Assembly: GCA_964573095.1 (NCBI GenBank)
Contig: CAZNIK010000002.1
Location: 199,230 to 263,229 of the forward strand
Direction of reading: 5' to 3'
DNA length: 64,000 nt
From: an uncultured Candidatus Saccharibacteria bacterium
Lineage (GTDB): Bacteria; Patescibacteriota; Saccharimonadia; Saccharimonadales; 2-12-FULL-41-12
Shown: in pieces, positions 1-64,000 of the stretch
How positions within the stretch are numbered: the stretch's first letter is position 1
How the letters are laid out: every line of letters starts with the position of its first letter
The notes under the pieces: model-generated
The model's input: the letters and a program-made list of their open reading frames with translations, nothing else
Databases searched by the model: none
Told to the model about the DNA's origin: nothing
Translations under genes and position numbers: made by a program

Positions 1-564
1 TTGTGACTCGAAGACATAGCCCTTGGATTGTAGGGTTTTTCGAATTGCGTGGTGATTCTCAATAATCCCGTTATGGACGACAAAAATGGTTTGGTCGCGG
101 TTGCTGTGAGGGTGTGCGTTGGCTTCGCTCGGTTGCCCGTGGGTAGCCCACCGCGTATGTCCAATTCCGCAGGAGAGGCTGGACGTATTGTCCTGCCTAC
201 CGACAAAGTCGGCAGCGCCGCCAACACTCTTGGCCGATATACCGATTTTCTTCTGCGGTGCTCCTTTCGCCGTAGCTTCAGTACGGCTCTGTCCGCTTCT
301 CGAAGATAAATCAGCATCTCGACTCAAGCTAGCCTCTCCTGTTTTGTGTGACATGGGGGCATTGTTCTGTCTGGTGGCGAACTCCTGCAGTTTTTTCTCT
401 AATTGTTGGACTTCACCAGTCGCGCGCTTGTGCACAAACGCTCCCTTTGGACCAACTAGCGCTATTCCAGCCGAATCATAGCCCCGATATTCGAGCTTCC
501 TAAGATTGTCGAGGAGGATTGTTTGAGCTGGTTTTTTACCGATATAGCCGACGATGCCGCACAT
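1..564 (-). CDS. glmS: glutamine--fructose-6-phosphate aminotransferase, N-terminal part (gene runs off the window start)
   Basis: Minus-strand ORF absent from the supplied track. My translation from the ATG at comp. 564-562 reads MCGIVGYIGKKPAQTILLDNLRKLEYRGYDSAGIA ... GIGHTRWATHGQPSEANAHPH ... VVHNGIIENH. This shows the Cys1 Ntn-glutaminase signature of GlmS. Confidence 0.85.
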   Translation of the reverse strand, partial: MCGIVGYIGKKPAQTILLDNLRKLEYRGYDSAGIALVGPKGAFVHKRATGEVQQLEKKLQEFATRQNNAPMSHKTGEASLSRDADLSSRSGQSRTEATAKGAPQKKIGISAKSVGGAADFVGRQDNTSSLSCGIGHTRWATHGQPSEANAHPHSNRDQTIFVVHNGIIENHHAIRKTLQSKGYVFESQ

Positions 565-597
565 GAAAACCTTTCTATAGTTTATCAGTGAGGACTA

Positions 598-1728
598 TTA
601 TAGTTTTTCTTGCAGATATGTGATTAGTTTTGAGTCAAATTTCTCGTTCGAAAATGCCTTTGCAGTGTTTTTTATATCATCAGACGAATATTCTTTTTGA
701 TCGAAACGATGAAGTGCGTCAATGAGACAATCGACAGATTGGGTGTCAAAGAAGTCTCCAGATTTACCTGGGGCGACATAGTCTAGTGCCCCACCTGCTT
801 TATAGGCAAGCACAGGTGTTCCAGACGCCAGTGCTTCGACCGGCGCGATGCCAAAATCGTCCAGTCCAGGAAAAATAAAACCTTTCGCTGAGCAGAGGGC
901 ATGCGCAATGTCTTCTCGTGAGGCATCTTTTTTAAAAAATACCGTTGGTCCTGCGAGAGCGCGAAGCGTTTTGTGTTGTGGTCCATCGCCAATGACAAGC
1001 AGTGGAAGCTTCAGTTGTGTGCAGGCTTGGATTGCCAGGTCAATGCGCTTGTAGGCGGTTTGACGGCCCACAACCACGTAGCCATGTCGGGTACATTTTT
1101 GGTTTTTCTTATGCCATAGTTCGTGTTGTGACATAAAAAAATCAGTATCAACTGGGGGATGGATAACATCACTTTTCCGCTGATAATACTTTAAAATCTC
1201 TGATTGGGTATGAGAAGAATTCGCGATCAAATAACGGGGTCGCTGAGCGGCCGCGAAATCCCACTTTCTTCGTCTATTTACCAACGCTTTTAGTCCGGCG
1301 CGCGCCAAGGGGTCGGCAAATCCAAAGCCAGGATTAGCCAGATAATCTTGATACCGAGACCAATAGTAGTGGGTTGGCGCATGGATGTACGAAAAGTGGA
1401 CCGGCTTATTGACTCGGATACCTTTGGCCTCTGCGCCCGAGCTGCTCATCACGACATCAAACTCTTCCAAATTGAGTCTTTCGAACCACCGTCCTCGCAT
1501 CCCAGGAATGAATTTACGAAGCTGAGGAAATGGCCAAAATTGAAGATAGCTCGTTACGACCTTATTGTCCAAACGCTGTCTCCAAGTGGGGCTGCAATAA
1601 GAAGTGTAGATAGGGGCGTCGGGGAACATGCGGTGTAGTTCGAGGACGACCATCTCGGCGCCGCCACCGATTATCCAGTCTGCAACAATCGCCACCTTGA
1701 GCTGTGTTAGTGTTTTACTGCTGTTCAT
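598..1728 (-). CDS. glycosyltransferase (GT-B fold, GT4-like)
   Basis: 376 aa. The C-terminal half contains FIFPGLDDFGIAPVEALASGTPVLAYKAGG, matching the E-x7-E region typical of GT4 enzymes. Confidence 0.8.
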   Translation of the reverse strand: MNSSKTLTQLKVAIVADWIIGGGAEMVVLELHRMFPDAPIYTSYCSPTWRQRLDNKVVTSYLQFWPFPQLRKFIPGMRGRWFERLNLEEFDVVMSSSGAEAKGIRVNKPVHFSYIHAPTHYYWSRYQDYLANPGFGFADPLARAGLKALVNRRRKWDFAAAQRPRYLIANSSHTQSEILKYYQRKSDVIHPPVDTDFFMSQHELWHKKNQKCTRHGYVVVGRQTAYKRIDLAIQACTQLKLPLLVIGDGPQHKTLRALAGPTVFFKKDASREDIAHALCSAKGFIFPGLDDFGIAPVEALASGTPVLAYKAGGALDYVAPGKSGDFFDTQSVDCLIDALHRFDQKEYSSDDIKNTAKAFSNEKFDSKLITYLQEKL

Positions 1729-2023
1729 TACTAGAGGCCATTATATATTTAGTTGGGTGTTCTTTAAACAAAGAACCAAGCTCTTCCATTTTTGTGTCGA
1801 CAAAAACGGAATCCAAAAAACGACAGGCAATTGAAGAAGCATGATTGAAACACCAAACTTTCCACACTCTGCTTCTGCGGAACTCGCTATCGCTCAGACA
1901 GTCCTCGAAACCAGATGTTCCTCGATTGGTTATTTCTTCAGTTCTTCAAAGCCTGGAGGAGCGCCATGGGTATAGATGATTGTCTTATCCGCAGAAAAGG
2001 TCTACTTTTTCTAGGGTTTGACA

Positions 2024-2052
2024 TTGACGGAACGCGGCTTTCTTGCTATAAT
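2024..2052 (+). promoter_or_regulatory. near-consensus sigma70-type promoter (TTGACG-17 nt-TATAAT) pointing antisense into the 3' end of the NYN gene
   Basis: TTGACG lies at 2024-2029, preceded by a tandem TTGACA at 2018-2023. A 17-nt spacer leads to TATAAT at 2047-2052. Confidence 0.45.
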
Positions 2053-2085
2053 TTTATGCGGATCACCATGGCCAAGCTAAGTCGC

Positions 2086-2604
2086 CTAAGGTTTCGACCG
2101 ACCGCGGATCTTGGTCTTTTTTAATTCCAAATTCTCTTTCAGTAAATCAACACGAACAATCCGATTATTATACTCTCTGAGTAAACTCGAGTAGTGCTTG
2201 TTGGGTGTCATAAGTTTGAGCAACTTACCCTTTTCTAGAAGATATTCGACCAAACAACGGAAATCGCCATCTCCGCTTACAATGATGGCTTTATGATAGT
2301 TTGGATACTCTATCGCGGCTGCGTGAAGGACTAGTTCAGCATCGACATTGCCTTTTACCAGTGTTTTTCCGTCCACCAAATACTCAGTTGTGGGTTTGAA
2401 TATGATAATGTAGCCGGCTTTTTGGAGACTGGTATACAGCTTCTGGTTCGTATCAACCATACCTATGAATATAAATGCTTTGTCGACTTGATACTTGTTT
2501 TTTAGATACAATCGGAACCTTTTATAATCTACTCGCCAGCCCAAAGATCTTACCCCGAGATTAAGGTTTTGGCTGTCGATAAATGCATAATTTTTCTTGG
2601 CCAT
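2086..2604 (-). CDS. NYN (LabA-like) domain protein, predicted ribonuclease
   Basis: 172 aa. It starts AFIDSQNLNLG and contains IIVSGDGDF, the conserved Asp positions of the NYN/LabA fold. Its start codon directly abuts the stop codon of the upstream sugar transferase. Confidence 0.7.
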   Translation of the reverse strand: MAKKNYAFIDSQNLNLGVRSLGWRVDYKRFRLYLKNKYQVDKAFIFIGMVDTNQKLYTSLQKAGYIIIFKPTTEYLVDGKTLVKGNVDAELVLHAAAIEYPNYHKAIIVSGDGDFRCLVEYLLEKGKLLKLMTPNKHYSSLLREYNNRIVRVDLLKENLELKKTKIRGRSKP

Positions 2605-4029
2605 TTATTTGGCTCCCGAGCCACCAAAAACGGCTCTTAGAGTTTTGAGCAGGATGATGATATCGAGCCAAAATGTCCAGTTTTGAACATAGTAGGTGTC
2701 GAGTTTTCGTCGTTGTTCGAAGCTGAGGTCGCGCCGCCCCGAAACTTGTGCCAGACCGGTGACACCGGATTTTACACTCAAAATATGCTGTTTGTGCCGA
2801 TAGCCTCTCAGCTCTTCTGGAATAAGCGCTCTTGGACCGACTAAGCTGATGTCGCCCCTAAGCACGTTAATAAGTTGCGGTAATTCGTCAAGGCTGGTTG
2901 CGCGGACAAAACTCCCGAGTCTTAAGATTCGAGGATCATGCGGAAGATAATCACCATTTTCCCGATATTGTTTTGCGAGCTGTGGCTTCCCAAGCAGTGC
3001 AAAGGCATCTTCCGGCGAGGTGCCGTCGAAGCGCCGATACTGAGACCGGAACTTGAGCACCGTAAATGGTTCATCAAATTGAGTAAGACGGGTTTGGGTG
3101 AAAAATACTGGCTCTCTGGGATTGGCAAGCTTCATGAGCACAATGACCAACAAAAACACTGGACTTAACGATACAAGTAGGAGTAGCGATACAATAAAAT
3201 CAAATAACCGCTTTAGTATTCGTCCCCAACCAACTAATGCAGTTTGATGTACGGTGACAAGTGGTGTTCCTCGAAACAGCTCAACCTCGATATTGCCAAC
3301 AAATAATTCGTCATTGCCGGGAATAAATCGATAGGCGATGTGGTGGCTCTGCGCATAGTTCATAATTTCATCATTTTTGTCAGCCGAGGAGTACAGCTCG
3401 GTCTGAATAATGCTGTGAATAACCGGCTTCTTGAGAGTAGTTATGGCATCTTCAAAGCTATGAAAGACCCGAAAGTTTTTGTACGCCTCGCCGACAAGAC
3501 CGACAATTTTATGCCCAGAATGCCTGGTATCTTCGAGCTCTTCAATGATGGCGCTTCGAGCTGGGCCGCTTCCCACGATAAGCACGTTATTGATGCCAAT
3601 GCCATAAGAGAACAGCTCTGATCGGAGCAATCGAGCCAGCGTGCGAAAAAGCACCAAAAAACCAAACCCAAGGAGCAATCCATAGACTGCTACTAAACGG
3701 GCCGGAAAGAGATTATCTGGACTCACAAAATCATAGCCGATCACAAACAGCATTCCCAGCACCGATCCTATCGCCAGTTTACCGAGCTCTGCAAACCGAT
3801 TGTCGTACGTTTCTCGCCTGTAAAGACCCAGGAACGCAAGAACCAGTATCCAGAGTGGCAACACCGTAAAAAAGGCTTGTATGTAGGTCTCGGCGGGGAT
3901 CTGTTGGATTAAGGGGCGATCATCGTACTTTACGCGCACAATATACGCCACTCCAAATGCAGCGATGAGAGCCAAAAAGTCACCGATAACTAGAAAAATG
4001 CTGTAAATACTTGAGGCGTTGTTCTTCAT
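2605..4029 (-). CDS. polyprenyl glycosylphosphotransferase (WbaP/bacterial sugar transferase family)
   Basis: 474 aa with N-terminal TM helices. The C-terminal domain contains RPKEPVFFTQTRL, LDELPQLINVLRGDISLVGPRA and VKSGVTGLAQV. Confidence 0.85.
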   Translation of the reverse strand: MKNNASSIYSIFLVIGDFLALIAAFGVAYIVRVKYDDRPLIQQIPAETYIQAFFTVLPLWILVLAFLGLYRRETYDNRFAELGKLAIGSVLGMLFVIGYDFVSPDNLFPARLVAVYGLLLGFGFLVLFRTLARLLRSELFSYGIGINNVLIVGSGPARSAIIEELEDTRHSGHKIVGLVGEAYKNFRVFHSFEDAITTLKKPVIHSIIQTELYSSADKNDEIMNYAQSHHIAYRFIPGNDELFVGNIEVELFRGTPLVTVHQTALVGWGRILKRLFDFIVSLLLLVSLSPVFLLVIVLMKLANPREPVFFTQTRLTQFDEPFTVLKFRSQYRRFDGTSPEDAFALLGKPQLAKQYRENGDYLPHDPRILRLGSFVRATSLDELPQLINVLRGDISLVGPRALIPEELRGYRHKQHILSVKSGVTGLAQVSGRRDLSFEQRRKLDTYYVQNWTFWLDIIILLKTLRAVFGGSGAK

Positions 4030-4117
4030 GATCTATCTGTAGCAGATTATAACACCGTATCTTTCTTGTTTTTGCTATACTACAATCTAAAGAGAACAAA
4101 ATATAAACAGCAGATTC

Positions 4118-4600
4118 ATGAAAAAAAGAGATAAAAAAGAATTATTGCGTATTACCGAGTACATGATAAGTGGTGGTGCCTATTTCTGGTCGGGGTATGC
4201 AACGTTCTTCTTTATTGATAAAGTGCTCGGCTTAAGCTTTTTTTGGGCAAAATCGGTTTCAACACTCACCGGCTGGACGGTAAATTATCTGCTGCAACGG
4301 TATTGGGTTTTTAAAAATCCTAAACTTAAGAAGCATCAAACCGAGGTGACTACTAGATATGTAATTATTACTTTGGTTGATTTTGTGCTGGATTACCTTA
4401 TTGTGTTTGGATTAAAATCAATTGGAATTACTCCTTACATTGGACAATTTGCTTCGGCGGCGTTCTTTACGGGCTGGAATTATTTTTGGTACAAGTTTTG
4501 GGTGTTCCCAGACAAGTTTAAGGTCGCAAAAAAAGCCAAGCAAACACCGGCGCGGGTTATTGCTCATCGAGCGCACGGACACAGCGCCTATAGAAAGTAA
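4118..4600 (+). CDS. GtrA-family membrane protein
   Basis: 160 aa with 4 TM segments. Contains the GtrA-like motifs YLLQRYWVF and NYFWYKFWVF. Confidence 0.7.
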   Translation: MKKRDKKELLRITEYMISGGAYFWSGYATFFFIDKVLGLSFFWAKSVSTLTGWTVNYLLQRYWVFKNPKLKKHQTEVTTRYVIITLVDFVLDYLIVFGLKSIGITPYIGQFASAAFFTGWNYFWYKFWVFPDKFKVAKKAKQTPARVIAHRAHGHSAYRK

Positions 4601-4620
4601 TAAAGTACGTTGCTTAAGAT

Positions 4621-5076
4621 ATGGACGCAAAACAAACGAGGCCAACAAAAAAACAATACGAACTATTGCTGTTTATTGAAAAGTTTGTCAGTCAACACGG
4701 CTACGGGCCAAGCTATCGGGAGATCATGAAAGGCTGTGGATACAATTCTGTGGCAACCGTTGCGCTGCACGTTAATAATCTTATTTCTAGAGGTCATTTA
4801 CAGAAAAAAGGTCGCCTGGCACGGTCACTTGAGGTCGTAAAACCATCAACAACATCTACCAAAGTTCAAACCAACATTATCAATCCCTCCGAAGAGAAGT
4901 GGCTGATTGAAAAGATAGATTATCAGTTTCAACAGCTTGAAGGTTCGAACGCACGAACCCAAGACGACGTTGATAAGCTGTATGTATTGGTAGCTGCGCT
5001 GAGGGTGTTGGGGTTGGATGGGGCGGCGCAGTCATTCCTGGCTCGTCTACAGACACTAAAGAAGGACGTATACTAA
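4621..5076 (+). CDS. LexA N-terminal (winged-helix) DNA-binding domain protein lacking the S24 peptidase domain
   Basis: PTKKQYELLLFIEKFVSQHGYGPSYREIMKGCGYNSVATVALHVNNLISRGHLQKK matches the LexA DNA-binding domain pattern. The C-terminal 80 aa show no Ala-Gly cleavage site and no Ser/Lys dyad. Confidence 0.65.
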   Translation: MDAKQTRPTKKQYELLLFIEKFVSQHGYGPSYREIMKGCGYNSVATVALHVNNLISRGHLQKKGRLARSLEVVKPSTTSTKVQTNIINPSEEKWLIEKIDYQFQQLEGSNARTQDDVDKLYVLVAALRVLGLDGAAQSFLARLQTLKKDVY

Positions 5077-5080
5077 GACG

Positions 5081-5890
5081 ATGGATGTGTTGCAAGCAAT
5101 TGCCCTTGGGGTGCTTGAGGGCTTTACGGAATTTCTGCCAATCTCGAGTACCGGTCATCTCATTGTCGCCCAAGATCTTATTGGCTTCCGAGATAGTGCC
5201 AAAATATTTACGGTAGTGATTCAACTGGGAGCCATATTTGCCATAGTCTGGAACTATCGAAGAGACCTTCTCGCCAAAGTAGCGGGGCTATTTCGTGGTG
5301 ATAAAAAAACTATTAATTTTTGGATAGTCTGGATGCTGGCTACTGTTCCTGGTGGCGCCGCTGGGTTCTTGCTGAAGGACAAAGTGAGTGTGTATGCAGT
5401 GACCGTAACTGTGGCGATTGCGTTGATTCTTGGCGGCATACTTATTTGGTTGATAGAGACGTATCACAAGGCAGCGCCGAACAAAACCGGTAAGGCTCAT
5501 CTAGACAAAATTACAAAAAAACAGGCATTGGCGGTCGGTTGCTATCAAGCACTTGCACTTATTCCCGGTGTTTCTCGGTCCGGTTCGACCATAATGGGCG
5601 GGCTGCTTTCTGGGTTTGACCGTGTGACCGCAGCGGCTTTTTCGTTTTATATCAGCATACCGATTTTAGTCCTTGCCGGCGCATATCAGCTTTTTGGCAA
5701 TGAGAATGATTTCTCAACCGTCCAAGGCGGCGCTTCGGCAATTGTCGCAGGTACCCTTGCGGCTTTCGTTACCGCCTTGCTGACGATTCGCTGGCTGCTT
5801 TCATATGTTTCGCGTCATAGCTTCAAGCTATTTGCCTATTATCGGATAATTCTCGGCAGCATCATCTTGGTCGTTCTGTCGTTCAGCTAA
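5081..5890 (+). CDS. uppP: undecaprenyl-diphosphate phosphatase
   Basis: 269 aa. Contains GVLEGFTEFLPISSTGHL and PGVSRSGSTI, the hallmark UppP/BacA motifs. Confidence 0.9.
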   Translation: MDVLQAIALGVLEGFTEFLPISSTGHLIVAQDLIGFRDSAKIFTVVIQLGAIFAIVWNYRRDLLAKVAGLFRGDKKTINFWIVWMLATVPGGAAGFLLKDKVSVYAVTVTVAIALILGGILIWLIETYHKAAPNKTGKAHLDKITKKQALAVGCYQALALIPGVSRSGSTIMGGLLSGFDRVTAAAFSFYISIPILVLAGAYQLFGNENDFSTVQGGASAIVAGTLAAFVTALLTIRWLLSYVSRHSFKLFAYYRIILGSIILVVLSFS

Positions 5891-6057
5891 ACCTATAAAA
5901 ATCTGAGTAAACAGTAGCAAATAACCGACGATCGGACTAAAAGTGCTACGGTTTTGGGCGATGCTGGCGATGCCCTAAGAGGGCGCTAGGGATGGTGTAG
6001 ATTTTACGGCTTACACACCACAGCTAGCGTGGTATGCTTGTTAGTACTTTAATATTT

Positions 6058-6214
6058 CAAGACGCTGGAAGTTGGTGAAAATCCAACACTGTGCCGCAAC
6101 GGTGATCGCAAAATACGCGACAAGTCCGATACAGCAAACAAGAGACAAATTCCCGAGCAGGAAGTCGATCAACCATCCACTGAACCACCTGCTCGCAAAA
6201 AAGCAGGTTTTTTA
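6058..6214 (+). promoter_or_regulatory. candidate cobalamin-type (short/variant) riboswitch core plus terminator/SD-sequestering hairpin
   Basis: ctGGAAgttGGTGAAAATCCaacaCtGtGCCGCAACGGTGA (6064-6105) resembles the cobalamin core AGGGAA-n-GGTGnAAnTCC-n-CnG-n-CCCGCnACnGTnA. A GTTGG/CCAAC hairpin carries a TGAAAAT loop. There is a short TCGC/GCGA hairpin, then cAAGTCCGATACAGC with CAGC complementary to GCTG at 6064-6067. The hairpin CCTGCT(6188-6193)/AGCAGG(6202-6207) plus T6 ends 1 nt before the ATG. Confidence 0.4.
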
Positions 6215-7507
6215 ATGGAAACTCTAGAACGTACTCAAGAAACCAGAACCCACAAGGATATATTTGACCCGTGTGCTGCCGTTCGAATGGCGCGCGAGGA
6301 CATTCAAGCGTACGGAGAGGTACAAGAAGGAACGTGGCAACAGATTTACAATGAGGAGCTTACCTATATTGCCGAAAGCCTCGACGCTCCGCACAAAACC
6401 ATAATTAACTACAGCTATCAACCTGGTACTGGGCTTCATGATGAACGCAACGTGTCGTTTGAAACGATGCTCCAAAATGGCAAAGAAGCGGCCGAAGCAC
6501 GGTTCCATCAAGACCCTCGCGCCGAGTTTCACCTCGTACGAACGCAGCATCACCAACAAGAAGGCTTTGTGCTTGAAGCGATGATGGACAATCGCGCCGA
6601 TTTTAATACACTGATCAGCTTCTCGCCGTTTCCAGAAGAAGCCTACGTGGAACACGGCGCTGAGTTTGTAAAGGATATTGGCTATAACCCAGATCGAAAA
6701 ATCGGTTTTATCTACGTATTTACCAAACAGAGTGAAACCCAGATGCAGTGCACCGCTGCAACTATCGACAATAGCGACCTTGAAGTCTTTAGGAGTGTTG
6801 CCGCAACCTTGGGAAAAGAAATTCCGAATACCCAAAATAGTGACGACTTTCTCGGCGAACGCATTACCTTAGCGCTTGACGAAGCGGCTCAAGCAACGCT
6901 GGTTGATCAAATTGTCAACTCCTATGATACCCAGATGGGTTTGTGTTACGAAGGACAGGGTGTATTCCGAAGTGGTAGGAATAAAAATGTCCAAGAAGTC
7001 GATGGCTGGGATTTTGCCACTGCCCAGCATGATCTTATTGAATACTATCTTCGAGAAGTCGAAACGCTTGCCAAAAGCAATTGGGACGAGGAAAGTATTC
7101 TTAAGGCCAAAAAAATTCTCACCGTCAGTGTATGGACGGAGATGAGCGATCGACTGCAGAATATGCAGAGAAAAGATGTTCGGCTTTCGGACATTGCTGA
7201 GTATTCATCAAATGCTCATTTGTCCATGGATCATCAGATTAATCTAGCGTTTCACCGAGCACTCGGCAGAAGGGCGGGTATGGTTGGTTGCGGAGGTAGT
7301 ATTGACCTAGATGTTACGGCAATTGCCAATGACGATCTAGAAGCCCTTACGAAAATTGGCTTTGGTGCCGACAAGACAAAACTTATTTGGAAAAAGGGCA
7401 AGTGTCGAGTGCCAGACTGCAAGAATAAAGAAAAACTAACTGAAGTTGCTCAGTGCAATGTCTGTAAGAGCTGCCAAGCAGAATTTGATAGGGGCATTCG
7501 CAAATAG
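6215..7507 (+). CDS. hypothetical protein with a C-terminal Cys-rich zinc-ribbon-like tail
   Basis: 430-aa ORF with ordinary composition and no motif I recognise. The C-terminus is KCRVPDCKNKEKLTEVAQCNVCKSCQAEF. Confidence 0.6.
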   Translation: METLERTQETRTHKDIFDPCAAVRMAREDIQAYGEVQEGTWQQIYNEELTYIAESLDAPHKTIINYSYQPGTGLHDERNVSFETMLQNGKEAAEARFHQDPRAEFHLVRTQHHQQEGFVLEAMMDNRADFNTLISFSPFPEEAYVEHGAEFVKDIGYNPDRKIGFIYVFTKQSETQMQCTAATIDNSDLEVFRSVAATLGKEIPNTQNSDDFLGERITLALDEAAQATLVDQIVNSYDTQMGLCYEGQGVFRSGRNKNVQEVDGWDFATAQHDLIEYYLREVETLAKSNWDEESILKAKKILTVSVWTEMSDRLQNMQRKDVRLSDIAEYSSNAHLSMDHQINLAFHRALGRRAGMVGCGGSIDLDVTAIANDDLEALTKIGFGADKTKLIWKKGKCRVPDCKNKEKLTEVAQCNVCKSCQAEFDRGIRK

Positions 7508-9199
7508 CTATTCTGTTCCGTCAGAGAAATGTTCGGTGAGGTAGTCGAGGTGTTTTTCGCGGAATTTTTTAAACTCGCTTTTCTTTAGTCCGGAGTTCTT
7601 GATGAAGGTGCCGATTTTCTCGCTGCCGATATAGTGTGGCATCATCACGTAGCTGGCACCAAGCTCGTACAGCTGTGCGGCTTGTGCAACATTGTCGGCA
7701 TGGCAAATTACGACCGAATGGGGATTGATGCGCTCCATCAGTTTCACCAAAAAGATGTTTGTGTCATGATCCGAAATGGTTGAAACCAGCAGCTTACTTT
7801 TCTCGATCCCGGCCTCATGCAACAATTCAATGTCGGTGGCGTCGCCGTAAAGATACTCAATTTTTTGGTGCTCTAAAAGGTCTATTATTTCGGGATCATA
7901 ATCGATTACGATATAGCGCTTTTTTAGGCTTTTAAAGACGCGTAAAAATTCATGGCCACCCTTGTGGTAGCCGAAAAGCACCAAATCGTAGTGGTGTTTG
8001 GTGATCTGTTGTTCGTACTGGGTTTTTCGTCGTTCAAATAGCCCAAGGTGTCGTTGAAAGTAACCAAAGAGTTGCTCGCTGTACATGATGACGTAGGTCG
8101 AGTAGGCAATCGAAAGAAGGGTCACCAGGGTAAGAGTGGTTACCAGCTCAGCACTGACTTGCCCTTGTTTGTAGGCCAGTGTAATAAAAACCAGTGAGAA
8201 TTCGCTCGTTTGAGCAAGCGCTGTCGAGGCCTTAAAGCTGGTTTGTTTTGTATAGCCCATAAGTCCCATAATTGTGAGGACAACAAACGGCTTAATTAGA
8301 ATTACGACGACCAAGAAGGCAAAAATGTCACCCAGGTAGTTATATATGTTGTCGAAGCGAAGTTGGGTTCCGAGCGCGATGAAGAATACCACAATGAAAA
8401 AATCGCGAAGCGGGCGAAGACGGGCGCTAATTTCCTGTGAGTACGGTAGCGATGCGAGGCTGACACCCGCCACTAAGGCGCCCATCTCGAGACTAAAGCC
8501 GGCCAGCTCGAACAGCGCTGAGCTTCCAAAACCCCACCCAATGGCAAACAGGAATAAGAACTCTTGACTGCCCGCGATAAGGTTGTGCATTTTTGGAAGA
8601 ATCTTGCCACCAATAAGAAACAAAGGAATCGCCACCAGTATGCCCTTGCCAACCAGGCTGGCGAGCTGAGTAACAGAAAATCCAGTACCGTCGCCTTGAG
8701 CGGCCAGCAGCAAGAGTGCGGTTGCGGCAACGATATCTTGAATAATGAGTATGCCAATAACGATCTTGCCGTAAAGGCGACCCTGCTGCTTCTTGTCGGA
8801 AAGCAATTTAAGAATAATAATTGTGCTACTAAAGGCGGTCGCAACACCCGCAAATAGTGACTCGGTATCACCAAGACCTAATAGTTTTCCGACGGTATAA
8901 CCAGCCAGCGTGGTAATTGCAACTTGCAGAACACCAACAGTGCCGGCAACCTTGCCGACCTCCTTTATTACGCCTGGATTCAGCCCAAGACCAATAATAA
9001 ACAGCAGTAGTGCAATACCAATGCTAGAAAAGGTTTCTATGGTTTCTGATGATTGAACCAGGTGCAGAAACGACGGACCCACCAAAATTCCGGTAATGAT
9101 GTGGCCAATAATCAGAGGCTGATGGATCAACCTCATACAAAATGCAATAAACGCACCGAGGGCAATAATAAGGCTTAGTTCTGTGAAGACGGAGTGCAT
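7508..9199 (-). CDS. monovalent cation:proton antiporter (CPA2/Kef-type) with a C-terminal RCK/TrkA-N domain
   Basis: Multi-TM N-terminal region followed by YDLVLFGYHKGGHEFLRVF...IVIDYDPE...YGDATDIELLHEAGI, a Rossmann RCK domain. I prefer the ATG at 9199 (MHSVFTE) over the TTG at 9241 used by the track. Confidence 0.8.
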   Translation of the reverse strand: MHSVFTELSLIIALGAFIAFCMRLIHQPLIIGHIITGILVGPSFLHLVQSSETIETFSSIGIALLLFIIGLGLNPGVIKEVGKVAGTVGVLQVAITTLAGYTVGKLLGLGDTESLFAGVATAFSSTIIILKLLSDKKQQGRLYGKIVIGILIIQDIVAATALLLLAAQGDGTGFSVTQLASLVGKGILVAIPLFLIGGKILPKMHNLIAGSQEFLFLFAIGWGFGSSALFELAGFSLEMGALVAGVSLASLPYSQEISARLRPLRDFFIVVFFIALGTQLRFDNIYNYLGDIFAFLVVVILIKPFVVLTIMGLMGYTKQTSFKASTALAQTSEFSLVFITLAYKQGQVSAELVTTLTLVTLLSIAYSTYVIMYSEQLFGYFQRHLGLFERRKTQYEQQITKHHYDLVLFGYHKGGHEFLRVFKSLKKRYIVIDYDPEIIDLLEHQKIEYLYGDATDIELLHEAGIEKSKLLVSTISDHDTNIFLVKLMERINPHSVVICHADNVAQAAQLYELGASYVMMPHYIGSEKIGTFIKNSGLKKSEFKKFREKHLDYLTEHFSDGTE

Positions 9200-9262
9200 T
9201 TTTGTATAATTTGGAGTACCGTTAGTAGTGAGCTCTAACAAACCACTTACGCTTAATTATAG

Positions 9263-9730
9263 ATGAAAGATATATTTCGCAAAGTTTCAAACCGCGTGTC
9301 GCATATTGCCGGCAATGCCTCGACCTTTCTTTTTGCGTTCCTCATTATCGTAATTTGGGCGACCACAGGTCCACTCTTTGACTTCTCTGATACTTGGCAG
9401 CTGGTAATAAATACCGGCACTACAATTGTCACCTTTCTAATGGTGTTTTTAATTCAGAACACTCAAAATCGAGACAGTAAAGCAATGCAGTTAAAACTCG
9501 ATGAGTTGATTTTGGCAACCCGGGCAAGAAATGCATTCGTGAATCTAGAAGATTTGACCGATGAGGAATTAGCTCAACTCAACACCCAGTTTAAGGACGT
9601 GCACGAGCGGGCAGAGGGCAGCAAGCTGATGATACAACTCCACGAAAGCATAGAAGCTGAACACGAAAGAAGAAAACACCGAGGCGTAACACCGACGCAC
9701 CTTAACGAGATACTGCACAAGAAGATTTAG
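9263..9730 (+). CDS. low-affinity iron permease family membrane protein (tentative)
   Basis: 155 aa. Contains GNASTFLFAFLIIVIWATTGPLFDFSDTWQLVINTGTTIVTFLMVFLIQNTQNRD...LKLDELI, which matches my memory of that family. Confidence 0.5.
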   Translation: MKDIFRKVSNRVSHIAGNASTFLFAFLIIVIWATTGPLFDFSDTWQLVINTGTTIVTFLMVFLIQNTQNRDSKAMQLKLDELILATRARNAFVNLEDLTDEELAQLNTQFKDVHERAEGSKLMIQLHESIEAEHERRKHRGVTPTHLNEILHKKI

Positions 9731-9751
9731 ACGGTTATATAACGGATAAAT

Positions 9752-10399
9752 CTATGATCGGTTCGACTGAGCGATCGCTTCATCGATCAGCTGTTTAAAT
9801 TCGTCGAGAGATTTTGGATTGGACTCCACCTTTTTGCCATTGATGACGAACGTTGGCGTTGAATTAACTCCAACGGCCTGTCCTGCCTTTTGGTCAGCGT
9901 TTATTATGGCAAGCGTGTTCGCATCGGCCAGATCTTTTTTGAACTGATCCATATTTAGGCCAAGCTGACTTGCGAATCCTTCAAGCACTGACGAGGGATT
10001 GTCGAGTCGCGCCCAACTATCTTGATTTTCGTAGAGCAAATCATGCATTTCAAAAAACTTTCCCTGTTTTCCTGCGGCTTCTGCTGCCCGAGCGGTAATA
10101 GTTGCATTTGGATGGATTTGGGTAAGGGGAAAGTGGCGGAATTGAAAGGTGATATCGTCACCATAATTTGCCTTTAGCTGTTTGACGATTGGCGCATAAC
10201 TTTTACACGCCGGGCACTGAAAGTCGCCGAACTCAACCAGAGTCACCTTTTTCTTGCCAGCCCCAACAGTATGATTACTGCCTTGGGACTGAGAAGTCTG
10301 ATTGTTCGTCGCCGTTTGATCGGACTTTTTTGTGAGCATCAAAACTCCAAATAAGCCAAGCACCACCACTACAATTATTGCTATAAACTGTTTGTTCAT
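9752..10399 (-). CDS. DsbA-family thiol:disulfide oxidoreductase, membrane-anchored
   Basis: N-terminal TM segment, a CPAC active site in FGDFQCPACK, and a thioredoxin-fold C-terminus (VNSTPTFVINGK). Confidence 0.8.
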   Translation of the reverse strand: MNKQFIAIIVVVVLGLFGVLMLTKKSDQTATNNQTSQSQGSNHTVGAGKKKVTLVEFGDFQCPACKSYAPIVKQLKANYGDDITFQFRHFPLTQIHPNATITARAAEAAGKQGKFFEMHDLLYENQDSWARLDNPSSVLEGFASQLGLNMDQFKKDLADANTLAIINADQKAGQAVGVNSTPTFVINGKKVESNPKSLDEFKQLIDEAIAQSNRS

Positions 10400-10475
10400 A
10401 ATTTTCCTCTTTTACCCATCTATGATAACAAGAACCTCTATAAATTTATAATGAGTATGGGATACTATTAGCAAT

Positions 10476-11483
10476 ATGCTCGAACTTATTACACTCGTCA
10501 TTTTCTTGGGCATTGCCATTTTGGCTGCGGGGCTAAGGCCGGTGTACGCTGGTGTCCCCATAAAAGAGCTTAGGAGACGAGCCAGTCGAGGAGATCAAGC
10601 GGCTCATCTACTCTACCAAGTATCTCATCACGGCATGACCGCCGAGGCTGTTCTGGTGCTCATTTCATTAGTATCTGTTTCGGTGTGTTGCGTTATCTTT
10701 GTCGGGACACTTGGGGCGCCACTGGCAGCAATTTTTGTGATGGCAACAATATTTCTAGTTTTTTTCCTCATCCCAACAAAACAATATCGATTTGCCCACA
10801 AGCTAGCGGGGCCCGTTTCGCCATATTTTGCGCGCATTCTCATCAAAATTCGTCCTATTACAAACCATATTGCTCGAATTGTAAGAAGATATCGACCACA
10901 CGCTGTCCAAACAGGCGTGTACACAAAACAAGATATTATTCAGTTGTTTGAGGATCAGAAAATTTCCGCTGGTAATCAAATTGACAATACCGAGCTTGAT
11001 ATAGCGCTACATGCGCTCACATTTGGTGACAAGAAAGTGTCAGAGGTGATGACGCCAAGAAGGGTCGTTCATTTCGTCCAGGCTGAGGAGCCTATTGGTC
11101 CAGTGCTTATTAACGAATTGCACGAAAGTGGCTTTTCGCGGTTTCCCGTCCGTAAAGAAGCTGACAACAACATCGTCGGCACCTTATTCTTAAGAGATTT
11201 GGTCGAGCGAAAGCACGGGGGAATCGTGAGTAATGCCATGAATTCCAAGGTCTATTATGTGAACGACCAAGAAACACTCAGCCATGTGCTCAAGGCATTT
11301 ATTCGCACCAAGCATCACTTATTTATGGTGGTAAACGAATTTGAAGATATTGTTGGGATCATCACTATTGAAGACATTCTCGAACAAATTCTTGGTCGTA
11401 AAATTGTTGACGAGTTCGATCGGTATGCCGATTTACGGGCCGTTGCCAAGAAGCTTAGCCCTAATGAGGGCGAACATATATAG
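10476..11483 (+). CDS. CNNM/DUF21 transmembrane domain plus CBS-pair protein (hemolysin-family, putative Mg/Co efflux)
   Basis: TM N-terminus followed by CBS-pair sequence (VSEVMTPRRVVHFV ... HHLFMVVNEFEDIVGIITIEDILEQI). Confidence 0.75.
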   Translation: MLELITLVIFLGIAILAAGLRPVYAGVPIKELRRRASRGDQAAHLLYQVSHHGMTAEAVLVLISLVSVSVCCVIFVGTLGAPLAAIFVMATIFLVFFLIPTKQYRFAHKLAGPVSPYFARILIKIRPITNHIARIVRRYRPHAVQTGVYTKQDIIQLFEDQKISAGNQIDNTELDIALHALTFGDKKVSEVMTPRRVVHFVQAEEPIGPVLINELHESGFSRFPVRKEADNNIVGTLFLRDLVERKHGGIVSNAMNSKVYYVNDQETLSHVLKAFIRTKHHLFMVVNEFEDIVGIITIEDILEQILGRKIVDEFDRYADLRAVAKKLSPNEGEHI

Positions 11484-11486
11484 CTT

Positions 11487-13262
11487 TTATGGTTTTGTCG
11501 AGAGATTGTAGAGCTCCCTATTGAGGTCAATGGCCCGAATCGAATTTGGTGTGTCACTTGGAAGCCCAATACAGGTGTACATCAGTTCATTTTGGTTCCA
11601 GCCCTGTGAAGCGAGATTGTAGTATCCAAGAGTGCCCGTCGCAAATTTTTGTTGATTTGCTTTTGTGAGTCTATAGACGAGTGTCGTGGGCAAAGTGCCA
11701 TCACATTGATAAATGTTGGGCGAGCCTTGAACCATATTATTACCAAGCTGGTAGCGGAGCTGAGAAGGGTTGTTCGTAGTAACTCTGCCAAGCATTTGTG
11801 TGCCTCTAATTACTCCAAAACCAAGCCCGTCGCTGCGTGGGTTTGCGCTTGTGAGCGTCCTGCGGTCTGCGTTTTCCAGCATAGCGCCCACAATTTCATC
11901 CCACGAAGCAGTGGGTTGATAGCTGCGACCGAGGCCCAAAAGCGCGCTTACCATTGGGGTGGCGAACGATGTACCGGCCAAGTTACCAGCATACGAACTT
12001 ACGCCGTTTGATGGCGTCCAGTAGGTGCTGATTAGATTGTCGCCGGGCGCAAGCACATCGAGGTTTTTTCCATAGCTATTGAAAGTTGCAGGATTATTAT
12101 TACGGTCGACTGCTCCAACTGCGACAACCTCCGGGTAATTTGCCGGATAACTGATGCAATTACAGCCGTCGTTTCCGCTCGCAGCGACCACAAGACTTCC
12201 GTGATTTGTCGCGTATTGTACCGCTTCACGAATGTATGGATCACTTTGGCTTGTTCCTAGACTAATGCTAATTACGTCGGCGCCTTGATCGGTCGCATAA
12301 TGAATAGCTTCGCTCACGGTAAGGCTGTCACCGTAGCTATCATCATCAAGGGCTTGCAATGGCAAAATTGAGCTATGCCAATTTACCCCAGAAATGCCCA
12401 CTGTGTTATTGCCGGTTGCCCCAAGTACACCGGCAACCATTGTTCCATGTGACGTCCCGGTTCCTAAAGGGTTTGTTTCGCCCGCTTGGACGCTGTTGTC
12501 GTAGTTTGAAAAATCCCAGCCACGGTAATCATCGATATAGCCATTTCCATCATCATCGATCCGATTACAAAATTTTTGGAGGCTTATTCCTTGATCAGAA
12601 CAGTTGAGCCGCGAAGGATTTTGTTTTGTCGTCGGTCCGATCTCATTATCAATAAGGCCGTCAAAATCGTCGTCGATAAGATTACACGAGGTGTCGATAC
12701 TTAATCCTCGATCTGTGCAATTTCGGCTGCTTGGTGCTTCTTGTGTGGTTGCAGAAGATTCGCCGGCGTTTGTTGCCCATCTGCTCACAAGATCTTGATG
12801 CGCCAGCGCAAATCCGGTATCAATGATGGCAATTTTGGTTTGGCGTGCTCCAGGCGGCAAATCCCAGACACCTCCCATAGAACTTGGCCCTATCCACCAT
12901 TGATTGGCGTACGTGTCGTTTGGGATCAAAAGGGGAGAGTATATCCTCAGAGGATATACGACGCCATTTTTGGTGATTATCTTTTCTTTGGTCTTGGCAG
13001 TAATGGTTGCTGCTCTCGCAGAAGAAGAAAGAATACCGCTAGGGTTTGCGTAGGTGGCTTTCACCCTCCTTGGGTTACCTTTATCCGAAGCCCTCTGCGG
13101 AGATTGTTTTTTGGTTTGTTCTGTCGGCTGAGACGGAGGAATGGTCGGTTGCGCAGCGGGACCAAGCTTACTACTTGTACGCTGTACCATGCTCAATGCG
13201 ATACACGCAAGAAGTGTTAATAGCAAGAATGCACTGTAGCTAAGTTTGAGGTTTGTTTTCAT
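11487..13262 (-). CDS. secreted S8 (subtilisin-like) serine peptidase
   Basis: Catalytic triad contexts IAIIDTG, SHGTMVAG and GTSFATPMVS. The signal peptide reads MKTNLKLSYSAFLLLTLLAC when translation starts at the ATG at 13262 (an upstream ATG at 13307 or 13286 is possible). Confidence 0.85.
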   Translation of the reverse strand: MKTNLKLSYSAFLLLTLLACIALSMVQRTSSKLGPAAQPTIPPSQPTEQTKKQSPQRASDKGNPRRVKATYANPSGILSSSARAATITAKTKEKIITKNGVVYPLRIYSPLLIPNDTYANQWWIGPSSMGGVWDLPPGARQTKIAIIDTGFALAHQDLVSRWATNAGESSATTQEAPSSRNCTDRGLSIDTSCNLIDDDFDGLIDNEIGPTTKQNPSRLNCSDQGISLQKFCNRIDDDGNGYIDDYRGWDFSNYDNSVQAGETNPLGTGTSHGTMVAGVLGATGNNTVGISGVNWHSSILPLQALDDDSYGDSLTVSEAIHYATDQGADVISISLGTSQSDPYIREAVQYATNHGSLVVAASGNDGCNCISYPANYPEVVAVGAVDRNNNPATFNSYGKNLDVLAPGDNLISTYWTPSNGVSSYAGNLAGTSFATPMVSALLGLGRSYQPTASWDEIVGAMLENADRRTLTSANPRSDGLGFGVIRGTQMLGRVTTNNPSQLRYQLGNNMVQGSPNIYQCDGTLPTTLVYRLTKANQQKFATGTLGYYNLASQGWNQNELMYTCIGLPSDTPNSIRAIDLNRELYNLSTKP

Positions 13263-13361
13263 TTTTGTTTTTGTAAACGTGAACATATAATACCAAAAAA
13301 AGCACAAAAAGTCAACATTATTGATCTATGTTTTGGGTCACCTCTGCTATAATTACCTCCT

Positions 13362-14672
13362 ATGCGAGTATTAAGTACTGATATCCAAAAACATGTTGGG
13401 AAAAGGATAAAAGTCCAAGGGTGGCTTCATAAAAAACGGGCCATGGGTGGACTTACCTTTATTAACGTGCGAGATCGAAAAGGTCTGGTACAGATTTTGA
13501 TCGAAGATAAGGAGGAGACCAACAAACTCCATGGTCTCCATATTGGCACTGTTTTGACTGTCGAAGGCGAGGCGGTAGAAGAGTCGCGGGCTCCCAATGG
13601 CGCTGAGATTCACAGCCCAACCCTTACAGTGATTACAGCAGTTGAGGAGCCACCAGCCATAGAGATTGACAAGCCTATTGATCACAAGCCGGAAAACCAA
13701 GATACGCTGTTTGAACATCGAGTATTAAATCTGCGTAATACCCAAGAGCAAAAGATCTTTAGAGTCCGAGCCATAGTCAATCGATATATTCGAGAGTTCT
13801 TATACGAGCATGACTTTATTGAAATACAGACACCAAAGCTTGTTGCAGGCGCAACTGAGGGCGGTGCTGAGGTGTTTAAAACGGATTATTTTGGCCAAGA
13901 GGCAACACTTGCCCAAAGTCCGCAGTTTTACAAACAAATCATGGTCGGCGTGTTTGAGAGAGTTTTTGAAATCGGGCCTGCCTTTCGCGCTGAGCCGAGC
14001 ATGACAACCAGACACGTCAGTGAGACCACCATGCTTGATATTGAGATGGGTTTTATAGAGTCCCACGATGATGTCTTAAAGCTCACAGAGCAGCTAGTGG
14101 TTTATGTGCTCAAAAAACTTTATCAACAACACCAAGAACTACTTACGAGCTTAAATGCGCCGCCACTAGTTATTGCTGATTCATTTCCCCGATATACGGT
14201 TGATGAGATCCATCAGCTTTACACAAAAGCGACGGGTGAGGACACAACCAAAGAGAAGGACCTAATTCCGGCCGAGGAACGCTGGATTTGTGAGTATGCA
14301 AAGAAGAAACACGGCAGTGAAGCAGTGTTTGCAACCCATTTTCCAATTGAAGCTATGAAGTTTTATCACATGATTGATCCTAAAGACCCTAAAAAAGTAC
14401 TGTGGGCCGATTTACTCCTCCGCGGACTCGAGATCGCGACCGTGCCAATGCGCGAACATCGATATCAAGTGTTGGTAGAACAAATAGTACGCGCCGGCAT
14501 TGACCCGGAGCATCCTGGCTTTCGCTATTATCTACAAGCATTTAAGGCCGGACTTCCACCACACGGGGGCTTTGGGTTTGGGATTGACAGATTCGTCCAA
14601 AAAACCCTTGGTCTAAATAGCGTGAAGGAGGCAATTTTATTCCCTCGAGATATGCACCGGCTTACGCCATAA
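13362..14672 (+). CDS. aspS: aspartate--tRNA ligase, archaeal/eukaryotic-type (class IIb)
   Basis: 436 aa. N-terminal OB fold, class II motifs FRAEPSMTTRHVSETTMLDIEM and GGFGFGIDRF, and a C-terminal FPRDMHRLTP typical of short-type AspRS. Confidence 0.8.
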   Translation: MRVLSTDIQKHVGKRIKVQGWLHKKRAMGGLTFINVRDRKGLVQILIEDKEETNKLHGLHIGTVLTVEGEAVEESRAPNGAEIHSPTLTVITAVEEPPAIEIDKPIDHKPENQDTLFEHRVLNLRNTQEQKIFRVRAIVNRYIREFLYEHDFIEIQTPKLVAGATEGGAEVFKTDYFGQEATLAQSPQFYKQIMVGVFERVFEIGPAFRAEPSMTTRHVSETTMLDIEMGFIESHDDVLKLTEQLVVYVLKKLYQQHQELLTSLNAPPLVIADSFPRYTVDEIHQLYTKATGEDTTKEKDLIPAEERWICEYAKKKHGSEAVFATHFPIEAMKFYHMIDPKDPKKVLWADLLLRGLEIATVPMREHRYQVLVEQIVRAGIDPEHPGFRYYLQAFKAGLPPHGGFGFGIDRFVQKTLGLNSVKEAILFPRDMHRLTP

Positions 14673-14726
14673 GATTTTTTGCATGCGTAAGTAGGATTGT
14701 CTACACTAAAAGCAGTAGTGGGCAAA

Positions 14727-15302
14727 ATGAATAAAAAAATCATAGGAATTTTCTTCGGAATTTGTCTTGTAATTGGGGCAGTAGGTTTTGTTTCGCTTCA
14801 ATCAGAAGACACAAAAGATACTTCGCGCCAACTTCAGACCAACAAAGCCGACCCCTCAAAGTACGTGGTGAAAAAAGCTTGTGATATTCTTTCGCTTGAC
14901 GACGCAAAAAAATTATTTGGCGATGACAGCGTCACAATTACTCCCGAAGATAACACTGGGGCGCAGTCAAACGACATTGGTGTCAGCTCGTGCAGCTACA
15001 TAGATAAATCAATGAAGGCGGCAACCATACTGGTACGTTCGGCTAAAACCGACGCCGGTCAAGCGAGCAACAAAGCCCAGTTTACTCAGAAAAGACCCCC
15101 GAACACCCAAGATGTAAGTGGCTACGGAGAGGGAGCATATTGGAACTTACAGTTAGCTCAACTGAACATTCTAAAGGGCAACACGTGGTACATTCTCAGT
15201 TACGGAGCACCAAATATAAATCAGCGCACACTGGGCGAAACCGAACAAATGGCCAAGCTCATTAGCGGCAAATTTGACTACGCCCCCGGCGAAAGCTACT
15301 AG
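14727..15302 (+). CDS. hypothetical membrane-anchored or secreted protein
   Basis: The ORF is MNKKIIGIFFGICLVIGAVGFVS... with an N-terminal signal/anchor. No recognisable domain. Confidence 0.55.
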   Translation: MNKKIIGIFFGICLVIGAVGFVSLQSEDTKDTSRQLQTNKADPSKYVVKKACDILSLDDAKKLFGDDSVTITPEDNTGAQSNDIGVSSCSYIDKSMKAATILVRSAKTDAGQASNKAQFTQKRPPNTQDVSGYGEGAYWNLQLAQLNILKGNTWYILSYGAPNINQRTLGETEQMAKLISGKFDYAPGESY

Positions 15303-15922
15303 CTTTTATTATCAAGGTTTTTCCAGAGGTACCAGCACGCGACCGATTCGAAAGGCGACCAGCCTTTTTCGCTCGACAGCGCCTCGAGTTCGAGTTGACT
15401 GGGCAGTCTTGGCAGGCTATAAAGTTGCATTGCACTTTTTCTAATCCCGAGGTCGCCCCACGCCAATACGTCAAGCCGCCCTAAACTAAATATCATAAAC
15501 ATGTGAGCTGACCAGGTGCCAATGCCTCGAACCGAAGTGAGCTCGGAAATCAACCGGTCGTTACTCAGTGACGTGGCCTTGTGTAACTCAAGTCTTCCGT
15601 CAATAACATGGGCAGAGAGATCTTTAATGTAACCTACTTTTTGGTAACTTAAACCAACTGAACGCAGCGAGTCATCATCTGCTGCAAGAATTCGCTCCGG
15701 GGAGGGCATAGAATTATCAAAAAACTCTAAAAAGCGACCCCAAATTTTTTGGGCAGCACGAACTGATAGTTGTTGGCTTACGATACTGTTGACGAGTTCT
15801 TCGAAGTGTCGATCGTGAGGCTGTAGGTCAAAGTTTCCATATCTGCCAATGAGCCTATTCATAACGGGGTCGTTGTCGCGCAGCTGCGTTACTGCATTGA
15901 GGTGTTGAAGGTTCTTAGACAT
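15299..15922 (-). CDS. DNA-3-methyladenine glycosylase II-like (HhH-GPD superfamily)
   Basis: Contains QQLSVRAAQKIWGRF and the helix-hairpin-helix VRGIGTWSAHMFMIF...WGDLGIRK. Confidence 0.75.
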   Translation of the reverse strand: MSKNLQHLNAVTQLRDNDPVMNRLIGRYGNFDLQPHDRHFEELVNSIVSQQLSVRAAQKIWGRFLEFFDNSMPSPERILAADDDSLRSVGLSYQKVGYIKDLSAHVIDGRLELHKATSLSNDRLISELTSVRGIGTWSAHMFMIFSLGRLDVLAWGDLGIRKSAMQLYSLPRLPSQLELEALSSEKGWSPFESVACWYLWKNLDNKS

Positions 15923-15970
15923 TGGCTTTTCTGGTACTATACTACCTGGATATCAGTATAAAAAACGAAC

Positions 15971-18079
15971 ATGGCCAAAGAAAAAGAACAATCAAGCGAA
16001 GACACCACTTCTTTTTTAGGAAAAGACATTGACCCGGAGCTTCTAAATAAAGTTGACGAGTATATGGATATTAAAGAACCAGACCCAGAAGTAGTACCCG
16101 AAGCGCCGATGGAGTTTGAGCCTCCCTCGAGTGAAGATATTGCGAGCGCTCCACTATTGCCAAGTGAGAAGCTACCTAACCTTGAAGGCAAAAAGAAATC
16201 GACCTCCAAGAAAGACCTCCAAGAAACACCACCGTTTGAATCATCAGATAAACAACAAAAAGACGCAAAGGCATCGCTCCCACTTGAGTCAACTCGCGAA
16301 ACCGATAAAGAGGATTCTGGAGAGCAGCAGTCTATTGCCGAGGAAACCGCCGAACGTTTACCACGTGATGAACTTGGACTAGAAGATCCACAAACCGAGA
16401 AAGCAGTGGATGAGATTATTGCCGCGGAAGCGGATGAGCTCATTGAGGCTGGTGACAATAGACGGGCAAAGGAAAATGAAACTGTTCCAAAAACAGGGCT
16501 ACGAGCAAAGGTAAAAGCGTTTTTTTCGGCGTGGTGGCACAACAAGAAATATCGCAACACGACACTTGCTATAGGATTCTTTGCTCTCGTCATTATCGCA
16601 ATTGTTCCTAGTACGCGGTATTACGCGCTCAACTCTATAGGTGTTCGGGCCTCGTCGTCAGTAGTCGTGTTGGACGAAAAAACGAACCTGCCACTCAAAA
16701 ATGTTGAGTTTACAATCGCCGGTATGAGCGACAAGACCGATCGTGATGGACGGGCAAAAGTCGAGAAAATAAAGCTTGGTGACCAGACAATGGTCATTAA
16801 TAAGCCTGGTTTTGCCCGTATTGATCGGAAATTAACCGTCGGCTGGGGCAGCAATCCGCTTGGGGAGACAAAACTGACCCCAACAGGCACGCAGTATACG
16901 TTTTTGGTGAGCGATTTTTTGTCGCAAAAGCCGATAACTAAGGCCGAGGCCAACAGCGGTGAGTCGAGTGCTCGTGCGAGTACAAACGGCGAAATTGTGC
17001 TCACAGTTCCTCAGACCGATCAAGATGACATCGAGGTGATAATTTCTGCTGACGAGTACCGAACCGAAACGCTAAAAGTTGTTCCAGGCAAAAAGGATAG
17101 CACCCAGCTATTGATGGTTCCGGCAAAAAAACACGCGTTTATTACCAAGCGTACGGGTACATTTGATCTGTATAAAATTGATGTTGACGGCAAAGATGAG
17201 CAAAAGGTCTTGAGTGGAACGGGGAGGGAACGTCAAGATACGATGGCGCTCGTTCCTCATCCAAAGAAAAATTTGACGGCGCTCGTTTCCGTCAGAGACA
17301 ATATCAAAAACGGCGACGGGTTCTTACTTAGCTCACTAAATGTTATCGATCTTGAAAAAGACGAAGTGAAAAAAGTTACCGATTCTGAGCGCATTCAAAT
17401 TATTGACTGGGTTGGCGACAAGCTCGTGTACGTAAAAATTACTCAAGGCGCCAGTGAAGCCAACGTGAACAGGCATAAGCTTATGAGCTATGACGTGCGC
17501 ACCGAGAGCGAGAAAGAGTTAGCGAGTACAAACTACTTCAACGATGTACTTATTGATCGTGGGTCAATTTATTATAGTCCAGCGGTATACAAGGTGAACG
17601 GTGCCGTTGGGTTATTCAAAATTGATGCTGATGGCAACAATAAGAAGACGGTGTACGACAAAGAAGTTTGGAACTTACTGAGGACGGAGTATGACAGGAT
17701 AAGTGTATCTGTCGGACAAGATTGGTATGAGTTGACGCCTTCAACTGGCGCGTTTGCAAAAACCAATGTCGCGCCGCCACTCCTAAAGTCCAGGATCTAT
17801 GTTGATAATCAAGACGGTCAAAAGAGTCTGTGGGTTGATGAGCGCGATGGCAAAGGGGTGCTGGTTGTGGTTGATGTGAACTCGAAGCAAGAAACTGTCC
17901 TTCGCGCTCAAGGCGGCCTAAAGAATCCGATCACCTGGGTTGATACAGCTCATGCTGTTTACCGAGTCGCAAATGGCCAAGAAACCGCTGACTATATAAT
18001 TAGTCTTAGTGGTGGAGAGCCACGAAAAATTAGAGATGTGACAAATGTTGCGGGTGTTGATCGCTGGTACTATTACTAG
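15971..18079 (+). CDS. hypothetical large membrane-anchored protein (acidic disordered N-terminus, one TM, beta-rich C-terminal region)
   Basis: 702-aa ORF. The N-terminal 190 aa are rich in E/D/K/P, with a TM segment at NTTLAIGFFALVIIAIVP. Any beta-propeller or TolB-like character of the C-terminal region is only an impression. Confidence 0.6.
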   Translation: MAKEKEQSSEDTTSFLGKDIDPELLNKVDEYMDIKEPDPEVVPEAPMEFEPPSSEDIASAPLLPSEKLPNLEGKKKSTSKKDLQETPPFESSDKQQKDAKASLPLESTRETDKEDSGEQQSIAEETAERLPRDELGLEDPQTEKAVDEIIAAEADELIEAGDNRRAKENETVPKTGLRAKVKAFFSAWWHNKKYRNTTLAIGFFALVIIAIVPSTRYYALNSIGVRASSSVVVLDEKTNLPLKNVEFTIAGMSDKTDRDGRAKVEKIKLGDQTMVINKPGFARIDRKLTVGWGSNPLGETKLTPTGTQYTFLVSDFLSQKPITKAEANSGESSARASTNGEIVLTVPQTDQDDIEVIISADEYRTETLKVVPGKKDSTQLLMVPAKKHAFITKRTGTFDLYKIDVDGKDEQKVLSGTGRERQDTMALVPHPKKNLTALVSVRDNIKNGDGFLLSSLNVIDLEKDEVKKVTDSERIQIIDWVGDKLVYVKITQGASEANVNRHKLMSYDVRTESEKELASTNYFNDVLIDRGSIYYSPAVYKVNGAVGLFKIDADGNNKKTVYDKEVWNLLRTEYDRISVSVGQDWYELTPSTGAFAKTNVAPPLLKSRIYVDNQDGQKSLWVDERDGKGVLVVVDVNSKQETVLRAQGGLKNPITWVDTAHAVYRVANGQETADYIISLSGGEPRKIRDVTNVAGVDRWYYY

Positions 18080-18125
18080 CAACTTTTGTTAATCTCCTAA
18101 ATATGTATCACATATAAAATTAATT

Positions 18126-18950
18126 GTGGTGAATCCAAAAAAGAAGCAGCAATTTCAAGCAACGGTCTGGGCCAACTACCGCATACATAAAAGACAATTG
18201 CCTTGGCGCGAAACAGATCAAAACACAAGAATTGATCCATACAAGATTTTTGTTTCAGAAATGATGCTTCAGCAGACCCAAGTGAGCCGTGTTATTGCTC
18301 CGTACCACGAATTTATTCTCAAATTTCCATCTTTAACAACACTCGCAGCGGCTGACTTAGCCACCGTTCTCACGCAGTGGCAAGGCCTTGGCTACAATCG
18401 CCGGGCAAAGTATCTTTGGGAGTCTGCCAAGATTATTCAACACAAATATGATGGGATCATTCCACGCACGACGGAAAGCTTATGCGAGCTTCCTGGGATA
18501 GGTAGCAATACTGCCGGCGCAATAGTTGTGTATGCGTTTAATCAGCCTGTGGTATTTGTTGAGACAAACATCAGAAGTGTGTATATACATCATTTTTTTG
18601 CAAATCAGACGAAGGTTGATGACAAGCAAGTTCAGCGCCTAGTGCTCGAAACGATGGACGAAAACAATCCCAGAGGATGGTATTGGGCCCTAATGGACTA
18701 CGGCTCGCAAGTAAAAAAGCGGTACAAAAAAATCAATCACGCAAGCACAACCTATCGTAAACAGTCCTCGTTCTTGGGCTCCAAAAGGCAACTCAGAGGA
18801 CGAGTTTTACGAGCACTAAACACTGGTCCCCATACAATGACGCAACTTCAGAGTGAGATAGAAGATGATAGGCTCAAAGTAGTGCTTGGGGACCTGGTCA
18901 GCGAGAACTTGATATCCAAAACAAATAATCATTTTAAGCTTGGTGTATAG
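18126..18950 (+). CDS. MutY/Nth-like HhH-GPD DNA glycosylase without an Fe-S cluster loop
   Basis: Contains PWRETD..DPYKIFVSEMMLQQTQV...YNRRAKYL...LPGIGSNTAGAI. There is no C-x6-C-x2-C-x5-C cluster in the C-terminal third. GTG start. Confidence 0.7.
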   Translation: MVNPKKKQQFQATVWANYRIHKRQLPWRETDQNTRIDPYKIFVSEMMLQQTQVSRVIAPYHEFILKFPSLTTLAAADLATVLTQWQGLGYNRRAKYLWESAKIIQHKYDGIIPRTTESLCELPGIGSNTAGAIVVYAFNQPVVFVETNIRSVYIHHFFANQTKVDDKQVQRLVLETMDENNPRGWYWALMDYGSQVKKRYKKINHASTTYRKQSSFLGSKRQLRGRVLRALNTGPHTMTQLQSEIEDDRLKVVLGDLVSENLISKTNNHFKLGV

Positions 18951-18972
18951 TGGTTGTGGTAAAATCAAGAAT

Positions 18973-19611
18973 ATGAAACAACAATTAGTTGGTCTGGTGT
19001 TTGGGGGTTTGCTTGCACTGAGCGTGCCTGTAGCAGTGGTGTCCGCCGAAACATCAAACCAGGAATCAACCACAAACAGCTCGACTACCACCCAAACAAA
19101 ACAAGAGGCAGAAAAGGCGCTGTCGCCAGAGGAACTCAAAGCCCGCATTCAAGAGAAGAAGACCCGGCTAAAAACCAAACTGTCAAATGCTGAAGTTCAA
19201 AAACTTACCCTAAAGTGCGAACCATCTCAAGTCAAAATTAACACGTTCTTGCAGGGTCGCTACAAGAACGATACACCGTATCAAGCAAAGTACGAGGCGT
19301 TCATAAAACGGCTTGAGAAGCTTTCCGCAACCCTAAAGCAAAACAATGTTGATACCGCAGAACTCGACGCTCAAATTGTAGTGCTCAAGCAAAAATACAA
19401 CGCGGTGCAAGTCGCGGTTGCGAACTTTAGAACGTCGATCGCCGACACCAAGGCCATCAATTGCAAAACTGACCCAACTGGCTTCAAAGCGAGCCTCGAG
19501 GACGCCCGTGCAAAAGCGGTAGTCGTAAAGCAAGCCAACCAAGAACTAGAGAGCTACGTGAAGACGACTATAAAGGTCACACTCGAAAAAATTAGAGCAA
19601 CAAGGAGCTAA
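18973..19611 (+). CDS. hypothetical secreted coiled-coil protein
   Basis: Signal peptide MKQQLVGLVFGGLLALSVPVAVVSA followed by heptad-like K/E/Q-rich sequence. Confidence 0.55.
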   Translation: MKQQLVGLVFGGLLALSVPVAVVSAETSNQESTTNSSTTTQTKQEAEKALSPEELKARIQEKKTRLKTKLSNAEVQKLTLKCEPSQVKINTFLQGRYKNDTPYQAKYEAFIKRLEKLSATLKQNNVDTAELDAQIVVLKQKYNAVQVAVANFRTSIADTKAINCKTDPTGFKASLEDARAKAVVVKQANQELESYVKTTIKVTLEKIRATRS

Positions 19612-19613
19612 AT

Positions 19614-20291
19614 GTGCCGGAAGATATCCTAAAACCCCAGAAGCAACCAAATGAAGCTGGGTCTGCACCACCTCTCGATTCAGCGGTTGATGCAACAGCA
19701 CCAACTGACGACAGCGAGCCCAAAATAATTGAAGTAAATAGTTTTGCAGATGAGTCTCAAAAGACTGATGTCGATCAAGGTAATACAGCTCAAGAGGAAA
19801 AGCCCACACCAGAAACCGCTGAAGTGACCGAGACCGAGTCGGCGCAAGCAGAACTTCAAGAAACTCCTACCGATTCCGTTGGGGAAGAAGTCAGTACGCA
19901 ACAATTACATACCGAACCGACGCAATCACTAGAAACATCATCCGAAGAACTTGCGCCAAAGAAAGAAGAGGATCAAGATTCGCAGAATGAGCACGTCTCA
20001 TCCGACCAACAGGCACCCCCCGAACCGCACAAAACTCACCATGTGCCGGTTGTGGCTGTTACTCTTGCCGTTATTGTGTGTGCGTTGCTCATTGGTGTAG
20101 TAGTGTACTTGACCATGAGCAAGGACGATGAGGCTGCACCGGTTAATCAAACACAGAGTCAACAGAATCAACCAGAAACAAGTGCCCAAAATGATAAGAG
20201 TGAAGTAGATGGCGCTATTACTGAGGCAGGTCAACTGCCCACAAGCGAAGATCCTACATCTGGAATATCCGATCAATCACTGGGTCTTTAG
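19614..20291 (+). CDS. hypothetical acidic protein with a single TM segment
   Basis: GTG start 6 nt after AAGGAG. E/T/Q/P-rich low-complexity region, then the TM segment VPVVAVTLAVIVCALLIGVVVYL. Confidence 0.5.
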   Translation: MPEDILKPQKQPNEAGSAPPLDSAVDATAPTDDSEPKIIEVNSFADESQKTDVDQGNTAQEEKPTPETAEVTETESAQAELQETPTDSVGEEVSTQQLHTEPTQSLETSSEELAPKKEEDQDSQNEHVSSDQQAPPEPHKTHHVPVVAVTLAVIVCALLIGVVVYLTMSKDDEAAPVNQTQSQQNQPETSAQNDKSEVDGAITEAGQLPTSEDPTSGISDQSLGL

Positions 20292-20297
20292 TGATCT

Positions 20298-20645
20298 ATG
20301 ACTTTTAAAGAATATCAATCTTTAGCGGAACGGACAGATGTTTACTATGGCGGAAAGCCAATTGATGTGCTCGACCCCGCATTTATTTCAAAAATATTAG
20401 GGCTTGCAGGTGAGGCAGGGGAAGTTGCCGAAAAGTTTAAGAAAATTGTTCGGGACAAAAATGGGGAAATTTCTAAAGAAGATAGCAAAGAAATTCTAAA
20501 AGAACTTGGAGACGTCCTTTGGTATATAGCGCTTATTTCTAAGTACCTTGGATATAATCTAGAAACCGTTGGGAAAATGAATATCGAGAAGCTTGCGGAT
20601 CGCCACACAAGAAACGTGATTCAAGCCTCGGGCGATAATCGTTAA
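20298..20645 (+). CDS. MazG-like nucleoside triphosphate pyrophosphohydrolase domain protein
   Basis: 115 aa. Contains LGLAGEAGEVAEKFKK and ELGDVLWYI, the EEXX(E/D) type motifs. Confidence 0.7.
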   Translation: MTFKEYQSLAERTDVYYGGKPIDVLDPAFISKILGLAGEAGEVAEKFKKIVRDKNGEISKEDSKEILKELGDVLWYIALISKYLGYNLETVGKMNIEKLADRHTRNVIQASGDNR

Positions 20646-21934
20646 CGAAAACTGGCTCTTAGCCATTCATCTAGGCTGCCACCGCCGCCTCCAGAGAGAC
20701 ACACGACCAAATCACCTTGCTGTAAATGGTGTTGGATATTATTTTTTAGTTCTTGATTGAGCGTGGCTGCCTCAGCCATAGCTTGGTTGCGGAGGTTAGT
20801 TATTAGTTCTTGAGGAGTAAGCACGTGTTGTGAGGGGTCTTCACGAGCCAGATAACTTGGGACCCAATACAGTTTCTTAACCTCTTTGAAAACATCAAAA
20901 TATTCATGTCGAATATAGTGTTGTCGACGATTCGTTAATGGTTCGTAAACAACGACCACATTTTTTGAAAGCTCGCGTGCCAATTGGAGACAGCCACGGA
21001 TTTTGGGAACGGTGTGCGCATAGTCTGTATAGAGCCCCTCTGTAATTTTTTCAAAGCGTCGACTTAAACCGGGAAAGCGGTTCATGATTTGTATCAAGTC
21101 GCCCGCTTGGTCTCCCAGTAGTTTCTTGGCCGAGATAATGACTTGTAGCGCATCTCTTCGGTTCACCAATCCAGGAAGCTGTAGCAAGCTAAGCTGAGGG
21201 CTACTATCTTCGACAACAGTGTATTTTTCGTTTGATTTTAGCTCAAAGCGCTCGGCGTCATCTTGCCAAACTACCGCGTGCGTTGATTGTTCGAAAAATT
21301 GCAGAAACGCGCTTTGATAATCTGTGCGGGTTGGAAATATCTCATGGTGGTCGTAGTCTATGCCGGTAATGAGGCTGATATGGGGGTGAAAAGCGAGAAA
21401 GTTACGATCAAATTCGTCACATTCATATATAAAGTACTCGGCCTTTGGGTCAAAATGACCCATGTCGCCGAAGGGAATCTTTGCACCAACCGAGTAGCTC
21501 ACTGGGACATTAAGCTCGCGGAATAACCATATAGCCATAGCTGTTGTGGTGGTTTTGCCGTGCGTACCGGCAACAGCCACAAGCTTTAGGTTCTTGTCGG
21601 TGATGATTTCGTTGAGCAGTTCGTCGCGTTTTGTGGCTTTGATCTTGTGCGCTTTGGCGAATGCCAGTTCTGGATGTGTGTTGTTGCCAAACGACAGCGC
21701 AGACGAATAGACAATCCAGTCAATAGGATTTTTCTGGTGTAGATCTTGAATCGCGTCGTGGGTTTGGCCAATGTGAATATTGGATACCCCAGATTGCTCA
21801 AGATGCTTAATATACCGTGAGTCTTGCATATCAGAACCAGAAACATCGTAACCGGCCTGTTTTGCAATCAGCGCAAGCGGACCTATTGCAGTTCCGCCAA
21901 TGCCGGAAAAGAAGATATGCATACCTACCAGCAT
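20642..21934 (-). CDS. murC: Mur ligase family enzyme, MurC-like (UDP-N-acetylmuramate--L-alanine ligase; Mpl not excluded)
   Basis: Contains IFFSGIGGTAIGPLALIAKQAGYDVSGSD, the P-loop AGTHGKTTTTAM and DYAHTVPKI. An alternative start lies at 21922. Confidence 0.65.
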   Translation of the reverse strand: MLVGMHIFFSGIGGTAIGPLALIAKQAGYDVSGSDMQDSRYIKHLEQSGVSNIHIGQTHDAIQDLHQKNPIDWIVYSSALSFGNNTHPELAFAKAHKIKATKRDELLNEIITDKNLKLVAVAGTHGKTTTTAMAIWLFRELNVPVSYSVGAKIPFGDMGHFDPKAEYFIYECDEFDRNFLAFHPHISLITGIDYDHHEIFPTRTDYQSAFLQFFEQSTHAVVWQDDAERFELKSNEKYTVVEDSSPQLSLLQLPGLVNRRDALQVIISAKKLLGDQAGDLIQIMNRFPGLSRRFEKITEGLYTDYAHTVPKIRGCLQLARELSKNVVVVYEPLTNRRQHYIRHEYFDVFKEVKKLYWVPSYLAREDPSQHVLTPQELITNLRNQAMAEAATLNQELKNNIQHHLQQGDLVVCLSGGGGGSLDEWLRASFR

Positions 21935-21992
21935 ACCCCAAAATTAAGCGCTATAGCCAAAAAGAACCCTTCACGTCTATACTGATTTAATA

Positions 21993-22589
21993 GTGGTTAT
22001 GAATAAAAAGATGCAACCCACCAAGCGTTTTAAGCTTTCGGTCCTAAAATCATGGCACATATTTGTGTTAGCGGGGGTTTTTTTGATAGTTGGGGTGTTT
22101 GCGCTTCGCCAAAACAACTTCACCATGATAAAGCTTCGTGAGGCTGTTACAAAAGCTGATCAAGACAATGGTGACGTCGAGGCGGCACTCCAGGCGCTTC
22201 GGAAGCACGTATATGGCCACATGAATACTGATCTTTCGAGCGGCAGTAATGCCATCAAGCCCCCCATTCAGCTAAAAGCCCGTTACGAGCGGCTTGCAAG
22301 CGCAGAACAGGAACGGATAAAACAAGCAAACGCCAAAGTCACCGCTGATGGCGAAGCAAAGTGTTCTGCGCAGCATCCTGGAGCCGGGTTTAACGCGCCG
22401 AGAGTGGCTTGTGTTCAAGAATATGTCCGAACGAATGGAAGTTCGGCAACAGGCGTCCCGGACAGTCTTTATAAGTTTGATTTTGTTTCGCCGTCATGGT
22501 CACCAGATATTGCTGGCTGGAGTTTGGTTATTAGTATTGGGCTTTTTGCTCTCGGTGGGGCAACGGTATTGTTTAATCGTCTCCGATAA
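21993..22589 (+). CDS. hypothetical membrane protein (N- and C-terminal TM segments)
   Basis: 198-aa ORF with a TM segment near each end and no recognised domain. Confidence 0.5.
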   Translation: MVMNKKMQPTKRFKLSVLKSWHIFVLAGVFLIVGVFALRQNNFTMIKLREAVTKADQDNGDVEAALQALRKHVYGHMNTDLSSGSNAIKPPIQLKARYERLASAEQERIKQANAKVTADGEAKCSAQHPGAGFNAPRVACVQEYVRTNGSSATGVPDSLYKFDFVSPSWSPDIAGWSLVISIGLFALGGATVLFNRLR

Positions 22590-22627
22590 ATACGCAACAC
22601 ACTCAAGCTAACAGGCTGCTTTAGACA

Positions 22628-22669
22628 TAAAAACACCCCGGTATGAGTAACCAGGGTGTTTTATTTTTT
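22628..22669. terminator. bidirectional intrinsic terminator between convergent genes
   Basis: AACACCCCGG/CCAGGGTGTT stem with one mismatch, flanked by an A-run and TTATTTTTT. Confidence 0.6.
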
Positions 22670-22678
22670 GTCTCCAGA

Positions 22679-23374
22679 CTAAGGTCGCGTTGTGCCGGTA
22701 TTGTTCTGGTTGTTGTTTCCGTTACCGGTACTGTTCTGAGTGTTCGTGTTCCCAGGACTATTTTGAGTATTGGTGTTTGTGCTACCAGACTGAAGGTTAT
22801 TGCCACTATTGTTATTGGTTCCTTCGTTTTCGCACTTCTGACCGTTTGGATTTGCCTTGACGTAATCAGCCACAGCCTTTGCGACTTGTCCATCAGACTT
22901 TAGGTTTTCCCAGAAGATCACTTGATCTTTGGTGACCAACATCTGGTCTTGTGGCCCGTGTAGCTCACAGCCGAGCTTTACAAGAGACACGTCATTTGCG
23001 CTTGTTTGAGTATTTTGGGCATTCTGGTTATTTACTCGCAAATAATACACATTATTCATTTTTAGGTATTTATCGTTGAGTTTTGTGATATTACCAAAAT
23101 ACACTTGTCCACCGTTGAGAAAGACAGCTTGCAGCTTGCTGCTGTCAACATACTGACTTTCCTTTTGGTTTTTGCTAAATATGACCGATGAAAGTGCCGC
23201 AACGACTAATACAATCAATGCAACAAAGAACACAGCATATAGCACCTGCCCGAGCCTAGAATCTCTCTTAAACTTTCCTTTTTTTGCTGGCGAACTGGAA
23301 GTACTTGGTCCAGAGCTATCAGCTTGCGGCGCCCCACTTTGTGTGGGACGAGCATTGCGGTTCATAAAATCCAT
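22679..23374 (-). CDS. hypothetical membrane-anchored protein with an N/T/Q-rich low-complexity tail
   Basis: 231 aa. TM segment VLYAVFFVALIVLVVAAL. The C-terminus has repeats NTNTQNSPGNTNTQNSTGNGNNNQNN. Confidence 0.5.
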   Translation of the reverse strand: MDFMNRNARPTQSGAPQADSSGPSTSSSPAKKGKFKRDSRLGQVLYAVFFVALIVLVVAALSSVIFSKNQKESQYVDSSKLQAVFLNGGQVYFGNITKLNDKYLKMNNVYYLRVNNQNAQNTQTSANDVSLVKLGCELHGPQDQMLVTKDQVIFWENLKSDGQVAKAVADYVKANPNGQKCENEGTNNNSGNNLQSGSTNTNTQNSPGNTNTQNSTGNGNNNQNNTGTTRP

Positions 23375-23550
23375 TTATGTCTCCACCTTCTTTTATTTGA
23401 TTACAGATACAAGTGTAAGGCATAACCGTCATAAAAGGCAAGATATTCTCTGAAAAAATCACCTTTTTATCCCTAAAAGTGTTGACAAGAGAAAAGCTCG
23501 GGGAGTATGGTAGGAATACCATTACTTATTAACAGAGGGAGAATAGTGAG

Positions 23551-23748
23551 ATGGGATACAGCCACACAAATAGTAAAGGTGTAAAATACTACCTAAACTC
23601 AAAGAACGTCGTGCTAAGGGGCGGAAAAGAACAAAAAATCTTTTACTTCAGTAAGGACGAGCGAAAGGACACAGCTACAGATCTTCCAAGTGGCATGAGT
23701 GTCAACGAAAATCCACGCAACGGTTTTCTTACCGTTAAGCGCGGCTAG
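23551..23748 (+). CDS. small hypothetical protein (65 aa)
   Basis: ATG preceded by GGGAGAATAGTGAG. A TTGACA-18-TATGGT promoter-like element lies at about 23492-23521, and a strong hairpin follows the ORF. Confidence 0.45.
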   Translation: MGYSHTNSKGVKYYLNSKNVVLRGGKEQKIFYFSKDERKDTATDLPSGMSVNENPRNGFLTVKRG

Positions 23749-23764
23749 TAAAGAACCAAAAGTC

Positions 23765-23803
23765 AAAGACGTCGAGGCTTCATTGCGCTCGGCGTCTTTT
23801 GTT
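23765..23803 (+). terminator. intrinsic terminator after the 65-aa ORF
   Basis: 12-bp stem AAAGACGTCGAG/CTCGGCGTCTTT running into a T-tract. Confidence 0.6.
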
Positions 23804-23820
23804 ATAGTGAATGCATACTC

Positions 23821-24576
23821 ATGAGCAAAATAGTACAAGTATCAAAACTGTCAAAGAGTTTTGGCGACAAAAAAGCGGTTCGAGGCATTAGCTTTGACGT
23901 TGAAGAGGGTGAAATATTTGGTATTTTAGGCCCAAACGGTGCTGGCAAAACCACTACGCTCGAGATGATCGAAGCTATTCAGACAATTGACAGCGGAACG
24001 GTGACCCTCGATGGTATTAATGTTGAAAAGAATCCGCGAGACATACGCTATATCATTGGAGTCCAGCCTCAAAGCCCCGCCTTTCAAGACAAAACAAAAC
24101 TGGTTGAGATATTAGAATTATTTGCTTCAACCTATGGCGAGAAAGCTCACCCCAAAAAACTACTCAAAGATGTTGATTTGAGTGAAAAGTCACAGAGCTA
24201 TGTAGAGCAACTCTCTGGTGGGCAAAAACAGCGATTTAGTATTGCGGCGGCGCTTGTCCATAGTCCTAAAGTGCTGTTTATGGACGAACCGACTACTGGA
24301 CTTGATCCACAAGCCCGCAGAAATCTTTGGGCCCTGGTCCAGAAGATAAGGAGCCAAGGAGTTACGGTAATTCTGACGACACACTATATGGAAGAGGCTG
24401 AACTACTTTGCGATCGTGTGGCCATAATGGACAAGGGGAGAATTATTACGATTGATACGCCAAAGAATCTTGTGAAACAGCTCCTGGCTCGCGGTTTCAA
24501 AAAGAAGCGCTATGTCGAGCAAGCCAACCTTGAAGACGTGTTTATTGATCTCACGGGAAAGCAGCTCCGAGATTAG
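23821..24576 (+). CDS. ABC transporter ATP-binding protein
   Basis: Walker A GPNGAGKTT, signature LSGGQKQR, Walker B VLFMDEPTTGLD. Confidence 0.9.
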   Translation: MSKIVQVSKLSKSFGDKKAVRGISFDVEEGEIFGILGPNGAGKTTTLEMIEAIQTIDSGTVTLDGINVEKNPRDIRYIIGVQPQSPAFQDKTKLVEILELFASTYGEKAHPKKLLKDVDLSEKSQSYVEQLSGGQKQRFSIAAALVHSPKVLFMDEPTTGLDPQARRNLWALVQKIRSQGVTVILTTHYMEEAELLCDRVAIMDKGRIITIDTPKNLVKQLLARGFKKKRYVEQANLEDVFIDLTGKQLRD

Positions 24577-24578
24577 TT

Positions 24579-25688
24579 ATGATGAAATCGCTTCACACCA
24601 TTCGAGTTTTTACAAAAATAAGCACCAAACGCTTTTTCCGCGACCGCTTGGCAATATTTTTTACTATAGTATTCCCTCTAATATTTTTATTTGTGTTTGG
24701 TGGTATCTTTGGGAAACAAAGTGACCTGTCCTTTAAGGTTGGACTTGTAAGCCAATCTCAGACAGAGTTTGCCAAAGAGTATCAAAATCAGCTCAAGCAA
24801 AACAAAATATTTGAGATTGATACCACGGTAAATTCACTTGAAAGCTCAAAGCAAAAAATGAGCCGTGGCGAGCTCGACGCCACAATTGTACTGGCAGACG
24901 ATTTTGGGACGAAGCGGGGAGCCGAAACATACCCCTCTGGACAGATAAAAGTGTATTATTCCCCCAATAACGAACAAGCTGCCCAGACGCTCGAATCGGT
25001 GTTGCAGGTGCAGCTCAAACAAATAAATAAGCAATTTGTAAACACAGATGTGCCCTTTACAGTGACCACCGAGCGACTGAATGAAAAAACTTTATCCCGT
25101 TTTGACTATACATTTGCAGGTCTTTTGGGATTCGCGATTGTTGGCTTGGGAATATTTGGCCCAATCAATGTTTTTCCAGAACTAAAGAAACAAGGTGTGC
25201 TTCGAAGACTTCACACAACACCGCTCAAGACGAGCGAATATTTCGTGTCAAACGCGCTGTCGCAAGCTGTCATTGGACTCCTCACCATGGCCGTTATGTT
25301 TGCGGTCGCAATCGCGGTATTTGACCTAAAGGTAGTGGGGAATATTCTGGCTCTGGTGGTTTTTTTGGTCCTAAGTATTATTAGTATTTTGGGTATTGGC
25401 TTGGCGATAGGTGGCTGGGCGAAGAACGAACGACAGGCAGCTCCACTTGGCAATATCGTGGTCTTTCCAATGCTTTTCTTGTCTGGCACATTTTTCCCGC
25501 GATTTCTGATGCCGGAGTGGCTGCAAAATATCTCTAACTATTTGCCGTTAACTCCCGTCATTGATGGGATTAGGTTGATTGCGACCGAAGGAAGGTCGCT
25601 TGTCGAAGTTTCGTCGCAAGTGTTGATTATTTTAATATGGACCATTGTGGTCTACGCGGTGGCATTCCGCGTCTTTAGATGGGAGTAG
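24579..25688 (+). CDS. ABC-2 type transporter permease
   Basis: 369 aa. An N-terminal TM segment and large extracytoplasmic loop are followed by 5 further TM segments. It lies immediately downstream of the ATPase. Confidence 0.8.
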   Translation: MMKSLHTIRVFTKISTKRFFRDRLAIFFTIVFPLIFLFVFGGIFGKQSDLSFKVGLVSQSQTEFAKEYQNQLKQNKIFEIDTTVNSLESSKQKMSRGELDATIVLADDFGTKRGAETYPSGQIKVYYSPNNEQAAQTLESVLQVQLKQINKQFVNTDVPFTVTTERLNEKTLSRFDYTFAGLLGFAIVGLGIFGPINVFPELKKQGVLRRLHTTPLKTSEYFVSNALSQAVIGLLTMAVMFAVAIAVFDLKVVGNILALVVFLVLSIISILGIGLAIGGWAKNERQAAPLGNIVVFPMLFLSGTFFPRFLMPEWLQNISNYLPLTPVIDGIRLIATEGRSLVEVSSQVLIILIWTIVVYAVAFRVFRWE

Positions 25689-25690
25689 GG

Positions 25691-26083
25691 ATGGAAGACT
25701 CAGTATTTACCAAGATTATCAAGGGTGAGCTGCCGTGCCATAAAGTGTATGAGGATGATAAAACCATCGCTTTTCTGACAATTGGTCCAGTAAGAGATGG
25801 ACACACCCTTGTTGTGCCAAAACTGCAGGTTGATCAATATATCGATTTGCCAGACGAAGACTATGAAGCTTTGTGGCGAACCGTCAAAAAAGTTGCCGGG
25901 CGCATTCGAGACGTTTCTGGTAAAGAGAGGGTGGGTGTAGTCATAAAAGGCATAGATGTGCCCCACGCGCACGTACATTTGGTGCCATTTGATCACGACG
26001 AACCCCTAAAGGCAGATGTGTTTATCAACGAAGATCCTAATCACGAAAAACTAGCCGAAATAGCTAAAAAATTTGCCTTCTAG
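25691..26083 (+). CDS. HIT family hydrolase
   Basis: Contains FTKIIKGELPCHKVYEDD and the histidine triad HAHVHLVP. Confidence 0.85.
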   Translation: MEDSVFTKIIKGELPCHKVYEDDKTIAFLTIGPVRDGHTLVVPKLQVDQYIDLPDEDYEALWRTVKKVAGRIRDVSGKERVGVVIKGIDVPHAHVHLVPFDHDEPLKADVFINEDPNHEKLAEIAKKFAF

Positions 26084-26084
26084 A

Positions 26085-27062
26085 ATGCCTTACCAAGACC
26101 AGCTTCCCAAACCTTTTATTGTATTGGCACCGATGGACGACGTCACAGATACGGTATTTCGGCAACTAATTGCCCAAATTGCACCGGCTGATGTATACAT
26201 GACAGAATTTACCAACGCTGACGGTCTGTGTTCACCCGGTCGGGAAGTGTCACTGAAAAGGCTAAAATTCGTGAATGCCGAACAACCGCTTATTGCGCAA
26301 CTTTGGGGGAAAGATCCTAAGAACTTTTATCAAGTGTCAAAAGAGTTGGTAGAAATGGGCTTTGCGGGCGTCGATATTAACTTTGGCTGTCCAGACAAAG
26401 CAGTGCTCAAAAATGGTTGTGGTGGGGCAATGATCGACCAGCCCACGCGTGCCAAAGAAATCATTGATGCGGTAAAAGAAGGCGTGAATCAACGAATACC
26501 GGTTAGTGTGAAAACTCGTTTGGGCACAAAGATGTATAAATCTGAATGGATCGAGTGGCTTCTTCAGCAAAAACTTAACATGTTAAGTATACATCTTAGA
26601 ACTGTGGCAGAGTTGTCGAAAGTCCCTGCTCACTGGGAATTAATGACAGAAATAAGACAGTTGAGAGATGAGATTTCGCCTAAAACGGCCATTGTTGGCA
26701 ATGGCGACGTCCAAAACCGAACTCACGCAAACCTGCTCGCCCAGCAGTACGGTATTGATGGCGTGATGATTGGGCGCGGAGTGTTTCATGACCCATATGC
26801 GTGTAGCCTTGAATCTCCCTGGAAGCAGATGACGCCCGCTGAAAAAATTCAACTCTATCAAAGGCACGTCGAGCTGTTTGAGCATACATGGGTAGAAGGC
26901 GAGCGACCTATAGTGACGCTCAACAAGTTTTGCAAGATATATGTCAACGATTTTCCAGGGGCAAAAGAAGTTCGGTTGGACCTCATGGGCGCAAAAAGCC
27001 TTGATGTCTTAAAGCAAAAACTTGGCACACTTCATGCGCGATTGAGCTTGGGCGTAGTGTGA
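26085..27062 (+). CDS. dus: tRNA-dihydrouridine synthase
   Basis: Contains VLAPMDDVTDTVFR, GVDINFGCP and SVKTRLG. I prefer the ATG at 26085 over the TTG at 26073. Confidence 0.8.
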   Translation: MPYQDQLPKPFIVLAPMDDVTDTVFRQLIAQIAPADVYMTEFTNADGLCSPGREVSLKRLKFVNAEQPLIAQLWGKDPKNFYQVSKELVEMGFAGVDINFGCPDKAVLKNGCGGAMIDQPTRAKEIIDAVKEGVNQRIPVSVKTRLGTKMYKSEWIEWLLQQKLNMLSIHLRTVAELSKVPAHWELMTEIRQLRDEISPKTAIVGNGDVQNRTHANLLAQQYGIDGVMIGRGVFHDPYACSLESPWKQMTPAEKIQLYQRHVELFEHTWVEGERPIVTLNKFCKIYVNDFPGAKEVRLDLMGAKSLDVLKQKLGTLHARLSLGVV

Positions 27063-27394
27063 TGTTGTTCTCCCCACTCTGCCATGTGCAGTAAGATACT
27101 TCTTAGACCTTCGCCTTTCTTTGTGAGGCTATACGTATAGCGAGGAGGGTGAGCGCAGTAGCGGGTTTTCTTTATGATCCCGGCTTCTAAAAGCTCATCT
27201 AAGCGCGCGCTAAGTGTGCGCGAACTAATCCCGCCCAGCATCAGCTCTAGGTCTTTATAGGTCATCGGGGATTCTACGAGTTGTCCAATGAGCAGCGGGG
27301 ACCACTTGTCACCAAGTATTCTTAGTGCGGCTTGAATACAACCCGGCTTGGTTTCTAGAGATTTACACATTGGTTTTTTATGTTCAAACGCCAC
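27032..27394 (-). CDS. HxlR-family winged-helix transcriptional regulator
   Basis: Contains CGIQAALRILGDKWSPLLIGQL...RTLSARLDELLEAGIIKK...YSLTKKG. Confidence 0.85.
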   Translation of the reverse strand: MAFEHKKPMCKSLETKPGCIQAALRILGDKWSPLLIGQLVESPMTYKDLELMLGGISSRTLSARLDELLEAGIIKKTRYCAHPPRYTYSLTKKGEGLRSILLHMAEWGEQHHTTPKLNRA

Positions 27395-27415
27395 GATAAC
27401 CCCAGTGTATCAAAA

Positions 27416-27460
27416 GTCGCTTTACAAAGTAAAGCGAGTCACTGTACAATGTAAAGTGAC
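27416..27460. promoter_or_regulatory. two adjacent palindromic operator candidates in the HxlR/FMN-reductase divergent intergenic region
   Basis: The two sites are GTCGCTTTAC-aaa-GTAAAGCGAG (27416-27438) and GTCACTGTAC-aat-GTAAAGTGAC (27438-27460). Each pairs 9 of 10 arm positions, and the two share one consensus. Confidence 0.55.
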
Positions 27461-27516
27461 TTAGTTAATAGATGTCCTCGTCTTCTGTAAAGATCTCGAG
27501 CAAAAAGGAGCAAACT

Positions 27517-28092
27517 ATGAAAGAAAAAAATATCAAGATAGCCATTATTATCGGTAGTACTCGTCCCAAAAGAGTGGGGGCGACAATCGGAAAATGGGCG
27601 TACAACAATCTTTCAAAAGATAAATCAGCAACCTACGACATAATTGATCTTGCCGAGGAAAATTTGCCGTTTTTGATGGACCAAGCTATGCCCGCAATGC
27701 AAAAGTATGATCAAGAAAGCACCAAAAAATGGGCAAAAAAGATAGAGAGCTACGACGGCTACATATTAGTAACAAGCGAGTACAATGCCGGACCGCCCGC
27801 GCCACTCAAAAACGCGCTGGATACGGTCTACCGAGAGTGGGCAAAAAAGCCAGTCGCATTCGTTGGATATGGCTGGATGGGTGGCGTACGGGCCATAGAA
27901 AACCTTATTACGATTGTGGCCCGCATGGACATGGTGCCGCTTTCTTCCCCTGCAATTCACGTGCTGGATATTGGCATGGCAGTAGATGAGGACGGTACCA
28001 TAAAGCAAGAACACGTTCGCGGTAATTTTGAGAAATTCGAAGATAATCTGATCTGGTGGGCTACTACCCTAAAAGCTGCCCGTGATCGGTAA
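27517..28092 (+). CDS. NAD(P)H-dependent FMN reductase family oxidoreductase
   Basis: Contains KIAIIIGSTRPKRVG and ILVTSEYNAGPPAPLKNALD. The ATG at 27517 follows AAGGAG. Confidence 0.8.
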   Translation: MKEKNIKIAIIIGSTRPKRVGATIGKWAYNNLSKDKSATYDIIDLAEENLPFLMDQAMPAMQKYDQESTKKWAKKIESYDGYILVTSEYNAGPPAPLKNALDTVYREWAKKPVAFVGYGWMGGVRAIENLITIVARMDMVPLSSPAIHVLDIGMAVDEDGTIKQEHVRGNFEKFEDNLIWWATTLKAARDR

Positions 28093-28245
28093 TGGCCTAA
28101 GTGCAATGGGGACCTAAGTTGTATTTTCTGAAACAAGTAGCAAGCTTCAACCAAAAATTACCAGGCTTCAATGGAATAATAAACACACTTTGTTTTTTTA
28201 AGCATAAACTCTATACCGAGGCTGTATTAAAGCTATAATTACTGA

Positions 28246-29715
28246 ATGGCTCAGCAAGAACTACCAATATTTGTTCAAGAATTACCAGAAGGCCCGAACG
28301 TAGAGTTTAAAAGTGGTAGTGAGGGTCGCTTACCAAAGGATATCTGGAAAACAATATCTGCTTTCTCAAACACTGAAGGAGGTAAAATAGTTTTCGGAAT
28401 TACCAATGACGGCTCAGACCTTAATTTGTCAAAGACGAATATTGATAAATTACAACTTGATATAGTCTCATTATGCCAGAACAGCTTCAACACAGTAATT
28501 ACCCCTGAGGTTGTTAATAAAGACGGCACATTAATTATCAATATACTGCCTGTTGCAGCTCCTTTGCGCCCTGTTTTTTCTAAGAAGCAAGGCAGGGATA
28601 AGGGCACATACATTCGAATTGGTTCTTCAAACCATATTGCGAATGACGAAGCTTTAAAGCGATTCAGTATTGCTGCAAAAGGTGGAGCTGAGATAGCAGT
28701 ATATGAAGGTTTTCATTATAAAACTTACTTCGATGATAGTGCCGTTGCTTCATTCGTAAAGTCAATGAATTCTACTAGAGGAAATATCTATCAAGATTTT
28801 ACTACAGAAGAAGTTCTTATAAAGCAAAAAGCGATTAACAATAATGGCGATGTTACATTATTTGGTCTTATGGCTTTCAGTAAATTGGAGAGTTTGCAAG
28901 AAATAGTATCGCCAACGTTGAATATAGCAGTCACACAGTATCCTGGCCTATCAAAGGTAAACGAAGACGATGTACATGAAACGTATATAGATAACAGGGA
29001 GTTTAATGGCAATGCAGTAGTTTTATTTGAAAAGTCATTCGATTTCATCAAAAGCAAACTACCTGTTAGCGGCACCGTTGAACCATCGGGTAAAAGAAGA
29101 GACTATCTAGTAATACCTGAGATTGCTCTTAGAGAAGCCCTTGCGAATGCAATAGCACATCGAGATTATGGCAGCCATTCATCAAGAATTCAGATTGATA
29201 TTTTCTCAGACAGAATAGAAATAATTAATCCTGGCACTAGTTTGGTTCCATTAGAACAACTCGATAAAGCACCGTCTGCAACTCGTAATCCGTTAATTAT
29301 GAACTTTTTAAAGGAACTTGGAATTACGGAGCAAAAAGCCAGAGGTATTAGAACAATTAAAATTTCATTAAAAAAAGCTGGCTTGCTTGAGCCAGGATTT
29401 GAAAATATTAACGACTCATTTAAAATTACACTTTCAAGCTCAGCATTTATATCGAGTGAAGATAAAGTTTGGTTAGCAAGATTTAGCGCATACAATTTGA
29501 ATGAAAGGCAGCAAACTGCGTTAGCGCACATTAGGAATAACCCAGCAGGCATAAATAACAGCGAATATCGAAGTATTAACAGTATGGTTAACGTAAGAGA
29601 CGACAAGAAAGCAAACAAAGAATTGCGCCAACTTGTAGAAAAGGGGCTGCTTACTGCAGTTGGAGATAATAAGGTTCGACGCTATGTAATGAATCCACAG
29701 TTTCTTATTAGCTAA
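28246..29715 (+). CDS. AlbA_2 (Schlafen-like) plus HATPase_c_4 plus C-terminal wHTH protein (COG2865-type putative regulator/defence-associated)
   Basis: Contains NVEFKSGSEG..P.DIWKTISAFSNTEGGKIVFGI (AlbA_2) and LREALANAIAHRDY...IQIDIFSDRIEIINPG (HATPase_c_4). The gene is visibly more AT-rich than its neighbours. Confidence 0.7.
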   Translation: MAQQELPIFVQELPEGPNVEFKSGSEGRLPKDIWKTISAFSNTEGGKIVFGITNDGSDLNLSKTNIDKLQLDIVSLCQNSFNTVITPEVVNKDGTLIINILPVAAPLRPVFSKKQGRDKGTYIRIGSSNHIANDEALKRFSIAAKGGAEIAVYEGFHYKTYFDDSAVASFVKSMNSTRGNIYQDFTTEEVLIKQKAINNNGDVTLFGLMAFSKLESLQEIVSPTLNIAVTQYPGLSKVNEDDVHETYIDNREFNGNAVVLFEKSFDFIKSKLPVSGTVEPSGKRRDYLVIPEIALREALANAIAHRDYGSHSSRIQIDIFSDRIEIINPGTSLVPLEQLDKAPSATRNPLIMNFLKELGITEQKARGIRTIKISLKKAGLLEPGFENINDSFKITLSSSAFISSEDKVWLARFSAYNLNERQQTALAHIRNNPAGINNSEYRSINSMVNVRDDKKANKELRQLVEKGLLTAVGDNKVRRYVMNPQFLIS

Positions 29716-29965
29716 AGTTAACCCCCACTTTATCGCCCCATTTTATAATCAGTAAATTTTAGATATCGCCCCGTAACTAAGGTAAGTGCGAGGTGTGCAC
29801 AAGTCTCATGTTGAAAAATTAATATCCCAAAACCTTGGAAGATTGTCAGCCAGTTATACCACCAAAGTCTACAATTAGCAAATATTCCTTAAAGGGGTTT
29901 GGAGTCGCAAAAATTGGTGGATTATTATGAGAGGGTAGTGGAGTTTGGGTCTAAAAACTTAAATA

Positions 29966-30041
29966 TGGTGGGGGTGGTTGGAATCGAACCAACTACCAAG
30001 CGGTTATGAGCCGCCTGCTCTAACCGATGAGCTACACCCCC
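29966..30041 (-). tRNA. tRNA with CAU anticodon, Ile2 (lysidine)-like; elongator Met not excluded
   Basis: Hand-folded cloverleaf: GGGGGTG-TA-GCTC-ATCGGTTA-GAGC-A-GGCGG-CTCATAA-CCGCT-TGGTA-GTTGG-TTCGATT-CCAAC-CACCCCC-A-CCA. The anticodon arm resembles E. coli ileX as I remember it. Confidence 0.85.
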
Positions 30042-30140
30042 GAGGTGCTGCAGATTGCAGATTTGCCCTAAAGTTCGATTATTCAGCAGTCTGTAACAGA
30101 TACGAGTATAGCAGAAATGGTATACTAAAGGGTAGGAAAC

Positions 30141-30572
30141 TTGATGAATCAAGATAAAAAAAATCTATCCAAAAAACTGAAACTACTTACAGATACACGG
30201 GTGTTAAGCCTTTTGGCGTTTGGTGTTGTCGCGCTCTTGGTTACCTGGAGTGGCGTAAAGGTCGTTCAAACCAACTATGAACTGGATAAGAAAATATCAG
30301 TTTCAAAACAAAAAAACGAAGTTGCACGGCTAGAAAACGAGAATCTTAAATTGAAAAACGCCTATTATCAAAGCCCTCAATTCTTGGATCTGGCGGCGAG
30401 GCGACAATTCGGCAAAGCACTGCCTGGAGAACGTTTGTACATGGTTCCCGAAAGTGTTGCGCTCTCGAAGACCATAGATGTACCAGCAGATCAAAGACTT
30501 GTCGTAAAAACCGAAAAGGTCAAACCGAAGGCGCAACAAAATTTTCAAGCTTGGATAGAGTTTCTTTTCTGA
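30141..30572 (+). CDS. septum formation initiator (FtsB/DivIC-like) protein
   Basis: One TM segment followed by the coiled coil ELDKKISVSKQKNEVARLENENLKLKN and ...LDLAARRQFG. Confidence 0.65.
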   Translation: MMNQDKKNLSKKLKLLTDTRVLSLLAFGVVALLVTWSGVKVVQTNYELDKKISVSKQKNEVARLENENLKLKNAYYQSPQFLDLAARRQFGKALPGERLYMVPESVALSKTIDVPADQRLVVKTEKVKPKAQQNFQAWIEFLF

Positions 30573-30737
30573 TCCAGAGCACTCTAAGCGATCTTTCAGT
30601 TTTGTCGTGTAGTGTTGTCTATAGTCACGAACGACTACAGACGATTCGGACAAATGATCAGTTATTGATCCCGCGTTTTGTAGATCAAATAGTGGCCTAA
30701 TAACACGAGAAGATATTGCAAAAAGGAGGATAAGGAA

Positions 30738-31229
30738 ATAAAGCACATAAAGCAAGTCGCTCTCGTAGCGGCAGTAACAGTTGGTGTTGTGGGGGCAGGT
30801 TTATACGGAGTCTCTGCGTCGGCAGCGCCCAACAATCAAGACGATTCACTTGCTGATAAGATTGCAATAAAGTTTAATCTCAAAAAGGATGACGTGCAGT
30901 CTGTGGTAACTGAGTATCGTAGTGAAAAGCGAGCTGAACATCGCGAGGAACATCAAAAACGGCTTGAAGAACGTCTCACCCAAGCCGTAAAAGATGGAAA
31001 GTTAAGCGAGGATCAAAAAAGCAAGATACTCGAGTATCTCAAGTCTCAATCGACATTCTTCGAAAGCCTCAAAGATAAATCCGAAGAAGAACGAAAGACC
31101 GCGAGAGAAACCCACCGCGAGGAGGTAAAAAAGTGGGCGAGCGATAACGGTATCGACCTAAGATATGTTCTTGGTGACGGACGAGGAATGGGCGGACCCC
31201 ACGGTCACCAGCGCGATCAAAAAGACTAG
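30738..31229 (+). CDS. hypothetical secreted K/E-rich protein; N-terminus probably upstream of the GTG in the track
   Basis: The in-frame stretch upstream of GTG 30789 encodes (I)KHIKQVALVAAVTVGVVGAGLYGVSASA, a textbook signal peptide. AGGAGG at 30725-30730 lies 7 nt before ATA 30738. The frame has no ATG, GTG or TTG between the stop at 30690 and 30789. Confidence 0.45.
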   Translation: MKHIKQVALVAAVTVGVVGAGLYGVSASAAPNNQDDSLADKIAIKFNLKKDDVQSVVTEYRSEKRAEHREEHQKRLEERLTQAVKDGKLSEDQKSKILEYLKSQSTFFESLKDKSEEERKTARETHREEVKKWASDNGIDLRYVLGDGRGMGGPHGHQRDQKD

Positions 31230-31252
31230 ACAATAACTAAGTACCCTAAGCC

Positions 31253-31290
31253 AAAAAAGCCACTATTGCGTTTTGCAAAGTGGCTTTTTT
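31253..31290. terminator. bidirectional intrinsic terminator
   Basis: AAAAAAGCCACT ... AGTGGCTTTTTT between convergent genes. Confidence 0.7.
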
Positions 31291-31310
31291 ATTCCTTACC
31301 AAAGCAGATA

Positions 31311-32321
31311 TTAACTAAGTTTTGGGAGAAGAACTGTAATGGTGGTTCCTTTTCCAAGTTGACTAGCAACTTCTATCGACCCCTGGTGGGCATCGACAAT
31401 TTGTTTGGCAATGGCGAGCCCTAGGCCGTAGCCATCACTCTTGTCTGCTGTCGCTCGGGTTCGGGATGTGTCAGCCCGATAAAATCGATCAAATATGTGC
31501 GGCAAATCCTTTTTTGATATTCCACTGCCTTGATCTTGTACAAAAAACCCAACCCCATTTTTATTTGTGATGGTGCCGATCGTGATGATGGATTTATCTG
31601 AACTATACTTGACGGCGTTGTCGAGGAGGATAAGCACTACTCGTTTTAGACTTTCGGGCTCTCCCAAAACGTAGACATCATTCACTTTTTCGGTATTGAC
31701 GGTAATTTTTTTCTGTTTCGCACTTGGTTTCATGCTATTGACTGCACCAATGACCACTTGTTTTACAGAGAAGGAGGCGGGTTGAACATCTTTGTAGCCC
31801 TGTCGTGCAAGCTGCAACAGACTGCCGGTAAGGGCCTCAAGCTTCTGAATTTCTTCAAGATTACTCGACAGCACATTCTTTGCCTCTTTGGCGGTGAGTT
31901 TTTTGTCCCGAAGGGCGACCTCTATTTCTGAGCGCATGGCAGTAAGAGGAGTTCGTAGCTCGTGTGAAGCATCACTCGTGAACCTTTTTTGAGCCTCAAC
32001 ACTTTCTTCTATGGGACGAAGCGCTTCACGAGCCAGCACATAACTCAACAAACTGCCACAGATGAGGGTGGAGATGTTGAAAAGAATCAATTTCTTTTGT
32101 AATTCGGCCCGACTTTCTTCGAGGCGAGTTTGTCGAATATCTTCAAATAGCTGAACCATCGGCTCGCGTCTTGCGTCACCACCGGGGAAGCGACGCAAAT
32201 TGCGATCTAGTTGATTGCTTGATACACCATAAAGTACAAAACTGAATACAATGCTCATAGTCATAATGATCACAAGATAGGTTCCCGCAAGTTTTAGGCG
32301 TGCCCGCTCTTGATCTCTCAT
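31311..32321 (-). CDS. two-component sensor histidine kinase
   Basis: H-box SHELRTPLTA, N-box LLDNAVKY, G-boxes DQGSGI and GYGLGLAIAK. Confidence 0.9.
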   Translation of the reverse strand: MRDQERARLKLAGTYLVIIMTMSIVFSFVLYGVSSNQLDRNLRRFPGGDARREPMVQLFEDIRQTRLEESRAELQKKLILFNISTLICGSLLSYVLAREALRPIEESVEAQKRFTSDASHELRTPLTAMRSEIEVALRDKKLTAKEAKNVLSSNLEEIQKLEALTGSLLQLARQGYKDVQPASFSVKQVVIGAVNSMKPSAKQKKITVNTEKVNDVYVLGEPESLKRVVLILLDNAVKYSSDKSIITIGTITNKNGVGFFVQDQGSGISKKDLPHIFDRFYRADTSRTRATADKSDGYGLGLAIAKQIVDAHQGSIEVASQLGKGTTITVLLPKLS

Positions 32322-32989
32322 GATTCGGCTATTTTGTAGCCAAAGCCTCGCACGGTGTGCAGTAGCGGAGTGGCAAAACCTTTATCAATTTTATTGCGCA
32401 GGTATCCAATGTAGACCTCAACATTATTAGGAAGAATGTCTGCGTCAAAATTCCAGACATGATCGATAATATTTTCTTTGGAAAGCACCTGCCCAGCGTT
32501 CCTCATGAGGTACTCGAGGAGCGCGAACTCTTTGGAGGAGAGCTGTATTGGTGTGTTGTTTCTGGACACTTGATACGTAGCTGTGTCGAGGGTGAGATTG
32601 CCTACCGACAAGACGCTATCTTGGGCCTCTTTTGGTCGACGCAGTAGGGCGCGGATTCTGGCCAAAAGCTCCTCAAAAGAAAAGGGCTTTGGTAGATAAT
32701 CGTCAGCACCAGAATTAAGCCCATCAATTCGATCATGTACGTGGGATTTGGCGGTCAACATAAGTATTGGGATATGAATTTGCTCTTCGCGAAGCTTTTT
32801 GCATAGTGTAAGTCCGTCTATTCCTGGAAGCATTCTGTCTAAAACGATGAGATCATAAGGAAGTGTCCTGGCTGCTCCGTATCCAGAATCACCATCGTAC
32901 TCAATATCAACCGCAAAATTTTCTTGTTCCAGTCCTCTTTTTAGTGCGCCTGCAATCTTATGGTCGTCTTCTACGATCAAAATTCTCAT
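32318..32989 (-). CDS. OmpR-family response regulator
   Basis: Contains MRILIVEDD, LIVLDRMLPGIDG and a winged-helix C-terminus (VRGFGYK). It overlaps the kinase gene by 4 nt. Confidence 0.9.
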   Translation of the reverse strand: MRILIVEDDHKIAGALKRGLEQENFAVDIEYDGDSGYGAARTLPYDLIVLDRMLPGIDGLTLCKKLREEQIHIPILMLTAKSHVHDRIDGLNSGADDYLPKPFSFEELLARIRALLRRPKEAQDSVLSVGNLTLDTATYQVSRNNTPIQLSSKEFALLEYLMRNAGQVLSKENIIDHVWNFDADILPNNVEVYIGYLRNKIDKGFATPLLHTVRGFGYKIAES

Positions 32990-33054
32990 AGAGGTAGTAT
33001 AGCTCGTTTCGCTGAGAAACATCTGAGGCCTTACGTTCGGTTTGGTTTTCGGCT

Positions 33055-33552
33055 ATGATTAGGTATATGCCAATACACATCAACCCAGATGCGTCAAAGA
33101 AAGCCGTCAACTTTCTGCGACGACACCGCGTAGGCGTTATAGCCACCGCCAGTTCTGCGGCCCGCCCGCACGCGGCCACAGTCTACTTCGCGATTGATGA
33201 TGACCTTAACATTTACTTTGTGACCAAAGAGCAAACAACCAAGCACAAAAATCTTACCGAGAATCCAATCGCTTCCATTGCTGTTTTTGACGCTGAGAAT
33301 CAAGCTACGCTGCAAGCCAGCGGACCGGTAGAGCCGATAAATGACATAGTTAAATTCATGCGCCTTTTTGCCCAAATCTTAGACATCTCAGCTGACACGA
33401 GTGACAGCGATCGACCACCCGTTTCAAAACTGTTTGCCGGAGACTACTTTATGTATAAGCTTACTCCAACCTCGCTTCGTCTCGCCGAGTACATGAAGCC
33501 GGACAAGGGTGACATAACGAACCTGTTCGAAATTGTTATTAAAAACGATTAG
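33055..33552 (+). CDS. pyridoxamine 5'-phosphate oxidase family (FMN-binding split barrel) protein
   Basis: Contains FLRRHRVGVIATASSAARPHAATVYFAIDDDLNIYFVTKEQTTKHKNL. Confidence 0.65.
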   Translation: MIRYMPIHINPDASKKAVNFLRRHRVGVIATASSAARPHAATVYFAIDDDLNIYFVTKEQTTKHKNLTENPIASIAVFDAENQATLQASGPVEPINDIVKFMRLFAQILDISADTSDSDRPPVSKLFAGDYFMYKLTPTSLRLAEYMKPDKGDITNLFEIVIKND

Positions 33553-34205
33553 CCCAATATACTCACCGAACGAGCAATAACTAGTGCAAGAGTAAATACC
33601 GAAACTAAGGCTTGTACGCCCATTAGGCCTTTGGCTTGAGTGGTGAGAGGTTTTGTGTCGGCAGCTGCAAAGTTTATGGCGTTTGTTGTAGAGAGATAAA
33701 GATAGTCCAAAAAGCGTGGTTGCCAGCCACTAAAATCATTGCCCATGCTTTGTTGGGTAAACTGAAAATCCTTGTCGTGCTTTGACCATTTTCTGCCAGT
33801 AAGGCCGGGGCTATCTATTTCCCAGTACCAAAGCGCAAATACAATAATGTTTGTTAAAAATATTGCCACCGCAGAAGCAAGCAGCTCATACCCGGTGAGA
33901 TGAGAGGCGCCTAATATTAATGAATCAAGCACCAAAATTAGGGAACTAATATTTGCCAGTGAAATAAGAGCCAAAAGAAAAATTGACCCATTGTGGTGCA
34001 GACGATGATTGTCGTTATAGTGTTCTTTGGTGGCGGTGAACCCGAGCAAAACAGTAAGTGCAATTTCTACGGCGACAAGAATATACTGCGGCCCATACAC
34101 GAGCTTGGGGCTTATTTGCCACACCACATACTGTAGACCTATTGCCGCAAACAAGGCTGCTTGGGCGGTCCATAGCTCTGTCTTTGTGATCGGATGTATT
34201 TTCAT
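33549..34205 (-). CDS. DUF1345-like integral membrane protein
   Basis: 218 aa with about 6 TM segments. Contains WYWEID ... FLDYLYLSTTNAINFAAADTKPL. Confidence 0.5.
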   Translation of the reverse strand: MKIHPITKTELWTAQAALFAAIGLQYVVWQISPKLVYGPQYILVAVEIALTVLLGFTATKEHYNDNHRLHHNGSIFLLALISLANISSLILVLDSLILGASHLTGYELLASAVAIFLTNIIVFALWYWEIDSPGLTGRKWSKHDKDFQFTQQSMGNDFSGWQPRFLDYLYLSTTNAINFAAADTKPLTTQAKGLMGVQALVSVFTLALVIARSVSILG

Positions 34206-34241
34206 GATTTTAATTAGATAGTAGCATGCAAGGGCCGATAG

Positions 34242-34727
34242 TTACGCTTTAGCTATTTTCTTAGCCCAGTCAGCGATTGCCTCCCAATTTCGAAAATCGC
34301 CCTCCGGGACATGGAGCGCCGAAGCAATGGCTTTTTCTCCAAAACTAAGCCTACTTCTGTCTATTTTGCCCGAAAAAATAATATGCTCTCGAGAGTTTAA
34401 GCCATCAAGAATACTATCAAGGTGCACCGAATTTTCTGCAGCCGGCTTTAGGGGGTCTCCAATTGGCCCACTGCTAAAAAGCCAGACTGTTTTTTGCTTA
34501 AGTATCGATGTGTGATTGTCGGCAAACTTTATGGCTTCTTTGCGCCAGCTGCCAGCATATACTGCGCTGCCTAGCACAACAATGTCGTAGGCTGTAGGAG
34601 ACGGTGCGTTGGCTACTGCAAAACTTACGGCCGTAAAACCGGTTTTTTGAAGTTCTTGACAAAGATACTCGCCAATTTCCTTCGTTGAGCCATGCTTGCT
34701 TGCATATACCACTAGCACTTTCTTCAT
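34242..34727 (-). CDS. flavodoxin-domain protein
   Basis: Contains MKKVLVVYASKHGSTKEIGEYL and VVLGSAVYAGSW. Confidence 0.75.
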   Translation of the reverse strand: MKKVLVVYASKHGSTKEIGEYLCQELQKTGFTAVSFAVANAPSPTAYDIVVLGSAVYAGSWRKEAIKFADNHTSILKQKTVWLFSSGPIGDPLKPAAENSVHLDSILDGLNSREHIIFSGKIDRSRLSFGEKAIASALHVPEGDFRNWEAIADWAKKIAKA

Positions 34728-34860
34728 CTAGGTTTATTTTAGCAGCAATAAGAGCGTATACTTATGAAAACAAGCCAAAAGAAAAAAAGTCTGGTGTTAC
34801 TTGTAAGTGTTTTAGCCTCTTTTGTCGCGTTTCTTGGTATTCGAAACCAGAGTTTGGCTG

Positions 34861-35109
34861 CTACCTAATTCGGGTCATTAGCTTGAGATTCGATATATAC
34901 TGTTCTGGGTTTACCGAACCGTGTGATTTTAGATAGGCAAGATGCTTTGCAACAAAGGGCATGCGATTGTCTGGATACAAAGTGCTATTTGCACAGTAAC
35001 TGGACTCGGTGTAATAGGCGTCATCTTGCTCCATCGTTCGAAGCGCTTCTTCTATAGCCTCTTGATCAATAAAACCTTGATTTTTTGACTTTGTAAATCT
35101 AGAGTTCAT
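34861..35109 (-). CDS. small hypothetical protein (82 aa)
   Basis: ORF only; no motif recognised. Confidence 0.4.
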   Translation of the reverse strand: MNSRFTKSKNQGFIDQEAIEEALRTMEQDDAYYTESSYCANSTLYPDNRMPFVAKHLAYLKSHGSVNPEQYISNLKLMTRIR

Positions 35110-35244
35110 GACAATTTATTTATCAAGTGAATCTTAAGGTTTTTGTTTTTTGTGACGCAGTGGTCGGACATATTCAACTCCGTTCACTTAACAATTATAG
35201 TCTGCTTTTGCCAAAACAGCTAATAAAGAGGAGAGTAATACTGC

Positions 35245-36039
35245 CTATTCCAGGTCACGTGTGCGAAAAAAGAAACTACTGAGCCCAGCGCAAACAATGA
35301 TAATCACCAAAAAGAAAAGGGCATTTTTCCACTCATAGGTTCCTCTTAGCACTGCCTCCGATTGATAATAGTGAAAAGGGAATACTTTGCTTGGTGTTTC
35401 CAGCCAGCTGACAGTACTGGCGAGAGAGCTCACAATGTAGCCACCGAGTGCAATCGCGGTGGTAAGACCAATACTTGCTCCTCGAGCCCGCCCTATCGAA
35501 GTCAATAACAAAGCAACTGCACCAAAACTGAGTGCAAGTAGCCAACACAAAAACACCGCCTCAACTATTGGCTTTGTTCCAATCTCTACGCGAACAAGCT
35601 CTTTGCATGCAACGACTGTAATGAGCCCTACCACTGCAACCAAAGAAACAATTATCGCTCCAGCCAAGGCTTTCGATAGGAGGAGTTTTGTTCTACTAAT
35701 TGGTCGAGCCAACAACGATTCGATTGTTTTTTCCTGTTCTTCCTTCGCAATAAGGCCAGCACCAAGACTAATTGCCAAGATGCCGAGCAAAAGCGGGAGC
35801 ATAAAGAAAAATATTTGGCTATTTAGAAACCCCACGGGAGAGAAAAAGTCCGTCGAACCTCCAAATAGCTGAACCGCAGCCTCGGGCAAGTTTTCAAAAC
35901 TTTTTTGTAGCTCTGCTGCTTGGTCCTTGAAGCTGGGATAGAAAATCATGTTGATAAAAACAAACCCGATCACGGCAATGGACCACCAAATTGTGCTAAG
36001 ACGGCGTTGCTTGACAGTCCACTTCACGATTGCGTTCAT
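35245..36039 (-). CDS. ABC-2 family transporter permease
   Basis: 264 aa with 6 TM segments. It overlaps the upstream ATPase gene by 4 nt. Confidence 0.75.
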   Translation of the reverse strand: MNAIVKWTVKQRRLSTIWWSIAVIGFVFINMIFYPSFKDQAAELQKSFENLPEAAVQLFGGSTDFFSPVGFLNSQIFFFMLPLLLGILAISLGAGLIAKEEQEKTIESLLARPISRTKLLLSKALAGAIIVSLVAVVGLITVVACKELVRVEIGTKPIVEAVFLCWLLALSFGAVALLLTSIGRARGASIGLTTAIALGGYIVSSLASTVSWLETPSKVFPFHYYQSEAVLRGTYEWKNALFFLVIIIVCAGLSSFFFRTRDLE

Positions 36040-36974
36040 TTTTTGGCTCCCTGTTGGTAGTAGTGCATAAATTCTTCTTCAAGATCCAGGGTTCGTGCGT
36101 CCATCTTTGTGATATCGCTTTTTGCGAGCACCACCAATAGGTCCTTTAGCTTCCCATGGATATGGATGGTTGCTTTGTGCCCAGAGGCGCTGATTATTTT
36201 GGCGCCTTTTATTTTTTTCAATGCGGCGAGTGGCGCCTCTCCAGAAAATTCTAGGTCAAACGTTTGGGTGGCTTCAAAAGCAAGTTCCGAAATATTATCT
36301 TCACCCACAAGTTTTCCGTCTCGGATAATTCCGACTCGGTCACACATTTTTTGAACCTCACTCAATATGTGGCTGCTGACAAAAATGGTGGCATTGCGTT
36401 GTTTTGCCTCTCGAAGCAGCTCATAGAAAACCTCTTGCATGAGGGGGTCAAGGCCGGTAGTAGGCTCGTCAAAAATGATCACGTTTGGTTTGTGCATTAA
36501 AGCTTGGATGATGCCAACCTTCTGTTTATTCCCCCTCGAGAGCTCACCAAGCCGTTTTTTCATCTCTGGCTTTAGCTTCTTGATCAGATATTTTTGGTAA
36601 GAGTTATCAAACTGTCCTTGGAGCTCAGACATGTAGTCAAAATATTCGCCGGTAGTCATTTTGGGATACATTGCCATGTCGCCAGACAAATAGCCGATAG
36701 ATTTTCGTATTTTTACACTATCTTTTACAATGTCGTAGCCTAAAATTTTGGCAGTACCGCCGGAGGGTTGCAAAAAGTTCATCAGCAATTTTATGGTCGT
36801 TGATTTTCCTGCGCCGTTTGGCCCCAAAAATCCGTACACCTCCCCGGGCATTACTCGTAGTGATACATTATCCAAGGCCAGTCGGTCGCTGCCGCGGTAG
36901 CGTTTGCTCAGACCAATCATCTCTATTCCTGGCGTGTCTAACTCTTTACTCATATTGCTTTTAGTATATCCCAC
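36036..36974 (-). CDS. ABC transporter ATP-binding protein
   Basis: Walker A GPNGAGKST, signature LSRGNKQK, Walker B VIIFDEPTTGLD. Confidence 0.9.
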   Translation of the reverse strand: MGYTKSNMSKELDTPGIEMIGLSKRYRGSDRLALDNVSLRVMPGEVYGFLGPNGAGKSTTIKLLMNFLQPSGGTAKILGYDIVKDSVKIRKSIGYLSGDMAMYPKMTTGEYFDYMSELQGQFDNSYQKYLIKKLKPEMKKRLGELSRGNKQKVGIIQALMHKPNVIIFDEPTTGLDPLMQEVFYELLREAKQRNATIFVSSHILSEVQKMCDRVGIIRDGKLVGEDNISELAFEATQTFDLEFSGEAPLAALKKIKGAKIISASGHKATIHIHGKLKDLLVVLAKSDITKMDARTLDLEEEFMHYYQQGAKK

Positions 36975-36986
36975 AAAACAACAAGC

Positions 36987-37592
36987 CTAGTGCATACTGT
37001 TAATCACGAAATTATTCCCACTGTCTTCGCCCATTATTATTACCGAGCGAAGGTGTCTATCGTCATTTCGGATCGACACAATATCTGCAAAAACATTCAC
37101 TGCGGCAATTTCTTGGTCAATTTTTTGCAGCGGGCCGAGTCGCGCAATCGTTCGACCCCAATATTCCATTGCAAAACCATTTGCGGGGTAGATGACATCG
37201 ACTTTCTTACTTTCAACTTGATCATTGGTGATTTCTAATGCAGCTGCAAACTCACCCAGGGCGAGCTCCAACCCGTCCTTGTCAAACTCATTTGCAACAA
37301 TCCGCTCGAGTGGGGCTTTGGTTGTGTTTTTGCCAAACAAATCTGTGGTCTGCTGTGAAGGCAGATCGACAACTTGTGCGCCACGTAGCTTTCGGCGAAC
37401 TATGAATGGCTCAACCCAACTAGAACTTATACCGAAATTCAGAGCGCAGTATCCAACCAAATCGGTACCCGACTTAAAACTGGCGTTTGGACTATCGCTA
37501 AGTTCTTGTAGTTTAACTCTCACGTCTTCTCGCATAGAATCCAAAACCGGTGTTTGTTCAAAAGCATTACCTATTTTGTGCGATCCGCTCAT
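36987..37592 (-). CDS. hypothetical protein (201 aa)
   Basis: ORF in an operon-like arrangement between the lipoprotein and ABC genes. No motif recognised. Confidence 0.5.
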   Translation of the reverse strand: MSGSHKIGNAFEQTPVLDSMREDVRVKLQELSDSPNASFKSGTDLVGYCALNFGISSSWVEPFIVRRKLRGAQVVDLPSQQTTDLFGKNTTKAPLERIVANEFDKDGLELALGEFAAALEITNDQVESKKVDVIYPANGFAMEYWGRTIARLGPLQKIDQEIAAVNVFADIVSIRNDDRHLRSVIIMGEDSGNNFVINSMH

Positions 37593-37603
37593 TTGGGTCG
37601 CCG

Positions 37604-38014
37604 CTAGTTTGTTGGCCCAGGATATCTAGAGGTAAATGTAACTACAGGGAACTCCTCTTGAAGCGCCCCGCGGCAGGTTACTTTTGCCATACCACTTTTC
37701 AGCACTCGAACTTCCTTTGTGATGACGGTGTCGAGCCCCGCAGAGTTTTCTATAACTTCTCTCGACGCCCCGCAGTCAGTGTATGGCACGTCCTCGACAT
37801 GCATCAAAAAACTTTTGCCAGCTTGCTCTGAGGACCGATTTTCATCCTGGTGTATTCCTAGATATCGCGCATTATCTGGAACGCGAATTGGTTTTTCGTA
37901 CGCTATTTCAAAGTCGCTACACCCAGCCGACGCACCGCCTAGAGCAATAACCGACAAGCCAATTGCCGCGACTCTAGATGCACTAAATGTGGTTCTTACG
38001 CTCTCAAACTTCAT
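37604..38014 (-). CDS. hypothetical lipoprotein
   Basis: Signal peptide with lipobox: VIALGGASAGC-SD. Confidence 0.6.
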   Translation of the reverse strand: MKFESVRTTFSASRVAAIGLSVIALGGASAGCSDFEIAYEKPIRVPDNARYLGIHQDENRSSEQAGKSFLMHVEDVPYTDCGASREVIENSAGLDTVITKEVRVLKSGMAKVTCRGALQEEFPVVTFTSRYPGPTN

Positions 38015-38071
38015 ATCGTTTCCTAAACTAATTATCTAACCAACAGATTCAATACACAAGCATGGGCAAGG

Positions 38072-38095
38072 AAAAAAGACCTCCGAAGAGGTTTT
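38072..38095 (-). terminator. intrinsic terminator (minus-strand reading ACCTC-TTCG-GAGGT followed by CTTTTTTCC)
   Basis: Stem 38076-38083 / 38088-38095. On the minus strand it is followed by T6. Confidence 0.6.
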
Positions 38096-38096
38096 G

Positions 38097-38136
38097 AATT
38101 CTCACTTGGTAGTGGGCGTGGTCTCGCAGTGGAACC
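38097..38136 (-). repeat. diverged copy of the 3' end of the tRNA-fMet gene plus its flank (att-like scar)
   Basis: aattctcacttggtagtgggcgtggtctcgcagtggaacc compared with aatt-tcacttggtagcgggggcaggactcg------aacc at 42306-42339. Same orientation. Confidence 0.5.
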
Positions 38137-38221
38137 TAATCTGCGAGGAATTAGTTAGGTGGCGATCAATTATGAAGGTGGCTAAAAGATACCCGTTCCT
38201 CTAGTGCGTAACAGCGGAACT

Positions 38222-38845
38222 CTATATACGTTGGTACCGGCGGCGAAACGCTTGATATTCAGGATAAAGCCTATCTCTTAAATTATTCCACTGGACGCCC
38301 TTAAAGGTATCTGGCAAAGCATAGCCTAATCGAGACGCCCGAATGGAAAGGGCCGCGTGGCTCAAAGTGGTGCCTGTTTCATGCTTCAGCCTAACGATAT
38401 GCTCTGAAGTACATTGACCTTTTTCAATTGAACGTTCTGCCATGTGGTCTGCAAACAAGCCCGTTGGATATATTAGTTCGCTCGCAAAAACATCAGCCGC
38501 TCTCTCCATTACCACATGCTCATTATTGTCGCTGCACAGGGAAACTTCATGAATATCATCCATCAAGTGGTGCTTTAGCTCGTGGCCCAGAGTAAAGACC
38601 TTTGGGTCAATTTGTGTCATTAGCTTTTTGTTTACCATAACCGTACAGCCAGCAGAGTCATTAAAATAAGCACCCCTAATTCGTGTGCTTTTGAAGCCGT
38701 CGTAATAATCTACGCGGTCAATGCCTTCGGCCCGGAATATTTTTTTGAGGTCGTTCACCATCACGCGGGGTGTAGTTAGGCTGTATTGCGCCCTAACTTC
38801 TCGCGCACGAGCTCTTGCTGCTTGGTATTGCTCTTTTGGTGTCAC
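38222..38845 (-). CDS. ImmA/IrrE-family zinc metallopeptidase (COG2856)
   Basis: HEXXH motif in FTLGHELKHHLMDD, followed by ERAADVFASELIYP. Located 15 nt downstream of the XRE gene. Confidence 0.8.
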   Translation of the reverse strand: MTPKEQYQAARARAREVRAQYSLTTPRVMVNDLKKIFRAEGIDRVDYYDGFKSTRIRGAYFNDSAGCTVMVNKKLMTQIDPKVFTLGHELKHHLMDDIHEVSLCSDNNEHVVMERAADVFASELIYPTGLFADHMAERSIEKGQCTSEHIVRLKHETGTTLSHAALSIRASRLGYALPDTFKGVQWNNLRDRLYPEYQAFRRRYQRI

Positions 38846-38860
38846 GATAGATCATTCCTG

Positions 38861-39220
38861 CTACTGTCTTACTCTTTTTGTAGCCTTCACGTTTTTATAA
38901 TGATGTCTCGCTTGTCGAAACTCTGCATAACGCTGCAGCTCCGCAAGGTCGTCGCCCTTTAAGTTGCCCGCTGCTCTTAGCAAGGCCTGGAGTTCCGGCT
39001 TAGTCGCTGGGTCTTCACCAGGGAAGAAAGCCAATACAGAAACTTTAAAATAGCGAGCAATTTTTTCGAGGTCTTCGAGGTCGGGCTTATATGTTCCAGT
39101 TTCCCATCTTGAAACAGTATTAGTCGCCACCTTTAGCTCTGTGGCCAAGCCATCTTGAGTCAGCTTGGCGTTGGTGCGTAGCTCTTTGATTTTGTTGGCC
39201 ACGTGTTCAAGAATGTTCAT
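38861..39220 (-). CDS. XRE-family helix-turn-helix transcriptional regulator
   Basis: Contains IKELRTNAKLTQDGLATELKVATNTVSRWETGTYKPDLEDLEKIARYFKVSV. Confidence 0.85.
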   Translation of the reverse strand: MNILEHVANKIKELRTNAKLTQDGLATELKVATNTVSRWETGTYKPDLEDLEKIARYFKVSVLAFFPGEDPATKPELQALLRAAGNLKGDDLAELQRYAEFRQARHHYKNVKATKRVRQ

Positions 39221-39244
39221 AGTTTACCCCTGTCAATATACTTA

Positions 39245-39272
39245 AACAGTAAAATTACAACACATTACTGTT
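39245..39272. promoter_or_regulatory. operator candidate: perfect 8-bp inverted repeat AACAGTAA-N12-TTACTGTT overlapping a -35-like TTGACG
   Basis: The repeat arms are at 39245-39252 and 39265-39272. TTGACG at 39271-39276 is followed 18 nt later by TATACT at 39295-39300, facing the plus-strand genes. Confidence 0.55.
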
Positions 39273-39342
39273 GACGTATTGTTCCTTTCCTATTTATACT
39301 TATTGCGTAAGTTAATTGTATAAAAAAGGAAACGATAAAGCA

Positions 39343-39621
39343 ATGAGCGTCTTACTTATCAGCTACGACCTAGGTTCTTCTGAAACTTCGAACGACTACC
39401 AAGATTTGATTAAAAAAATAAAATCCTACGGCGGCTATGCCAAGCCCGAGTACTCACTTTGGCTCATTACGACAGACAAGCTGACGTCTACCGTGCGTGA
39501 CGAACTAAAGCAATACATGGATAAAAACGACAAGCTTTTAGTCATGCGAGTCACCGGCGACGGCTGGGCGAGCTTCAACCTGTCGGATAGCGTTGTTGAG
39601 TGGATGAAAGATAATATTTAA
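39343..39621 (+). CDS. small acidic hypothetical protein (92 aa), beta-alpha-beta pattern reminiscent of the Cas2/VapD ferredoxin fold
   Basis: The protein is MSVLLISYDLGSS..DYQDLIKKIKSYGGYAKPEYSLWLITTD...VRDELKQYMDKNDKLLVMRVTGD. I prefer the ATG at 39343 over the TTG at 39316. Confidence 0.5.
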   Translation: MSVLLISYDLGSSETSNDYQDLIKKIKSYGGYAKPEYSLWLITTDKLTSTVRDELKQYMDKNDKLLVMRVTGDGWASFNLSDSVVEWMKDNI

Positions 39622-39635
39622 AGGAGTGTCGGGAT

Positions 39636-39848
39636 ATGAGTTACTACTACATCAATAAGAATGCCCAAGAAAACGGCGAACACGAAGTTCATACGACCGG
39701 CTGTACGCACCCGCCAGAAGAATCAAACAGAATCGGTTTAGGTAATTTTGACTACTGTTGGCAGGCCGTCGCTTTAGCAAAGCAAAAGTGGCCGCAGCTA
39801 TCAATCAATGGTTGCTACTACTGTGCCAGTGCTTGTCATACGGGTTGA
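39636..39848 (+). CDS. small Cys/His-rich hypothetical protein (70 aa)
   Basis: Contains YYINKNAQENGEHEVHTTGC...C...NGCYYCASACH. I believe similar small proteins are widespread, but I cannot name the family. Confidence 0.5.
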   Translation: MSYYYINKNAQENGEHEVHTTGCTHPPEESNRIGLGNFDYCWQAVALAKQKWPQLSINGCYYCASACHTG

Positions 39849-39932
39849 GCGCATTAAATCGTACTAGATAAGGTGTAATGAGGGTGCTATTAGATTATAA
39901 TTACTAGTACAACTGGAGGGTTCTGAGGGTAT

Positions 39933-40973
39933 ATGGTTAAAAAGCTGAGGAAGAAACACCTAACATCTATAGAAGTCTGTGCTGGCGCAGGTGGTCAGGC
40001 GCTTGGCCTAGAGATGGCTGGTTTTAAGCATGTCGCACTTATTGAGAATGATGCCCGGTGTTGTGAAACGCTGCGTCTTAATCGACCTCATTGGAATGTG
40101 CTCGAAGAAGACCTAAATGAATTTGAAGGAAGCCCTTACGAAGGCGTGGATCTTGTGGCTGGTGGTGTTCCGTGTCCACCGTTTTCTCATGCTGGTAAAC
40201 AGCTAGGGCACCTAGATGACCGAGACCTGTTTCCTGCTGCTCTTAAATTAGTTGAACAGACCAAACCAAAGGCAGTATTACTAGAGAATGTTCGTGGGTT
40301 GCTTGACCCGAAGTTTGCCGCCTATCGTCAGCAGATTTTAGACAGACTTAAAGAACTTGGCTACGATGGAGAGTGGAAGCTGATACAGGCAGCCAGTCAT
40401 GGAGTACCCCAATTGCGACCTCGTGCAATTCTTGTGGCGCTAAGACCAGAATATTTTGAATACTTTGAGTGGCCAGAACCCACTACGGAAGAGCATATGA
40501 CTGTTGGGGAAGCGTTGCATGGTGAGATGTCTAGCTTAGGATGGAGGCTGGCTGATGAATGGAAGAAACTTGCCAATAAAGTTGCTCCTACTTTGGTAGG
40601 TGGCTCTAAAAAACATGGTGGCGCTGACCTAGGCCCTACTAGGGCAAAAGCGGCCTGGGAAAAGCTGGGAGTTGACGGCAAGGGCGTAGCGGATAGTCCA
40701 CCGCATGCTGATTTTGAGGGACTGCCTCGTTTAACCGTTCAGATGTCAGCCATACTTCAAGGATTCCCTAAAGAGTGGAAAATTGCTGGTAAAAAAACTA
40801 GTGCATACAAGCAGGTTGGCAACGCCTTTCCACCACCAGTTGCAGCAGCAATAGGCCAAGCCATACAGTTTGCTATTGTCATGGTTCCTCAACACGCTAC
40901 TGCAGCAACTTCAGACGACGAAGACGCTAGTCAGATTCCTTCGTTTGCTTCTTCTGAAGTTCCCGCTGTCTAA
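39933..40973 (+). CDS. DNA (cytosine-5)-methyltransferase
   Basis: Motif I EVCAGAGGQALGL, motif IV GGVPCPPFSHAG, motif VI LLENVRGL, motif VIII QLRPRAILV, motif X QVGNAFPPPVA. Confidence 0.9.
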   Translation: MVKKLRKKHLTSIEVCAGAGGQALGLEMAGFKHVALIENDARCCETLRLNRPHWNVLEEDLNEFEGSPYEGVDLVAGGVPCPPFSHAGKQLGHLDDRDLFPAALKLVEQTKPKAVLLENVRGLLDPKFAAYRQQILDRLKELGYDGEWKLIQAASHGVPQLRPRAILVALRPEYFEYFEWPEPTTEEHMTVGEALHGEMSSLGWRLADEWKKLANKVAPTLVGGSKKHGGADLGPTRAKAAWEKLGVDGKGVADSPPHADFEGLPRLTVQMSAILQGFPKEWKIAGKKTSAYKQVGNAFPPPVAAAIGQAIQFAIVMVPQHATAATSDDEDASQIPSFASSEVPAV

Positions 40974-41730
40974 TAGCAGCACGAACACTGCCCTCTGGCC
41001 ATGGTTCAAAGTGCACAAGTGTAAAAGCAGACTTTACTTTATTACCTTCGCGTTTCTTTGAGACTGAATAATCCCAACCTAATTCCCGCAATTCCCTCAT
41101 ACGTTTTTGCCAGTCATCTTGGTATTGCTTGGCCTTTGCGACAATATCTATCAAGTCTGATGGTACAGGTTTTCCATCAAAGGCCTTTAATAACTCGCCG
41201 ATGCGCTTATGGACTTCATCATAATTTGCAGAAGCTTTAATTTTATCTGCGAACTCGTCATATGTGGCGTATAAGTTTTTCTTACCCTCGTTACATTCCG
41301 AACAAAGCGCTTGAAGATTACCCCTGTCATTAGTACCACCCCATTCTTGAGGCATCTTATGGTCGACATGCAGCTTAACTCCGTCTTCTGTTGGTGTTCT
41401 GCCACATTGCGCACAACGTTGGTCTCTCAGTGCCCAAGCCCTATCACTGCCACTTATACTACTGGTATTGAGAGCTACTTCACGTTTTTGCTTGAGGGTG
41501 TAGAGATTCTTATTATCACAATGGATTACGAACAACTTTCTTAGGTCTCGCAAGCGACGGCCCAGCTGTTCTTGCTCGCCTACCGCAAGTCCCATAGCTT
41601 CGCGAATCTGAGCAATAGATAGGGGGTTATCTTGATTCTCATAGAGAATACGATAAATTGCGCGGCCTTTAGTATGGGTTACCAGTTTGTCCAGTTCTTC
41701 GGATCCTGGAGCTGGTAATTCAGTATTCAC
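40927..41730 (-). CDS. HNH endonuclease with an N-terminal winged-helix-like domain (candidate cognate restriction enzyme)
   Basis: Contains CAQCGRTP...LHVDHKMPQEWGGTNDRGNLQALCSECNEGKKN (CX2C...HNH...CX2C). Convergent with the MTase gene and overlapping its 3' end by 47 nt. GTG start. Confidence 0.75.
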   Translation of the reverse strand: MNTELPAPGSEELDKLVTHTKGRAIYRILYENQDNPLSIAQIREAMGLAVGEQEQLGRRLRDLRKLFVIHCDNKNLYTLKQKREVALNTSSISGSDRAWALRDQRCAQCGRTPTEDGVKLHVDHKMPQEWGGTNDRGNLQALCSECNEGKKNLYATYDEFADKIKASANYDEVHKRIGELLKAFDGKPVPSDLIDIVAKAKQYQDDWQKRMRELRELGWDYSVSKKREGNKVKSAFTLVHFEPWPEGSVRAAIRQRELQKKQTKESD

Positions 41731-42083
41731 AAAGCTTAGTATGCCAGATGTACACCCTTGATACCAGAGAGTCCCTCTATGGGCTTTCGGCTCAAAGACA
41801 TAGGATTAATCTTTATATTATTGCTGGCAATGAGGCGATAGAGACCACTCTAGGTGCACAACGCCCAAGCTTGAAAGACGTATCAGTTTTAGTGTAATTT
41901 TTGATTAAATCAAGATATCGGTATTAGCACCGCGAAAATGCTTGCGGGGCAGGGGCAAAGCACATCTACAGTTGTGCTCGGAGCGAGCTCCTGTGCGCAA
42001 CTTCGATGACCGTACCAGCGACTACGATATTTTCCGTGAGGAAAATATCAGTCTCAGAACCGAGTCAAACACAGTACCAAAAT

Positions 42084-42106
42084 AAAAACCCCATCTTTCG
42101 ATGAGG
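42084..42106 (-). terminator. strand-specific intrinsic terminator (minus strand: CCTCATC-GAAA-GATGGGG followed by TTTTTATTTT)
   Basis: The stem is perfect with one G-U pair on the minus strand only; the plus strand would have a C-A mismatch. It lies 10 nt after the tRNA-end copy. Confidence 0.6.
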
Positions 42107-42116
42107 TTCATAATTT

Positions 42117-42137
42117 TGGTAGCGGGGGCAGGACTCG
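42117..42137 (-). repeat. exact 21-nt copy of the 3' end of the tRNA-fMet gene
   Basis: tggtagcgggggcaggactcg is identical to 42315-42335. After an indel the similarity resumes at gcgacc. Confidence 0.85.
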
Positions 42138-42273
42138 GTCACGTTCCGCGACCCCGAAACTTCACGATTGAAAACCAGTTTCCATCGGAAGATTTCCTTG
42201 CGGACTGCCACAGGCAATCCTCACCTCCGACCCTTAGCGTCGCAACTCGAATCTTGACCATGGTACAGAGTGA

Positions 42274-42302
42274 AATCAAAAACCACCTACTTCTAGGTGG
42301 TT
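42274..42302 (-). terminator. intrinsic terminator of the tRNA-fMet gene
   Basis: Minus strand reads AACCACCTA-GAAG-TAGGTGGTT followed by TTTGATTT. It lies 12 nt after the tRNA 3' end. Confidence 0.7.
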
Positions 42303-42314
42303 CCAAATTTCACT

Positions 42315-42389
42315 TGGTAGCGGGGGCAGGACTCGAACCTGCGACCTTGTGGTTATGAGCCACACGAGCTGCCACTGCTCTACCCCGCG
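42315..42389 (-). tRNA. initiator tRNA-fMet (CAU)
   Basis: Sequence CGCGGGGTAGAGCAGTGGCAGCTCGTGTGGCTCATAACCACAAGGTCGCAGGTTCGAGTCCTGCCCCCGCTACCA. Positions 1:72 are unpaired (C-U) and A11:U24 is present. It resembles E. coli tRNA-fMet closely. Only two of the usual three G-C pairs are found at the base of the anticodon stem. Confidence 0.85.
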
Positions 42390-42588
42390 TCGTCAGACCT
42401 AGTAGTTAGCTAGCGACGGCGACCACAAAACAAGTTTGTTGGTCCTCGTCGACGAGCTTAGTACTGCTCCTCCTCTCAAAACTTCAAACAGGCAAGCCTT
42501 GGTTTAAAGTTTTGTTTTATGAACCCAACTGTGGGATCAGTAGAGTATTGTACTAAACAGAGGTAGTTTTGTCAATGAAGGTTGTTAT

Positions 42589-43131
42589 CTAAATAGTTTG
42601 TTTGGCATAAGATCTTATCGCTTTTTGTCTTCGTTTCGCTATAGGTTGTCCAACCCCACCAAATTTTCTGCTAAAATCTCGCCACATAGTTCGTCCCATA
42701 GCGTTTCGAGTGTGTTTGTCAGTCATGTTGGCACCTTGTAGGGCAACCAACCCCGTAGCTTTCCAGAAATCATTTTTCGCTTGCAGCTGATACTCACTGC
42801 GGTTTCTATCCGCACCTTCTATGACGCGAGGAGTATTTCTTGCGTATCTTCCCCATATATCTGATCTATGTGGAGGCACTTCTGCAGCATCAACAAATCC
42901 TACTCTTTGGTTTGCTTTGCCGATGGCTTGAAGTGAGCTTATTAATAGCTTAGCTCTCTCATGTAGGTCTACGTAGGATCCCGGTTTTCCATAAATTGTT
43001 GGAATGGCGTGGTTAGGTTGTTCAGCCGGAGTTGGCTGCGAAGACTTTTGCCATGTTTCATAATCTTTCTCGTTGGACAGAACTGGATCAAAGAGTAGAG
43101 CTTGCTCTGGGTTAGAAGTGGGTCGTGACAT
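42589..43131 (-). CDS. hypothetical protein (180 aa)
   Basis: The ORF starts MSRPTSNPEQ. The longer track ORF would read through the upstream gene's terminator and 3' end. Confidence 0.5.
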   Translation of the reverse strand: MSRPTSNPEQALLFDPVLSNEKDYETWQKSSQPTPAEQPNHAIPTIYGKPGSYVDLHERAKLLISSLQAIGKANQRVGFVDAAEVPPHRSDIWGRYARNTPRVIEGADRNRSEYQLQAKNDFWKATGLVALQGANMTDKHTRNAMGRTMWRDFSRKFGGVGQPIAKRRQKAIRSYAKQTI

Positions 43132-43165
43132 AGTGATATTATAGCATAAGAAGTAAATATTGTAA

Positions 43166-43197
43166 ATAAAAAAGAGGCTCGCAATGGAACCTCTTTT
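43166..43197 (-). terminator. intrinsic terminator of the RRM-protein gene
   Basis: Minus strand reads AAAAGAGG-12 nt loop-CCTCTTTTTT. Confidence 0.6.
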
Positions 43198-43213
43198 AGT
43201 GGATAGTAAAAAA

Positions 43214-43516
43214 CTACCAGCTTCGGTTGCCACCGCCACCGCCACCGAAATCTCGACGTGGTTCGCGGGGTTGCATTGGACGGGCTTCATTTACATTGAT
43301 GGAGCGACCACCAACATCAGATCCGTTCATTGCTGCTTCTGCTGCTTTGCCTTCTGCATCGTTCTCGAACTCTACAAAACCAAAGCCTTTGCTACGGCCA
43401 GTTTCGCGGTCAGTAATAACCTTTGCGCTGACAACTTTGCCGTGAGCACCAAAGAGCTCGCTGAGCTCTTCATCAGTGGTCGAAAATGGTAGACCACCTA
43501 CGTATAGCTTATACAT
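43214..43516 (-). CDS. RNA-recognition-motif (RRM) RNA-binding protein with a Gly-rich tail
   Basis: Contains MYKLYVGGLPFSTT (RNP2) and KGFGFVEF (RNP1), with a C-terminal FGGGGGGNRSW. The start is at the internal ATG at 43516. Confidence 0.85.
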   Translation of the reverse strand: MYKLYVGGLPFSTTDEELSELFGAHGKVVSAKVITDRETGRSKGFGFVEFENDAEGKAAEAAMNGSDVGGRSINVNEARPMQPREPRRDFGGGGGGNRSW

Positions 43517-43782
43517 GTTACGTTGTTTCCTTATATCTTTTAAAGCAATCGACCGAACTTCTTTAGCTTGACCTACTATCACCGTTGTCCGATCGCCTAG
43601 TAACATACAAGGAAACGTGGAGCACTGTGGATGAGCTGACCAAGAACAATTAAGCTCTTGCAAAGGGAAGTAAACCATATATACTAGATATTAGTCAAAG
43701 AAAAACAAACATTTACAAGCTGATCATGTGAATTGCAAGCTGCCGAGTGGGCGGCGCAACTTGATGTGGTTAGTGAATGAAG

Positions 43783-43810
43783 TTGACAAAATAACAATTT
43801 CATGTATAAT
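43783..43810 (+). promoter_or_regulatory. consensus sigma70-type promoter TTGACA-16 nt-TATAAT
   Basis: TTGACA at 43783-43788 and TATAAT at 43805-43810. Confidence 0.65.
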
Positions 43811-43859
43811 ATTGTTTGTTAGTCGACTAAAACAAAAACTAAAAGTAAGGAGCAAACAA

Positions 43860-43940
43860 ATGACCGATATTGGTTATGAGTTTACTGCAACCAACGATGC
43901 GAGCATTCTCAAGATTGACTCCATTCTTCGCCAGCTCTAA
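43860..43940 (+). CDS. 26-codon small ORF (MTDIGYEFTATNDASILKIDSILRQL) with strong translation signals
   Basis: AAGGAG at 43847-43852 lies 7 nt before the ATG. A consensus promoter sits about 50 nt upstream and an 11-bp-stem terminator 20 nt downstream. Confidence 0.5.
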   Translation: MTDIGYEFTATNDASILKIDSILRQL

Positions 43941-43959
43941 AAATAATAGAGCCAGCGTA

Positions 43960-43998
43960 AAGAAGTGCCCCACACGCGTAAGCCAAAGGGCACTTCTT
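43960..43998. terminator. hairpin terminator shared by the small ORF and the convergent MFS gene
   Basis: AAGAAGTGCCC (43960-43970) pairs with GGGCACTTCTT (43988-43998), followed by TTTTA. Confidence 0.65.
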
Positions 43999-45429
43999 TT
44001 ATCCGACAGGGTGAATTTCTTTGTCGGACACTATTTTGTTGGTCACAAAAACCAACGCAAACACCGATGCGGTAATTGCAAAGCCAATGCCGATCTTGAA
44101 CGCATCATGGTATCCAGCGACCTCGGCGGCAATAACGTTACCATTGGTTGTCGCGAGCGTATCTTTGAAGGTGGCGGCATAGATGCCCGAAAGAATTGCC
44201 AGCCCAAGCGAACCGCCAATTTGTTGGGACGTGTTTAGTATGCCAGAGGCAAGACCAGATTCGTTGTGCGGTACGCCGGACGTCGCGGCGATAGTAACTG
44301 ACACAAAGGACAAGCCAAGTCCAAGCGCCATAACCATGAGGCCAGGGAACACATCGCCGAAGTAAGTTCCGTCAACGGGCAGCCGGGAAAAGATTGCGAG
44401 GCCACCCGCGATAAACAGTGGGCCAAAAACCATGGGTGGCTTAAAGCCAATTTTGGTTACCATGTTCGACACAATTGCAGACGTTATTCCGATGACAATG
44501 GTGACGGGAAAGAACGCCAACCCGGTTTGTATCGGGGTAAGACCCAAAACCGATTGCACATAGAGTGATAGAAAAAAGAACATCGAGAACATGGCTGCGG
44601 TAATTGGTAGCTGCGTTAAGTTTCCGCCTCGCAGATTATGATTTTTGAAGATATCGAGCGGCATCAACGGTTGCTTTGATCTGGCCTCGTTAAGAATAAA
44701 AAGTGCCAACAACACAATGCTGCCGCCAATAAACTCAATACTATGCGTGCTTGTCCAGCCAAAAGCGGGCGCTTTTACAAGTCCATAGACCAACAACATG
44801 AGTCCGGAAGTCGCGAGTACGGCACCTGGCAAGTCGAGATGCATATGCTTAAGATCGGCTTTGCTTTCTGGAACAATCTTTGGCACAAAATAAAGCAGCG
44901 CCAGACCAACGGGGACGTTAATAAAGAAATTCCATCGCCAATCTAACCATTCGGTAAGAACCCCGCCAATAAGAAGCCCCGTGGCTGCACCCCCGGCTGC
45001 AACTCCACCCCACACACCTAGTGCTCGATTTCTTTCTCGCCCTTCTTTGAAGATGCTTACAATAATTGATAATGCCGCCGGCGACATAAATGCTGCACTT
45101 AGGCCTTGAATGGCTCGAAAGGCTATTAGCATTCCTTCGGACTGACTGAGTCCAGTGAGCAGCGAAGCCGCAGTGAAGGCAGCAATACCAGCCACAAAAA
45201 CTCGTCTACGGCCAAACAAGTCCGCAGCCCGTCCACCAAGTAGCAAAAATCCGCCGAAGGTGAGAGTATAGCCCGTCACTATCCACTGTAAATTCTCCGG
45301 TGAAAACTGAAGCGCTTTGCTTATCGATGGTAGCGCAACGTTTACCACAGTCGTGTCGAGCACGACCATAAACTGGGCAATTGCCAGAAGTACCAGTATT
45401 TGGCCCTTGTGAAGCTTATTTTTTATCAT
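43999..45429 (-). CDS. MFS transporter, DHA2 (EmrB/QacA, 14-TMS) family
   Basis: 476 aa with about 14 TM segments. Contains LDTTVVNVALPSI and GGRAADLFGRRRVF. Confidence 0.85.
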   Translation of the reverse strand: MIKNKLHKGQILVLLAIAQFMVVLDTTVVNVALPSISKALQFSPENLQWIVTGYTLTFGGFLLLGGRAADLFGRRRVFVAGIAAFTAASLLTGLSQSEGMLIAFRAIQGLSAAFMSPAALSIIVSIFKEGRERNRALGVWGGVAAGGAATGLLIGGVLTEWLDWRWNFFINVPVGLALLYFVPKIVPESKADLKHMHLDLPGAVLATSGLMLLVYGLVKAPAFGWTSTHSIEFIGGSIVLLALFILNEARSKQPLMPLDIFKNHNLRGGNLTQLPITAAMFSMFFFLSLYVQSVLGLTPIQTGLAFFPVTIVIGITSAIVSNMVTKIGFKPPMVFGPLFIAGGLAIFSRLPVDGTYFGDVFPGLMVMALGLGLSFVSVTIAATSGVPHNESGLASGILNTSQQIGGSLGLAILSGIYAATFKDTLATTNGNVIAAEVAGYHDAFKIGIGFAITASVFALVFVTNKIVSDKEIHPVG

Positions 45430-45470
45430 GATTTTTCCCCTCTGAAATAATTATCATCTAGCGTACAGGT

Positions 45471-45509
45471 AAATACTTGAGATTGTCAAGTATTTAGTAT
45501 ATCAAGTAT
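45471..45509. promoter_or_regulatory. MarR operator candidate: perfect 10-bp inverted repeat AAATACTTGA-N5-TCAAGTATTT plus a third half-site
   Basis: Repeat arms at 45471-45480 and 45486-45495, plus TCAAGTAT again at 45502-45509. It sits in the divergent MFS/MarR intergenic region. Confidence 0.6.
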
Positions 45510-45544
45510 AATGGAGTGTAGAAGCGAAAGGACGGCACACATTA

Positions 45545-45952
45545 ATGAGCTCGCATGATCTATACCACAATATGATACTGCTTACGGTTCGTTCGAAGCG
45601 TCAACTTTCGCAGTGCTGCGAGAAAATGGAACTTACTCCCGTGCAAGGGTTGGTATTGCTGATCTTGGAACCACACCAAACTAAGTCGATGAACGAGCTT
45701 TCTGACACCCTTGGTTGTGATGCTTCCAACACGACTGGTCTTGTGGATAGGTTGGAAGCACAGAAACTGGTTGATCGAACCGCTTTTGATAAAGACCGCC
45801 GAATTAAACAAATTCAACTTAGCAAAAAAGGCCAGAAAAATCGCCAAGAGCTGCTGGGTTTACTTAAGGAATCCGAGTTGCTTGATATGAGCAAGTTGTC
45901 TGCTGATGAAAGGAACGACTTAGATAGACTTATTCGTAAGTTACTGTCTTAG
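45545..45952 (+). CDS. MarR-family transcriptional regulator
   Basis: Contains LTPVQGLVLLIL...MNELSDTLGCDASNTTGLVDRLEAQKLVDRTAFDKDRRIKQIQLSKKG. Confidence 0.85.
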   Translation: MSSHDLYHNMILLTVRSKRQLSQCCEKMELTPVQGLVLLILEPHQTKSMNELSDTLGCDASNTTGLVDRLEAQKLVDRTAFDKDRRIKQIQLSKKGQKNRQELLGLLKESELLDMSKLSADERNDLDRLIRKLLS

Positions 45953-46413
45953 GTTTGATCGCCTTCCCATAAAAACGGCAATTGGTCGGTGTCAAAAAGT
46001 GCAACACTCCCAACTTGTTTTACGGCAAGTGTTGTTGGCTCGTCGGAACTTGGTTCTTTGATGTACAGCTCGTTTTGGGTAAAAGACGGTGCACGAGTGT
46101 CTTCGTTCTTTAAACCCACCAAAACCCCATGGACTGGCTTCTCGTTTTCTCGTTCGCAGGTCACGATTTTTCCAATGCAATCGATTGATTGGAATACAAT
46201 GTTCTTCGCGGCGTTTAGAGAAAATTGCAGTTCCAAATAGGTCTCTCTAGCTTGTCTAATTCTGTTGAGTTTGGCTTCTTTTTTTTCTTTGAACTGATCC
46301 CAGTAGTCTTGGGTTATTACGAAAGGTTGGTTTTTAACGAGTCTTAAATGGGGTTCTGATTCGATTTGCTGGATAGGCGTAGTGTCTTTTGGTGCTTGTT
46401 TTACTATTTCCAC
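45949..46413 (-). CDS. hypothetical protein (154 aa)
   Basis: ORF only. Confidence 0.45.
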   Translation of the reverse strand: MEIVKQAPKDTTPIQQIESEPHLRLVKNQPFVITQDYWDQFKEKKEAKLNRIRQARETYLELQFSLNAAKNIVFQSIDCIGKIVTCERENEKPVHGVLVGLKNEDTRAPSFTQNELYIKEPSSDEPTTLAVKQVGSVALFDTDQLPFLWEGDQT

Positions 46414-46474
46414 AAAATACCCCTTGGAGTTTTATGCACTTCAAAGACAATAGTATCAGATTCTTCGGAAGATG

Positions 46475-46551
46475 TGGTAGCAGGGGCGAGATTTGAACTC
46501 GCGACCTCAGGCTTATGAGTCCTGCGCTCTAACCAACTGAGCTACCCTGCC
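46475..46551 (-). tRNA. tRNA-Met (CAU), elongator-like
   Basis: Sequence GGCAGGGTAGCTCAGTTGGTTAGAGCGCAGGACTCATAAGCCTGAGGTCGCGAGTTCAAATCTCGCCCCTGCTACCA. The D-arm is identical to E. coli metT as I remember it. There is an A31-G39 mismatch and a G1-U72 wobble. Confidence 0.8.
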
Positions 46552-46611
46552 GCAAAATCGAACGCACAATACCTGCTGAATATAGCACAATTCGTATCTG
46601 TTATCTAGCGA

Positions 46612-47370
46612 CTAATATGCCCAATAGGCGAGATAAATCGCAGCCAGAACGCCAATGACGGTTATGAAAACTCGAATAGCGTGCGTCGTAAACCTTTGCG
46701 ATATGTGTGCACCGTAATAACCGCCAATAACGTTTCCGAGAGCCATAAAAATACCCAAATGCCAATTTATTAAGCCACTACCCAGCAGCGCAACGGTTGA
46801 CGCAGAAGCAACACTAAGACCCGCCAAGCCCTTTATGGCGTTCATTCTGTGGATGTCATGAAGTCGGCTAAAGCTTAGGAAGGCGAGCATAATAAACCCA
46901 AACCCCGCCCCAAAATATCCTCCGTAGATCGCTGCTGGGAGCAGAGCGAGCGAAAGAAGCGCAATGCTGCGGAGCTGCTTTCTTCGACCCTTGAGATGGT
47001 AATGAATGTGTTTTTGAATAAACGGCTGAAACGCGAAAAGCAACACCGCGAACAATATCAGCAGCGGCACCGCTTCTTTAAATTTGTCTACCGGTGTATA
47101 TCGCAGCAGGGTTGATCCAATAAAACCGCCAACAAAACACGTTGCCAGTACGAGCAAATAACGCGGAGAGATCCTTTTTAAGTATTTTTTGTAGGCGATG
47201 GTCGACGCAATTTGACCGGGAATAACTGTAATATGGCTGGTGGCATTCGCCACAATGGGCGGAACACCCGCAGCGACGAGTACCGGAAATCCAATCAGCA
47301 GCCCACCGCCGGCGATTGCGTTCATCGCGCCGACAATAATACCGGTAAAAAATACGAGTAGCTCAGTCAT
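46612..47370 (-). CDS. TauE/SafE family anion exporter
   Basis: 252 aa with 7-8 TM segments. Contains repeated G-rich helices (GGGLLIGFPVL, GGYFGAGFGF). Confidence 0.7.
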   Translation of the reverse strand: MTELLVFFTGIIVGAMNAIAGGGLLIGFPVLVAAGVPPIVANATSHITVIPGQIASTIAYKKYLKRISPRYLLVLATCFVGGFIGSTLLRYTPVDKFKEAVPLLILFAVLLFAFQPFIQKHIHYHLKGRRKQLRSIALLSLALLPAAIYGGYFGAGFGFIMLAFLSFSRLHDIHRMNAIKGLAGLSVASASTVALLGSGLINWHLGIFMALGNVIGGYYGAHISQRFTTHAIRVFITVIGVLAAIYLAYWAY

Positions 47371-47422
47371 GTTTGTTTTTCTTTTTAGCTATTTCTAGGC
47401 TAACACTTCTCGAGGGGATTGC

Positions 47423-47839
47423 CTAGCGACTGAACAGTTCTGGTTTTTCTGCCTTCAAGTTTTTCCAGCACGGTTCGAATAGCGGAGTGGGCAAGGTTTG
47501 AAAATTATGCCACTGTTGATCAATCCATTTATCTGGTTCCTTAATAACGGGAGTTTTTGCTTTCCAGTCTGACTCGACCCAGACAGTTGCATAGTGTTTA
47601 TCGTCTTTCGAAAAAAAGTCATTTGTGACTGCCAGCAGTCGCACATTCGATATTAGCATTCCAGTTTCCTCAAAGACCTCTCTTTTTGCGCATTCTTCGA
47701 ACGACTCACCAAACTCAAGATGACCGCCTGGGATAGACCACGTGTCGTGTCCATGCGAACCACGACGTTTACCCATCAAAAATCTATCATCTTTCCAGAC
47801 GAAAATGCCTACACCAACCCGCGTATTCTTTTGGCTCAA
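47423..47839 (-). CDS. NUDIX hydrolase
   Basis: Nudix box GGHLEFGESFEECAKREVFEETG. Confidence 0.85.
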   Translation of the reverse strand: MSQKNTRVGVGIFVWKDDRFLMGKRRGSHGHDTWSIPGGHLEFGESFEECAKREVFEETGMLISNVRLLAVTNDFFSKDDKHYATVWVESDWKAKTPVIKEPDKWIDQQWHNFQTLPTPLFEPCWKNLKAEKPELFSR

Positions 47840-48378
47840 ATGAACCTCTCTAACTTCGCGTTTTCGAAGCGCTTATGTCGATACGTTAAGGGCTTTTTGT
47901 GAACCGCTCTCCATAGCGCCCGGCCAAATGCGCCGTGTGAAACAACCAAGATGCTGTCGTGATCAAGCGAGTGAAGGTATTGCAGAAACTGATCGGCGCG
48001 GACTTGCAATTGCTCTAAGGTTTCAATGTTTTCAATGTGATCAATTGACGATTCGTCCAAATAATATTTTACGCCTTCTCGAAGAGCCCGTTTTCCTTCC
48101 AGCGCACCATAGTGTCGCTCGATTACGGCATCGGAAAGAATAATTTCTTCGGTTGGGTAGCCAACAGAATGCGCAACATGCTTCGCGGTGTCGTGCGCTC
48201 TTTGAAGCGGGGAGCTGATCACGACATCGAAAGCCAAGCCCTGTTCGCTGGCGTTTCGACCTGCAGCCTTTGCTTGATTATGTCCCTCGGGTGCAAGTGG
48301 CGTATCGCTGGTTCCAGACCATTTATGCAATTTGTTGAACTCACTAAGTCCATGTCGAATAAAATATAGCCGTTTCAT
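47836..48378 (-). CDS. histidine phosphatase (phosphoglycerate mutase) family protein
   Basis: Contains LYFIRHGLSEFN (RHG motif) and VVSHGAF. Confidence 0.8.
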   Translation of the reverse strand: MKRLYFIRHGLSEFNKLHKWSGTSDTPLAPEGHNQAKAAGRNASEQGLAFDVVISSPLQRAHDTAKHVAHSVGYPTEEIILSDAVIERHYGALEGKRALREGVKYYLDESSIDHIENIETLEQLQVRADQFLQYLHSLDHDSILVVSHGAFGRALWRAVHKKPLTYRHKRFENAKLERFI

Positions 48379-48393
48379 TGCTACTATTATAAG

Positions 48394-49272
48394 ATGGATC
48401 GTTTACTTGAACCAGGTACGTATGTCGTGGCGGTGTCGGGCGGCATCGACTCAGTGACATTACTTAACATGTTAAGTAATGATTCTCATATTGACTGTAT
48501 TGTTGCCCATTTTGATCATGGAATAAGAAAAAATTCCTCACGTGATGCGCAATTTGTCCAAAAGCTGGCCGAAACATACGGCTATACGTTTGTGCTTGGA
48601 AAAGGAGACTTGGGGAGCAATGCTAGTGAAGCAACAGCTCGAGAAAAACGATACACATTTTTGAAAAAAGTAGTTGCTGCGCACGGCGGGAGGGCCATTG
48701 TAACTGCTCATCACCAAGATGACGTTATTGAAACAGCGCTGATAAATCTGCTGCGCGGTACAAAAAGAAAGGGCTTAACCTCGCTTGGGTCAGCCGAAGA
48801 TATTATTCGTCCATTGCTTCATATGACGAAACACCAAATTGCCACCTATGCGCGAGCTCACAACCTTGAATGGCGCGAAGATGAGTCCAACAACGACGAA
48901 AAATATCTGAGAAATAAGATTAGAAATATTTTGAAAACCCAAAACCACGCACAAAAGCAAAAATTAGTAACGATAATTAATCAGACACACGAAACGAACA
49001 AAGAAATCGACGAGCTATTAGAAGCTGTTTTTGACAGTGCAAACGATGTTATTGATCGCAAAATTTTTGTGATGCTTTCGTATGATGTCGCGTGCGAAGT
49101 TTTAACGGATTGGCTGAGAGCCCACCACGCCAACTTTAATTCGACAAGAATTAGCCAACTGGTTCAAAAAGCTAAAACATCCAAGCCGGGAACCCATTTT
49201 GACGTGGACAAACAATGGGTGGTTTCTATTCAGAAAGACTGGATTCGCATGCAACCCCGCCAATCTGTATAA
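48394..49272 (+). CDS. tilS: tRNA(Ile)-lysidine synthase
   Basis: PP-loop VAVSGGIDS, plus AHFDHGIR and TAHHQDD. Confidence 0.85.
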   Translation: MDRLLEPGTYVVAVSGGIDSVTLLNMLSNDSHIDCIVAHFDHGIRKNSSRDAQFVQKLAETYGYTFVLGKGDLGSNASEATAREKRYTFLKKVVAAHGGRAIVTAHHQDDVIETALINLLRGTKRKGLTSLGSAEDIIRPLLHMTKHQIATYARAHNLEWREDESNNDEKYLRNKIRNILKTQNHAQKQKLVTIINQTHETNKEIDELLEAVFDSANDVIDRKIFVMLSYDVACEVLTDWLRAHHANFNSTRISQLVQKAKTSKPGTHFDVDKQWVVSIQKDWIRMQPRQSV

Positions 49273-49283
49273 TACGTGTACGT

Positions 49284-51158
49284 ATGGATAAGAAATCGTT
49301 TAAACCCAAGCAAAAAAAGGGTGGTGAAAAGAGGCGACAAAGCTTTAAGAATTTTGGTTTTGTAGCACTGTTAGTTTTGATTGGATTGATCGCCTATTCG
49401 GCCCTTAATCAGCCAACCAAACTCAAGGAAGTTCCCTTTTCCGATGTGGTTACTCGTGCGAACAACGGTGAGGTAAAAAAGATTGAACTTTCTGGAAGCA
49501 GCCTGTCGATTACCAAAAAGGGAGAAGATAAGCCGAGCGAGAAATCAAGAAAAGAAGAAGGCTCAAGTATCTATGAACAGGGCCTAAAAACCAATGCTCC
49601 AGTTGAGGTAGTAAACAAACCAGCATCCACGTCGGGGCAGTTTTGGTCGAGTGTTCTCATTGGACTACTGCCTGTTATCGTGATCGCGTTTTTGCTTTTT
49701 TACATGTTAAGAAGCGCCCAAGGTCAAGGCAATCAAGCAATGAGTTTTGGGAAGAGCCGAGCACGACTGTACGGTAACGAAAAAGACAAGATAACGTTTA
49801 AGGATATTGCGGGTAGTCATGAAGCAAAGCAAGATCTGGAAGAAGTCGTTGAATTTCTTAAATACCCAAAAAAGTTTGAGAACGTAGGGGCGAAAATTCC
49901 AAAAGGTGTATTGTTGGTTGGTCCGCCAGGAACGGGTAAAACTATGTTGGCCCGGGCCGCTGCTGGCGAGGCGAACGCCCCATTTTTTAGTATTAGTGGT
50001 TCCGAATTTGTTGAAATGTTTGTTGGTGTCGGTGCCTCACGGGTGCGAGATTTATTTGCGAAGGCAAAGAAAAACGCGCCATGCATAATATTCGTTGACG
50101 AAATTGATGCAGTCGGCCGCCGCAGGGGAAGTGGTATGGGTGGTGGACACGATGAAAGGGAACAAACACTTAACCAAATTTTGGTTGAAATGGATGGATT
50201 CGAACAAGGTCAAAATGTGATTGTTTTGGCGGCTACAAACCGCGCGGATGTACTGGATCCCGCCCTGCTTCGACCCGGAAGGTTCGATAGGCGGGTTCAC
50301 ATTGGTTTGCCAGATCGCAAAGACCGAGAAGCAATCCTAAAAGTTCATTTTGCGAAGAAACCGCTTGCCAAGAGCGTCGACCTTAACATGCTTGCGGGTA
50401 AAACTGCAGGAAGTTCTGGAGCCGATCTTGCAAACATTGCCAACGAAGCAGCGATACTGGCTGCCCGTCAAGATAAAAAAGAGATTACCAGCCCAATCGT
50501 GACGGAGGCCTTTGAAAAAGTGGCTATTGGACCAGAACGAAAAAGCAAGATTATGAGCGAAAAAGAGAAAGAATTGACGGCGTATCATGAAGCTGGCCAT
50601 GCGATTGTTGGCCATGTGCTGCCAGATAGCGATCTGGTGCACAAGGTTACGATTATTCCGAGAGGAGGAACGGGTGGAGTTACCTGGTTTATCCCTCCCG
50701 AGGATAAAAGCTACCATAGCATTTTAGAGTACAAAGACGTGCTTGCCAGAATGCTTGGCGGAAGGATCGCCGAAGAAATTATCTATGGCAAAGATAGAGT
50801 GACCACCGGTGCCGGTTCGGATTTGCAGAAAGCGGCAGAGCTGGCCAGAGAAATGGTGGTCAACCAAGGCATGGGTGATAGGCTTCGGGATCAAGTGTTT
50901 CATGTTGAAGAAGGCCTCATGCTCGAGCGAATGATGCACGAACGCCAATACTCTGACGAGACGGCGAAATTAATTGATGACGAAGTAGAGAACCTAATAA
51001 CCGAAGCAGCAAGACGCGCTCGAGAGGTTATCAAGGCCAATCTTAATAAACTCGAGGCTTTGAAAAAGGCCCTGCTTGATCAAGAAACCGTTGAGGCAGA
51101 GCAAGTACTCAAAATATTTGAGGGATCGCATATGCCAAAATCTGCAGCGCTCTACTAA
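49284..51158 (+). CDS. ftsH: ATP-dependent zinc metalloprotease FtsH
   Basis: Walker A GPPGTGKT, Walker [12 protein letters not shown], and HEAGHA zinc site. The start is at the internal ATG (MDKKSF). Confidence 0.95.
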
Positions 51159-51281
51159 TTTTTAATCTGTGAAATCTCAAAGATTGAGCCTATACTAGTT
51201 GGTAGCGAATCCCGTTTGGCGTATATTCGGGCATTGAATGCGTATGAACATAACATTTACTACTAGTGAAGCTCTGATAAG

Positions 51282-52865
51282 ATGAACAAATTTCTCAAAA
51301 AAGCTAATACTCGCATTTCACTTGGTGGTGCTGCGGCTCTACTAATTGGTGCTGCTTTTTTGGCTCAATTCCTTGGCTTTTTGCGAATAAAGCTCGTGAA
51401 CGCAAACTTTTCTGCGCTTGGTCCAGACAGCACCGATGCGTATTTTGCAGCCTTTAAAATTCCCGATTTATTTTTCTTCTCTCTTGCCGCAGGCGCGCTT
51501 GGTGTCGCATTTATTCCGTTCCTGTCGGAACGTATTCAGAAGAACGACAGAAAGGGAGTATGGGAACTGAGCAACAGTATGCTCAACTTGATGTTGATCG
51601 TGATGAGTGTGGTGGGCGTCATCATTTTCGTATTTGCTGAGCCACTTATTCATTACATCGTTGCTCCAAACCTTACTCCCGAACAGTTGCATAATGCGAC
51701 AACCATAATGCGACTGGTCGCGTTTAACCCCCTTTTGTTTACTATTTCAGGTATTTTTACCAGCGTCCAACAGACTTTTGGTAGGTTTTTCTTTTACGCG
51801 TCTGCGCCGGTAATCTATAACGCGACAATTATTGGAAGCATTTTTGTTTTTAAGGATAGCTTGGGGCTTATTGGTCTTGGGGTTGGGGCACTGATTGGTG
51901 CGATTTTGCAGCTTGTAATTTCTTTGCTCGGATTTTTTGGTCTTCGGTATGTCTACAAGCCGGTAATTAAGTGGCGCAATAAAGATTTTGTGCAGATTTT
52001 ACGCAATTTGCCTCCGAGGGCGCTTGATCAAGGTGTTGACTCCGTGAACTCAATCGCCGAAACAAATTTTGCGCGACGTCTCGGCGAAGGTAACCTAAGC
52101 TATTACGAAAACGCATTTGCGTTGCAGTCCGCACCAACCCTACTGATTGGTACAAGTATCTCGACCGCAGCTTTTCCTCGACTGACAGATCGCTTAGCCC
52201 AAGGCAGAAGAGACTTGTTTCGAAAAGAATTTTTACAAATCTTAAGAGTGTTAATCTGGATTATTTTACCCGTTGTGGTGGTGAGTTATTTCACCCGCGC
52301 CTATCTTGCGCGTCTCATATTTACCCGAGACGCTCCAGAAATTGCACTCATCTTTGGCTTTTTTGTTGGTGCAATTTTTTTCCGTACAATTTACGCGTTT
52401 ATTTCTCGTTGGTTTTATGCCCAGAAGGACACCAGAACTCCACTTTTTGTGTCGATCTTTGCAATCTTGCTGAACATCTATCTTGCGTATACACTCTCTA
52501 AATCTCATGGCGTCGAAGGGCTTGCTCTTGCCCAATCGCTGGTAGCACTCGCTGAAGTCTTTATTCTTACGACGGTGATGGTCTATAGGGATAGAAAACT
52601 TCTTGATCTTGAGTTCTTTAATGGACTATTTAAAATTTTCTCCGTGACCGGCTTTACGATTATGAGTGCCTATTTTATGATCTCACTTTTCCCCTTGAGC
52701 GTTGGCGACAGAGGCTTTATTACACTTGGGACAAAGCTGCTGGCGATCGCATCGGTCGCTGCACTTGTTCATCTGGGAATGTCGTTCTTGTTTGGTCTAG
52801 AGGAAGCAAAACCACTCATTAAGAAAATTCGTAGAATCATTCTAATGCCAATAAGAATACAATAA
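51282..52865 (+). CDS. murJ: lipid II flippase MurJ
   Basis: 527 aa with about 14 TM segments. The N-terminus is LGFLRIKLVNANFSA...DAYFAAFKIPDLFF. Confidence 0.8.
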   Translation: MNKFLKKANTRISLGGAAALLIGAAFLAQFLGFLRIKLVNANFSALGPDSTDAYFAAFKIPDLFFFSLAAGALGVAFIPFLSERIQKNDRKGVWELSNSMLNLMLIVMSVVGVIIFVFAEPLIHYIVAPNLTPEQLHNATTIMRLVAFNPLLFTISGIFTSVQQTFGRFFFYASAPVIYNATIIGSIFVFKDSLGLIGLGVGALIGAILQLVISLLGFFGLRYVYKPVIKWRNKDFVQILRNLPPRALDQGVDSVNSIAETNFARRLGEGNLSYYENAFALQSAPTLLIGTSISTAAFPRLTDRLAQGRRDLFRKEFLQILRVLIWIILPVVVVSYFTRAYLARLIFTRDAPEIALIFGFFVGAIFFRTIYAFISRWFYAQKDTRTPLFVSIFAILLNIYLAYTLSKSHGVEGLALAQSLVALAEVFILTTVMVYRDRKLLDLEFFNGLFKIFSVTGFTIMSAYFMISLFPLSVGDRGFITLGTKLLAIASVAALVHLGMSFLFGLEEAKPLIKKIRRIILMPIRIQ

Positions 52866-52867
52866 CC

Positions 52868-54649
52868 ATGACCCAAGACCACATTAGAAATTTTTGTATC
52901 ATTGCCCATATCGATCATGGAAAATCGACACTTGCCGATCGATTATTGGAATTGACAGGTACGGTTCAGAAGCGCGATATGAAAGCGCAGCTGTTGGACA
53001 AAATGGAACTTGAGCGCGAAAAGGGCATTACGATTAAACTTGCACCGGTTCGAATGAGTTACAAAAACTACCAGTTGAATCTTATTGATACCCCCGGGCA
53101 TGTAGATTTTAGCTACGAAGTTTCAAGAAGCTTACAAGCCTGCGAAGGAGCAATTTTGGTGGTTGATGCCAGTCAAGGAATTCAAGCCCAGACGTTGGCA
53201 AATGTCTATCTTGCAATCGAAGCTGATTTAAAAATTATTCCCGTGTTGAATAAAATCGACCTGCCGGCCAGCGATGTCGTAAAGTCGACCAAAGAAGTTG
53301 TGAGTTTGTTAAATTGTGCCCTGCAAGATATTTTGAAAATCAGTGCGAAAACTGGACAGGGTGTTGAGGATGTATTGAGTGCGGTGATTAACAAAATACC
53401 TCCACCGCACGGCCAAAAAGATACCCCCACCCGAGCGCTCATTTTTGATAGCTACTATGATGATTATCGAGGGGTTGTGTTGTATATAAGAGTTGTCGAC
53501 GGCGCAATTATGAAAAATCAATCAATCAAAATGTTTGCCACCGGCGCAGAAGGCCAAGCGCTCGAAGTTGGATCGCTTCGCCCACAAATGTCTCCTAAAG
53601 CGCAGCTTCAAAACGGTGAAATTGGATACATTGTGACAAATCTAAGAAGCACTCGCGAGGCAAAAGTCGGCGACACCATTACTCTCAGCGGAAATCCTGC
53701 CAAGTCTTCGCTGCCCGGGTATCGAGACGTGAAACCATTTGTCTACGCCGGCTTTTTTCCAGAAAGCAATGAACAATATCAAGAACTGAAAGATGCCATC
53801 GAAAAGCTGGCGCTTAGTGACTCCGCGCTCCAGTATGAACTCGAGAATTCGCCAGTTCTTGGCTTTGGAGTCCGTATTGGTTTTTTGGGTTTGCTTCATA
53901 TGGACATTGTCCGAGAGCGCCTGGAAAGAGAGTACAACCTGGATCTTATCGTTACAAATCCCAGCACAGACTACCAAATCAGCCTTATTAACGGTGAAAA
54001 AGTTGACATAAAAAGTGCGGCTGATCTTCCCGATCCCGCAAAGATTCGCGAAATTGCTGAGCCTTGGATAGCCGGAGAAATTGTAGTCCCAAAAGAGTAT
54101 GTTGGTGCAGTTATCCAACTTGTGGCGGCAAAGCGGGGTGTCCACAAAAATGTGAGCTATGTTGACGCACAGCTGGCGCTCGTAAGCTTTGACGCGCCAC
54201 TGGCAAATTTATTAACCGATTTTTACGATCAGCTAAAAAGTGAGACCAGTGGCTACGGGAGCTTTAACTATGAGTTGTCAGATTATCGAGTCGAAGACCT
54301 AGTGCGAGTCGATTTTTATGTTGCGGGAGAAGCGATAAACGCACTATCGGTTATGGTTCATAAATCCGAAGCCGAAAAGCTTGGCAGAGAGGTCGTATCA
54401 AAGCTCAAGGAGGTCATTCCTCGCCAGAACTTTCAAGTGCCACTGCAAGCTGCCATTGGTGGTCGATTTATTGCCCGTGAGGATGTAAAAGCTTATCGCA
54501 AAGATGTAACTGCAAAACTATACGGTGGAGATGTCACGCGGCGCAAAAAGTTACTTGAAAAACAAAAAAAGGGGAAGGCTCGGGCGAAAAAGTTTGGGAA
54601 CGTCGAGATCCCAGCTGAAGCCTTCACCGTACTTCTTAAAAGAGATTAA
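52868..54649 (+). CDS. lepA: translation elongation factor 4
   Basis: Contains IRNFCIIAHIDHGKSTLADR, DTPGHVDF, NKID and the LepA-specific C-terminus. Confidence 0.95.
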   Translation: MTQDHIRNFCIIAHIDHGKSTLADRLLELTGTVQKRDMKAQLLDKMELEREKGITIKLAPVRMSYKNYQLNLIDTPGHVDFSYEVSRSLQACEGAILVVDASQGIQAQTLANVYLAIEADLKIIPVLNKIDLPASDVVKSTKEVVSLLNCALQDILKISAKTGQGVEDVLSAVINKIPPPHGQKDTPTRALIFDSYYDDYRGVVLYIRVVDGAIMKNQSIKMFATGAEGQALEVGSLRPQMSPKAQLQNGEIGYIVTNLRSTREAKVGDTITLSGNPAKSSLPGYRDVKPFVYAGFFPESNEQYQELKDAIEKLALSDSALQYELENSPVLGFGVRIGFLGLLHMDIVRERLEREYNLDLIVTNPSTDYQISLINGEKVDIKSAADLPDPAKIREIAEPWIAGEIVVPKEYVGAVIQLVAAKRGVHKNVSYVDAQLALVSFDAPLANLLTDFYDQLKSETSGYGSFNYELSDYRVEDLVRVDFYVAGEAINALSVMVHKSEAEKLGREVVSKLKEVIPRQNFQVPLQAAIGGRFIAREDVKAYRKDVTAKLYGGDVTRRKKLLEKQKKGKARAKKFGNVEIPAEAFTVLLKRD

Positions 54650-54653
54650 GCCA

Positions 54654-55373
54654 ATGAGTAGATTGCTAAAAGAAGCCGAAGTTCTCCACTTCAAAGAAAT
54701 GATTGATTCCTATCAGCCAAAACAAGACGTTTTGCGCGAGTTTGTTGCGAGTCAATTTGCAATTATTGCCGGTCCGTCTGGCGCCGGCAAAGATACGCTT
54801 CGAAATGAACTCATCACAACGTATCCAAACGCCTATCAACCGGTTCTCTCTACCACAACCCGGCCACCACGACAGGGTGAGCGCAACGGGGTGGATTATC
54901 ATTTTCGAACGCTACATTATGTCGAGAGCGGACTTAAATCTAAAGAATTTTTGCAAGCGGCGCTGGTTCATGATCAGCAAATCTCGTGTTTAGACATCCA
55001 AGAGATCCGTAAATTGCAACCGAATCAGACTGGTCTTAGCATTTTAATTGTGCAAACGGAGTACGAGCTGGTGCGCCTCAAGCCAAATCTAAAAACTATA
55101 TTTATCATTCCTCCAAATATCGATGTGCTTCGCGAACGTCTTCGCCAAGGACGGCCTTTATCAAAAGCCGAAACCGAGAGGCGAATGAAAGCAGGAGTTA
55201 AAGAACTGCAAATCGCATTAGAAACCGAGAGGTATTACTGTTTAGTGAGTGAAGATTTGTCTCTTCTGGCAAAGAATGTACACAACTACCTTAATACCAA
55301 TGTACGTATCTTGGACGAAGATAGGCGCGCAAGGACGGTAATAAAACAGATACTTAACACGTTAAGTAATTGA
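54654..55373 (+). CDS. guanylate kinase-like protein, divergent paralogue 1
   Basis: P-loop GPSGAGKDT and STTTRPPRQGERNGVDYHF. The usual E-x-A-x5-YGT segment is not recognisable. Confidence 0.6.
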   Translation: MSRLLKEAEVLHFKEMIDSYQPKQDVLREFVASQFAIIAGPSGAGKDTLRNELITTYPNAYQPVLSTTTRPPRQGERNGVDYHFRTLHYVESGLKSKEFLQAALVHDQQISCLDIQEIRKLQPNQTGLSILIVQTEYELVRLKPNLKTIFIIPPNIDVLRERLRQGRPLSKAETERRMKAGVKELQIALETERYYCLVSEDLSLLAKNVHNYLNTNVRILDEDRRARTVIKQILNTLSN

Positions 55374-55392
55374 GATATGTTAGGATGAATCT

Positions 55393-55653
55393 ATGGCTGA
55401 CAAACAATCGAACTCACTTACAAAAGCAGAAGAAAAACTCATCGACAAGTTGATAGAAAAACGAACAAAGGTTCAGACAAAATATCCGCTGTTATTTATC
55501 CTGCTTGTTACCTTTGGCGCGGTCGCTACCTTACAAGGCTTTCAACGACTGGTGGATAGAATTCCAGTCTTGAGCGACAACCCTTGGTTACTACTGGTGG
55601 CTGGTCTTGTAACGTTGACCGCAACCGGTACGTTATACAAAAAACTTAACTAG
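55393..55653 (+). CDS. small hypothetical membrane protein (2 TM)
   Basis: 86-aa ORF with two hydrophobic segments. Confidence 0.45.
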   Translation: MADKQSNSLTKAEEKLIDKLIEKRTKVQTKYPLLFILLVTFGAVATLQGFQRLVDRIPVLSDNPWLLLVAGLVTLTATGTLYKKLN

Positions 55654-55686
55654 CATACGCGGTTCGCGGATTGTTATAGTGAGTGC

Positions 55687-56319
55687 ATGGCGAAGCTACC
55701 AGACTATTTTGAATACTTCAAGGAACATCATCCTGGTGAACGCACCAACTTAAGCCCAATGTATTACGACCAGAGCGTGAGGTATTTCTTTATTGGTGAG
55801 ACAAAAGTTGCGCTCGAAGACTATGATCCATACACATATCGTCGTCGATCGCGAATCTGTGAGGAAGAAGGTGAGCACGCAGGCTTATTTGTGGATGAGA
55901 TTGCTGATCACCCGCTCATGATACCAGCTATGGGAACGGTCATTGCGGGTCCGAAACTTCATGAGTTTGTGCAAGCTGACCCCAGCCATGTAGAACGCGC
56001 GCGCGGCGTCATGGTCGATGCGTTTAAGCAGTTTTGCGATGAATTGCCAGTTGAGATTGAATCCTCGGGAGGTCATCTTGGTTTTAGCTCGAGCTTGGAT
56101 AGAGATGGGGCCATACATTTACAAGTACTGGGTGACTGCGCGTGTCTGGGTGCTACGCCCGATGAAGGTGTTATCCACGGAAAAATTGAACATGGCTTTG
56201 CGACTTACGCACTGCATAATGCTGATACGCAGGCACAAAGAGCAAGTTTGTACGCAGGCCTTGGACACTTAGCGCGGCTGGTGGACGATAAAGACGTAGC
56301 ACAAGCCTCACTCTTTTGA
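55687..56319 (+). CDS. hypothetical protein (210 aa)
   Basis: ORF only; no motif recognised. Confidence 0.5.
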   Translation: MAKLPDYFEYFKEHHPGERTNLSPMYYDQSVRYFFIGETKVALEDYDPYTYRRRSRICEEEGEHAGLFVDEIADHPLMIPAMGTVIAGPKLHEFVQADPSHVERARGVMVDAFKQFCDELPVEIESSGGHLGFSSSLDRDGAIHLQVLGDCACLGATPDEGVIHGKIEHGFATYALHNADTQAQRASLYAGLGHLARLVDDKDVAQASLF

Positions 56320-56331
56320 TAATCTTGACTG

Positions 56332-57048
56332 ATGGACAACAACCTGCTTAAGAAGCTACAGAACTACAGATTGCCTAAACCAGCAATATCGCTGATTCGC
56401 AATACCAAAATGGTGTTCATGGTTGGTATTACGGGAGCTGGTAAGGATTCGATACGAACCAAATTACTCAATACCGGCAAGTATCATCACATTGTTTCGC
56501 ATACAACAAGGCAGCGCCGAAAAAATCACGGCGTGTGGGAACAAGACGGGGTAGAGTACCACTTCATCGATCTTAAGACGGCCGAAAATATGCTCGATGA
56601 GGGAGGCTACGTTGAGGCCAAGCTATTTAGCGGCAATATCTATGGAACGAGCGTGGCGGAGATACAGATGGCACATGACGAGGGCAAAATTGCAATAAGT
56701 GACATTGAGGTGCAGGGTGTCGCTGAATATAAAGCGGTTGCCAAGAACGTCATTCCGGTTTTTATTTTGCCGCCAAGTTTTCAAACTTGGCAAAAAAGGA
56801 TTCACGGGCGTTACGATACGGAAAGCATGGACCGGGCAGACATCAAAAAACGTCTAAAGACTGCAAAACAGGAACTTAAAGAGGCCTTAACTCAAGACTA
56901 TTTTGAATTTGTGATCAACGATGATCTCGAAAAGAGTGTACGCATTGTTGATCAAATAGCGCATGGTCACTTTTCTGACAAAAAGAATTTGGCTGCCCGG
57001 GAAATAGCCGAAAAACTCCTGGAAGATATTGAAACAGCTGGTTACTAG
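56332..57048 (+). CDS. gmk: guanylate kinase-like protein, paralogue 2 (more canonical)
   Basis: P-loop GITGAGKDS, SHTTRQRR...GVEYHF, and VEAKLFSGNIYGTS. Confidence 0.6.
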   Translation: MDNNLLKKLQNYRLPKPAISLIRNTKMVFMVGITGAGKDSIRTKLLNTGKYHHIVSHTTRQRRKNHGVWEQDGVEYHFIDLKTAENMLDEGGYVEAKLFSGNIYGTSVAEIQMAHDEGKIAISDIEVQGVAEYKAVAKNVIPVFILPPSFQTWQKRIHGRYDTESMDRADIKKRLKTAKQELKEALTQDYFEFVINDDLEKSVRIVDQIAHGHFSDKKNLAAREIAEKLLEDIETAGY

Positions 57049-57086
57049 GTTAGAATTTAATCGAAAAATATGTTATAATAATTCTT

Positions 57087-57395
57087 ATGCTACCAAGAGC
57101 CGATAGAGATGGGGTGCGACTAAATCATTCGACTGAGCTGCAAATGATTCACGACGGAATTGCAATTTGTGATCCCTTGCTTGTGGACGAAATTGAATAT
57201 CGACTTCCAAAACAAGTTGTCCAAGGGCATTTTGATGATGCGCTGAACGATACAGTTGATTTGTCGCACGAGGAAACACGTCTTGCGCACAGGATTCTGA
57301 GCGTTCTAAAGCAGGCATCTGAAAACGATCCTTTGAGGTACCGAATGGCCTCAATAATGATTGGTCAAATAGAAGAACACACCGACATCAAATAG
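57087..57395 (+). CDS. hypothetical protein (102 aa)
   Basis: ORF only. Confidence 0.4.
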   Translation: MLPRADRDGVRLNHSTELQMIHDGIAICDPLLVDEIEYRLPKQVVQGHFDDALNDTVDLSHEETRLAHRILSVLKQASENDPLRYRMASIMIGQIEEHTDIK

Positions 57396-57404
57396 GTTTG
57401 GTGT

Positions 57405-57431
57405 TTAGCACTCTTGAATGCTGAGTGCCAA
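57405..57431. promoter_or_regulatory. CIRCE operator (HrcA binding site) upstream of hrcA
   Basis: TTAGCACTC-ttgaatgct-GAGTGCCAA compared with the consensus TTAGCACTC-N9-GAGTGCTAA. Confidence 0.85.
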
Positions 57432-57453
57432 GATAGTATAATTAGCTATTAAG

Positions 57454-58158
57454 ATGACAGTGCGGCAAGAACAGTTGCTAAGAGCAATAGTTGAGCAGTA
57501 CGCAGAGGTTGCAAGCCCTGTGGGGAGTAGTTTGTTGGCAAAAGTTTTTGGAGTGAGTAGTGCCACCATAAGGTCCGAGATGGCCGAATTAGAGCGACTT
57601 GACTACATTGCCCAACCTCATACCAGCGCAGGAAGAGTTCCAACTGACAAAGGCTACCGCAGGTACGTGAACTGGCTACAGGATAACGAAACAAACCAAA
57701 AAATCACCAGACAAGCACACGCGATAGAACGACAAATTCAGCATTCTGGCGAAGACGAACAGGCGGTAAAAAATGCCGTGCAAGCTCTTGCGCTCGCGAC
57801 ACACAACTTGAGTATCGGGTTTTGGAACAACCGAGCATATCAGTATGGTTTACCAAGCTTGTTTCAGCATCCAGAGTTTTTTGGTGGACCAGAGGCATTC
57901 GCGATAGCACAATTAGTAGAGCGTTTGCCCGAATTAATCGATCAAATTTACGAGGATACAAACCGAGTGACGGTCTATATTGGTCATGAAAATCCTGTCG
58001 GCCGCGCTGCGGGCGCCAGCTCGATCATAGGACGGGTTCAAACTCCCGAAGGCCAAAGTTTTGTTGGGGTTGTAGGCCCCACGCGGCAAAACTATGGACA
58101 AGTAGTTGGCTTGGTTGACTATGTAAGTTGTTCTTTGGAGAAAACCCTCAATGCCTAA
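57454..58158 (+). CDS. hrcA: heat-inducible transcription repressor HrcA (short form, 234 aa)
   Basis: Contains RQEQLLRAIVEQYAEVASPVGSSLLA...SSATIRSEMAELERLDYIAQPHTSAGRVPTDKGYRRYV. Confidence 0.85.
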   Translation: MTVRQEQLLRAIVEQYAEVASPVGSSLLAKVFGVSSATIRSEMAELERLDYIAQPHTSAGRVPTDKGYRRYVNWLQDNETNQKITRQAHAIERQIQHSGEDEQAVKNAVQALALATHNLSIGFWNNRAYQYGLPSLFQHPEFFGGPEAFAIAQLVERLPELIDQIYEDTNRVTVYIGHENPVGRAAGASSIIGRVQTPEGQSFVGVVGPTRQNYGQVVGLVDYVSCSLEKTLNA

Positions 58159-58615
58159 AAAATTAAATACAAAAAAAGCGGAAGATTTAAAGCAACAGAT
58201 CGAGAACTTAACAACTGCGTTGCAGCAAGAGCGGGCTGATGCTGAGAACATACGGCGCCGACATCAAGCTCAGTTAAGTGGCCTGCAGGAGCTAGCCAAG
58301 GTGTCGGTTGTAAAGGAGTTATTACCTGCAATTGATAATCTTGAAAGAGCGCTTGCACATACCCCAAAAGATCTAAAAGATCATCAGTACGTAAAAGGTG
58401 TGGCTGGAGTCGTGAAACAGTTCGAAAAGTCGCTTCACGATCTTGGGGTAAAAAGAATAATAACCGTTGGTGAACCGTTTGATCCTAGACTTCATGAGGC
58501 AGTAGGCAGCGAAGGGGATGGTGAAGCAGAAGTGGTGTCTGAGGAACTTCAAGCGGGCTATGTTTTGGGGACCCAGGTTATTCGTCACGCGATGGTAAAA
58601 GTTAAAAGGATTTAG
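58151..58615 (+). CDS. grpE: nucleotide exchange factor GrpE
   Basis: Coiled-coil N-terminus, LLPAIDNLERAL, FDPRLHEAV, and operon context. Confidence 0.85.
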   Translation: MPKKLNTKKAEDLKQQIENLTTALQQERADAENIRRRHQAQLSGLQELAKVSVVKELLPAIDNLERALAHTPKDLKDHQYVKGVAGVVKQFEKSLHDLGVKRIITVGEPFDPRLHEAVGSEGDGEAEVVSEELQAGYVLGTQVIRHAMVKVKRI

Positions 58616-58617
58616 AG

Positions 58618-58971
58618 ATGGAAACATACGATTTTATGCCTGGACGGGAAGGCAACACCTTAAGAGAACTTGGTAGATGGCTGAGGCATTGTCAAAATGA
58701 CGAATCGCTTCAAACCGAAGCGGGATATATTGAAAGCGCCATTGAATCGTATAAGAATCAAGAGGTTGACGAACTCGATACACTTCGGTCATTGTATCAG
58801 CGCTACTACGCTACGGACGGGAGCGTTTCAGAGAACGCAAGTACCATATTGCTTCAGTCAACCATGTGGTTTGGTTTCGAGGCTGACATTGATCAAGAAC
58901 TAGACATGGAAATAAGCCGACAAGAAGCCGAAAAAGTTACTAGCAGCAAAGAAAGCTTTAACCAAAATTAG
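58618..58971 (+). CDS. hypothetical acidic protein (117 aa) between grpE and dnaK
   Basis: The ORF starts 3 nt after the grpE stop. No motif recognised. Confidence 0.45.
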   Translation: METYDFMPGREGNTLRELGRWLRHCQNDESLQTEAGYIESAIESYKNQEVDELDTLRSLYQRYYATDGSVSENASTILLQSTMWFGFEADIDQELDMEISRQEAEKVTSSKESFNQN

Positions 58972-58994
58972 CACTCTTGACTCACGAGTGCCAG
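58968..58994. promoter_or_regulatory. second CIRCE operator, upstream of dnaK
   Basis: TTAGCACTC-ttgactcac-GAGTGCCAG. It overlaps the stop codon of the 117-aa ORF. Confidence 0.85.
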
Positions 58995-59059
58995 GTCATT
59001 TATACTAGCAATACGATATATAGACTGCTAATTCTTTATAGAGAAAGGAAATTACAATA

Positions 59060-60973
59060 ATGGGCAAAATAATCGGTATTGATCTTGGAACCACGAACTC
59101 AGCCATGGCGGTTATGCAGAGTGGGAAACCAGAAATTATTGCAAACAGCGAAGGTAATCGAACTACCCCGAGCGTTGTAGCTATTAATAAGAATAAAGAA
59201 CGACTTGTTGGACAAGTTGCAAATCGCCAACGAGTAACCAATCCTACAAACACTATTTTTGGAGTAAAACGTTTAATTGGGCGCAAGTTTAGTGACAAAG
59301 AGGTGTCCAGGGACATTGACCTTATGCCGTACAAAATTGTCAAAAGTGGTAGCGGCGTTAAGGTGACCATGAGTGACAAGGACCACAGCCCAGAAGAAGT
59401 TAGTGCGATGATCCTAAGCAAGCTCAAGGCAGATGCCGAAGCGTTTCTTGGCGAACCCGTGACCGAAGCGGTTATTACGGTGCCAGCCTATTTTGATGAT
59501 TCACAAAGACAGGCAACCAAAGATGCGGGCAAAATTGCTGGCTTAGAAGTCAAGCGTATCATTAATGAGCCGACCGCGGCAGCGCTTGCCTACGGACTCG
59601 ATAAGGGCAAAGAAGAAAAAATTGCTGTATTCGATCTCGGAGGCGGTACGTTTGATGTGTCAATTCTTCAGCTTGGAGACGGCGTGTTTGAAGTGCTTTC
59701 TACCAACGGAGACACTCACCTTGGCGGTGAGGACTTTGATCTTAGGATCGTAAATCACTTTGTTGATGAGTTTAAAAAAGAATCTGGCATTGACGTAAAG
59801 GGTGACAAATCTGCGATGCAGCGCCTAAAGGAAGAGGCCGAAAAAGCCAAAAAAGAACTTTCGACTACAGAAGTTGCCGATATTAACTTGCCGTTTTTGA
59901 CGGCTGATGCTGATGGCCCTAAGCACTTCGAGTACAAATTGACTCGAGCCAAACTTATCGAACTGGTGGGCGAGCTTATCGATAAAACTGCCGAACCGTG
60001 CGAGAAGGCTTTGAAAGATGCCAAGCTCAAGGCGGGTGACATTAACGAAGTTATCTTGGTTGGCGGTATGACGCGAATGCCTGCAGTGATCGAAAAGGTA
60101 AAGAAAATATTTGGCAAAGAACCAAAACAGGGAGTCAATCCCGACGAAGTTGTTGCGGTAGGTGCCGCAATTCAAGGTGGTGTGCTGCAAGGCGACGTCA
60201 AAGACGTGCTTTTGCTTGATGTCACACCGCTTAGTCTTGGCATCGAAACGCTCGGTGGTGTTGCAACCAAGCTGATCGAACGAAACACCACTATTCCAAC
60301 CAGTAAGAGTGAGGTGTTTTCCACCGCGGCTGACAACCAACCTCAGGTAGAGATTCACGTCGTTCAGGGCGAAAGAGGTATGGTAAATGACAACAAATCG
60401 CTTGGCCGGTTTGTGCTTGATGGCATTCCGCCCGCTCCACGTGGTGTACCCCAGATTGAAGTAACTTTTAATCTTGATGCCAACGGCATTCTAAATGTGA
60501 CGGCTAAAGATAAGGGCTCTGGCAAAGAACAAAGCATCACTATTCAAAACAGTGGTAACTTATCCAAGGAAGAAGTAGAAAAGGCCGCCAAAGAAGCCGA
60601 GGCGCACGCTGATGAGGACAAGAAAAAGCGTGAAATCATTGAGGCCAGAAACACGCTTGAGAATGCAATCTATCAAGCCGAGAAGCTAAAAACCGACAAC
60701 AAAGACAAGGTCTCAGAAGAAGATGCTAAGAAGATCGACGAAATAGTTGAGAAGGTTAAAAAAGTTCAAGCGGACGAAAAAGCGGACAAGGAAGCGCTCG
60801 AAGCTGCCGGGAAAGAACTCAATGATGTTGTCATGCCGATCGGCGCAAAGATGTACGAGACAGCAAGCAAAGAGGCGAGCGAAAAAGACGCAAAAAAAGA
60901 TAGCAAAAAGTCACAGAAGAACGAACCCGTAGAAGGCGAAGTTGTCGACGAAAAAGATACCAAGAAGGAATAG
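59060..60973 (+). CDS. dnaK: molecular chaperone DnaK (Hsp70)
   Basis: Contains [23 protein letters not shown] and [11 protein letters not shown]. Confidence 0.97.
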
Positions 60974-60974
60974 C

Positions 60975-61412
60975 ATGTCAGCGCCACTAGAAAAACTGGC
61001 ATTTGTGGCAGTAAATGATCGTATACACGAGCAACTACGTGGCGTGGAATGTCGTTTTGATGGCATAAGGCGACTTAACATATTTACCGGCAGAACAGCT
61101 CTTGATGGTTACCAAGTTGGAATTGGCCTATCAATTAACCCAGATTCCTCAATTGAATACCATGTAAGAAAAGAACGCCCTAAGGACTTTGATGGGTATC
61201 TTGAGGGTTGGGATTACCCTTGGGGTAGTGACTATCCCCGTGCCCTCCACGGCAGAGTCCACGAAAGTCGAGTGTTATTGAGCTCCGTTCACCCTAATGA
61301 CATCCGCGAAGCTCGCTCTATGGATGGCGATGACCTAAGACTAATAGGGCTGCTTTTAGATAAATTCGAAGAAGCTAAAGTTGACCCAGCTTTCGCAGAC
61401 ACTGTGAGATAA
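60975..61412 (+). CDS. hypothetical protein (145 aa) between dnaK and dnaJ
   Basis: The ATG lies 1 nt after the dnaK stop. No motif recognised. Confidence 0.45.
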   Translation: MSAPLEKLAFVAVNDRIHEQLRGVECRFDGIRRLNIFTGRTALDGYQVGIGLSINPDSSIEYHVRKERPKDFDGYLEGWDYPWGSDYPRALHGRVHESRVLLSSVHPNDIREARSMDGDDLRLIGLLLDKFEEAKVDPAFADTVR

Positions 61413-61421
61413 TGGAGCGAT

Positions 61422-62522
61422 ATGTCCAAGAAGGATTACTATGAAGTATTGGGAGTAGAGAAAGGAGCGAGTGAGGACGAGCTCAAGAAAGCCTTTCGAC
61501 GGAAGGCTGTTGAATATCATCCCGATCGAGGAGGCGACGAGGCGAAATTTAAAGAAGTAAATGAAGCCTACGAGGTACTCAAAGATCCCTCAAAACGGCA
61601 GCGTTATGATCAGTTTGGTCACGCCGGCGTTGGGTCGAGTGCTGCGAGTGATGGCGGCAATCCGTTTGCTGGCTTCGGCCAACAAGGCCAAGAAGTTCAT
61701 TTTGATTTTGGCGACCTTGGTCTGGGCGACATTTTTAGCAGTTTTTTTGGCGGAGGGTCGTCGCAGCGTGGTGCGCGAACGGCGCGCGGCAACGACGTCG
61801 AGACCGCAATTGATCTAAGCTTTGAACAGGCTGTGTTTGGCATCGAAAAAGAACTTAAAATTACCCTCGCAGACACCTGTAGCCATTGCAAAGGCACAAC
61901 AGCCGAACCTGGCTATGAGCTGAAGTCTTGTCCAACCTGTGGTGGTTCTGGTCAAGTGGTGCAAGCAATGCGAACAGTGTTCGGCAATATTCAACAAGCC
62001 GCAACCTGCCCAGAGTGCAAAGGAACTGGAAAAGTGCCGGAAAAGGTGTGTAGCGTGTGTCACGGCAAAGGGACTGAAAAACGCGCCCAAACAATTAATC
62101 TTAAAGTTCCAGCTGGAATCGATGATGGCGCGACCATACGCCTTCGAGAGCATGGCGAGGCGGTCGCGAATGGGCCCAAGGGCGATCTGTATGTGCATAT
62201 TCGTGTGAAGCCACATAAAAAATTTACGCGCGAAGGCGAGCTCATTTTAAGCATAGAACACGTTGCTATGGTCCAGGCATCCTTGGGTACCGAAATTGAT
62301 GTCGATACCGTCGATGGTCCGATAAGCATGAAAATACCACCCGGCACACAAAGCGGAACCGACTTTAAGTTGTCTGGTCACGGTGTCCCAAAGTTGCGCA
62401 GCGACAAGCGTGGCGCACACATCGTCACGATAATTGTTGATACGCCGACGAAATTATCAAAGAAGCAGATAGAACTACTTGAAGAATTCAATAAAAATCA
62501 TAAAAAAGGATTTTTTGGCTAA
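61422..62522 (+). CDS. dnaJ: molecular chaperone DnaJ
   Basis: J domain (DYYEVLGV...HPD), a G/F region, and four CxxCxGxG zinc-finger repeats. Confidence 0.95.
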   Translation: MSKKDYYEVLGVEKGASEDELKKAFRRKAVEYHPDRGGDEAKFKEVNEAYEVLKDPSKRQRYDQFGHAGVGSSAASDGGNPFAGFGQQGQEVHFDFGDLGLGDIFSSFFGGGSSQRGARTARGNDVETAIDLSFEQAVFGIEKELKITLADTCSHCKGTTAEPGYELKSCPTCGGSGQVVQAMRTVFGNIQQAATCPECKGTGKVPEKVCSVCHGKGTEKRAQTINLKVPAGIDDGATIRLREHGEAVANGPKGDLYVHIRVKPHKKFTREGELILSIEHVAMVQASLGTEIDVDTVDGPISMKIPPGTQSGTDFKLSGHGVPKLRSDKRGAHIVTIIVDTPTKLSKKQIELLEEFNKNHKKGFFG

Positions 62523-63226
62523 TCTTCAACCCGTTCATATTTCGGTAGATCACGCAAACGCACCCCACTTTTTTCGACGAAGTACTTGCCTAGTTTTAGA
62601 TATTTTTTCTTTAGCCACGTAAGCGAGGGAAGCTGCTCGAGCTTGTTAGCGTACATTGCGCGGTCGGCTTCTCCCAGAAGTTCGCTGGTTGTCATCCCGG
62701 CTTGTAATGTACTTGCACCGATCGAGAGACCGAGCCCTATGTCGCGAAAGTCTTTTGGACTTTTCTCTAGGTGGCTCGAAAACATTTCTCTTAAACGTTC
62801 AATAATAACTTCGACACCGAGTTCATCAGTGTGACAAATGACTCCAAACTCATCACCACCTATCCTGCCGGGAACGAGGCCGATGGTTTCGTATTGGTTG
62901 TCAGAAGCTGCCTCTGTATGCACGAGATTATCAGAAGCTCTTTCTGGAAAGTTTGCTGAGGGAGCTTGTCGAAAACTATTTGCCAACTCCACATTTAATG
63001 AGTCTATTTCGTGGAGCACTCTGTCTCCAACTTCGTGTCCTAAGATATCATTGACGTCCTTAAAATGGTTTACATCAATAAATAGTACCGACAAAGGGGC
63101 ATTGTGTGCGTGCGCGTGCTGGACTTGTGCTTCTAGCTCGTTGTGCCACTGTTCTTTATTGTGCTGACCAATAGATTGGTTCGTCGCAATCGACCAAACA
63201 TCGGTTTCGTGTGCTCCGTACTGCAT
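62519..63226 (-). CDS. GGDEF-domain diguanylate cyclase
   Basis: Contains LFIDVNHFKDVNDILGHEVGD and RIGGDEFGVI. The TTG start in the track coincides with a TTGACA -35 hexamer, so I prefer the ATG at 63226. Confidence 0.8.
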   Translation of the reverse strand: MQYGAHETDVWSIATNQSIGQHNKEQWHNELEAQVQHAHAHNAPLSVLFIDVNHFKDVNDILGHEVGDRVLHEIDSLNVELANSFRQAPSANFPERASDNLVHTEAASDNQYETIGLVPGRIGGDEFGVICHTDELGVEVIIERLREMFSSHLEKSPKDFRDIGLGLSIGASTLQAGMTTSELLGEADRAMYANKLEQLPSLTWLKKKYLKLGKYFVEKSGVRLRDLPKYERVED

Positions 63227-63487
63227 AAGATAAAAATCATACAATAATACTATGAAGTTTGTCAAATAATTAGTTTGTGGCGCTTGCTCTTATTTTGGGT
63301 TGTCCTATAGTAAAATAATAGACAAGTATATGAATAAATATAAAAACCAAAACGGGTTTATTACCATGATCGTAGTGTTGTTACTCATACTGGTGGTGGC
63401 GATCTACTTTGCATATACTCGAGTGCACAATGCACAACAGGGGTAGAGGCATTGACATTCGATATTTAATTGTGCTATAATAAGTGA

Positions 63488-63904
63488 ATGGTCACACGCG
63501 TACCTTATCGAAGTGCTTTGGGGGCTTTTGAGCCAGTAATATTTCCCGAGTTCGACAATGCAAAGGTAGTGGCGAAAATTGATACCGGCGCATATACTGG
63601 CGCACTTCATTGCACAAAAATAGAGGAGAGAAAAGCCGAGGGTGGTTCGCAACTTGTCTTTTCGCCGCTCGAGAGTGACGTTGAAGTAGTGCGCGACGAG
63701 TATGTCACCAAGCACATAAAGAGCTCGAATGGAAAAAGACAAAAAAGACACATCATTTCAACAAAAATAATCATTCAAAACCGAGAATATGAACTGTTCT
63801 TGAGTCTTGCGAACCGGAGCGACATGAAGCACCAAGTACTCATTGGACGCAGTTTTCTTAAGAGAAATCATTTTATTGTTGACCCGCAAATTATTAATCG
63901 ATAA
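63488..63904 (+). CDS. RimK-associated retropepsin-like protease (ATP-dependent zinc protease family, PF05618-like)
   Basis: Contains AKIDTGAYTGALH and VLIGRSFL. It lies directly upstream of rimK. Confidence 0.65.
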   Translation: MVTRVPYRSALGAFEPVIFPEFDNAKVVAKIDTGAYTGALHCTKIEERKAEGGSQLVFSPLESDVEVVRDEYVTKHIKSSNGKRQKRHIISTKIIIQNREYELFLSLANRSDMKHQVLIGRSFLKRNHFIVDPQIINR

Positions 63905-63930
63905 GGTGTGCAGACAGCAGGTACATAACT

Positions 63931-64000
63931 ATGCGCATAGCAATATTATCCAACAGCCCGAAAATTTACTCGACCAAGCGCCTCAAAGAGGAGGCTATTG
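63931..64000 (+). CDS. rimK: ribosomal protein S6 glutamate ligase RimK-like ATP-grasp enzyme, N-terminal fragment (continues beyond the window)
   Basis: MRIAILSNSPKIYSTKRLKEEAI matches the RimK N-terminus pattern. Confidence 0.6.
   Translation, partial: MRIAILSNSPKIYSTKRLKEEAI

Follow-up and report, generated by a model that had tools for sequence, protein, structure and literature searches.

The window, by which we mean the whole 64-kb stretch of DNA that was analysed, carries at 6215-7507 a gene for a 430-aa protein of an uncharacterised family. Its leader combines a cobalamin-type aptamer, a second hairpin (P13/L13), a predicted antiterminator and a predicted intrinsic terminator (Table 1). 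The sequence elements listed for this leader in a first-pass annotation were all found where it had placed them. The P13/L13 hairpin, the antiterminator and the scale of the conservation had been overlooked there.

Upstream of the aptamer lies a candidate promoter element, which a consensus promoter scan did not report. Similar TGnTA...T elements occur 25-35 nt 5' of the aptamer in three relatives (L002, L003 and L005).

Table 1. Features of the leader and of the regulated gene, in window coordinates.
Feature	Position	Strand	Evidence
Candidate extended -10 promoter element, TGGTATGCT	6029-6037	+	weak, inferred from sequence
Complete predicted sensor (aptamer, linker, P13/L13 hairpin)	6049-6167	+	model R1, RF00174
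Aptamer core, predicted four-way junction closed by P3 (GCUG 6064-6067 / CAGC 6132-6135)	6064-6135	+	Rfam alignment
P4 stem GUUGG/CCAAC with L4 T-loop UGAAAAU	6071-6087	+	covariation
P5 (UG/CA) with loop L5 UGCCG (6092-6096), proposed kissing partner of L13	6090-6098	+	invariant in 97/97
P6 (CGG/CCG) with inserted hairpin UCGC 6106-6109 / GCGA 6117-6120	6100-6128	+	Rfam alignment
B12-box region (J6/3 and P3 3' strand), AAGUCCGAUACAGC	6122-6135	+	aligned to Rfam consensus CgAGCCAGGAGACCuGCC
P13/L13 hairpin GAC-(AAA)-UUCC, loop CGAGCA (6154-6159), GGAA-GUC	6144-6166	+	minimum-energy fold, covariation
Predicted antiterminator 5' arm CGAGCAGG, overlaps L13 and P13 3' arm	6154-6161	+	duplex energy, fold
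Predicted extended OFF-state helix, 5' strand (UCCA, UGAA), pairs with 6211-6219	6176-6184	+	predicted fold
Predicted intrinsic terminator, ACCUGCU 6187-6193, 8-nt loop, AGCAGGU 6202-6208, U run	6187-6213	+	consensus scan, folds
Predicted antiterminator 3' arm CCUGCUCG, overlaps terminator 5' arm	6188-6195	+	duplex energy, fold
AGCAGG, U run and AUG (6215-6217), base-paired in predicted OFF state	6202-6219	+	predicted fold
Regulated gene, 430-aa cytoplasmic protein, uncharacterised family	6215-7507	+	ORF
G-C-G-G motif, residues 358-361	7286-7297	+	alignments A2, A5
C-terminal zinc-ribbon-like module, C397, C402, C414, C417, C420	7403-7474	+	alignments, model

Class and base pairing of the aptamer

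The suspicion of the first-pass annotation that a cobalamin aptamer lies here survived a cmscan comparison with Rfam, in which a significant covariance-model match was obtained. Family RF00174 (Cobalamin), whose gathering score is 31.5, covers 6025-6153 at 37.0 bits; E is 8.9e-6 for a search space of the full 64-kb window, two strands and 4227 families. This is the sole non-tRNA Rfam match in the window, and it lies just 5.5 bits over the threshold. A second model (R1), built from 29 relatives with the window sequence left out, matches 6049-6167 at 71.2 bits (E = 7e-15), with model positions 1-98 of 98 covered. The leader is recognised at covariance-model level within clan CL00101 (RF00174, RF01689 and RF01482), of which RF01482 is not the best-scoring model for the window. 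The L4 T-loop of the clan, GGUGNAANUCC, is represented by GGUGAAAAUCC at 6074-6084 and aligns to the consensus. The 5' extension of the Rfam match (6025-6060, P1/P2) was discarded on account of many non-canonical pairs and low posterior probability. By its sequence, the aptamer belongs to the cobalamin family.

Although RF00174 scores the window best, we file the aptamer under class II and not class I, because in the Rfam alignment only 8 nt replace the 61-nt peripheral insert, the P6 extension of about 60 nt typical of class I. The first-pass annotation had proposed a short or variant class in which both this extension and the B12 box were missing. The extension is indeed absent, whereas the B12-box region is present. 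The short class is also indicated by distant homologues, whose genes are 34-35% identical to the window gene and whose leaders reach 47.2 and 37.8 bits with RF01689 (gathering score 36.5); the leader of the orthologue L001 alone stays under that threshold, at 26.7 bits. The sole departure of the window from RF01689 is a small hairpin within loop L6, and because of this insertion the window scores higher with RF00174 than with RF01689. The hairpin sits where class I has its peripheral extension, and among relatives this point varies in length between a 7-nt loop and roughly 90 inserted nt (L002).

The predicted four-way junction P3-P6 is backed by base-pair covariation. In an alignment of 97 leaders, which was fitted to the structure and whose figures have to be read with that caveat, standard pairs fill 99.0% of 1724 cells versus 85.8% in shuffles, and compensatory changes occur in 13 of 18 pairs, a number reached by none of 500 shuffles. 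Slid-alignment controls were 22-58% paired. The pairs of P3 are 99.7% paired across these sequences, with compensatory changes in three of the four, while all five pairs of P4 covary in a helix that is 98.5% paired; one P4 position, for example, reads UA in 41, GC in 40 and AU in 7 sequences. Even in L001, an 88%-identical orthologue, the P4 stem is UCCUG/CAGGA. Stem P13 covaries as well (see below). The L4 T-loop and the B12-box region are nearly invariant in alignment A3, and P5, together with most of P6, is invariant and therefore uninformative for covariation. The element CCGCAACGGUGA begins at 6094. A P1 helix with a J1/3 T-loop touching J6/3 is a feature of class II. No such helix was detected here: the 5' flank paired with the linker no better than controls did (-1.48 vs -1.48 and -1.61). 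Some class II members are known to lack J1/3 (PMC6158498).

The leader is widely conserved. The first-pass annotation had suggested looking for the same leader ahead of homologous genes, and the block GGUGNAAUUCC...CUGUGCCGCAACGGU...AGUCCGAUACAGC is indeed present ahead of every homologue found with enough upstream sequence. L006 lies on a contig too short for the full leader, yet its sequence opens with the box located just after the aptamer. The block was also found in at least 119 further species genomes. The modest Rfam score and the missing P1 helix are what could be expected if the likeness to a cobalamin aptamer were fortuitous or that of a decayed relic, the leader being an ordinary terminator or attenuator only. 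We find this hardly credible, given that the leader is conserved in that many species and ahead of genes whose proteins are as little as 28-35% identical, that the compensatory covariation is strong, and that the same element precedes a recognised B12-repressed cargo, the class I reductase, as well as DUF4430-type proteins. Among riboswitches the RNA is nothing unusual: it belongs, with good support, to a known class. Our main reading, to which we give a probability of roughly 0.85, is that 6049-6213 constitutes a class II (short, RF01689-type) cobalamin riboswitch and a predicted OFF switch for the single gene at 6215-7507.

Proposed docking hairpin, terminator and switch logic

An equivalent of the P13/L13 hairpin was found in 117 of 124 leaders, separated from the aptamer by a linker with a mode of 9 nt. 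The loop is CGAGCA in 108 of them and follows the pattern CGNGCA, and the stem is variously CUCC/GGAG (44), CUCU/AGAG (30), UUCC/GGAA (9) or CUUC/GAAG (6). With compensatory changes at four of four pairs, the predicted P13 hairpin is proven by covariation. Loop L5 (UGCCG) is complementary to L13, read as CG-A-GCA with one nucleotide bulged. The bulge is the only variable position of L13 (CG-N-GCA), and since the L5-L13 pairing positions are all invariant, the proposed kissing loop receives no covariation support; L5 was, moreover, fixed in the search pattern. Leaders in which the second C of L5 varies were looked for in metagenomes, and none was found. According to published work on this class (PMC5028336), the regulatory kissing loop is recognised by a bulged nucleotide in L13, by a stem-loop that presents L13 and by a short linker. 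Some relatives have P13 within the coding sequence, or a Shine-Dalgarno (SD) sequence in the 3' arm of P13. In some, the docking hairpin now lies in the first codons, or occurs in two copies across the start codon, which would represent an unusual platform embedded in coding sequence.

The predicted terminator is a G+C-rich hairpin followed by a U-run, and appears both in a consensus scan and, independently, in the folds. Its stem has seven pairs, four of them G-C, and the first of the six U at 6208-6213 closes the stem. The terminator abuts the start codon, and the SD-like AGCAGG (6202-6207) ends 7 nt ahead of the ATG. The first-pass annotation had proposed that one hairpin both terminates transcription and masks the ribosome binding site, and predictions for the relatives agree: in 84 of 120 related leaders (70%) a hairpin plus U-run stops short of the start codon by 2-10 nt (mode 6), and 79 of these 84 terminators hold a purine-rich SD-like triplet within the 3' arm.

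The terminator 5' arm has its complement in the nucleotides of L13 and of the P13 3' arm. The resulting antiterminator duplex is predicted at -15.5 kcal/mol, and in the nascent RNA 6136-6201 it is the minimum-energy fold, at -13.8 vs -4.5 for P13 alone. Averaged over 77 loci, the duplex reaches -10.4, compared with -6.6 +/- 0.25 when the arm is shuffled; when partners are permuted the value is -9.83 +/- 0.18, with 1 of 300 permutations as low as -10.4, so that the partner-specific signal is small. The full-length minimum-energy fold consists of P13 plus the terminator, and for 6136-6222 the predicted structure has -21.2 kcal/mol. Even without ligand this OFF fold is the stabler one at equilibrium (-21.2 vs -15.6), and the switch must therefore be under kinetic control.

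The following mechanism is proposed. With a corrinoid in the four-way junction, L5 would dock onto L13, the A being bulged, and would thereby keep GAGCAGG within hairpin P13. CCUGCU, now free, would pair with AGCAGG to form the terminator, and transcription would end 1-2 nt before the AUG. In RNA that is read through, the same helix, extended by UGAA/UUUA and UCCA/UGGA, would bury AGCAGG and the AUG. Without ligand, the two antiterminator arms would pair, SD and AUG would stay single-stranded, and the gene would be induced when B12 is scarce. B12 should hence turn the gene off via early termination and start-site masking, with the P13 hairpin and the antiterminator probably coupling ligand binding to the terminator. 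We infer ligand binding, ligand selectivity and termination alike from the sequence.

The opposite polarity, in which ligand binding favours read-through, has a reported precedent in activating corrinoid riboswitches (PMC10327014). It is very improbable here: L13 consists of the same nucleotides as the antiterminator 5' arm, and because both use them, docking of L13 removes the antiterminator and favours the terminator. Moreover, the cargo (class I reductase, DUF4430-type and TonB-receptor-like proteins) is of a kind normally repressed by B12. A real riboswitch acting mainly at translation, with 6176-6219 as a sequestrator of SD and AUG and the U-run incidental, deserves more weight, yet we still consider it rather unlikely. 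It would account for the 36 of 120 relatives in which the U-run is missing, many of which retain the hairpin, for the relatives with P13 inside the coding sequence or an SD in its 3' arm, and for the AUG directly after P13 in most P6-swapped relatives; in the predicted OFF fold of the window, U6216 and G6217 pair with 6178-6179. Against it stand the textbook terminator of the window and the retention of the U-run in 70% of relatives. The two modes are not exclusive, and we think that both operate.

The regulated protein and its family

In an iterative profile search, the first downstream ORF belongs to the family of the window protein in 99 of 119 Saccharibacteria species. Relatives of the protein follow B12 riboswitches in more than a hundred Saccharibacteria and related tiny bacteria. 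A direct profile reaches about 60 of the downstream ORFs, and a subgroup of about 500 aa matches the family profile only partially. Single-linkage BLAST clustering, which linked 108 of 122, was set aside as it overstated homogeneity compared with the profile searches. The family is almost always found behind the cobalamin riboswitch, which supports its membership in the B12 regulon, as had been suggested for the window gene by the first-pass annotation. The same riboswitch precedes a pair of DUF4430 and DUF6580 genes, in the same syntenic slot, in 6-7 genomes, and the class I ribonucleotide reductase genes nrdA-nrdB in L048; because of this cargo, we regard the regulon as an ordinary B12-repressed one. 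Genes for DUF4430-like proteins, for ribonucleotide reductase and, as judged by sequence, for proteins of about 650 aa resembling TonB-dependent receptors follow a sister variant of the riboswitch. Literature searches on cobalamin riboswitches in Saccharibacteria, CPR or Patescibacteria, and on DUF6580 or DUF4430, returned nothing relevant. In at least 33 genomes a NadD-like gene lies within about 80 nt 3', which hints at a different or wider role. A link between NAD and B12 was considered from this neighbour; no mechanism for it could be supported.

The 430-aa protein has neither a signal peptide nor a transmembrane segment in its sequence, and the first-pass annotation had recognised no motif in it outside its tail. 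Comparison with Pfam, PADLOC and PHROGs gave nothing significant, and with NCBIfam only a noise-level match to TraM (E 0.11, 12 bits vs a cut-off of 139). Pfam searches yielded nothing of note for 80 family members and nothing significant for seven distant relatives, while sequence searches of the PDB, by profile and single sequence, gave an M16 peptidase at best (E = 0.066), plus zinc-ribbon noise. The AlphaFold2 model has a pLDDT of 90.5 and a pTM of 0.82. Foldseek found no match for it in the PDB (best E 0.1, TM <= 0.15) or in the PDB plus viral structures (TM at most 0.19). The family comprises 749 cluster representatives at E <= 1e-3, whose clusters are either unnamed or called 'hypothetical protein'; hardly anything was added when an 80-sequence profile was run in a second, word-indexed homology search.

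The architecture predicted for the superfamily begins with an alpha/beta domain in which Glu54 and Ser137-Pro are near-invariant. A helical middle part and a near-invariant Gly-Cys359 follow, and the C-terminus is formed by a CxxC...CxxC ribbon. Cys359, which hardly varies among superfamily members, is placed at the turn of a predicted beta-hairpin (355-364). The cysteines of the tail are spaced as C397-x4-C402-x11-C414-x2-C417-x2-C420; C397, C417 and C420 are nearly invariant, and the predicted structure has short beta strands at 393-395 and 409-411. For this predicted module, zinc-ribbon families gave weak sequence matches only, such as those of one relative to the L37Ae zinc ribbon (E = 0.55-0.9).

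What the protein does can be guessed solely from regulon logic and conserved residues. As a tentative first choice, it may be a cytoplasmic corrinoid-handling factor that captures or dealkylates corrinoids or activates them for enzymes that depend on B12. The second choice, somewhat unlikely, is that it replaces or bypasses a B12-dependent step without needing B12 itself. It could, for example, support deoxynucleotide supply while a class II ribonucleotide reductase stands idle, or act as a zinc/thiol-dependent transferase. Classic B12-repressed cargo does include B12-independent isozymes, L048 carries riboswitch-nrdAB and riboswitch-X in tandem, the near-invariant Glu, Ser and Cys together with the Cys4 module look enzyme-like, and the protein is cytoplasmic. 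However, the protein resembles none of the known isozyme families, in 6-7 genomes the DUF4430 and DUF6580 pair, which we read as uptake genes, occupies its syntenic slot, and no B12-dependent counterpart was identified. No B12-dependent enzymes were found among the 10 largest other ORFs of the window.

On a broader view, the chances are about even that the protein founds an unrecognised, B12-dedicated superfamily with a new fold, which would be the main cargo of cobalamin riboswitches in Saccharibacteria and apparently other bacteria with small genomes and act either in corrinoid processing and delivery or as a B12-independent replacement enzyme. In the former case it would use the near-invariant Cys359 and the Cys4 module. 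The host range of the superfamily covers Saccharibacteria and apparently other bacteria with small genomes. If such a superfamily exists, it could represent the missing cytoplasmic corrinoid factor of B12-auxotrophic bacteria, or a new replacement enzyme.

The bacteria concerned have minimal genomes and are generally held to be unable to make B12 and to live attached to other bacteria. The riboswitch serves as a label that marks an unannotated family of 749 representatives as part of the B12 response, and the family is an unexplored part of the B12 economy in Saccharibacteria and related tiny bacteria. A riboswitch defined by its ligand is an unusually specific computational handle on function, which makes the family directly testable. 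An answer on corrinoid handling versus bypass could help to explain by what means ultra-small bacteria acquire and use a cofactor that they must scavenge. In addition, some 200 leaders were collected that all build on one proposed kissing-loop module and together make a compact natural series of transcriptional, translational and coding-embedded platforms.

Relation to known cobalamin riboswitches

The closest known systems are the class II riboswitches of RF01689 ('AdoCbl-II' or AdoCbl-variant), with the env8 hydroxocobalamin riboswitch as prototype. They share with the window the P3-P6 four-way junction, the L4 T-loop and the absence of the class I peripheral extension, and the closest relatives of the window also share the 3-bp P6 with its 7-nt loop. 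The L5-L13 kissing loop proposed here would likewise resemble theirs, with a hairpin-borne L13, unpaired nucleotide(s) and a short single-stranded linker (PMC5028336). In contrast to this class, the window has the extra small L6 hairpin and an undetectable P1 helix. In env8 the ribosome binding site lies in L13 and translation is controlled directly, whereas in the window L13/P13 would be wired to an antiterminator and a terminator, the latter also hiding SD and AUG; furthermore, one L13 nucleotide is bulged and not two.

Class I riboswitches (RF00174), such as those of Escherichia coli btuB and Thermoanaerobacter tengcongensis, have the core junction, the B12-box region, the kissing-loop logic and the OFF regulation in common with our prediction. 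The window differs by lacking the P6 extension of about 60 nt, although its relative L002 does carry an insert of similar position and about 90 nt. With the Enterococcus faecalis eut AdoCbl riboswitch (RF01482) and other class II members without J1/3, the window shares a short aptamer in which no J1/3-P1 element is identifiable, as noted for some class II members in PMC6158498. Genetic context and platform differ, and RF01482 is not the best model here. Finally, riboswitch control by B12 of B12-independent reductases and B12 uptake is shared through nrdA-nrdB (L048) and the DUF4430/DUF6580 genes. Unlike in those regulons, the dominant cargo in Saccharibacteria is a family without annotation or recognisable fold.

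The leader RNA and its relatives

Between uppP/BacA and the gene of the 430-aa window protein lies a gap of 324 nt that holds a match to the Rfam Cobalamin family RF00174 (37.0 bits against a gathering threshold of 31.5, E = 8.9e-6). It was the sole non-tRNA match at gathering threshold when the whole window was compared with all 4227 Rfam families. The first-pass annotation had proposed a short cobalamin-riboswitch-like leader from the sequence alone; all the elements it described lie at their positions in this gap, and the covariance-model search agrees with it. Posterior probabilities in the Rfam alignment are high over the conserved core (GGAA, GGUGAAAAUCC, CUGU-GCCGCAAC-GGUGA and CAAGUCC-GAUACA-GC), and the peripheral insert measures 8 nt in the window versus 61 nt in the model. 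The P1/P2 portion of the match (6025-6060) was set aside and given no weight, because non-canonical pairs are numerous there. A P1 helix was sought among the leaders and no evidence for one was found. We consider the leader to be a cobalamin riboswitch, with a probability of about 95%.

A word-index search with the window protein returned only seven homologues, and the same leader lies upstream of every one with sufficient upstream DNA (the L004 contig starts within the aptamer, that of L006 at the box after it). A covariance-model match and conservation upstream of homologues, on which the first-pass annotation had made its proposal depend, are thus both found. Two leaders whose proteins are 34-35% identical match the short class II model RF01689 (L005, 47.2 bits; L003, 37.8 bits; gathering threshold 36.5), and that of L001 (protein 88% identical) matches RF00174 at 26.7 bits. 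Between the window and L001 the P4 stem changes from GUUGG/CCAAC to UCCUG/CAGGA, and L002 combines the same core with a ~90-nt insert in P6. Scanning one genome per species for the pattern CTGTGCCGCAACGGTN{3,33}AGYCCGAYMYAGC gave at least 119 loci, their titles nearly all Saccharibacteria or Saccharimonadales; this places the window organism among the Saccharibacteria of the Candidate Phyla Radiation (CPR). Five contigs titled Dormibacterota, Burkholderiaceae, Nevskiaceae or Babeliales (L044, L046, L058, L061, L078) nevertheless show the riboswitch and typical Saccharibacteria gene order, and their titles probably reflect mis-binning in those assemblies.

R1, a covariance model trained on 29 short-P6 relatives with the window excluded and the structure specified by hand (P3, P4, P5, P6 and the post-aptamer hairpin), scores 71.2 bits on the window and recovers one copy in every locus. 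Among 97 distinct sequences, standard pairs occupy 99.0% of cells, against 85.8% in shuffled alignments and 22-58% with partners slid; fitting the alignment to the model inflates this percentage and leaves the variety of pair types unaffected. Compensatory changes occur at 13 of 18 pairs, a number reached by 0 of 500 shuffles, and every pair covaries in P4 (five pairs) and in the downstream hairpin (four). P5 is invariant and P6 mostly so, and therefore P5 and most of P6 are uninformative.

Coordinates of features in the window and at related loci
Feature	Location	Position	Strand	Remarks
LexA-domain protein	window	4621-5076		~150 aa; N-terminal LexA DNA-binding domain (PF01726) only, peptidase domain absent
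uppP/BacA	window	5081-5890
RF00174 match	window	6025-6153	+
R1 match	window	6049-6167
P13/L13	window	6144-6166	+	GAC-(AAA)-UUCC CGAGCA GGAA-GUC
Window-protein gene	window	6215-7507	+
Na+/H+ exchanger	window	7508-9241	-	next gene, convergent
702-aa protein	window	15971-18079	+	weak DUF5050 match
489-aa protein	window	28246-29715	+	Schlafen AlbA_2 + HATPase_c_4 type
Riboswitch copy before nrdA-nrdB	L048	2887-2985	+	47.8 bits
nrdA, nrdB	L048	3105-5492, 5759-6772		nrdA: ATP-cone + barrel domain
Gene call P0002	L001	6001-7458		485 aa
Gene call P0003	L002	6001-7413		470 aa
Multi-pass membrane protein	L003	7519-8235
Multi-pass membrane protein	L002	7586-8305
Multi-pass membrane protein	L028	2657-3532

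The expression platform

The hairpin directly before the gene had been read in the first-pass annotation as possibly both a transcription terminator and a mask of the ribosome binding site. This part of the reading is well supported by comparison between loci, because terminator and Shine-Dalgarno (SD) placement recur across leaders. A hairpin with U-run is present in 84 of 120 leaders, ending 2-10 nt (mode 6) upstream of the start codon, and 79 of these 84 have an SD-like purine triplet within the final 7 nt of the 3' arm. The window terminator is found independently by a consensus terminator scan. Many of the remaining 36 leaders retain the hairpin but lack its U-run, or carry the SD on the 3' side of the P13 stem. 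Overlooked at first were P13 and its coupling to an antiterminator, which extend the original interpretation.

P13, a hairpin of 4-5 bp with the loop CGNGCA, follows the aptamer in 117 of 124 leaders (CGAGCA in 108) after a linker with a modal length of 9 nt; its stems include CUCC/GGAG (44 leaders), CUCU/AGAG (30), UUCC/GGAA (9) and CUUC/GAAG (6). Its loop, L13, is complementary to L5, the loop of P5 (UGCCG, 6092-6096), given a bulged third nucleotide, which is the only variable loop position. No covariation of the L5-L13 pairs was obtained: their pairing positions do not vary, and metagenomes scanned for a variant L5 yielded none. The strand CGAGCAGG (6154-6161), which takes in L13, is also complementary to CCUGCUCG (6188-6195) in the 5' arm of the terminator, at -15.5 kcal/mol. 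Across 77 loci this antiterminator complementarity averages -10.4 kcal/mol, against -6.6 +/- 0.25 for shuffled sequences and -9.83 +/- 0.18 for permuted partners, where 1 of 300 permutations was as low as observed.

In folding predictions, the antiterminator is the minimum-energy fold of nascent RNA up to 6201 (-13.8 versus -4.5 for P13 alone), and P13 plus the terminator helix that of the full platform (-21.2 versus -15.6 for the antiterminator state). The extended terminator helix is predicted to pair UUUA (6211-6214) as well as UGGA (6216-6219), which takes in the start-codon U and G. Given these energies and the strand overlap, the platform would be an OFF switch under kinetic control, in which L5-L13 docking, stabilised by ligand, would withhold the antiterminator strand. 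OFF logic acting via P13, antiterminator and terminator is, in our judgement, very likely.

Other arrangements occur among the relatives. In L101, L106 and L115 the leader P13 is absent and the SD and AUG directly follow the aptamer; a hairpin UAGC-CGAGCA-GCUA lies in ORF codons 2-6, ~12-40 nt past the aptamer. The ORF start AUGGCCG-NN-GCAGCC, absent from the window, is found in 27 of 120 loci (e.g. L023, L024, L044). It places the AUG within a 4-bp stem, and its 7-nt loop CGNNGCA resembles a second L13 and may provide another docking site through which translation is controlled. Upstream of the aptamer, 5940-6033 is conserved in the closest relatives only (L001, L007) and holds small hairpins (GGGC...GCCC, ~5957-5975; ACCAC...GUGGU, 6017-6033, flagged as a weak terminator-like site); a uppP terminator and a promoter are candidate roles. 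Distant relatives have another, shorter spacer with the common motif AAUACUACA...UAGCGU.

The regulated genes

The window-protein family is the main B12-riboswitch cargo in these bacteria. In iterative profile searches it was the first real ORF downstream in 99 of the at least 119 species loci; a ~500-aa subgroup gave partial profile matches only. The same syntenic slot is occupied in six or seven loci by DUF4430 (PF14478) and DUF6580 (PF20221), probably a B12 uptake pair. At these loci (L027, L035, L046, L050, L085, L088, probably L038) a 127-151-aa DUF4430 protein, membrane-anchored at its N-terminus, lies just downstream of the riboswitch, followed by a ~180-aa DUF6580 membrane protein; we found no paper mentioning DUF6580. 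L048 has two tandem riboswitch copies. The first, with its own P13 (UUCU-CGAGCA-AGAU) and terminator, precedes nrdA-nrdB of a class I ribonucleotide reductase (ATP-cone, Ribonuc_red_lgC and Ribonuc_red_sm domains), and the second, immediately downstream of this unit, precedes the window-protein family.

A sister variant with swapped P6 (CCG/CGG) and unchanged L13 box was found at 77 metagenome loci. It precedes DUF4430-like proteins (23), ~650-aa proteins resembling TonB-dependent receptors by sequence appearance only (9), reductase genes (3), ~16 shorter proteins sharing the window protein's architecture, and a ~240-aa Cys-rich family (12). The latter, a candidate further member of the B12 regulon, starts with ...C(C)PHGLPxGACPxC..GGGG and has no Pfam match (L131, L139, L148, L153, L158, L163, L171, L175, L183, L184 and L205 among its loci).

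The window protein itself has no significant match in Pfam, PHROGs or PADLOC, and only a noise-level match in NCBIfam. An exhaustive profile search gave 749 cluster representatives at E <= 1e-3 (159 at E <= 1e-30), and none of the 10 that were looked up bears a name beyond 'hypothetical protein'. AlphaFold2 with an 80-sequence alignment (pLDDT 90.5, pTM 0.82) predicts an alpha/beta domain with antiparallel sheet (~residues 20-245), a helical region (246-352), and then a beta-hairpin with G-C359-G-G and a Cys-rich ribbon. Foldseek found nothing for this model among PDB and viral models, and a profile search of PDB sequences gave an M16 peptidase only (E = 0.066). The sequence evolves fast within a conserved architecture; Glu54, Ser137 (Ser-Pro), Cys359, Cys417 and Cys420 are near-invariant across a wider set that takes in proteins from the sister-variant loci. 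Neither signal peptide nor membrane segment is present. The public gene calls P0002 and P0003 start inside the riboswitch, and their N-terminal extensions of 40-55 residues are therefore spurious; the true starts align with the window ATG.

The window protein would be made when B12 is scarce. B12 regulons comprise uptake, corrinoid processing and B12-independent isozymes, which leaves two live options, a cytoplasmic corrinoid-handling factor or a B12-independent bypass enzyme. We lean slightly toward corrinoid handling, because the slot alternatively holds DUF4430/DUF6580, read as uptake genes, and because the family co-exists with riboswitch-controlled nrdAB instead of replacing it. A lone invariant Cys beside a Cys4 module would likewise be apt for ligating cobalt or for thiol chemistry, as judged from Cys-ligated B12 proteins.

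Further genes surround the riboswitch locus. A NadD-like gene (TIGR00482, 111.8 bits against a cut-off of 112.45) lies at most ~80 nt downstream in at least 33 genomes, though not at this place in the window. It encodes a ~200-aa nucleotidyltransferase (PF01467) on the same strand, directly follows the riboswitch-controlled gene in 51 loci (e.g. L011, L018, L049, L073) and is probably co-transcribed with it, even though B12 control of a housekeeping NAD gene would be odd. Between the two, L002, L003 and L028 encode a ~240-290-aa multi-pass membrane protein without Pfam match (motifs ELSVPTW, DE..A.HE and NAWLL.IPF), which could be a transporter. The LexA-domain gene is a strongly conserved upstream neighbour, with an equivalent in 72 loci. 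Among 10 large window ORFs scanned, the 489-aa and 702-aa proteins are the only non-housekeeping items; the others are FtsH, DnaK, LepA, MurJ, an MFS transporter, a Mur ligase, a glycosyltransferase and an ABC-2 permease.

Comparison with known cobalamin riboswitches

Outside subscription journals, we found no paper that ties cobalamin riboswitches, or the window-protein family, to Saccharibacteria or CPR. The RNA is of an already known riboswitch kind that any Rfam annotation would pick up; what makes the locus interesting is the protein family, together with the natural series formed by the expression platforms. Of the features that define the cobalamin clan and short class II, the window RNA shows those examined here, with the L5-L13 kissing loop as a predicted one and with the exception of P1/J1/3; it lacks the P6 extension of class I. 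Class II members without J1/3 are known (PMC6158498). In the regulatory kissing loop of this class, L13 needs presentation on a stem-loop, switching requires its conserved unpaired nucleotides, and the length of the linker has an effect (PMC5028336). The window L13, with its stem-loop, predicted bulged nucleotide and linker, fits this published description.

Follow-up and report, generated by a model that had tools for sequence, protein, structure and literature searches.

Separate insertions probably stacked at tRNA-type 3' ends behind an initiator tRNA-Met gene in an uncultured Candidatus Saccharibacteria bacterium

The DNA analysed here is a 64-kb stretch (the window) from an uncultured Candidatus Saccharibacteria bacterium, and the locus studied (38097-42389) contains an initiator-type tRNA-Met gene, an islet of protein-coding genes and several non-coding units. 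Related loci are denoted by L numbers. The features of this locus and its outer border are as follows.

38079-38106, minus strand: trailer 3, AGTGAGAATTC..., with a terminator hairpin at 38079-38092 (terminator scan; trailer comparison)
38107-38221, minus strand: unit C, conserved distal-end module (attP P arm), from the 13-member alignments A1 and A2
38222-38845, minus strand: ImmA/IrrE (M78) metallopeptidase, CapP-like (Pfam Peptidase_M78; PADLOC capP 1.8e-10)
38861-39220, minus strand: XRE-type HTH repressor, CapH-like (Pfam HTH_3 2.5e-14; PADLOC capH 3e-11)
39221-39342, no strand: divergent control region (promoter scan; inverted repeat I16)
39343-39621, plus strand: orf92, small protein with a weak Cas2-like match (PADLOC Cas2b 2.7e-5)
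39636-39848, plus strand: orf70, Cys/His-rich small protein (ORF call)
39933-40973, plus strand: C-5 cytosine DNA methyltransferase, 346 aa (Pfam DNA_methylase 1e-64; PADLOC DruM/MTase_II 1e-146; NCBIfam dcm)
40927-41730, minus strand: HNH nuclease, 267 aa (Pfam HNH 6e-10; PADLOC REase_II 2e-5)
41731-41938, no strand: non-coding spacer, without an ORF
41939-42076, minus strand: unit B, second structured non-coding unit (covariance model R1, 130 bits, E = 3e-31)
42077-42116, minus strand: trailer 2, with an intrinsic-terminator hairpin at 42086-42109 (terminator scan)
42117-42277, minus strand: unit A, structured non-coding unit of ~160 nt (alignment A4; fold about 42132-42254)
42278-42314, minus strand: trailer 1, AGTGAAATTTGGAACC..., with a terminator-like hairpin (sequence reading; inverted repeat I1)
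42315-42389, minus strand: initiator-type tRNA-Met(CAT) gene (ARAGORN and Rfam matches; C1xU72 mismatch)

The tRNA-Met(CAT) gene, for which the promoter scan placed a promoter-like site at 42547-42575, is the target (attB) of the whole stack. The islet genes were those named in the original prediction, as judged from ORF and Pfam calls. The HNH gene is convergent with the methylase gene, which it overlaps by 47 nt, and its product matches the PADLOC REase_II models over the HNH motif only; the m5C methylase and this candidate restriction enzyme together look like a type II restriction-modification system. For orf70 no family match was found in Pfam, PADLOC or NCBIfam, and orf92 was without a match in Pfam or NCBIfam. 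In CapH/CapP-regulated immune operons, a pair consisting of an HTH repressor and an M78 peptidase is divergent from the defence operon, and a palindrome lies in the promoter region between them (Lau et al., bioRxiv 10.1101/2022.04.27.489752). The window contains an adjacent pair of this kind, likewise divergent from an operon, with a palindrome and a promoter-like site in the shared intergenic region. The palindrome (39238-39279, I16) overlaps the plus-strand promoter-like site 39271-39300 and is likely to be an operator of the CapH-like repressor, and the pair probably controls the divergent operon orf92-orf70-m5C methylase. However, in comparison with the CapH/CapP operons the matches in the window are modest (1e-10 to 1e-11), and the genes are a methylase and two unknown small ORFs. 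The spacer 41731-41938, which follows the HNH gene, corresponds to the position of the recombinase module in the intact elements described below.

Copies of the tRNA 3' end recur in this locus, all in the same orientation, as originally predicted. The inner repeat, TTGGTAGCGGGGGCAGGACTCG, is exact and is present at 42116-42137 and 42314-42335; at 22 nt it is one longer than had been claimed, and the similarity does resume after a short indel, GGTCGC being again common to the tRNA and the inner copy past a 10-vs-5-nt indel. Both unit B and a fourth copy, degenerate and reading cccctgccccgcaagca on the minus strand (41939-41955), had been missed. The outer copy, 38097-38116, is identical to 42305-42324 at 17 of 20 positions without gaps, contains an exact 11-nt core (TCACTTGGTAG), and outscores every other non-tRNA match on either strand of the window (28 vs 24). 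When the window was shuffled with its dinucleotides preserved, 2-15% of the shuffles (according to query and scoring) gave a score equal to that of the outer copy, and this copy is marginal by in-window statistics alone, but the relatives show that it is real: L135 reads GGTTCCAAAATTCACTTGGTAGCG at the outer site, which is identical at 24 of 25 positions to the window's tRNA end plus trailer. Although an outer copy is thus present, the alignment first proposed for it, 20 of 25 positions plus a 6-nt insertion, over-reads the similarity. The tRNA and the outer copy truly share only CTACCAAGTGA (11 nt), and the remaining tRNA likeness is a resemblance of an attP arm to the T arm.

The outer copy forms the tip of unit C, with CTACCA (38112-38107) at the junction. 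Unit C is ~115 nt long in the window (~115-125 nt across the family) and aligns with 12 other modules. The block conserved in this 13-member family, CCTCGCAGATTAGGTTCCA (38130-38148, minus strand, 5' to 3'), is present in the window with one mismatch and occurs there once, against 0.01 occurrences expected; nevertheless, no other member of the family has diverged as far as that in the window, which has lost the second GTTCCA motif. No conserved RNA fold or hairpin was found in unit C. The module is present at the equal distal position in the intact elements L027, L150 and L151 at tRNA-iMet and L145 at tRNA-Glu; a similar module is found in L136, which has no large serine recombinase (LSR) within 7 kb, and none is recognisable in L152. 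Beyond the junction, on its chromosomal side, lies trailer 3, a tRNA-type trailer that has been displaced and is upstream of a lipoprotein gene (37604-38014). Of the other trailers, the type of trailer 1 is common after tRNA-iMet in the clade and also lies 3' of unit C in L135, of unit B in L133 and of the tRNA in L041, and that of trailer 2 is the displaced chromosomal trailer at attR of the intact L027 element (L027 805-830).

The intact elements with unit C belong to a family of LSR mobile elements in Saccharibacteria/Patescibacteria that was previously undescribed and is defined here. They are 4-8.5 kb in length (L027, 5433 bp; L150, 8232 bp; L151, 8530 bp; L145, 4068 bp), and in each of these four the LSR gene, of ~525 aa in intact members, lies directly against the tRNA, into the antisense strand of which it reads. 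Intact, recombinase-bearing relatives at the same tRNA-iMet are L027, L150, L151, L152 and L016, the last of which encodes a protein with Resolvase, Recombinase and Zn_ribbon_recom domains (Pfam), and 310 LSR homologues were detected at E <= 1e-30, some of them named Saccharibacteria or Patescibacteria recombinases in the sources. The attL and attR sites share only 7-11 nt at the extreme end of the tRNA, C(T/A)ACCAA. Defence cargo was present in every case examined, with one system per element: OLD/AriA-like in L027, restriction-modification in L150 and L152, and, in islets lacking an LSR, a CBASS system beside a similar CapH/CapP pair in the sister islet of L133 and the m5C methylase and HNH nuclease with CapH/CapP-like regulators in the window. 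In L150 and L152 the same site, beside an RRM-protein gene, is occupied.

The islet in the window resembles this family in its distal unit C, which ends in the last tRNA bases and is followed by a tRNA-type trailer and terminator, and in lying, in the same orientation, downstream of tRNA-iMet with one defence system as its cargo. However, there is no recombinase next to the tRNA. No recombinase domain was found by Pfam in the islet ORFs, tblastn searches of the whole 64 kb with the L027 and L145 LSRs yielded only an artefactual tRNA-antisense match, and neither an LSR gene trace nor an attL-type junction is left in 41731-41938 (tblastn with the same two LSRs), in line with the recombinase-free islet originally described.

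That the gene block is accessory and variable was borne out by close relatives. The backbone proteins of the sister species L133 are 87-99% identical to those of the window, and strain L135 has a flank with 93.5% overall identity, which amounts to 95-100% in the part up to 37947 and fades gradually over 37950-38150; in both, the DNA from unit C to the tRNA side differs from that in the window. The empty-site variant sought in relatives did not turn up, nor did an excised form, among close relatives that number only a handful in the collections, and all 23 contigs with an identical methylase (23/23) keep the same gene order.

The two non-coding units are distinguished by their folds. In the alignment of unit A (A4, 8 sequences), 45 pairs were identified, of which 20 have changed on both sides, and 89.7% of cells are paired; none of 500 shuffles scored as high, and only 32-48% were paired when the alignment was slid. 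The inner copy (42116-42137) is the single-stranded 3' tail of this conserved, covarying unit and not a bare att scar. The body of unit A is 92% identical to that in L077, a probably distant species, where near-identical duplicate copies diverge exactly at CTACCA, and the same unit A is found in L046, which has in common with the window a protein of only 56% identity; in L133, the closest sister species, unit A is lacking. For unit B (A3, 10 species) there are 29 pairs, 18 of them changed on both sides, with 93.5% paired and again 0/500 shuffles as high, and this unit appears to be ancestral to the clade. It lies between unit A and the islet genes, and its tRNA-like tail is degenerate in the window (41939-41955). 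Three copies delimiting one islet, as the original prediction had it, do not fit this arrangement: terminator 2 and unit B (41939-42116) lie between the inner copy and the genes, and the tail of unit B is therefore the probable inner boundary, in preference to the tRNA. The islet begins after the degenerate unit B tail both in the window and in L133, and in L106 the unit B tail is joined to a 50-aa remnant of an LSR C-terminus, in the register seen at tRNAs. ARAGORN detected no tmRNA, and no Y-RNA-like or other family relevant to the units emerged from Rfam. An integron cassette array was considered because the units are imperfect palindromes, and it was rejected, as there is no integrase in the islet and unit C is without a conserved hairpin; no GTTRRRY/RYYYAAC boxes were noticed on a plain reading of the unit sequences.

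Based upon these results, we favour the view, which we consider to be probably correct, that the locus is not a single element but consists of separate insertions stacked at tRNA-type 3' ends. In the first layer, the islet (38107-41938) would be a recombinase-less derivative of the LSR element family. Intact members probably cross over in the last tRNA bases, within C(T/A)ACCAA; they bring the tRNA a new trailer and terminator and end in unit C, whose tip resembles a T arm. As no LSR or attL-type trace is left in 41731-41938, the proposed LSR descent is based upon unit C, position and the type of cargo. Site-specific integration at a tRNA 3' end, as first suggested, is supported as regards descent from such elements but not as regards the tyrosine type, the enzyme of the family being an LSR with 7-11 nt shared. 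With its recombinase module gone, the islet could no longer move except through a related LSR acting in trans, which agrees with the earlier description of it as decayed or mobilised in trans. The second layer, unit B with its terminator, would be older clade-wide DNA, the tRNA-like tail of which probably served as a secondary attachment site for islet entry and later decayed. The third layer, unit A with its terminator, would have been added last, directly at the tRNA, which would account for the exact 22-nt repeat. Its late arrival, anticipated when the inner copy was first taken as a separate later event, is suggested by the absence of unit A from L133, by its exact tail, and by the ancestral-type trailer 2 that follows, as displaced in L027. 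This order of layers is one possible history, and decay of the core in L045 does not track distance from the tRNA. Additionally, the attachment-site rules of the LSR do not explain the insertion of units A and B, the left arms of which are tRNA-type and not unit C-type.

The alternative that best survives, which we hold to be a tentative one, is that units A and B are genes of the host for non-coding RNAs, whose tRNA-iMet-like tails are functional mimicry (for 3' processing, stability or initiation-factor binding) and not integration footprints, recombinase elements merely exploiting the units. The strong covariation, in which G-U pairs are numerous when the tRNA-sense strand is read, is in its favour, and so are the constant place of the units, which in at least 12 species always follow immediately upon tRNA-iMet, or its displaced trailer, and share its strand, and the terminator that each unit has behind it. 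Moreover, CCTGCCCCC is retained even where CTACCA is lost; however, CTACCA is missing from about half of the unit tails, which is unfavourable to mimicry. Also against this alternative, the promoter scan revealed no promoter-like site ahead of unit A or unit B, and a terminator hairpin cuts each off from upstream transcription. The distribution is also patchy, with unit A absent in L133 and 92% identical in L077, the near-identical duplicates in L077 part from each other exactly at CTACCA, and nothing relevant to either unit was obtained from Rfam in gathering or E-value modes.

It is less likely that the locus is a replacement island, in which cargo between the anchors unit B and unit C was swapped by homologous recombination with no recent site-specific recombination. 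The frame from the unit B tail to unit C is kept in the window, L133 and L135 with differing cargo, the recombinase is absent from the window, the islet does not stand out in G+C content, and the identity to L135 declines gradually across 37950-38150 with no single-base stop, all of which would suit this explanation. Nevertheless, intact LSR elements carry unit C as part of themselves, even at tRNA-Glu (L145), so that it is not a host anchor, and anchors of 115-140 nt that are 67-83% identical between haplotypes are a poor substrate for homologous exchange. Since such replacement covers the turnover of cargo and not the origin of the structure, it may act alongside the stacked insertions that we favour.

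Site-specific integration as originally predicted, read as a single tyrosine-integrase island with attL at the tRNA and attR at 38.1 kb, where the inner copy would mark a second integration of that kind, is improbable. In its favour, the three copies share one orientation, and the inner identity block reaches from the T loop to one base beyond CCA, the typical extent for T-loop-type tyrosine integrases. On the other hand, an integrase is absent from the islet, and every recombinase seen beside tRNA-iMet in the examined relatives is an LSR, with no tyrosine recombinase among the genes examined (10 candidate ORFs, one LSR confirmed by Pfam, and precomputed Pfam tables). The outer copy shares only its 11 nt with the tRNA end, and no tRNA repeat of at least 15 nt bounds the whole island; the inner copy encloses a mere 177 nt of structured non-coding sequence, and ancestral chromosomal DNA (trailer 2 and unit B) would lie inside the supposed island. 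Lastly, that the outer similarity is due to chance and the gene block ordinary chromosomal DNA is scarcely credible in spite of the shuffling results, as it is refuted by the comparative data, namely the match in L135 at the homologous site, the place of the outer copy within the 13-member family and the differing cargo of close relatives.

The SCC elements of staphylococci (SCCmec; CcrAB/CcrC LSRs) are cassettes at the 3' end of one conserved gene that stack in tandem as composite islands, and their recombinase-less 'pseudo-SCC' cassettes move only in trans. The LSR elements described here are similarly found at a gene 3' end, stacked and with a recombinase-less derivative. However, the SCC target is a protein gene (rlmH/orfX) and not a tRNA; SCC elements are larger (20-60 kb, compared to 4-8.5 kb) and have resistance instead of defence cargo; and they have a recombinase ORF without overlap with the target and no structured non-coding units. 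The CIMEs of Streptococcus thermophilus are att-flanked ICE remnants without recombination genes, in tandem at one site, for which mobilisation in trans has been proposed. The window islet is likewise in tandem at one site and lacks recombination genes, but CIMEs derive from tyrosine-integrase ICEs at fda, with no tRNA involved, and trans-mobilisation of the islet by any helper element is conjectural.

Tycheposons, small cargo elements in the streamlined Prochlorococcus genome, occur at specific tRNA genes including a tRNA-Met, where new arrivals settle beside the tRNA gene and older elements are displaced outward (Hackl et al., bioRxiv 10.1101/2020.12.28.424599). Their sites accumulate partial tRNAs, degenerate elements and integrase-less remnants, and close strains differ; attachment sites are typically around 40 nucleotides, leaving partial tRNAs, and a tRNA-associated tyrosine recombinase was present in 474 of 501 tycheposons (bioRxiv 10.1101/2020.12.28.424599). 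The likeness to the Saccharibacteria elements is in the manner of island growth and not one of membership. The tycheposon hallmark, a tyrosine recombinase with replication genes, was found neither in the window nor in the intact relatives; the enzyme here is an LSR, with 7-11 nt shared at the extreme 3' end of the tRNA. The ~115-nt distal module and the structured tRNA-tailed units have not been described for tycheposons, whose cargo serves mostly nutrient acquisition, whereas that of the elements examined here is anti-phage defence.

At the initiator tRNA gene of this Candidatus Saccharibacteria window, insertions appear to have accumulated in layers, and the layer that holds the genes is probably a stranded representative of a new family of large serine recombinase (LSR) defence cassettes. 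In the literature searched, no prior description was found of this recombinase family, of the overlap of its open reading frame (ORF) with a tRNA gene, of the end module that we refer to as unit C, or of the tRNA-tailed structured units described below. Three tRNA-Met(CAT) genes are present in the window, and the one concerned here shows a C1xU72 mismatch, as in initiator tRNAs. The components of the locus, proceeding from this gene, are as follows.

42315-42389, minus strand: tRNA-iMet
42117-42277: unit A, a structured non-coding unit; the inner copy of the tRNA end (42116-42137) forms its end
42077-42116: trailer 2, the terminator-bearing stretch after unit A
41939-42076: unit B, a second structured non-coding unit
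38107-41938: gene block (islet)
38107-38221: unit C
38097-38116: outer copy of the tRNA end

The original prediction was that an accessory islet is delimited by repeated copies of the tRNA 3' end, and the exact inner copy was confirmed: the last 21 nt of tRNA-iMet plus one flanking base (TTGGTAGCGGGGGCAGGACTCG) recur at 42116-42137, and the similarity does resume beyond them, GGTCGC being common again after a 10- versus 5-nt indel. The more diverged outer copy is also present, with 17/20 ungapped identities to the tRNA end plus trailer and an 11-nt exact core, and it is the top-scoring non-tRNA match on both strands of the window. Taken alone, however, it is marginal, since an equal score was reached in 2–15% of dinucleotide shuffles; that the similarity is nonetheless real is supported by strain L135 (flank 93.5% identical overall), as its homologous site (GGTTCCAAAATTCACTTGGTAGCG) is 24/25 identical to the tRNA end plus trailer of the window.

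The genes listed between the copies are present as predicted, and no recombinase was found in the entire 64 kb. Within the islet, CapP and CapH are the matches of the ImmA/XRE pair. A promoter-like site faces orf92, orf70 and the m5C methylase, and its -35 element is overlapped by a palindrome; the gene for the HNH protein is convergent with that of the methylase with a 47-nt overlap. Based upon these features, the islet is likely a regulated defence cassette of the restriction-modification type. A 21-mer scan of species-representative genomes, followed by protein hits, assigned the lineage to Saccharibacteria. By exact-protein look-ups, the locus was also detected in the metagenome-assembled genome GCA_041907465.1, the closest match to the window in the collections (98.9% identity at this locus), and in several Logan and JGI contigs, and all contigs with an identical methylase (23/23) have the same gene order. 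In the sister species L133 (GCA_041906505.1), whose backbone proteins are 87–99% identical to those of the window, the same flanks enclose a CBASS system (cyclase-E2 fusion, 1TM effector) in addition to a CapP/CapH pair. The similarity of L135 to the window ends some 40 nt into the outer-copy region, and unrelated DNA follows. Because different DNA is present between the same flanks in L133 and L135, the gene block is an accessory defence islet of variable content. No empty site was found: every site reached through exact matches to the lipoprotein or the methylase, or through homologues of the 201-aa neighbour, was occupied. Base composition was rejected as a marker of foreign DNA, the G+C content of the islet being unremarkable.

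The origin of this islet is indicated by related loci in which a recombinase is retained. These loci are summarized in the following table.

Recombinase-carrying loci: element length; layout; recombinase ORF reading into the tRNA; sequence common to attL and attR
L027: 5433 bp; tRNA-iMet, 525-aa recombinase, OLD/AriA-like nuclease, unit C; 4744-6321; CGCTACCAA
L150: 8232 bp; recombinase, HsdR-like protein, MmeI-like methylase, HEPN protein, unit C; 10001-11575; CGCTACCAAGT
L151: 8530 bp; intact element ending in unit C; 10001-11593; CAACCAAGT
L145: 4068 bp; at tRNA-Glu, layout as in L027 and L150; 58-1701; TCACCAA
L152: recombinase at tRNA-iMet, unit C out of range or unrecognised; 10001-11593
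L016: recombinase at tRNA-iMet, unit C out of range or unrecognised

The element recombinases contain Resolvase, Recombinase and Zn-ribbon domains. Their family numbers at least 310 proteins and includes entries named at source as Saccharibacteria or Patescibacteria recombinases. All of the intact recombinase ORFs cross an element-borne terminator and run into the antisense strand of the tRNA, so that the attachment site overlaps the 3' end of the recombinase gene; the L027 protein terminates in LVAGAGLEPATSWL and the other recombinases end alike. The tail of the recombinase would thus differ between the integrated and excised states. Identity between attL and attR extends over only 7–11 nt (L150, L151, L027, and L145), which places the crossover at the extreme 3' end of the tRNA; the window tRNA-iMet and the outer copy have CTACCAAGTGA in common.

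Unit C forms the distal end of the intact integrative elements, and the outer copy is the tip of this module of about 115–125 nt. The further resemblance of the outer copy to the tRNA is due to the attachment arm of the element, GGTTCCA, which resembles the T loop sequence GGTTCGA. The spacing from GGTTC(C/G)A to the inverted TGGAACC is 32 nt at the unit C junction versus 27 nt at the tRNA. Half-sites of the attP and attB types are known to differ by 5 nt in this way in serine recombinase systems, and the difference seen here fits this pattern, although it is only suggestive. Unit C could be aligned across 13 loci. The window contains a single occurrence of the conserved block of unit C, CCTCACAGATTAGGTTCCA, where 0.01 occurrences are expected. 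The conservation is of primary sequence, consisting of three GTTCCA-type motifs and, in most members, TATAAT; a structured RNA was rejected for this module (RNAalifold -0.6 kcal/mol, no covarying pairs). Unit C-like modules were also observed at L136 1260-1420, with no recombinase within 7 kb, and at L140 1042-1345, followed by a unit B-like element; both have the look of orphaned remnants at other places in the phylum. Directly upstream of the recombinase, a conserved ORF of 57–71 aa (motif ISVKEARKLLG...; L150 9805-10017, L152 9825-9998, L145 1691-1906) is a candidate excision factor or regulator; it is missing from the window, and orf92 and orf70 were rejected as relatives of the small ORFs beside LSRs, as no similarity was detected.

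The inner copy is not adjacent to the islet genes but is separated from them by trailer 2 and unit B. Since trailer 2 is of the same type as the chromosomal trailer displaced at the L027 attR, both of these stretches are ancestral chromosomal DNA. In L106, a unit B tail is fused to a 50-aa C-terminal remnant of a recombinase, the register being that found at tRNAs, and hence unit B-type tails are probably used as secondary attachment sites. The variable genes of the window, like those of L133, start after a degenerate unit B tail. We infer that the islet entered at the tail of unit B (41939-41955) and that it subsequently would have lost its recombinase module, formerly at 41731-41938, while unit C was kept; no recombinase remnants were found in 41731-41938, which is a featureless stretch. 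Overall, the original observation is confirmed and its reading is upheld in part: it holds for the accessory block and for a later event at the inner copy, but not for the full extent of tRNA likeness seen in the outer copy, nor for the direct bracketing of the genes, as trailer 2 and unit B lie between.

A phage origin was rejected, as searches of a viral collection with two DNA patterns, an LSR protein and an LSR alignment recovered at most one distant LSR (22% identity). In the sole metagenome scan, the 20-mer query was too short, and 4 of the 13 loci that it returned resemble chance matches. The closest enzyme logic to this element family is that of the staphylococcal SCC elements: a single conserved gene receives, at its 3' end, cassettes inserted by serine recombinases, which stack there and leave recombinase-less pseudo-elements. 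The mode of island growth, in turn, matches that of the Prochlorococcus tycheposons, in which islands are seeded at tRNAs, the newest arrivals lie beside the tRNA, and the remains include degenerate elements as well as partial tRNAs (bioRxiv 10.1101/2020.12.28.424599).

The most novel part of the locus is formed by units A and B, in both their function and their mobility. The block comprising the inner copy, a 177-nt spacer and the tRNA is 73–82% conserved in seven other Saccharibacteria species, and in many further species the homologue of window ~41946-42137 adjoins the tRNA directly. For unit A, 45 base pairs are supported by eight sequences, with 20/45 changed on both sides. The paired fraction of cells is 89.7%, a value reached by 0/500 shuffles and falling to only 32–48% when the partners are slid, and the tail CCTGCCCCCGCTACCA is unpaired. 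Unit B, which was overlooked in the original prediction, has 29 pairs (18/29 changed on both sides), with 93.5% of cells paired in ten species, and its covariance-model matches are confined to the stretch that immediately follows tRNA-iMet or a displaced trailer, always on the strand of the tRNA. Both units contain numerous G-U pairs on the tRNA-sense strand. Neither matched an Rfam family, tmRNA or Y RNA, and known RNA families were likewise rejected for both the 177-nt spacer and the outer copy (Rfam gathering and E-value modes both empty). A tmRNA-like identity, raised by GAUUCGGUUCUGCGAC near the 5' end, was rejected, the ARAGORN result being negative and the units being too short and without G3:U70 or a tag ORF. 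An invariant GGTCG(G/C)AGG(T/G)GA at ~42207-42218 of unit A holds the Shine-Dalgarno-like GGAGGTGA, which in the window lies 6 nt ahead of a TTG opening a 50-aa ORF (42065-42217); a small protein was rejected, as this ORF is not conserved and in L077 meets a stop after 11 codons.

Unit A is missing from L133. Over the 95-nt body of the unit, the window and L077 are 92% identical, and L077 carries two copies that differ at one base. On one side the divergence between these two copies sets in precisely at CTACCA, and on the opposite side it follows CCCCCGC. The same unit A is carried by L046, whose compared protein is only 56% identical to that of the window (no L077 protein was comparable). This patchy presence, the ends of the L077 duplicates and the exact 22-nt repeat favour the view that unit A was inserted at the tRNA late. 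Four independent Logan contigs end exactly at 42159 (contig ends were noted for L001, L002, L007, L008, and L011), and the end of a fifth contig, which matches the window with 100% identity throughout 36000-42165, is at 42165. These ends, inside unit A and 22–28 nt beyond the inner copy, suggest an assembly-graph branch and hence population heterogeneity from there onward. A third unit type (~110 nt) precedes unit A downstream of tRNA-iMet in L041, and L045 856-1136 holds two tandem unit B copies, of which the proximal and not the distal has the degenerate tail.

Units A and B would, in one version, be miniature non-autonomous mobile elements inserting at the tRNA 3' end and, in another, non-coding RNAs mimicking the end of tRNA-iMet. 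A speculative and rather doubtful proposal is that they represent a new class of structured units of ~150 nt that bear an initiator-tRNA 3' tail and double as decoy landing pads for defence cassettes. If true, recombinase-borne defence cassettes would accumulate behind, and not in, the initiator-tRNA gene, which is essential and present once in these reduced genomes. The genomes of Saccharibacteria and other Patescibacteria are tiny, few of their mobile elements have been described, and little is known of the routes by which anti-phage systems are acquired and exchanged in them. The locus points to a simple modular vehicle, in which a serine recombinase is combined with one defence system and a conserved module at the end, that targets the initiator tRNA and leaves fixed, recombinase-less cassettes differing between close strains. 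As their attachment sites have already been deduced, the recombinases are directly testable and could serve as integration tools in a phylum that is hard to manipulate.

In the window, 156 nt (42390-42545) separate the 5' end of tRNA-iMet from a promoter-like site (42547-42575). These are replaced by 11–16 nt in contigs L003, L005, and L012 (97–99% identical), a strain-level indel in the tRNA leader; the leaders of L147 and L077 are also ~130 nt long, with conserved blocks. In addition, the related metagenome contig L147 has a group I intron match at 8457-8655 (Rfam, 56.8 bits), and a cobalamin riboswitch is present at 6025-6153 of the window (Rfam, 37 bits).
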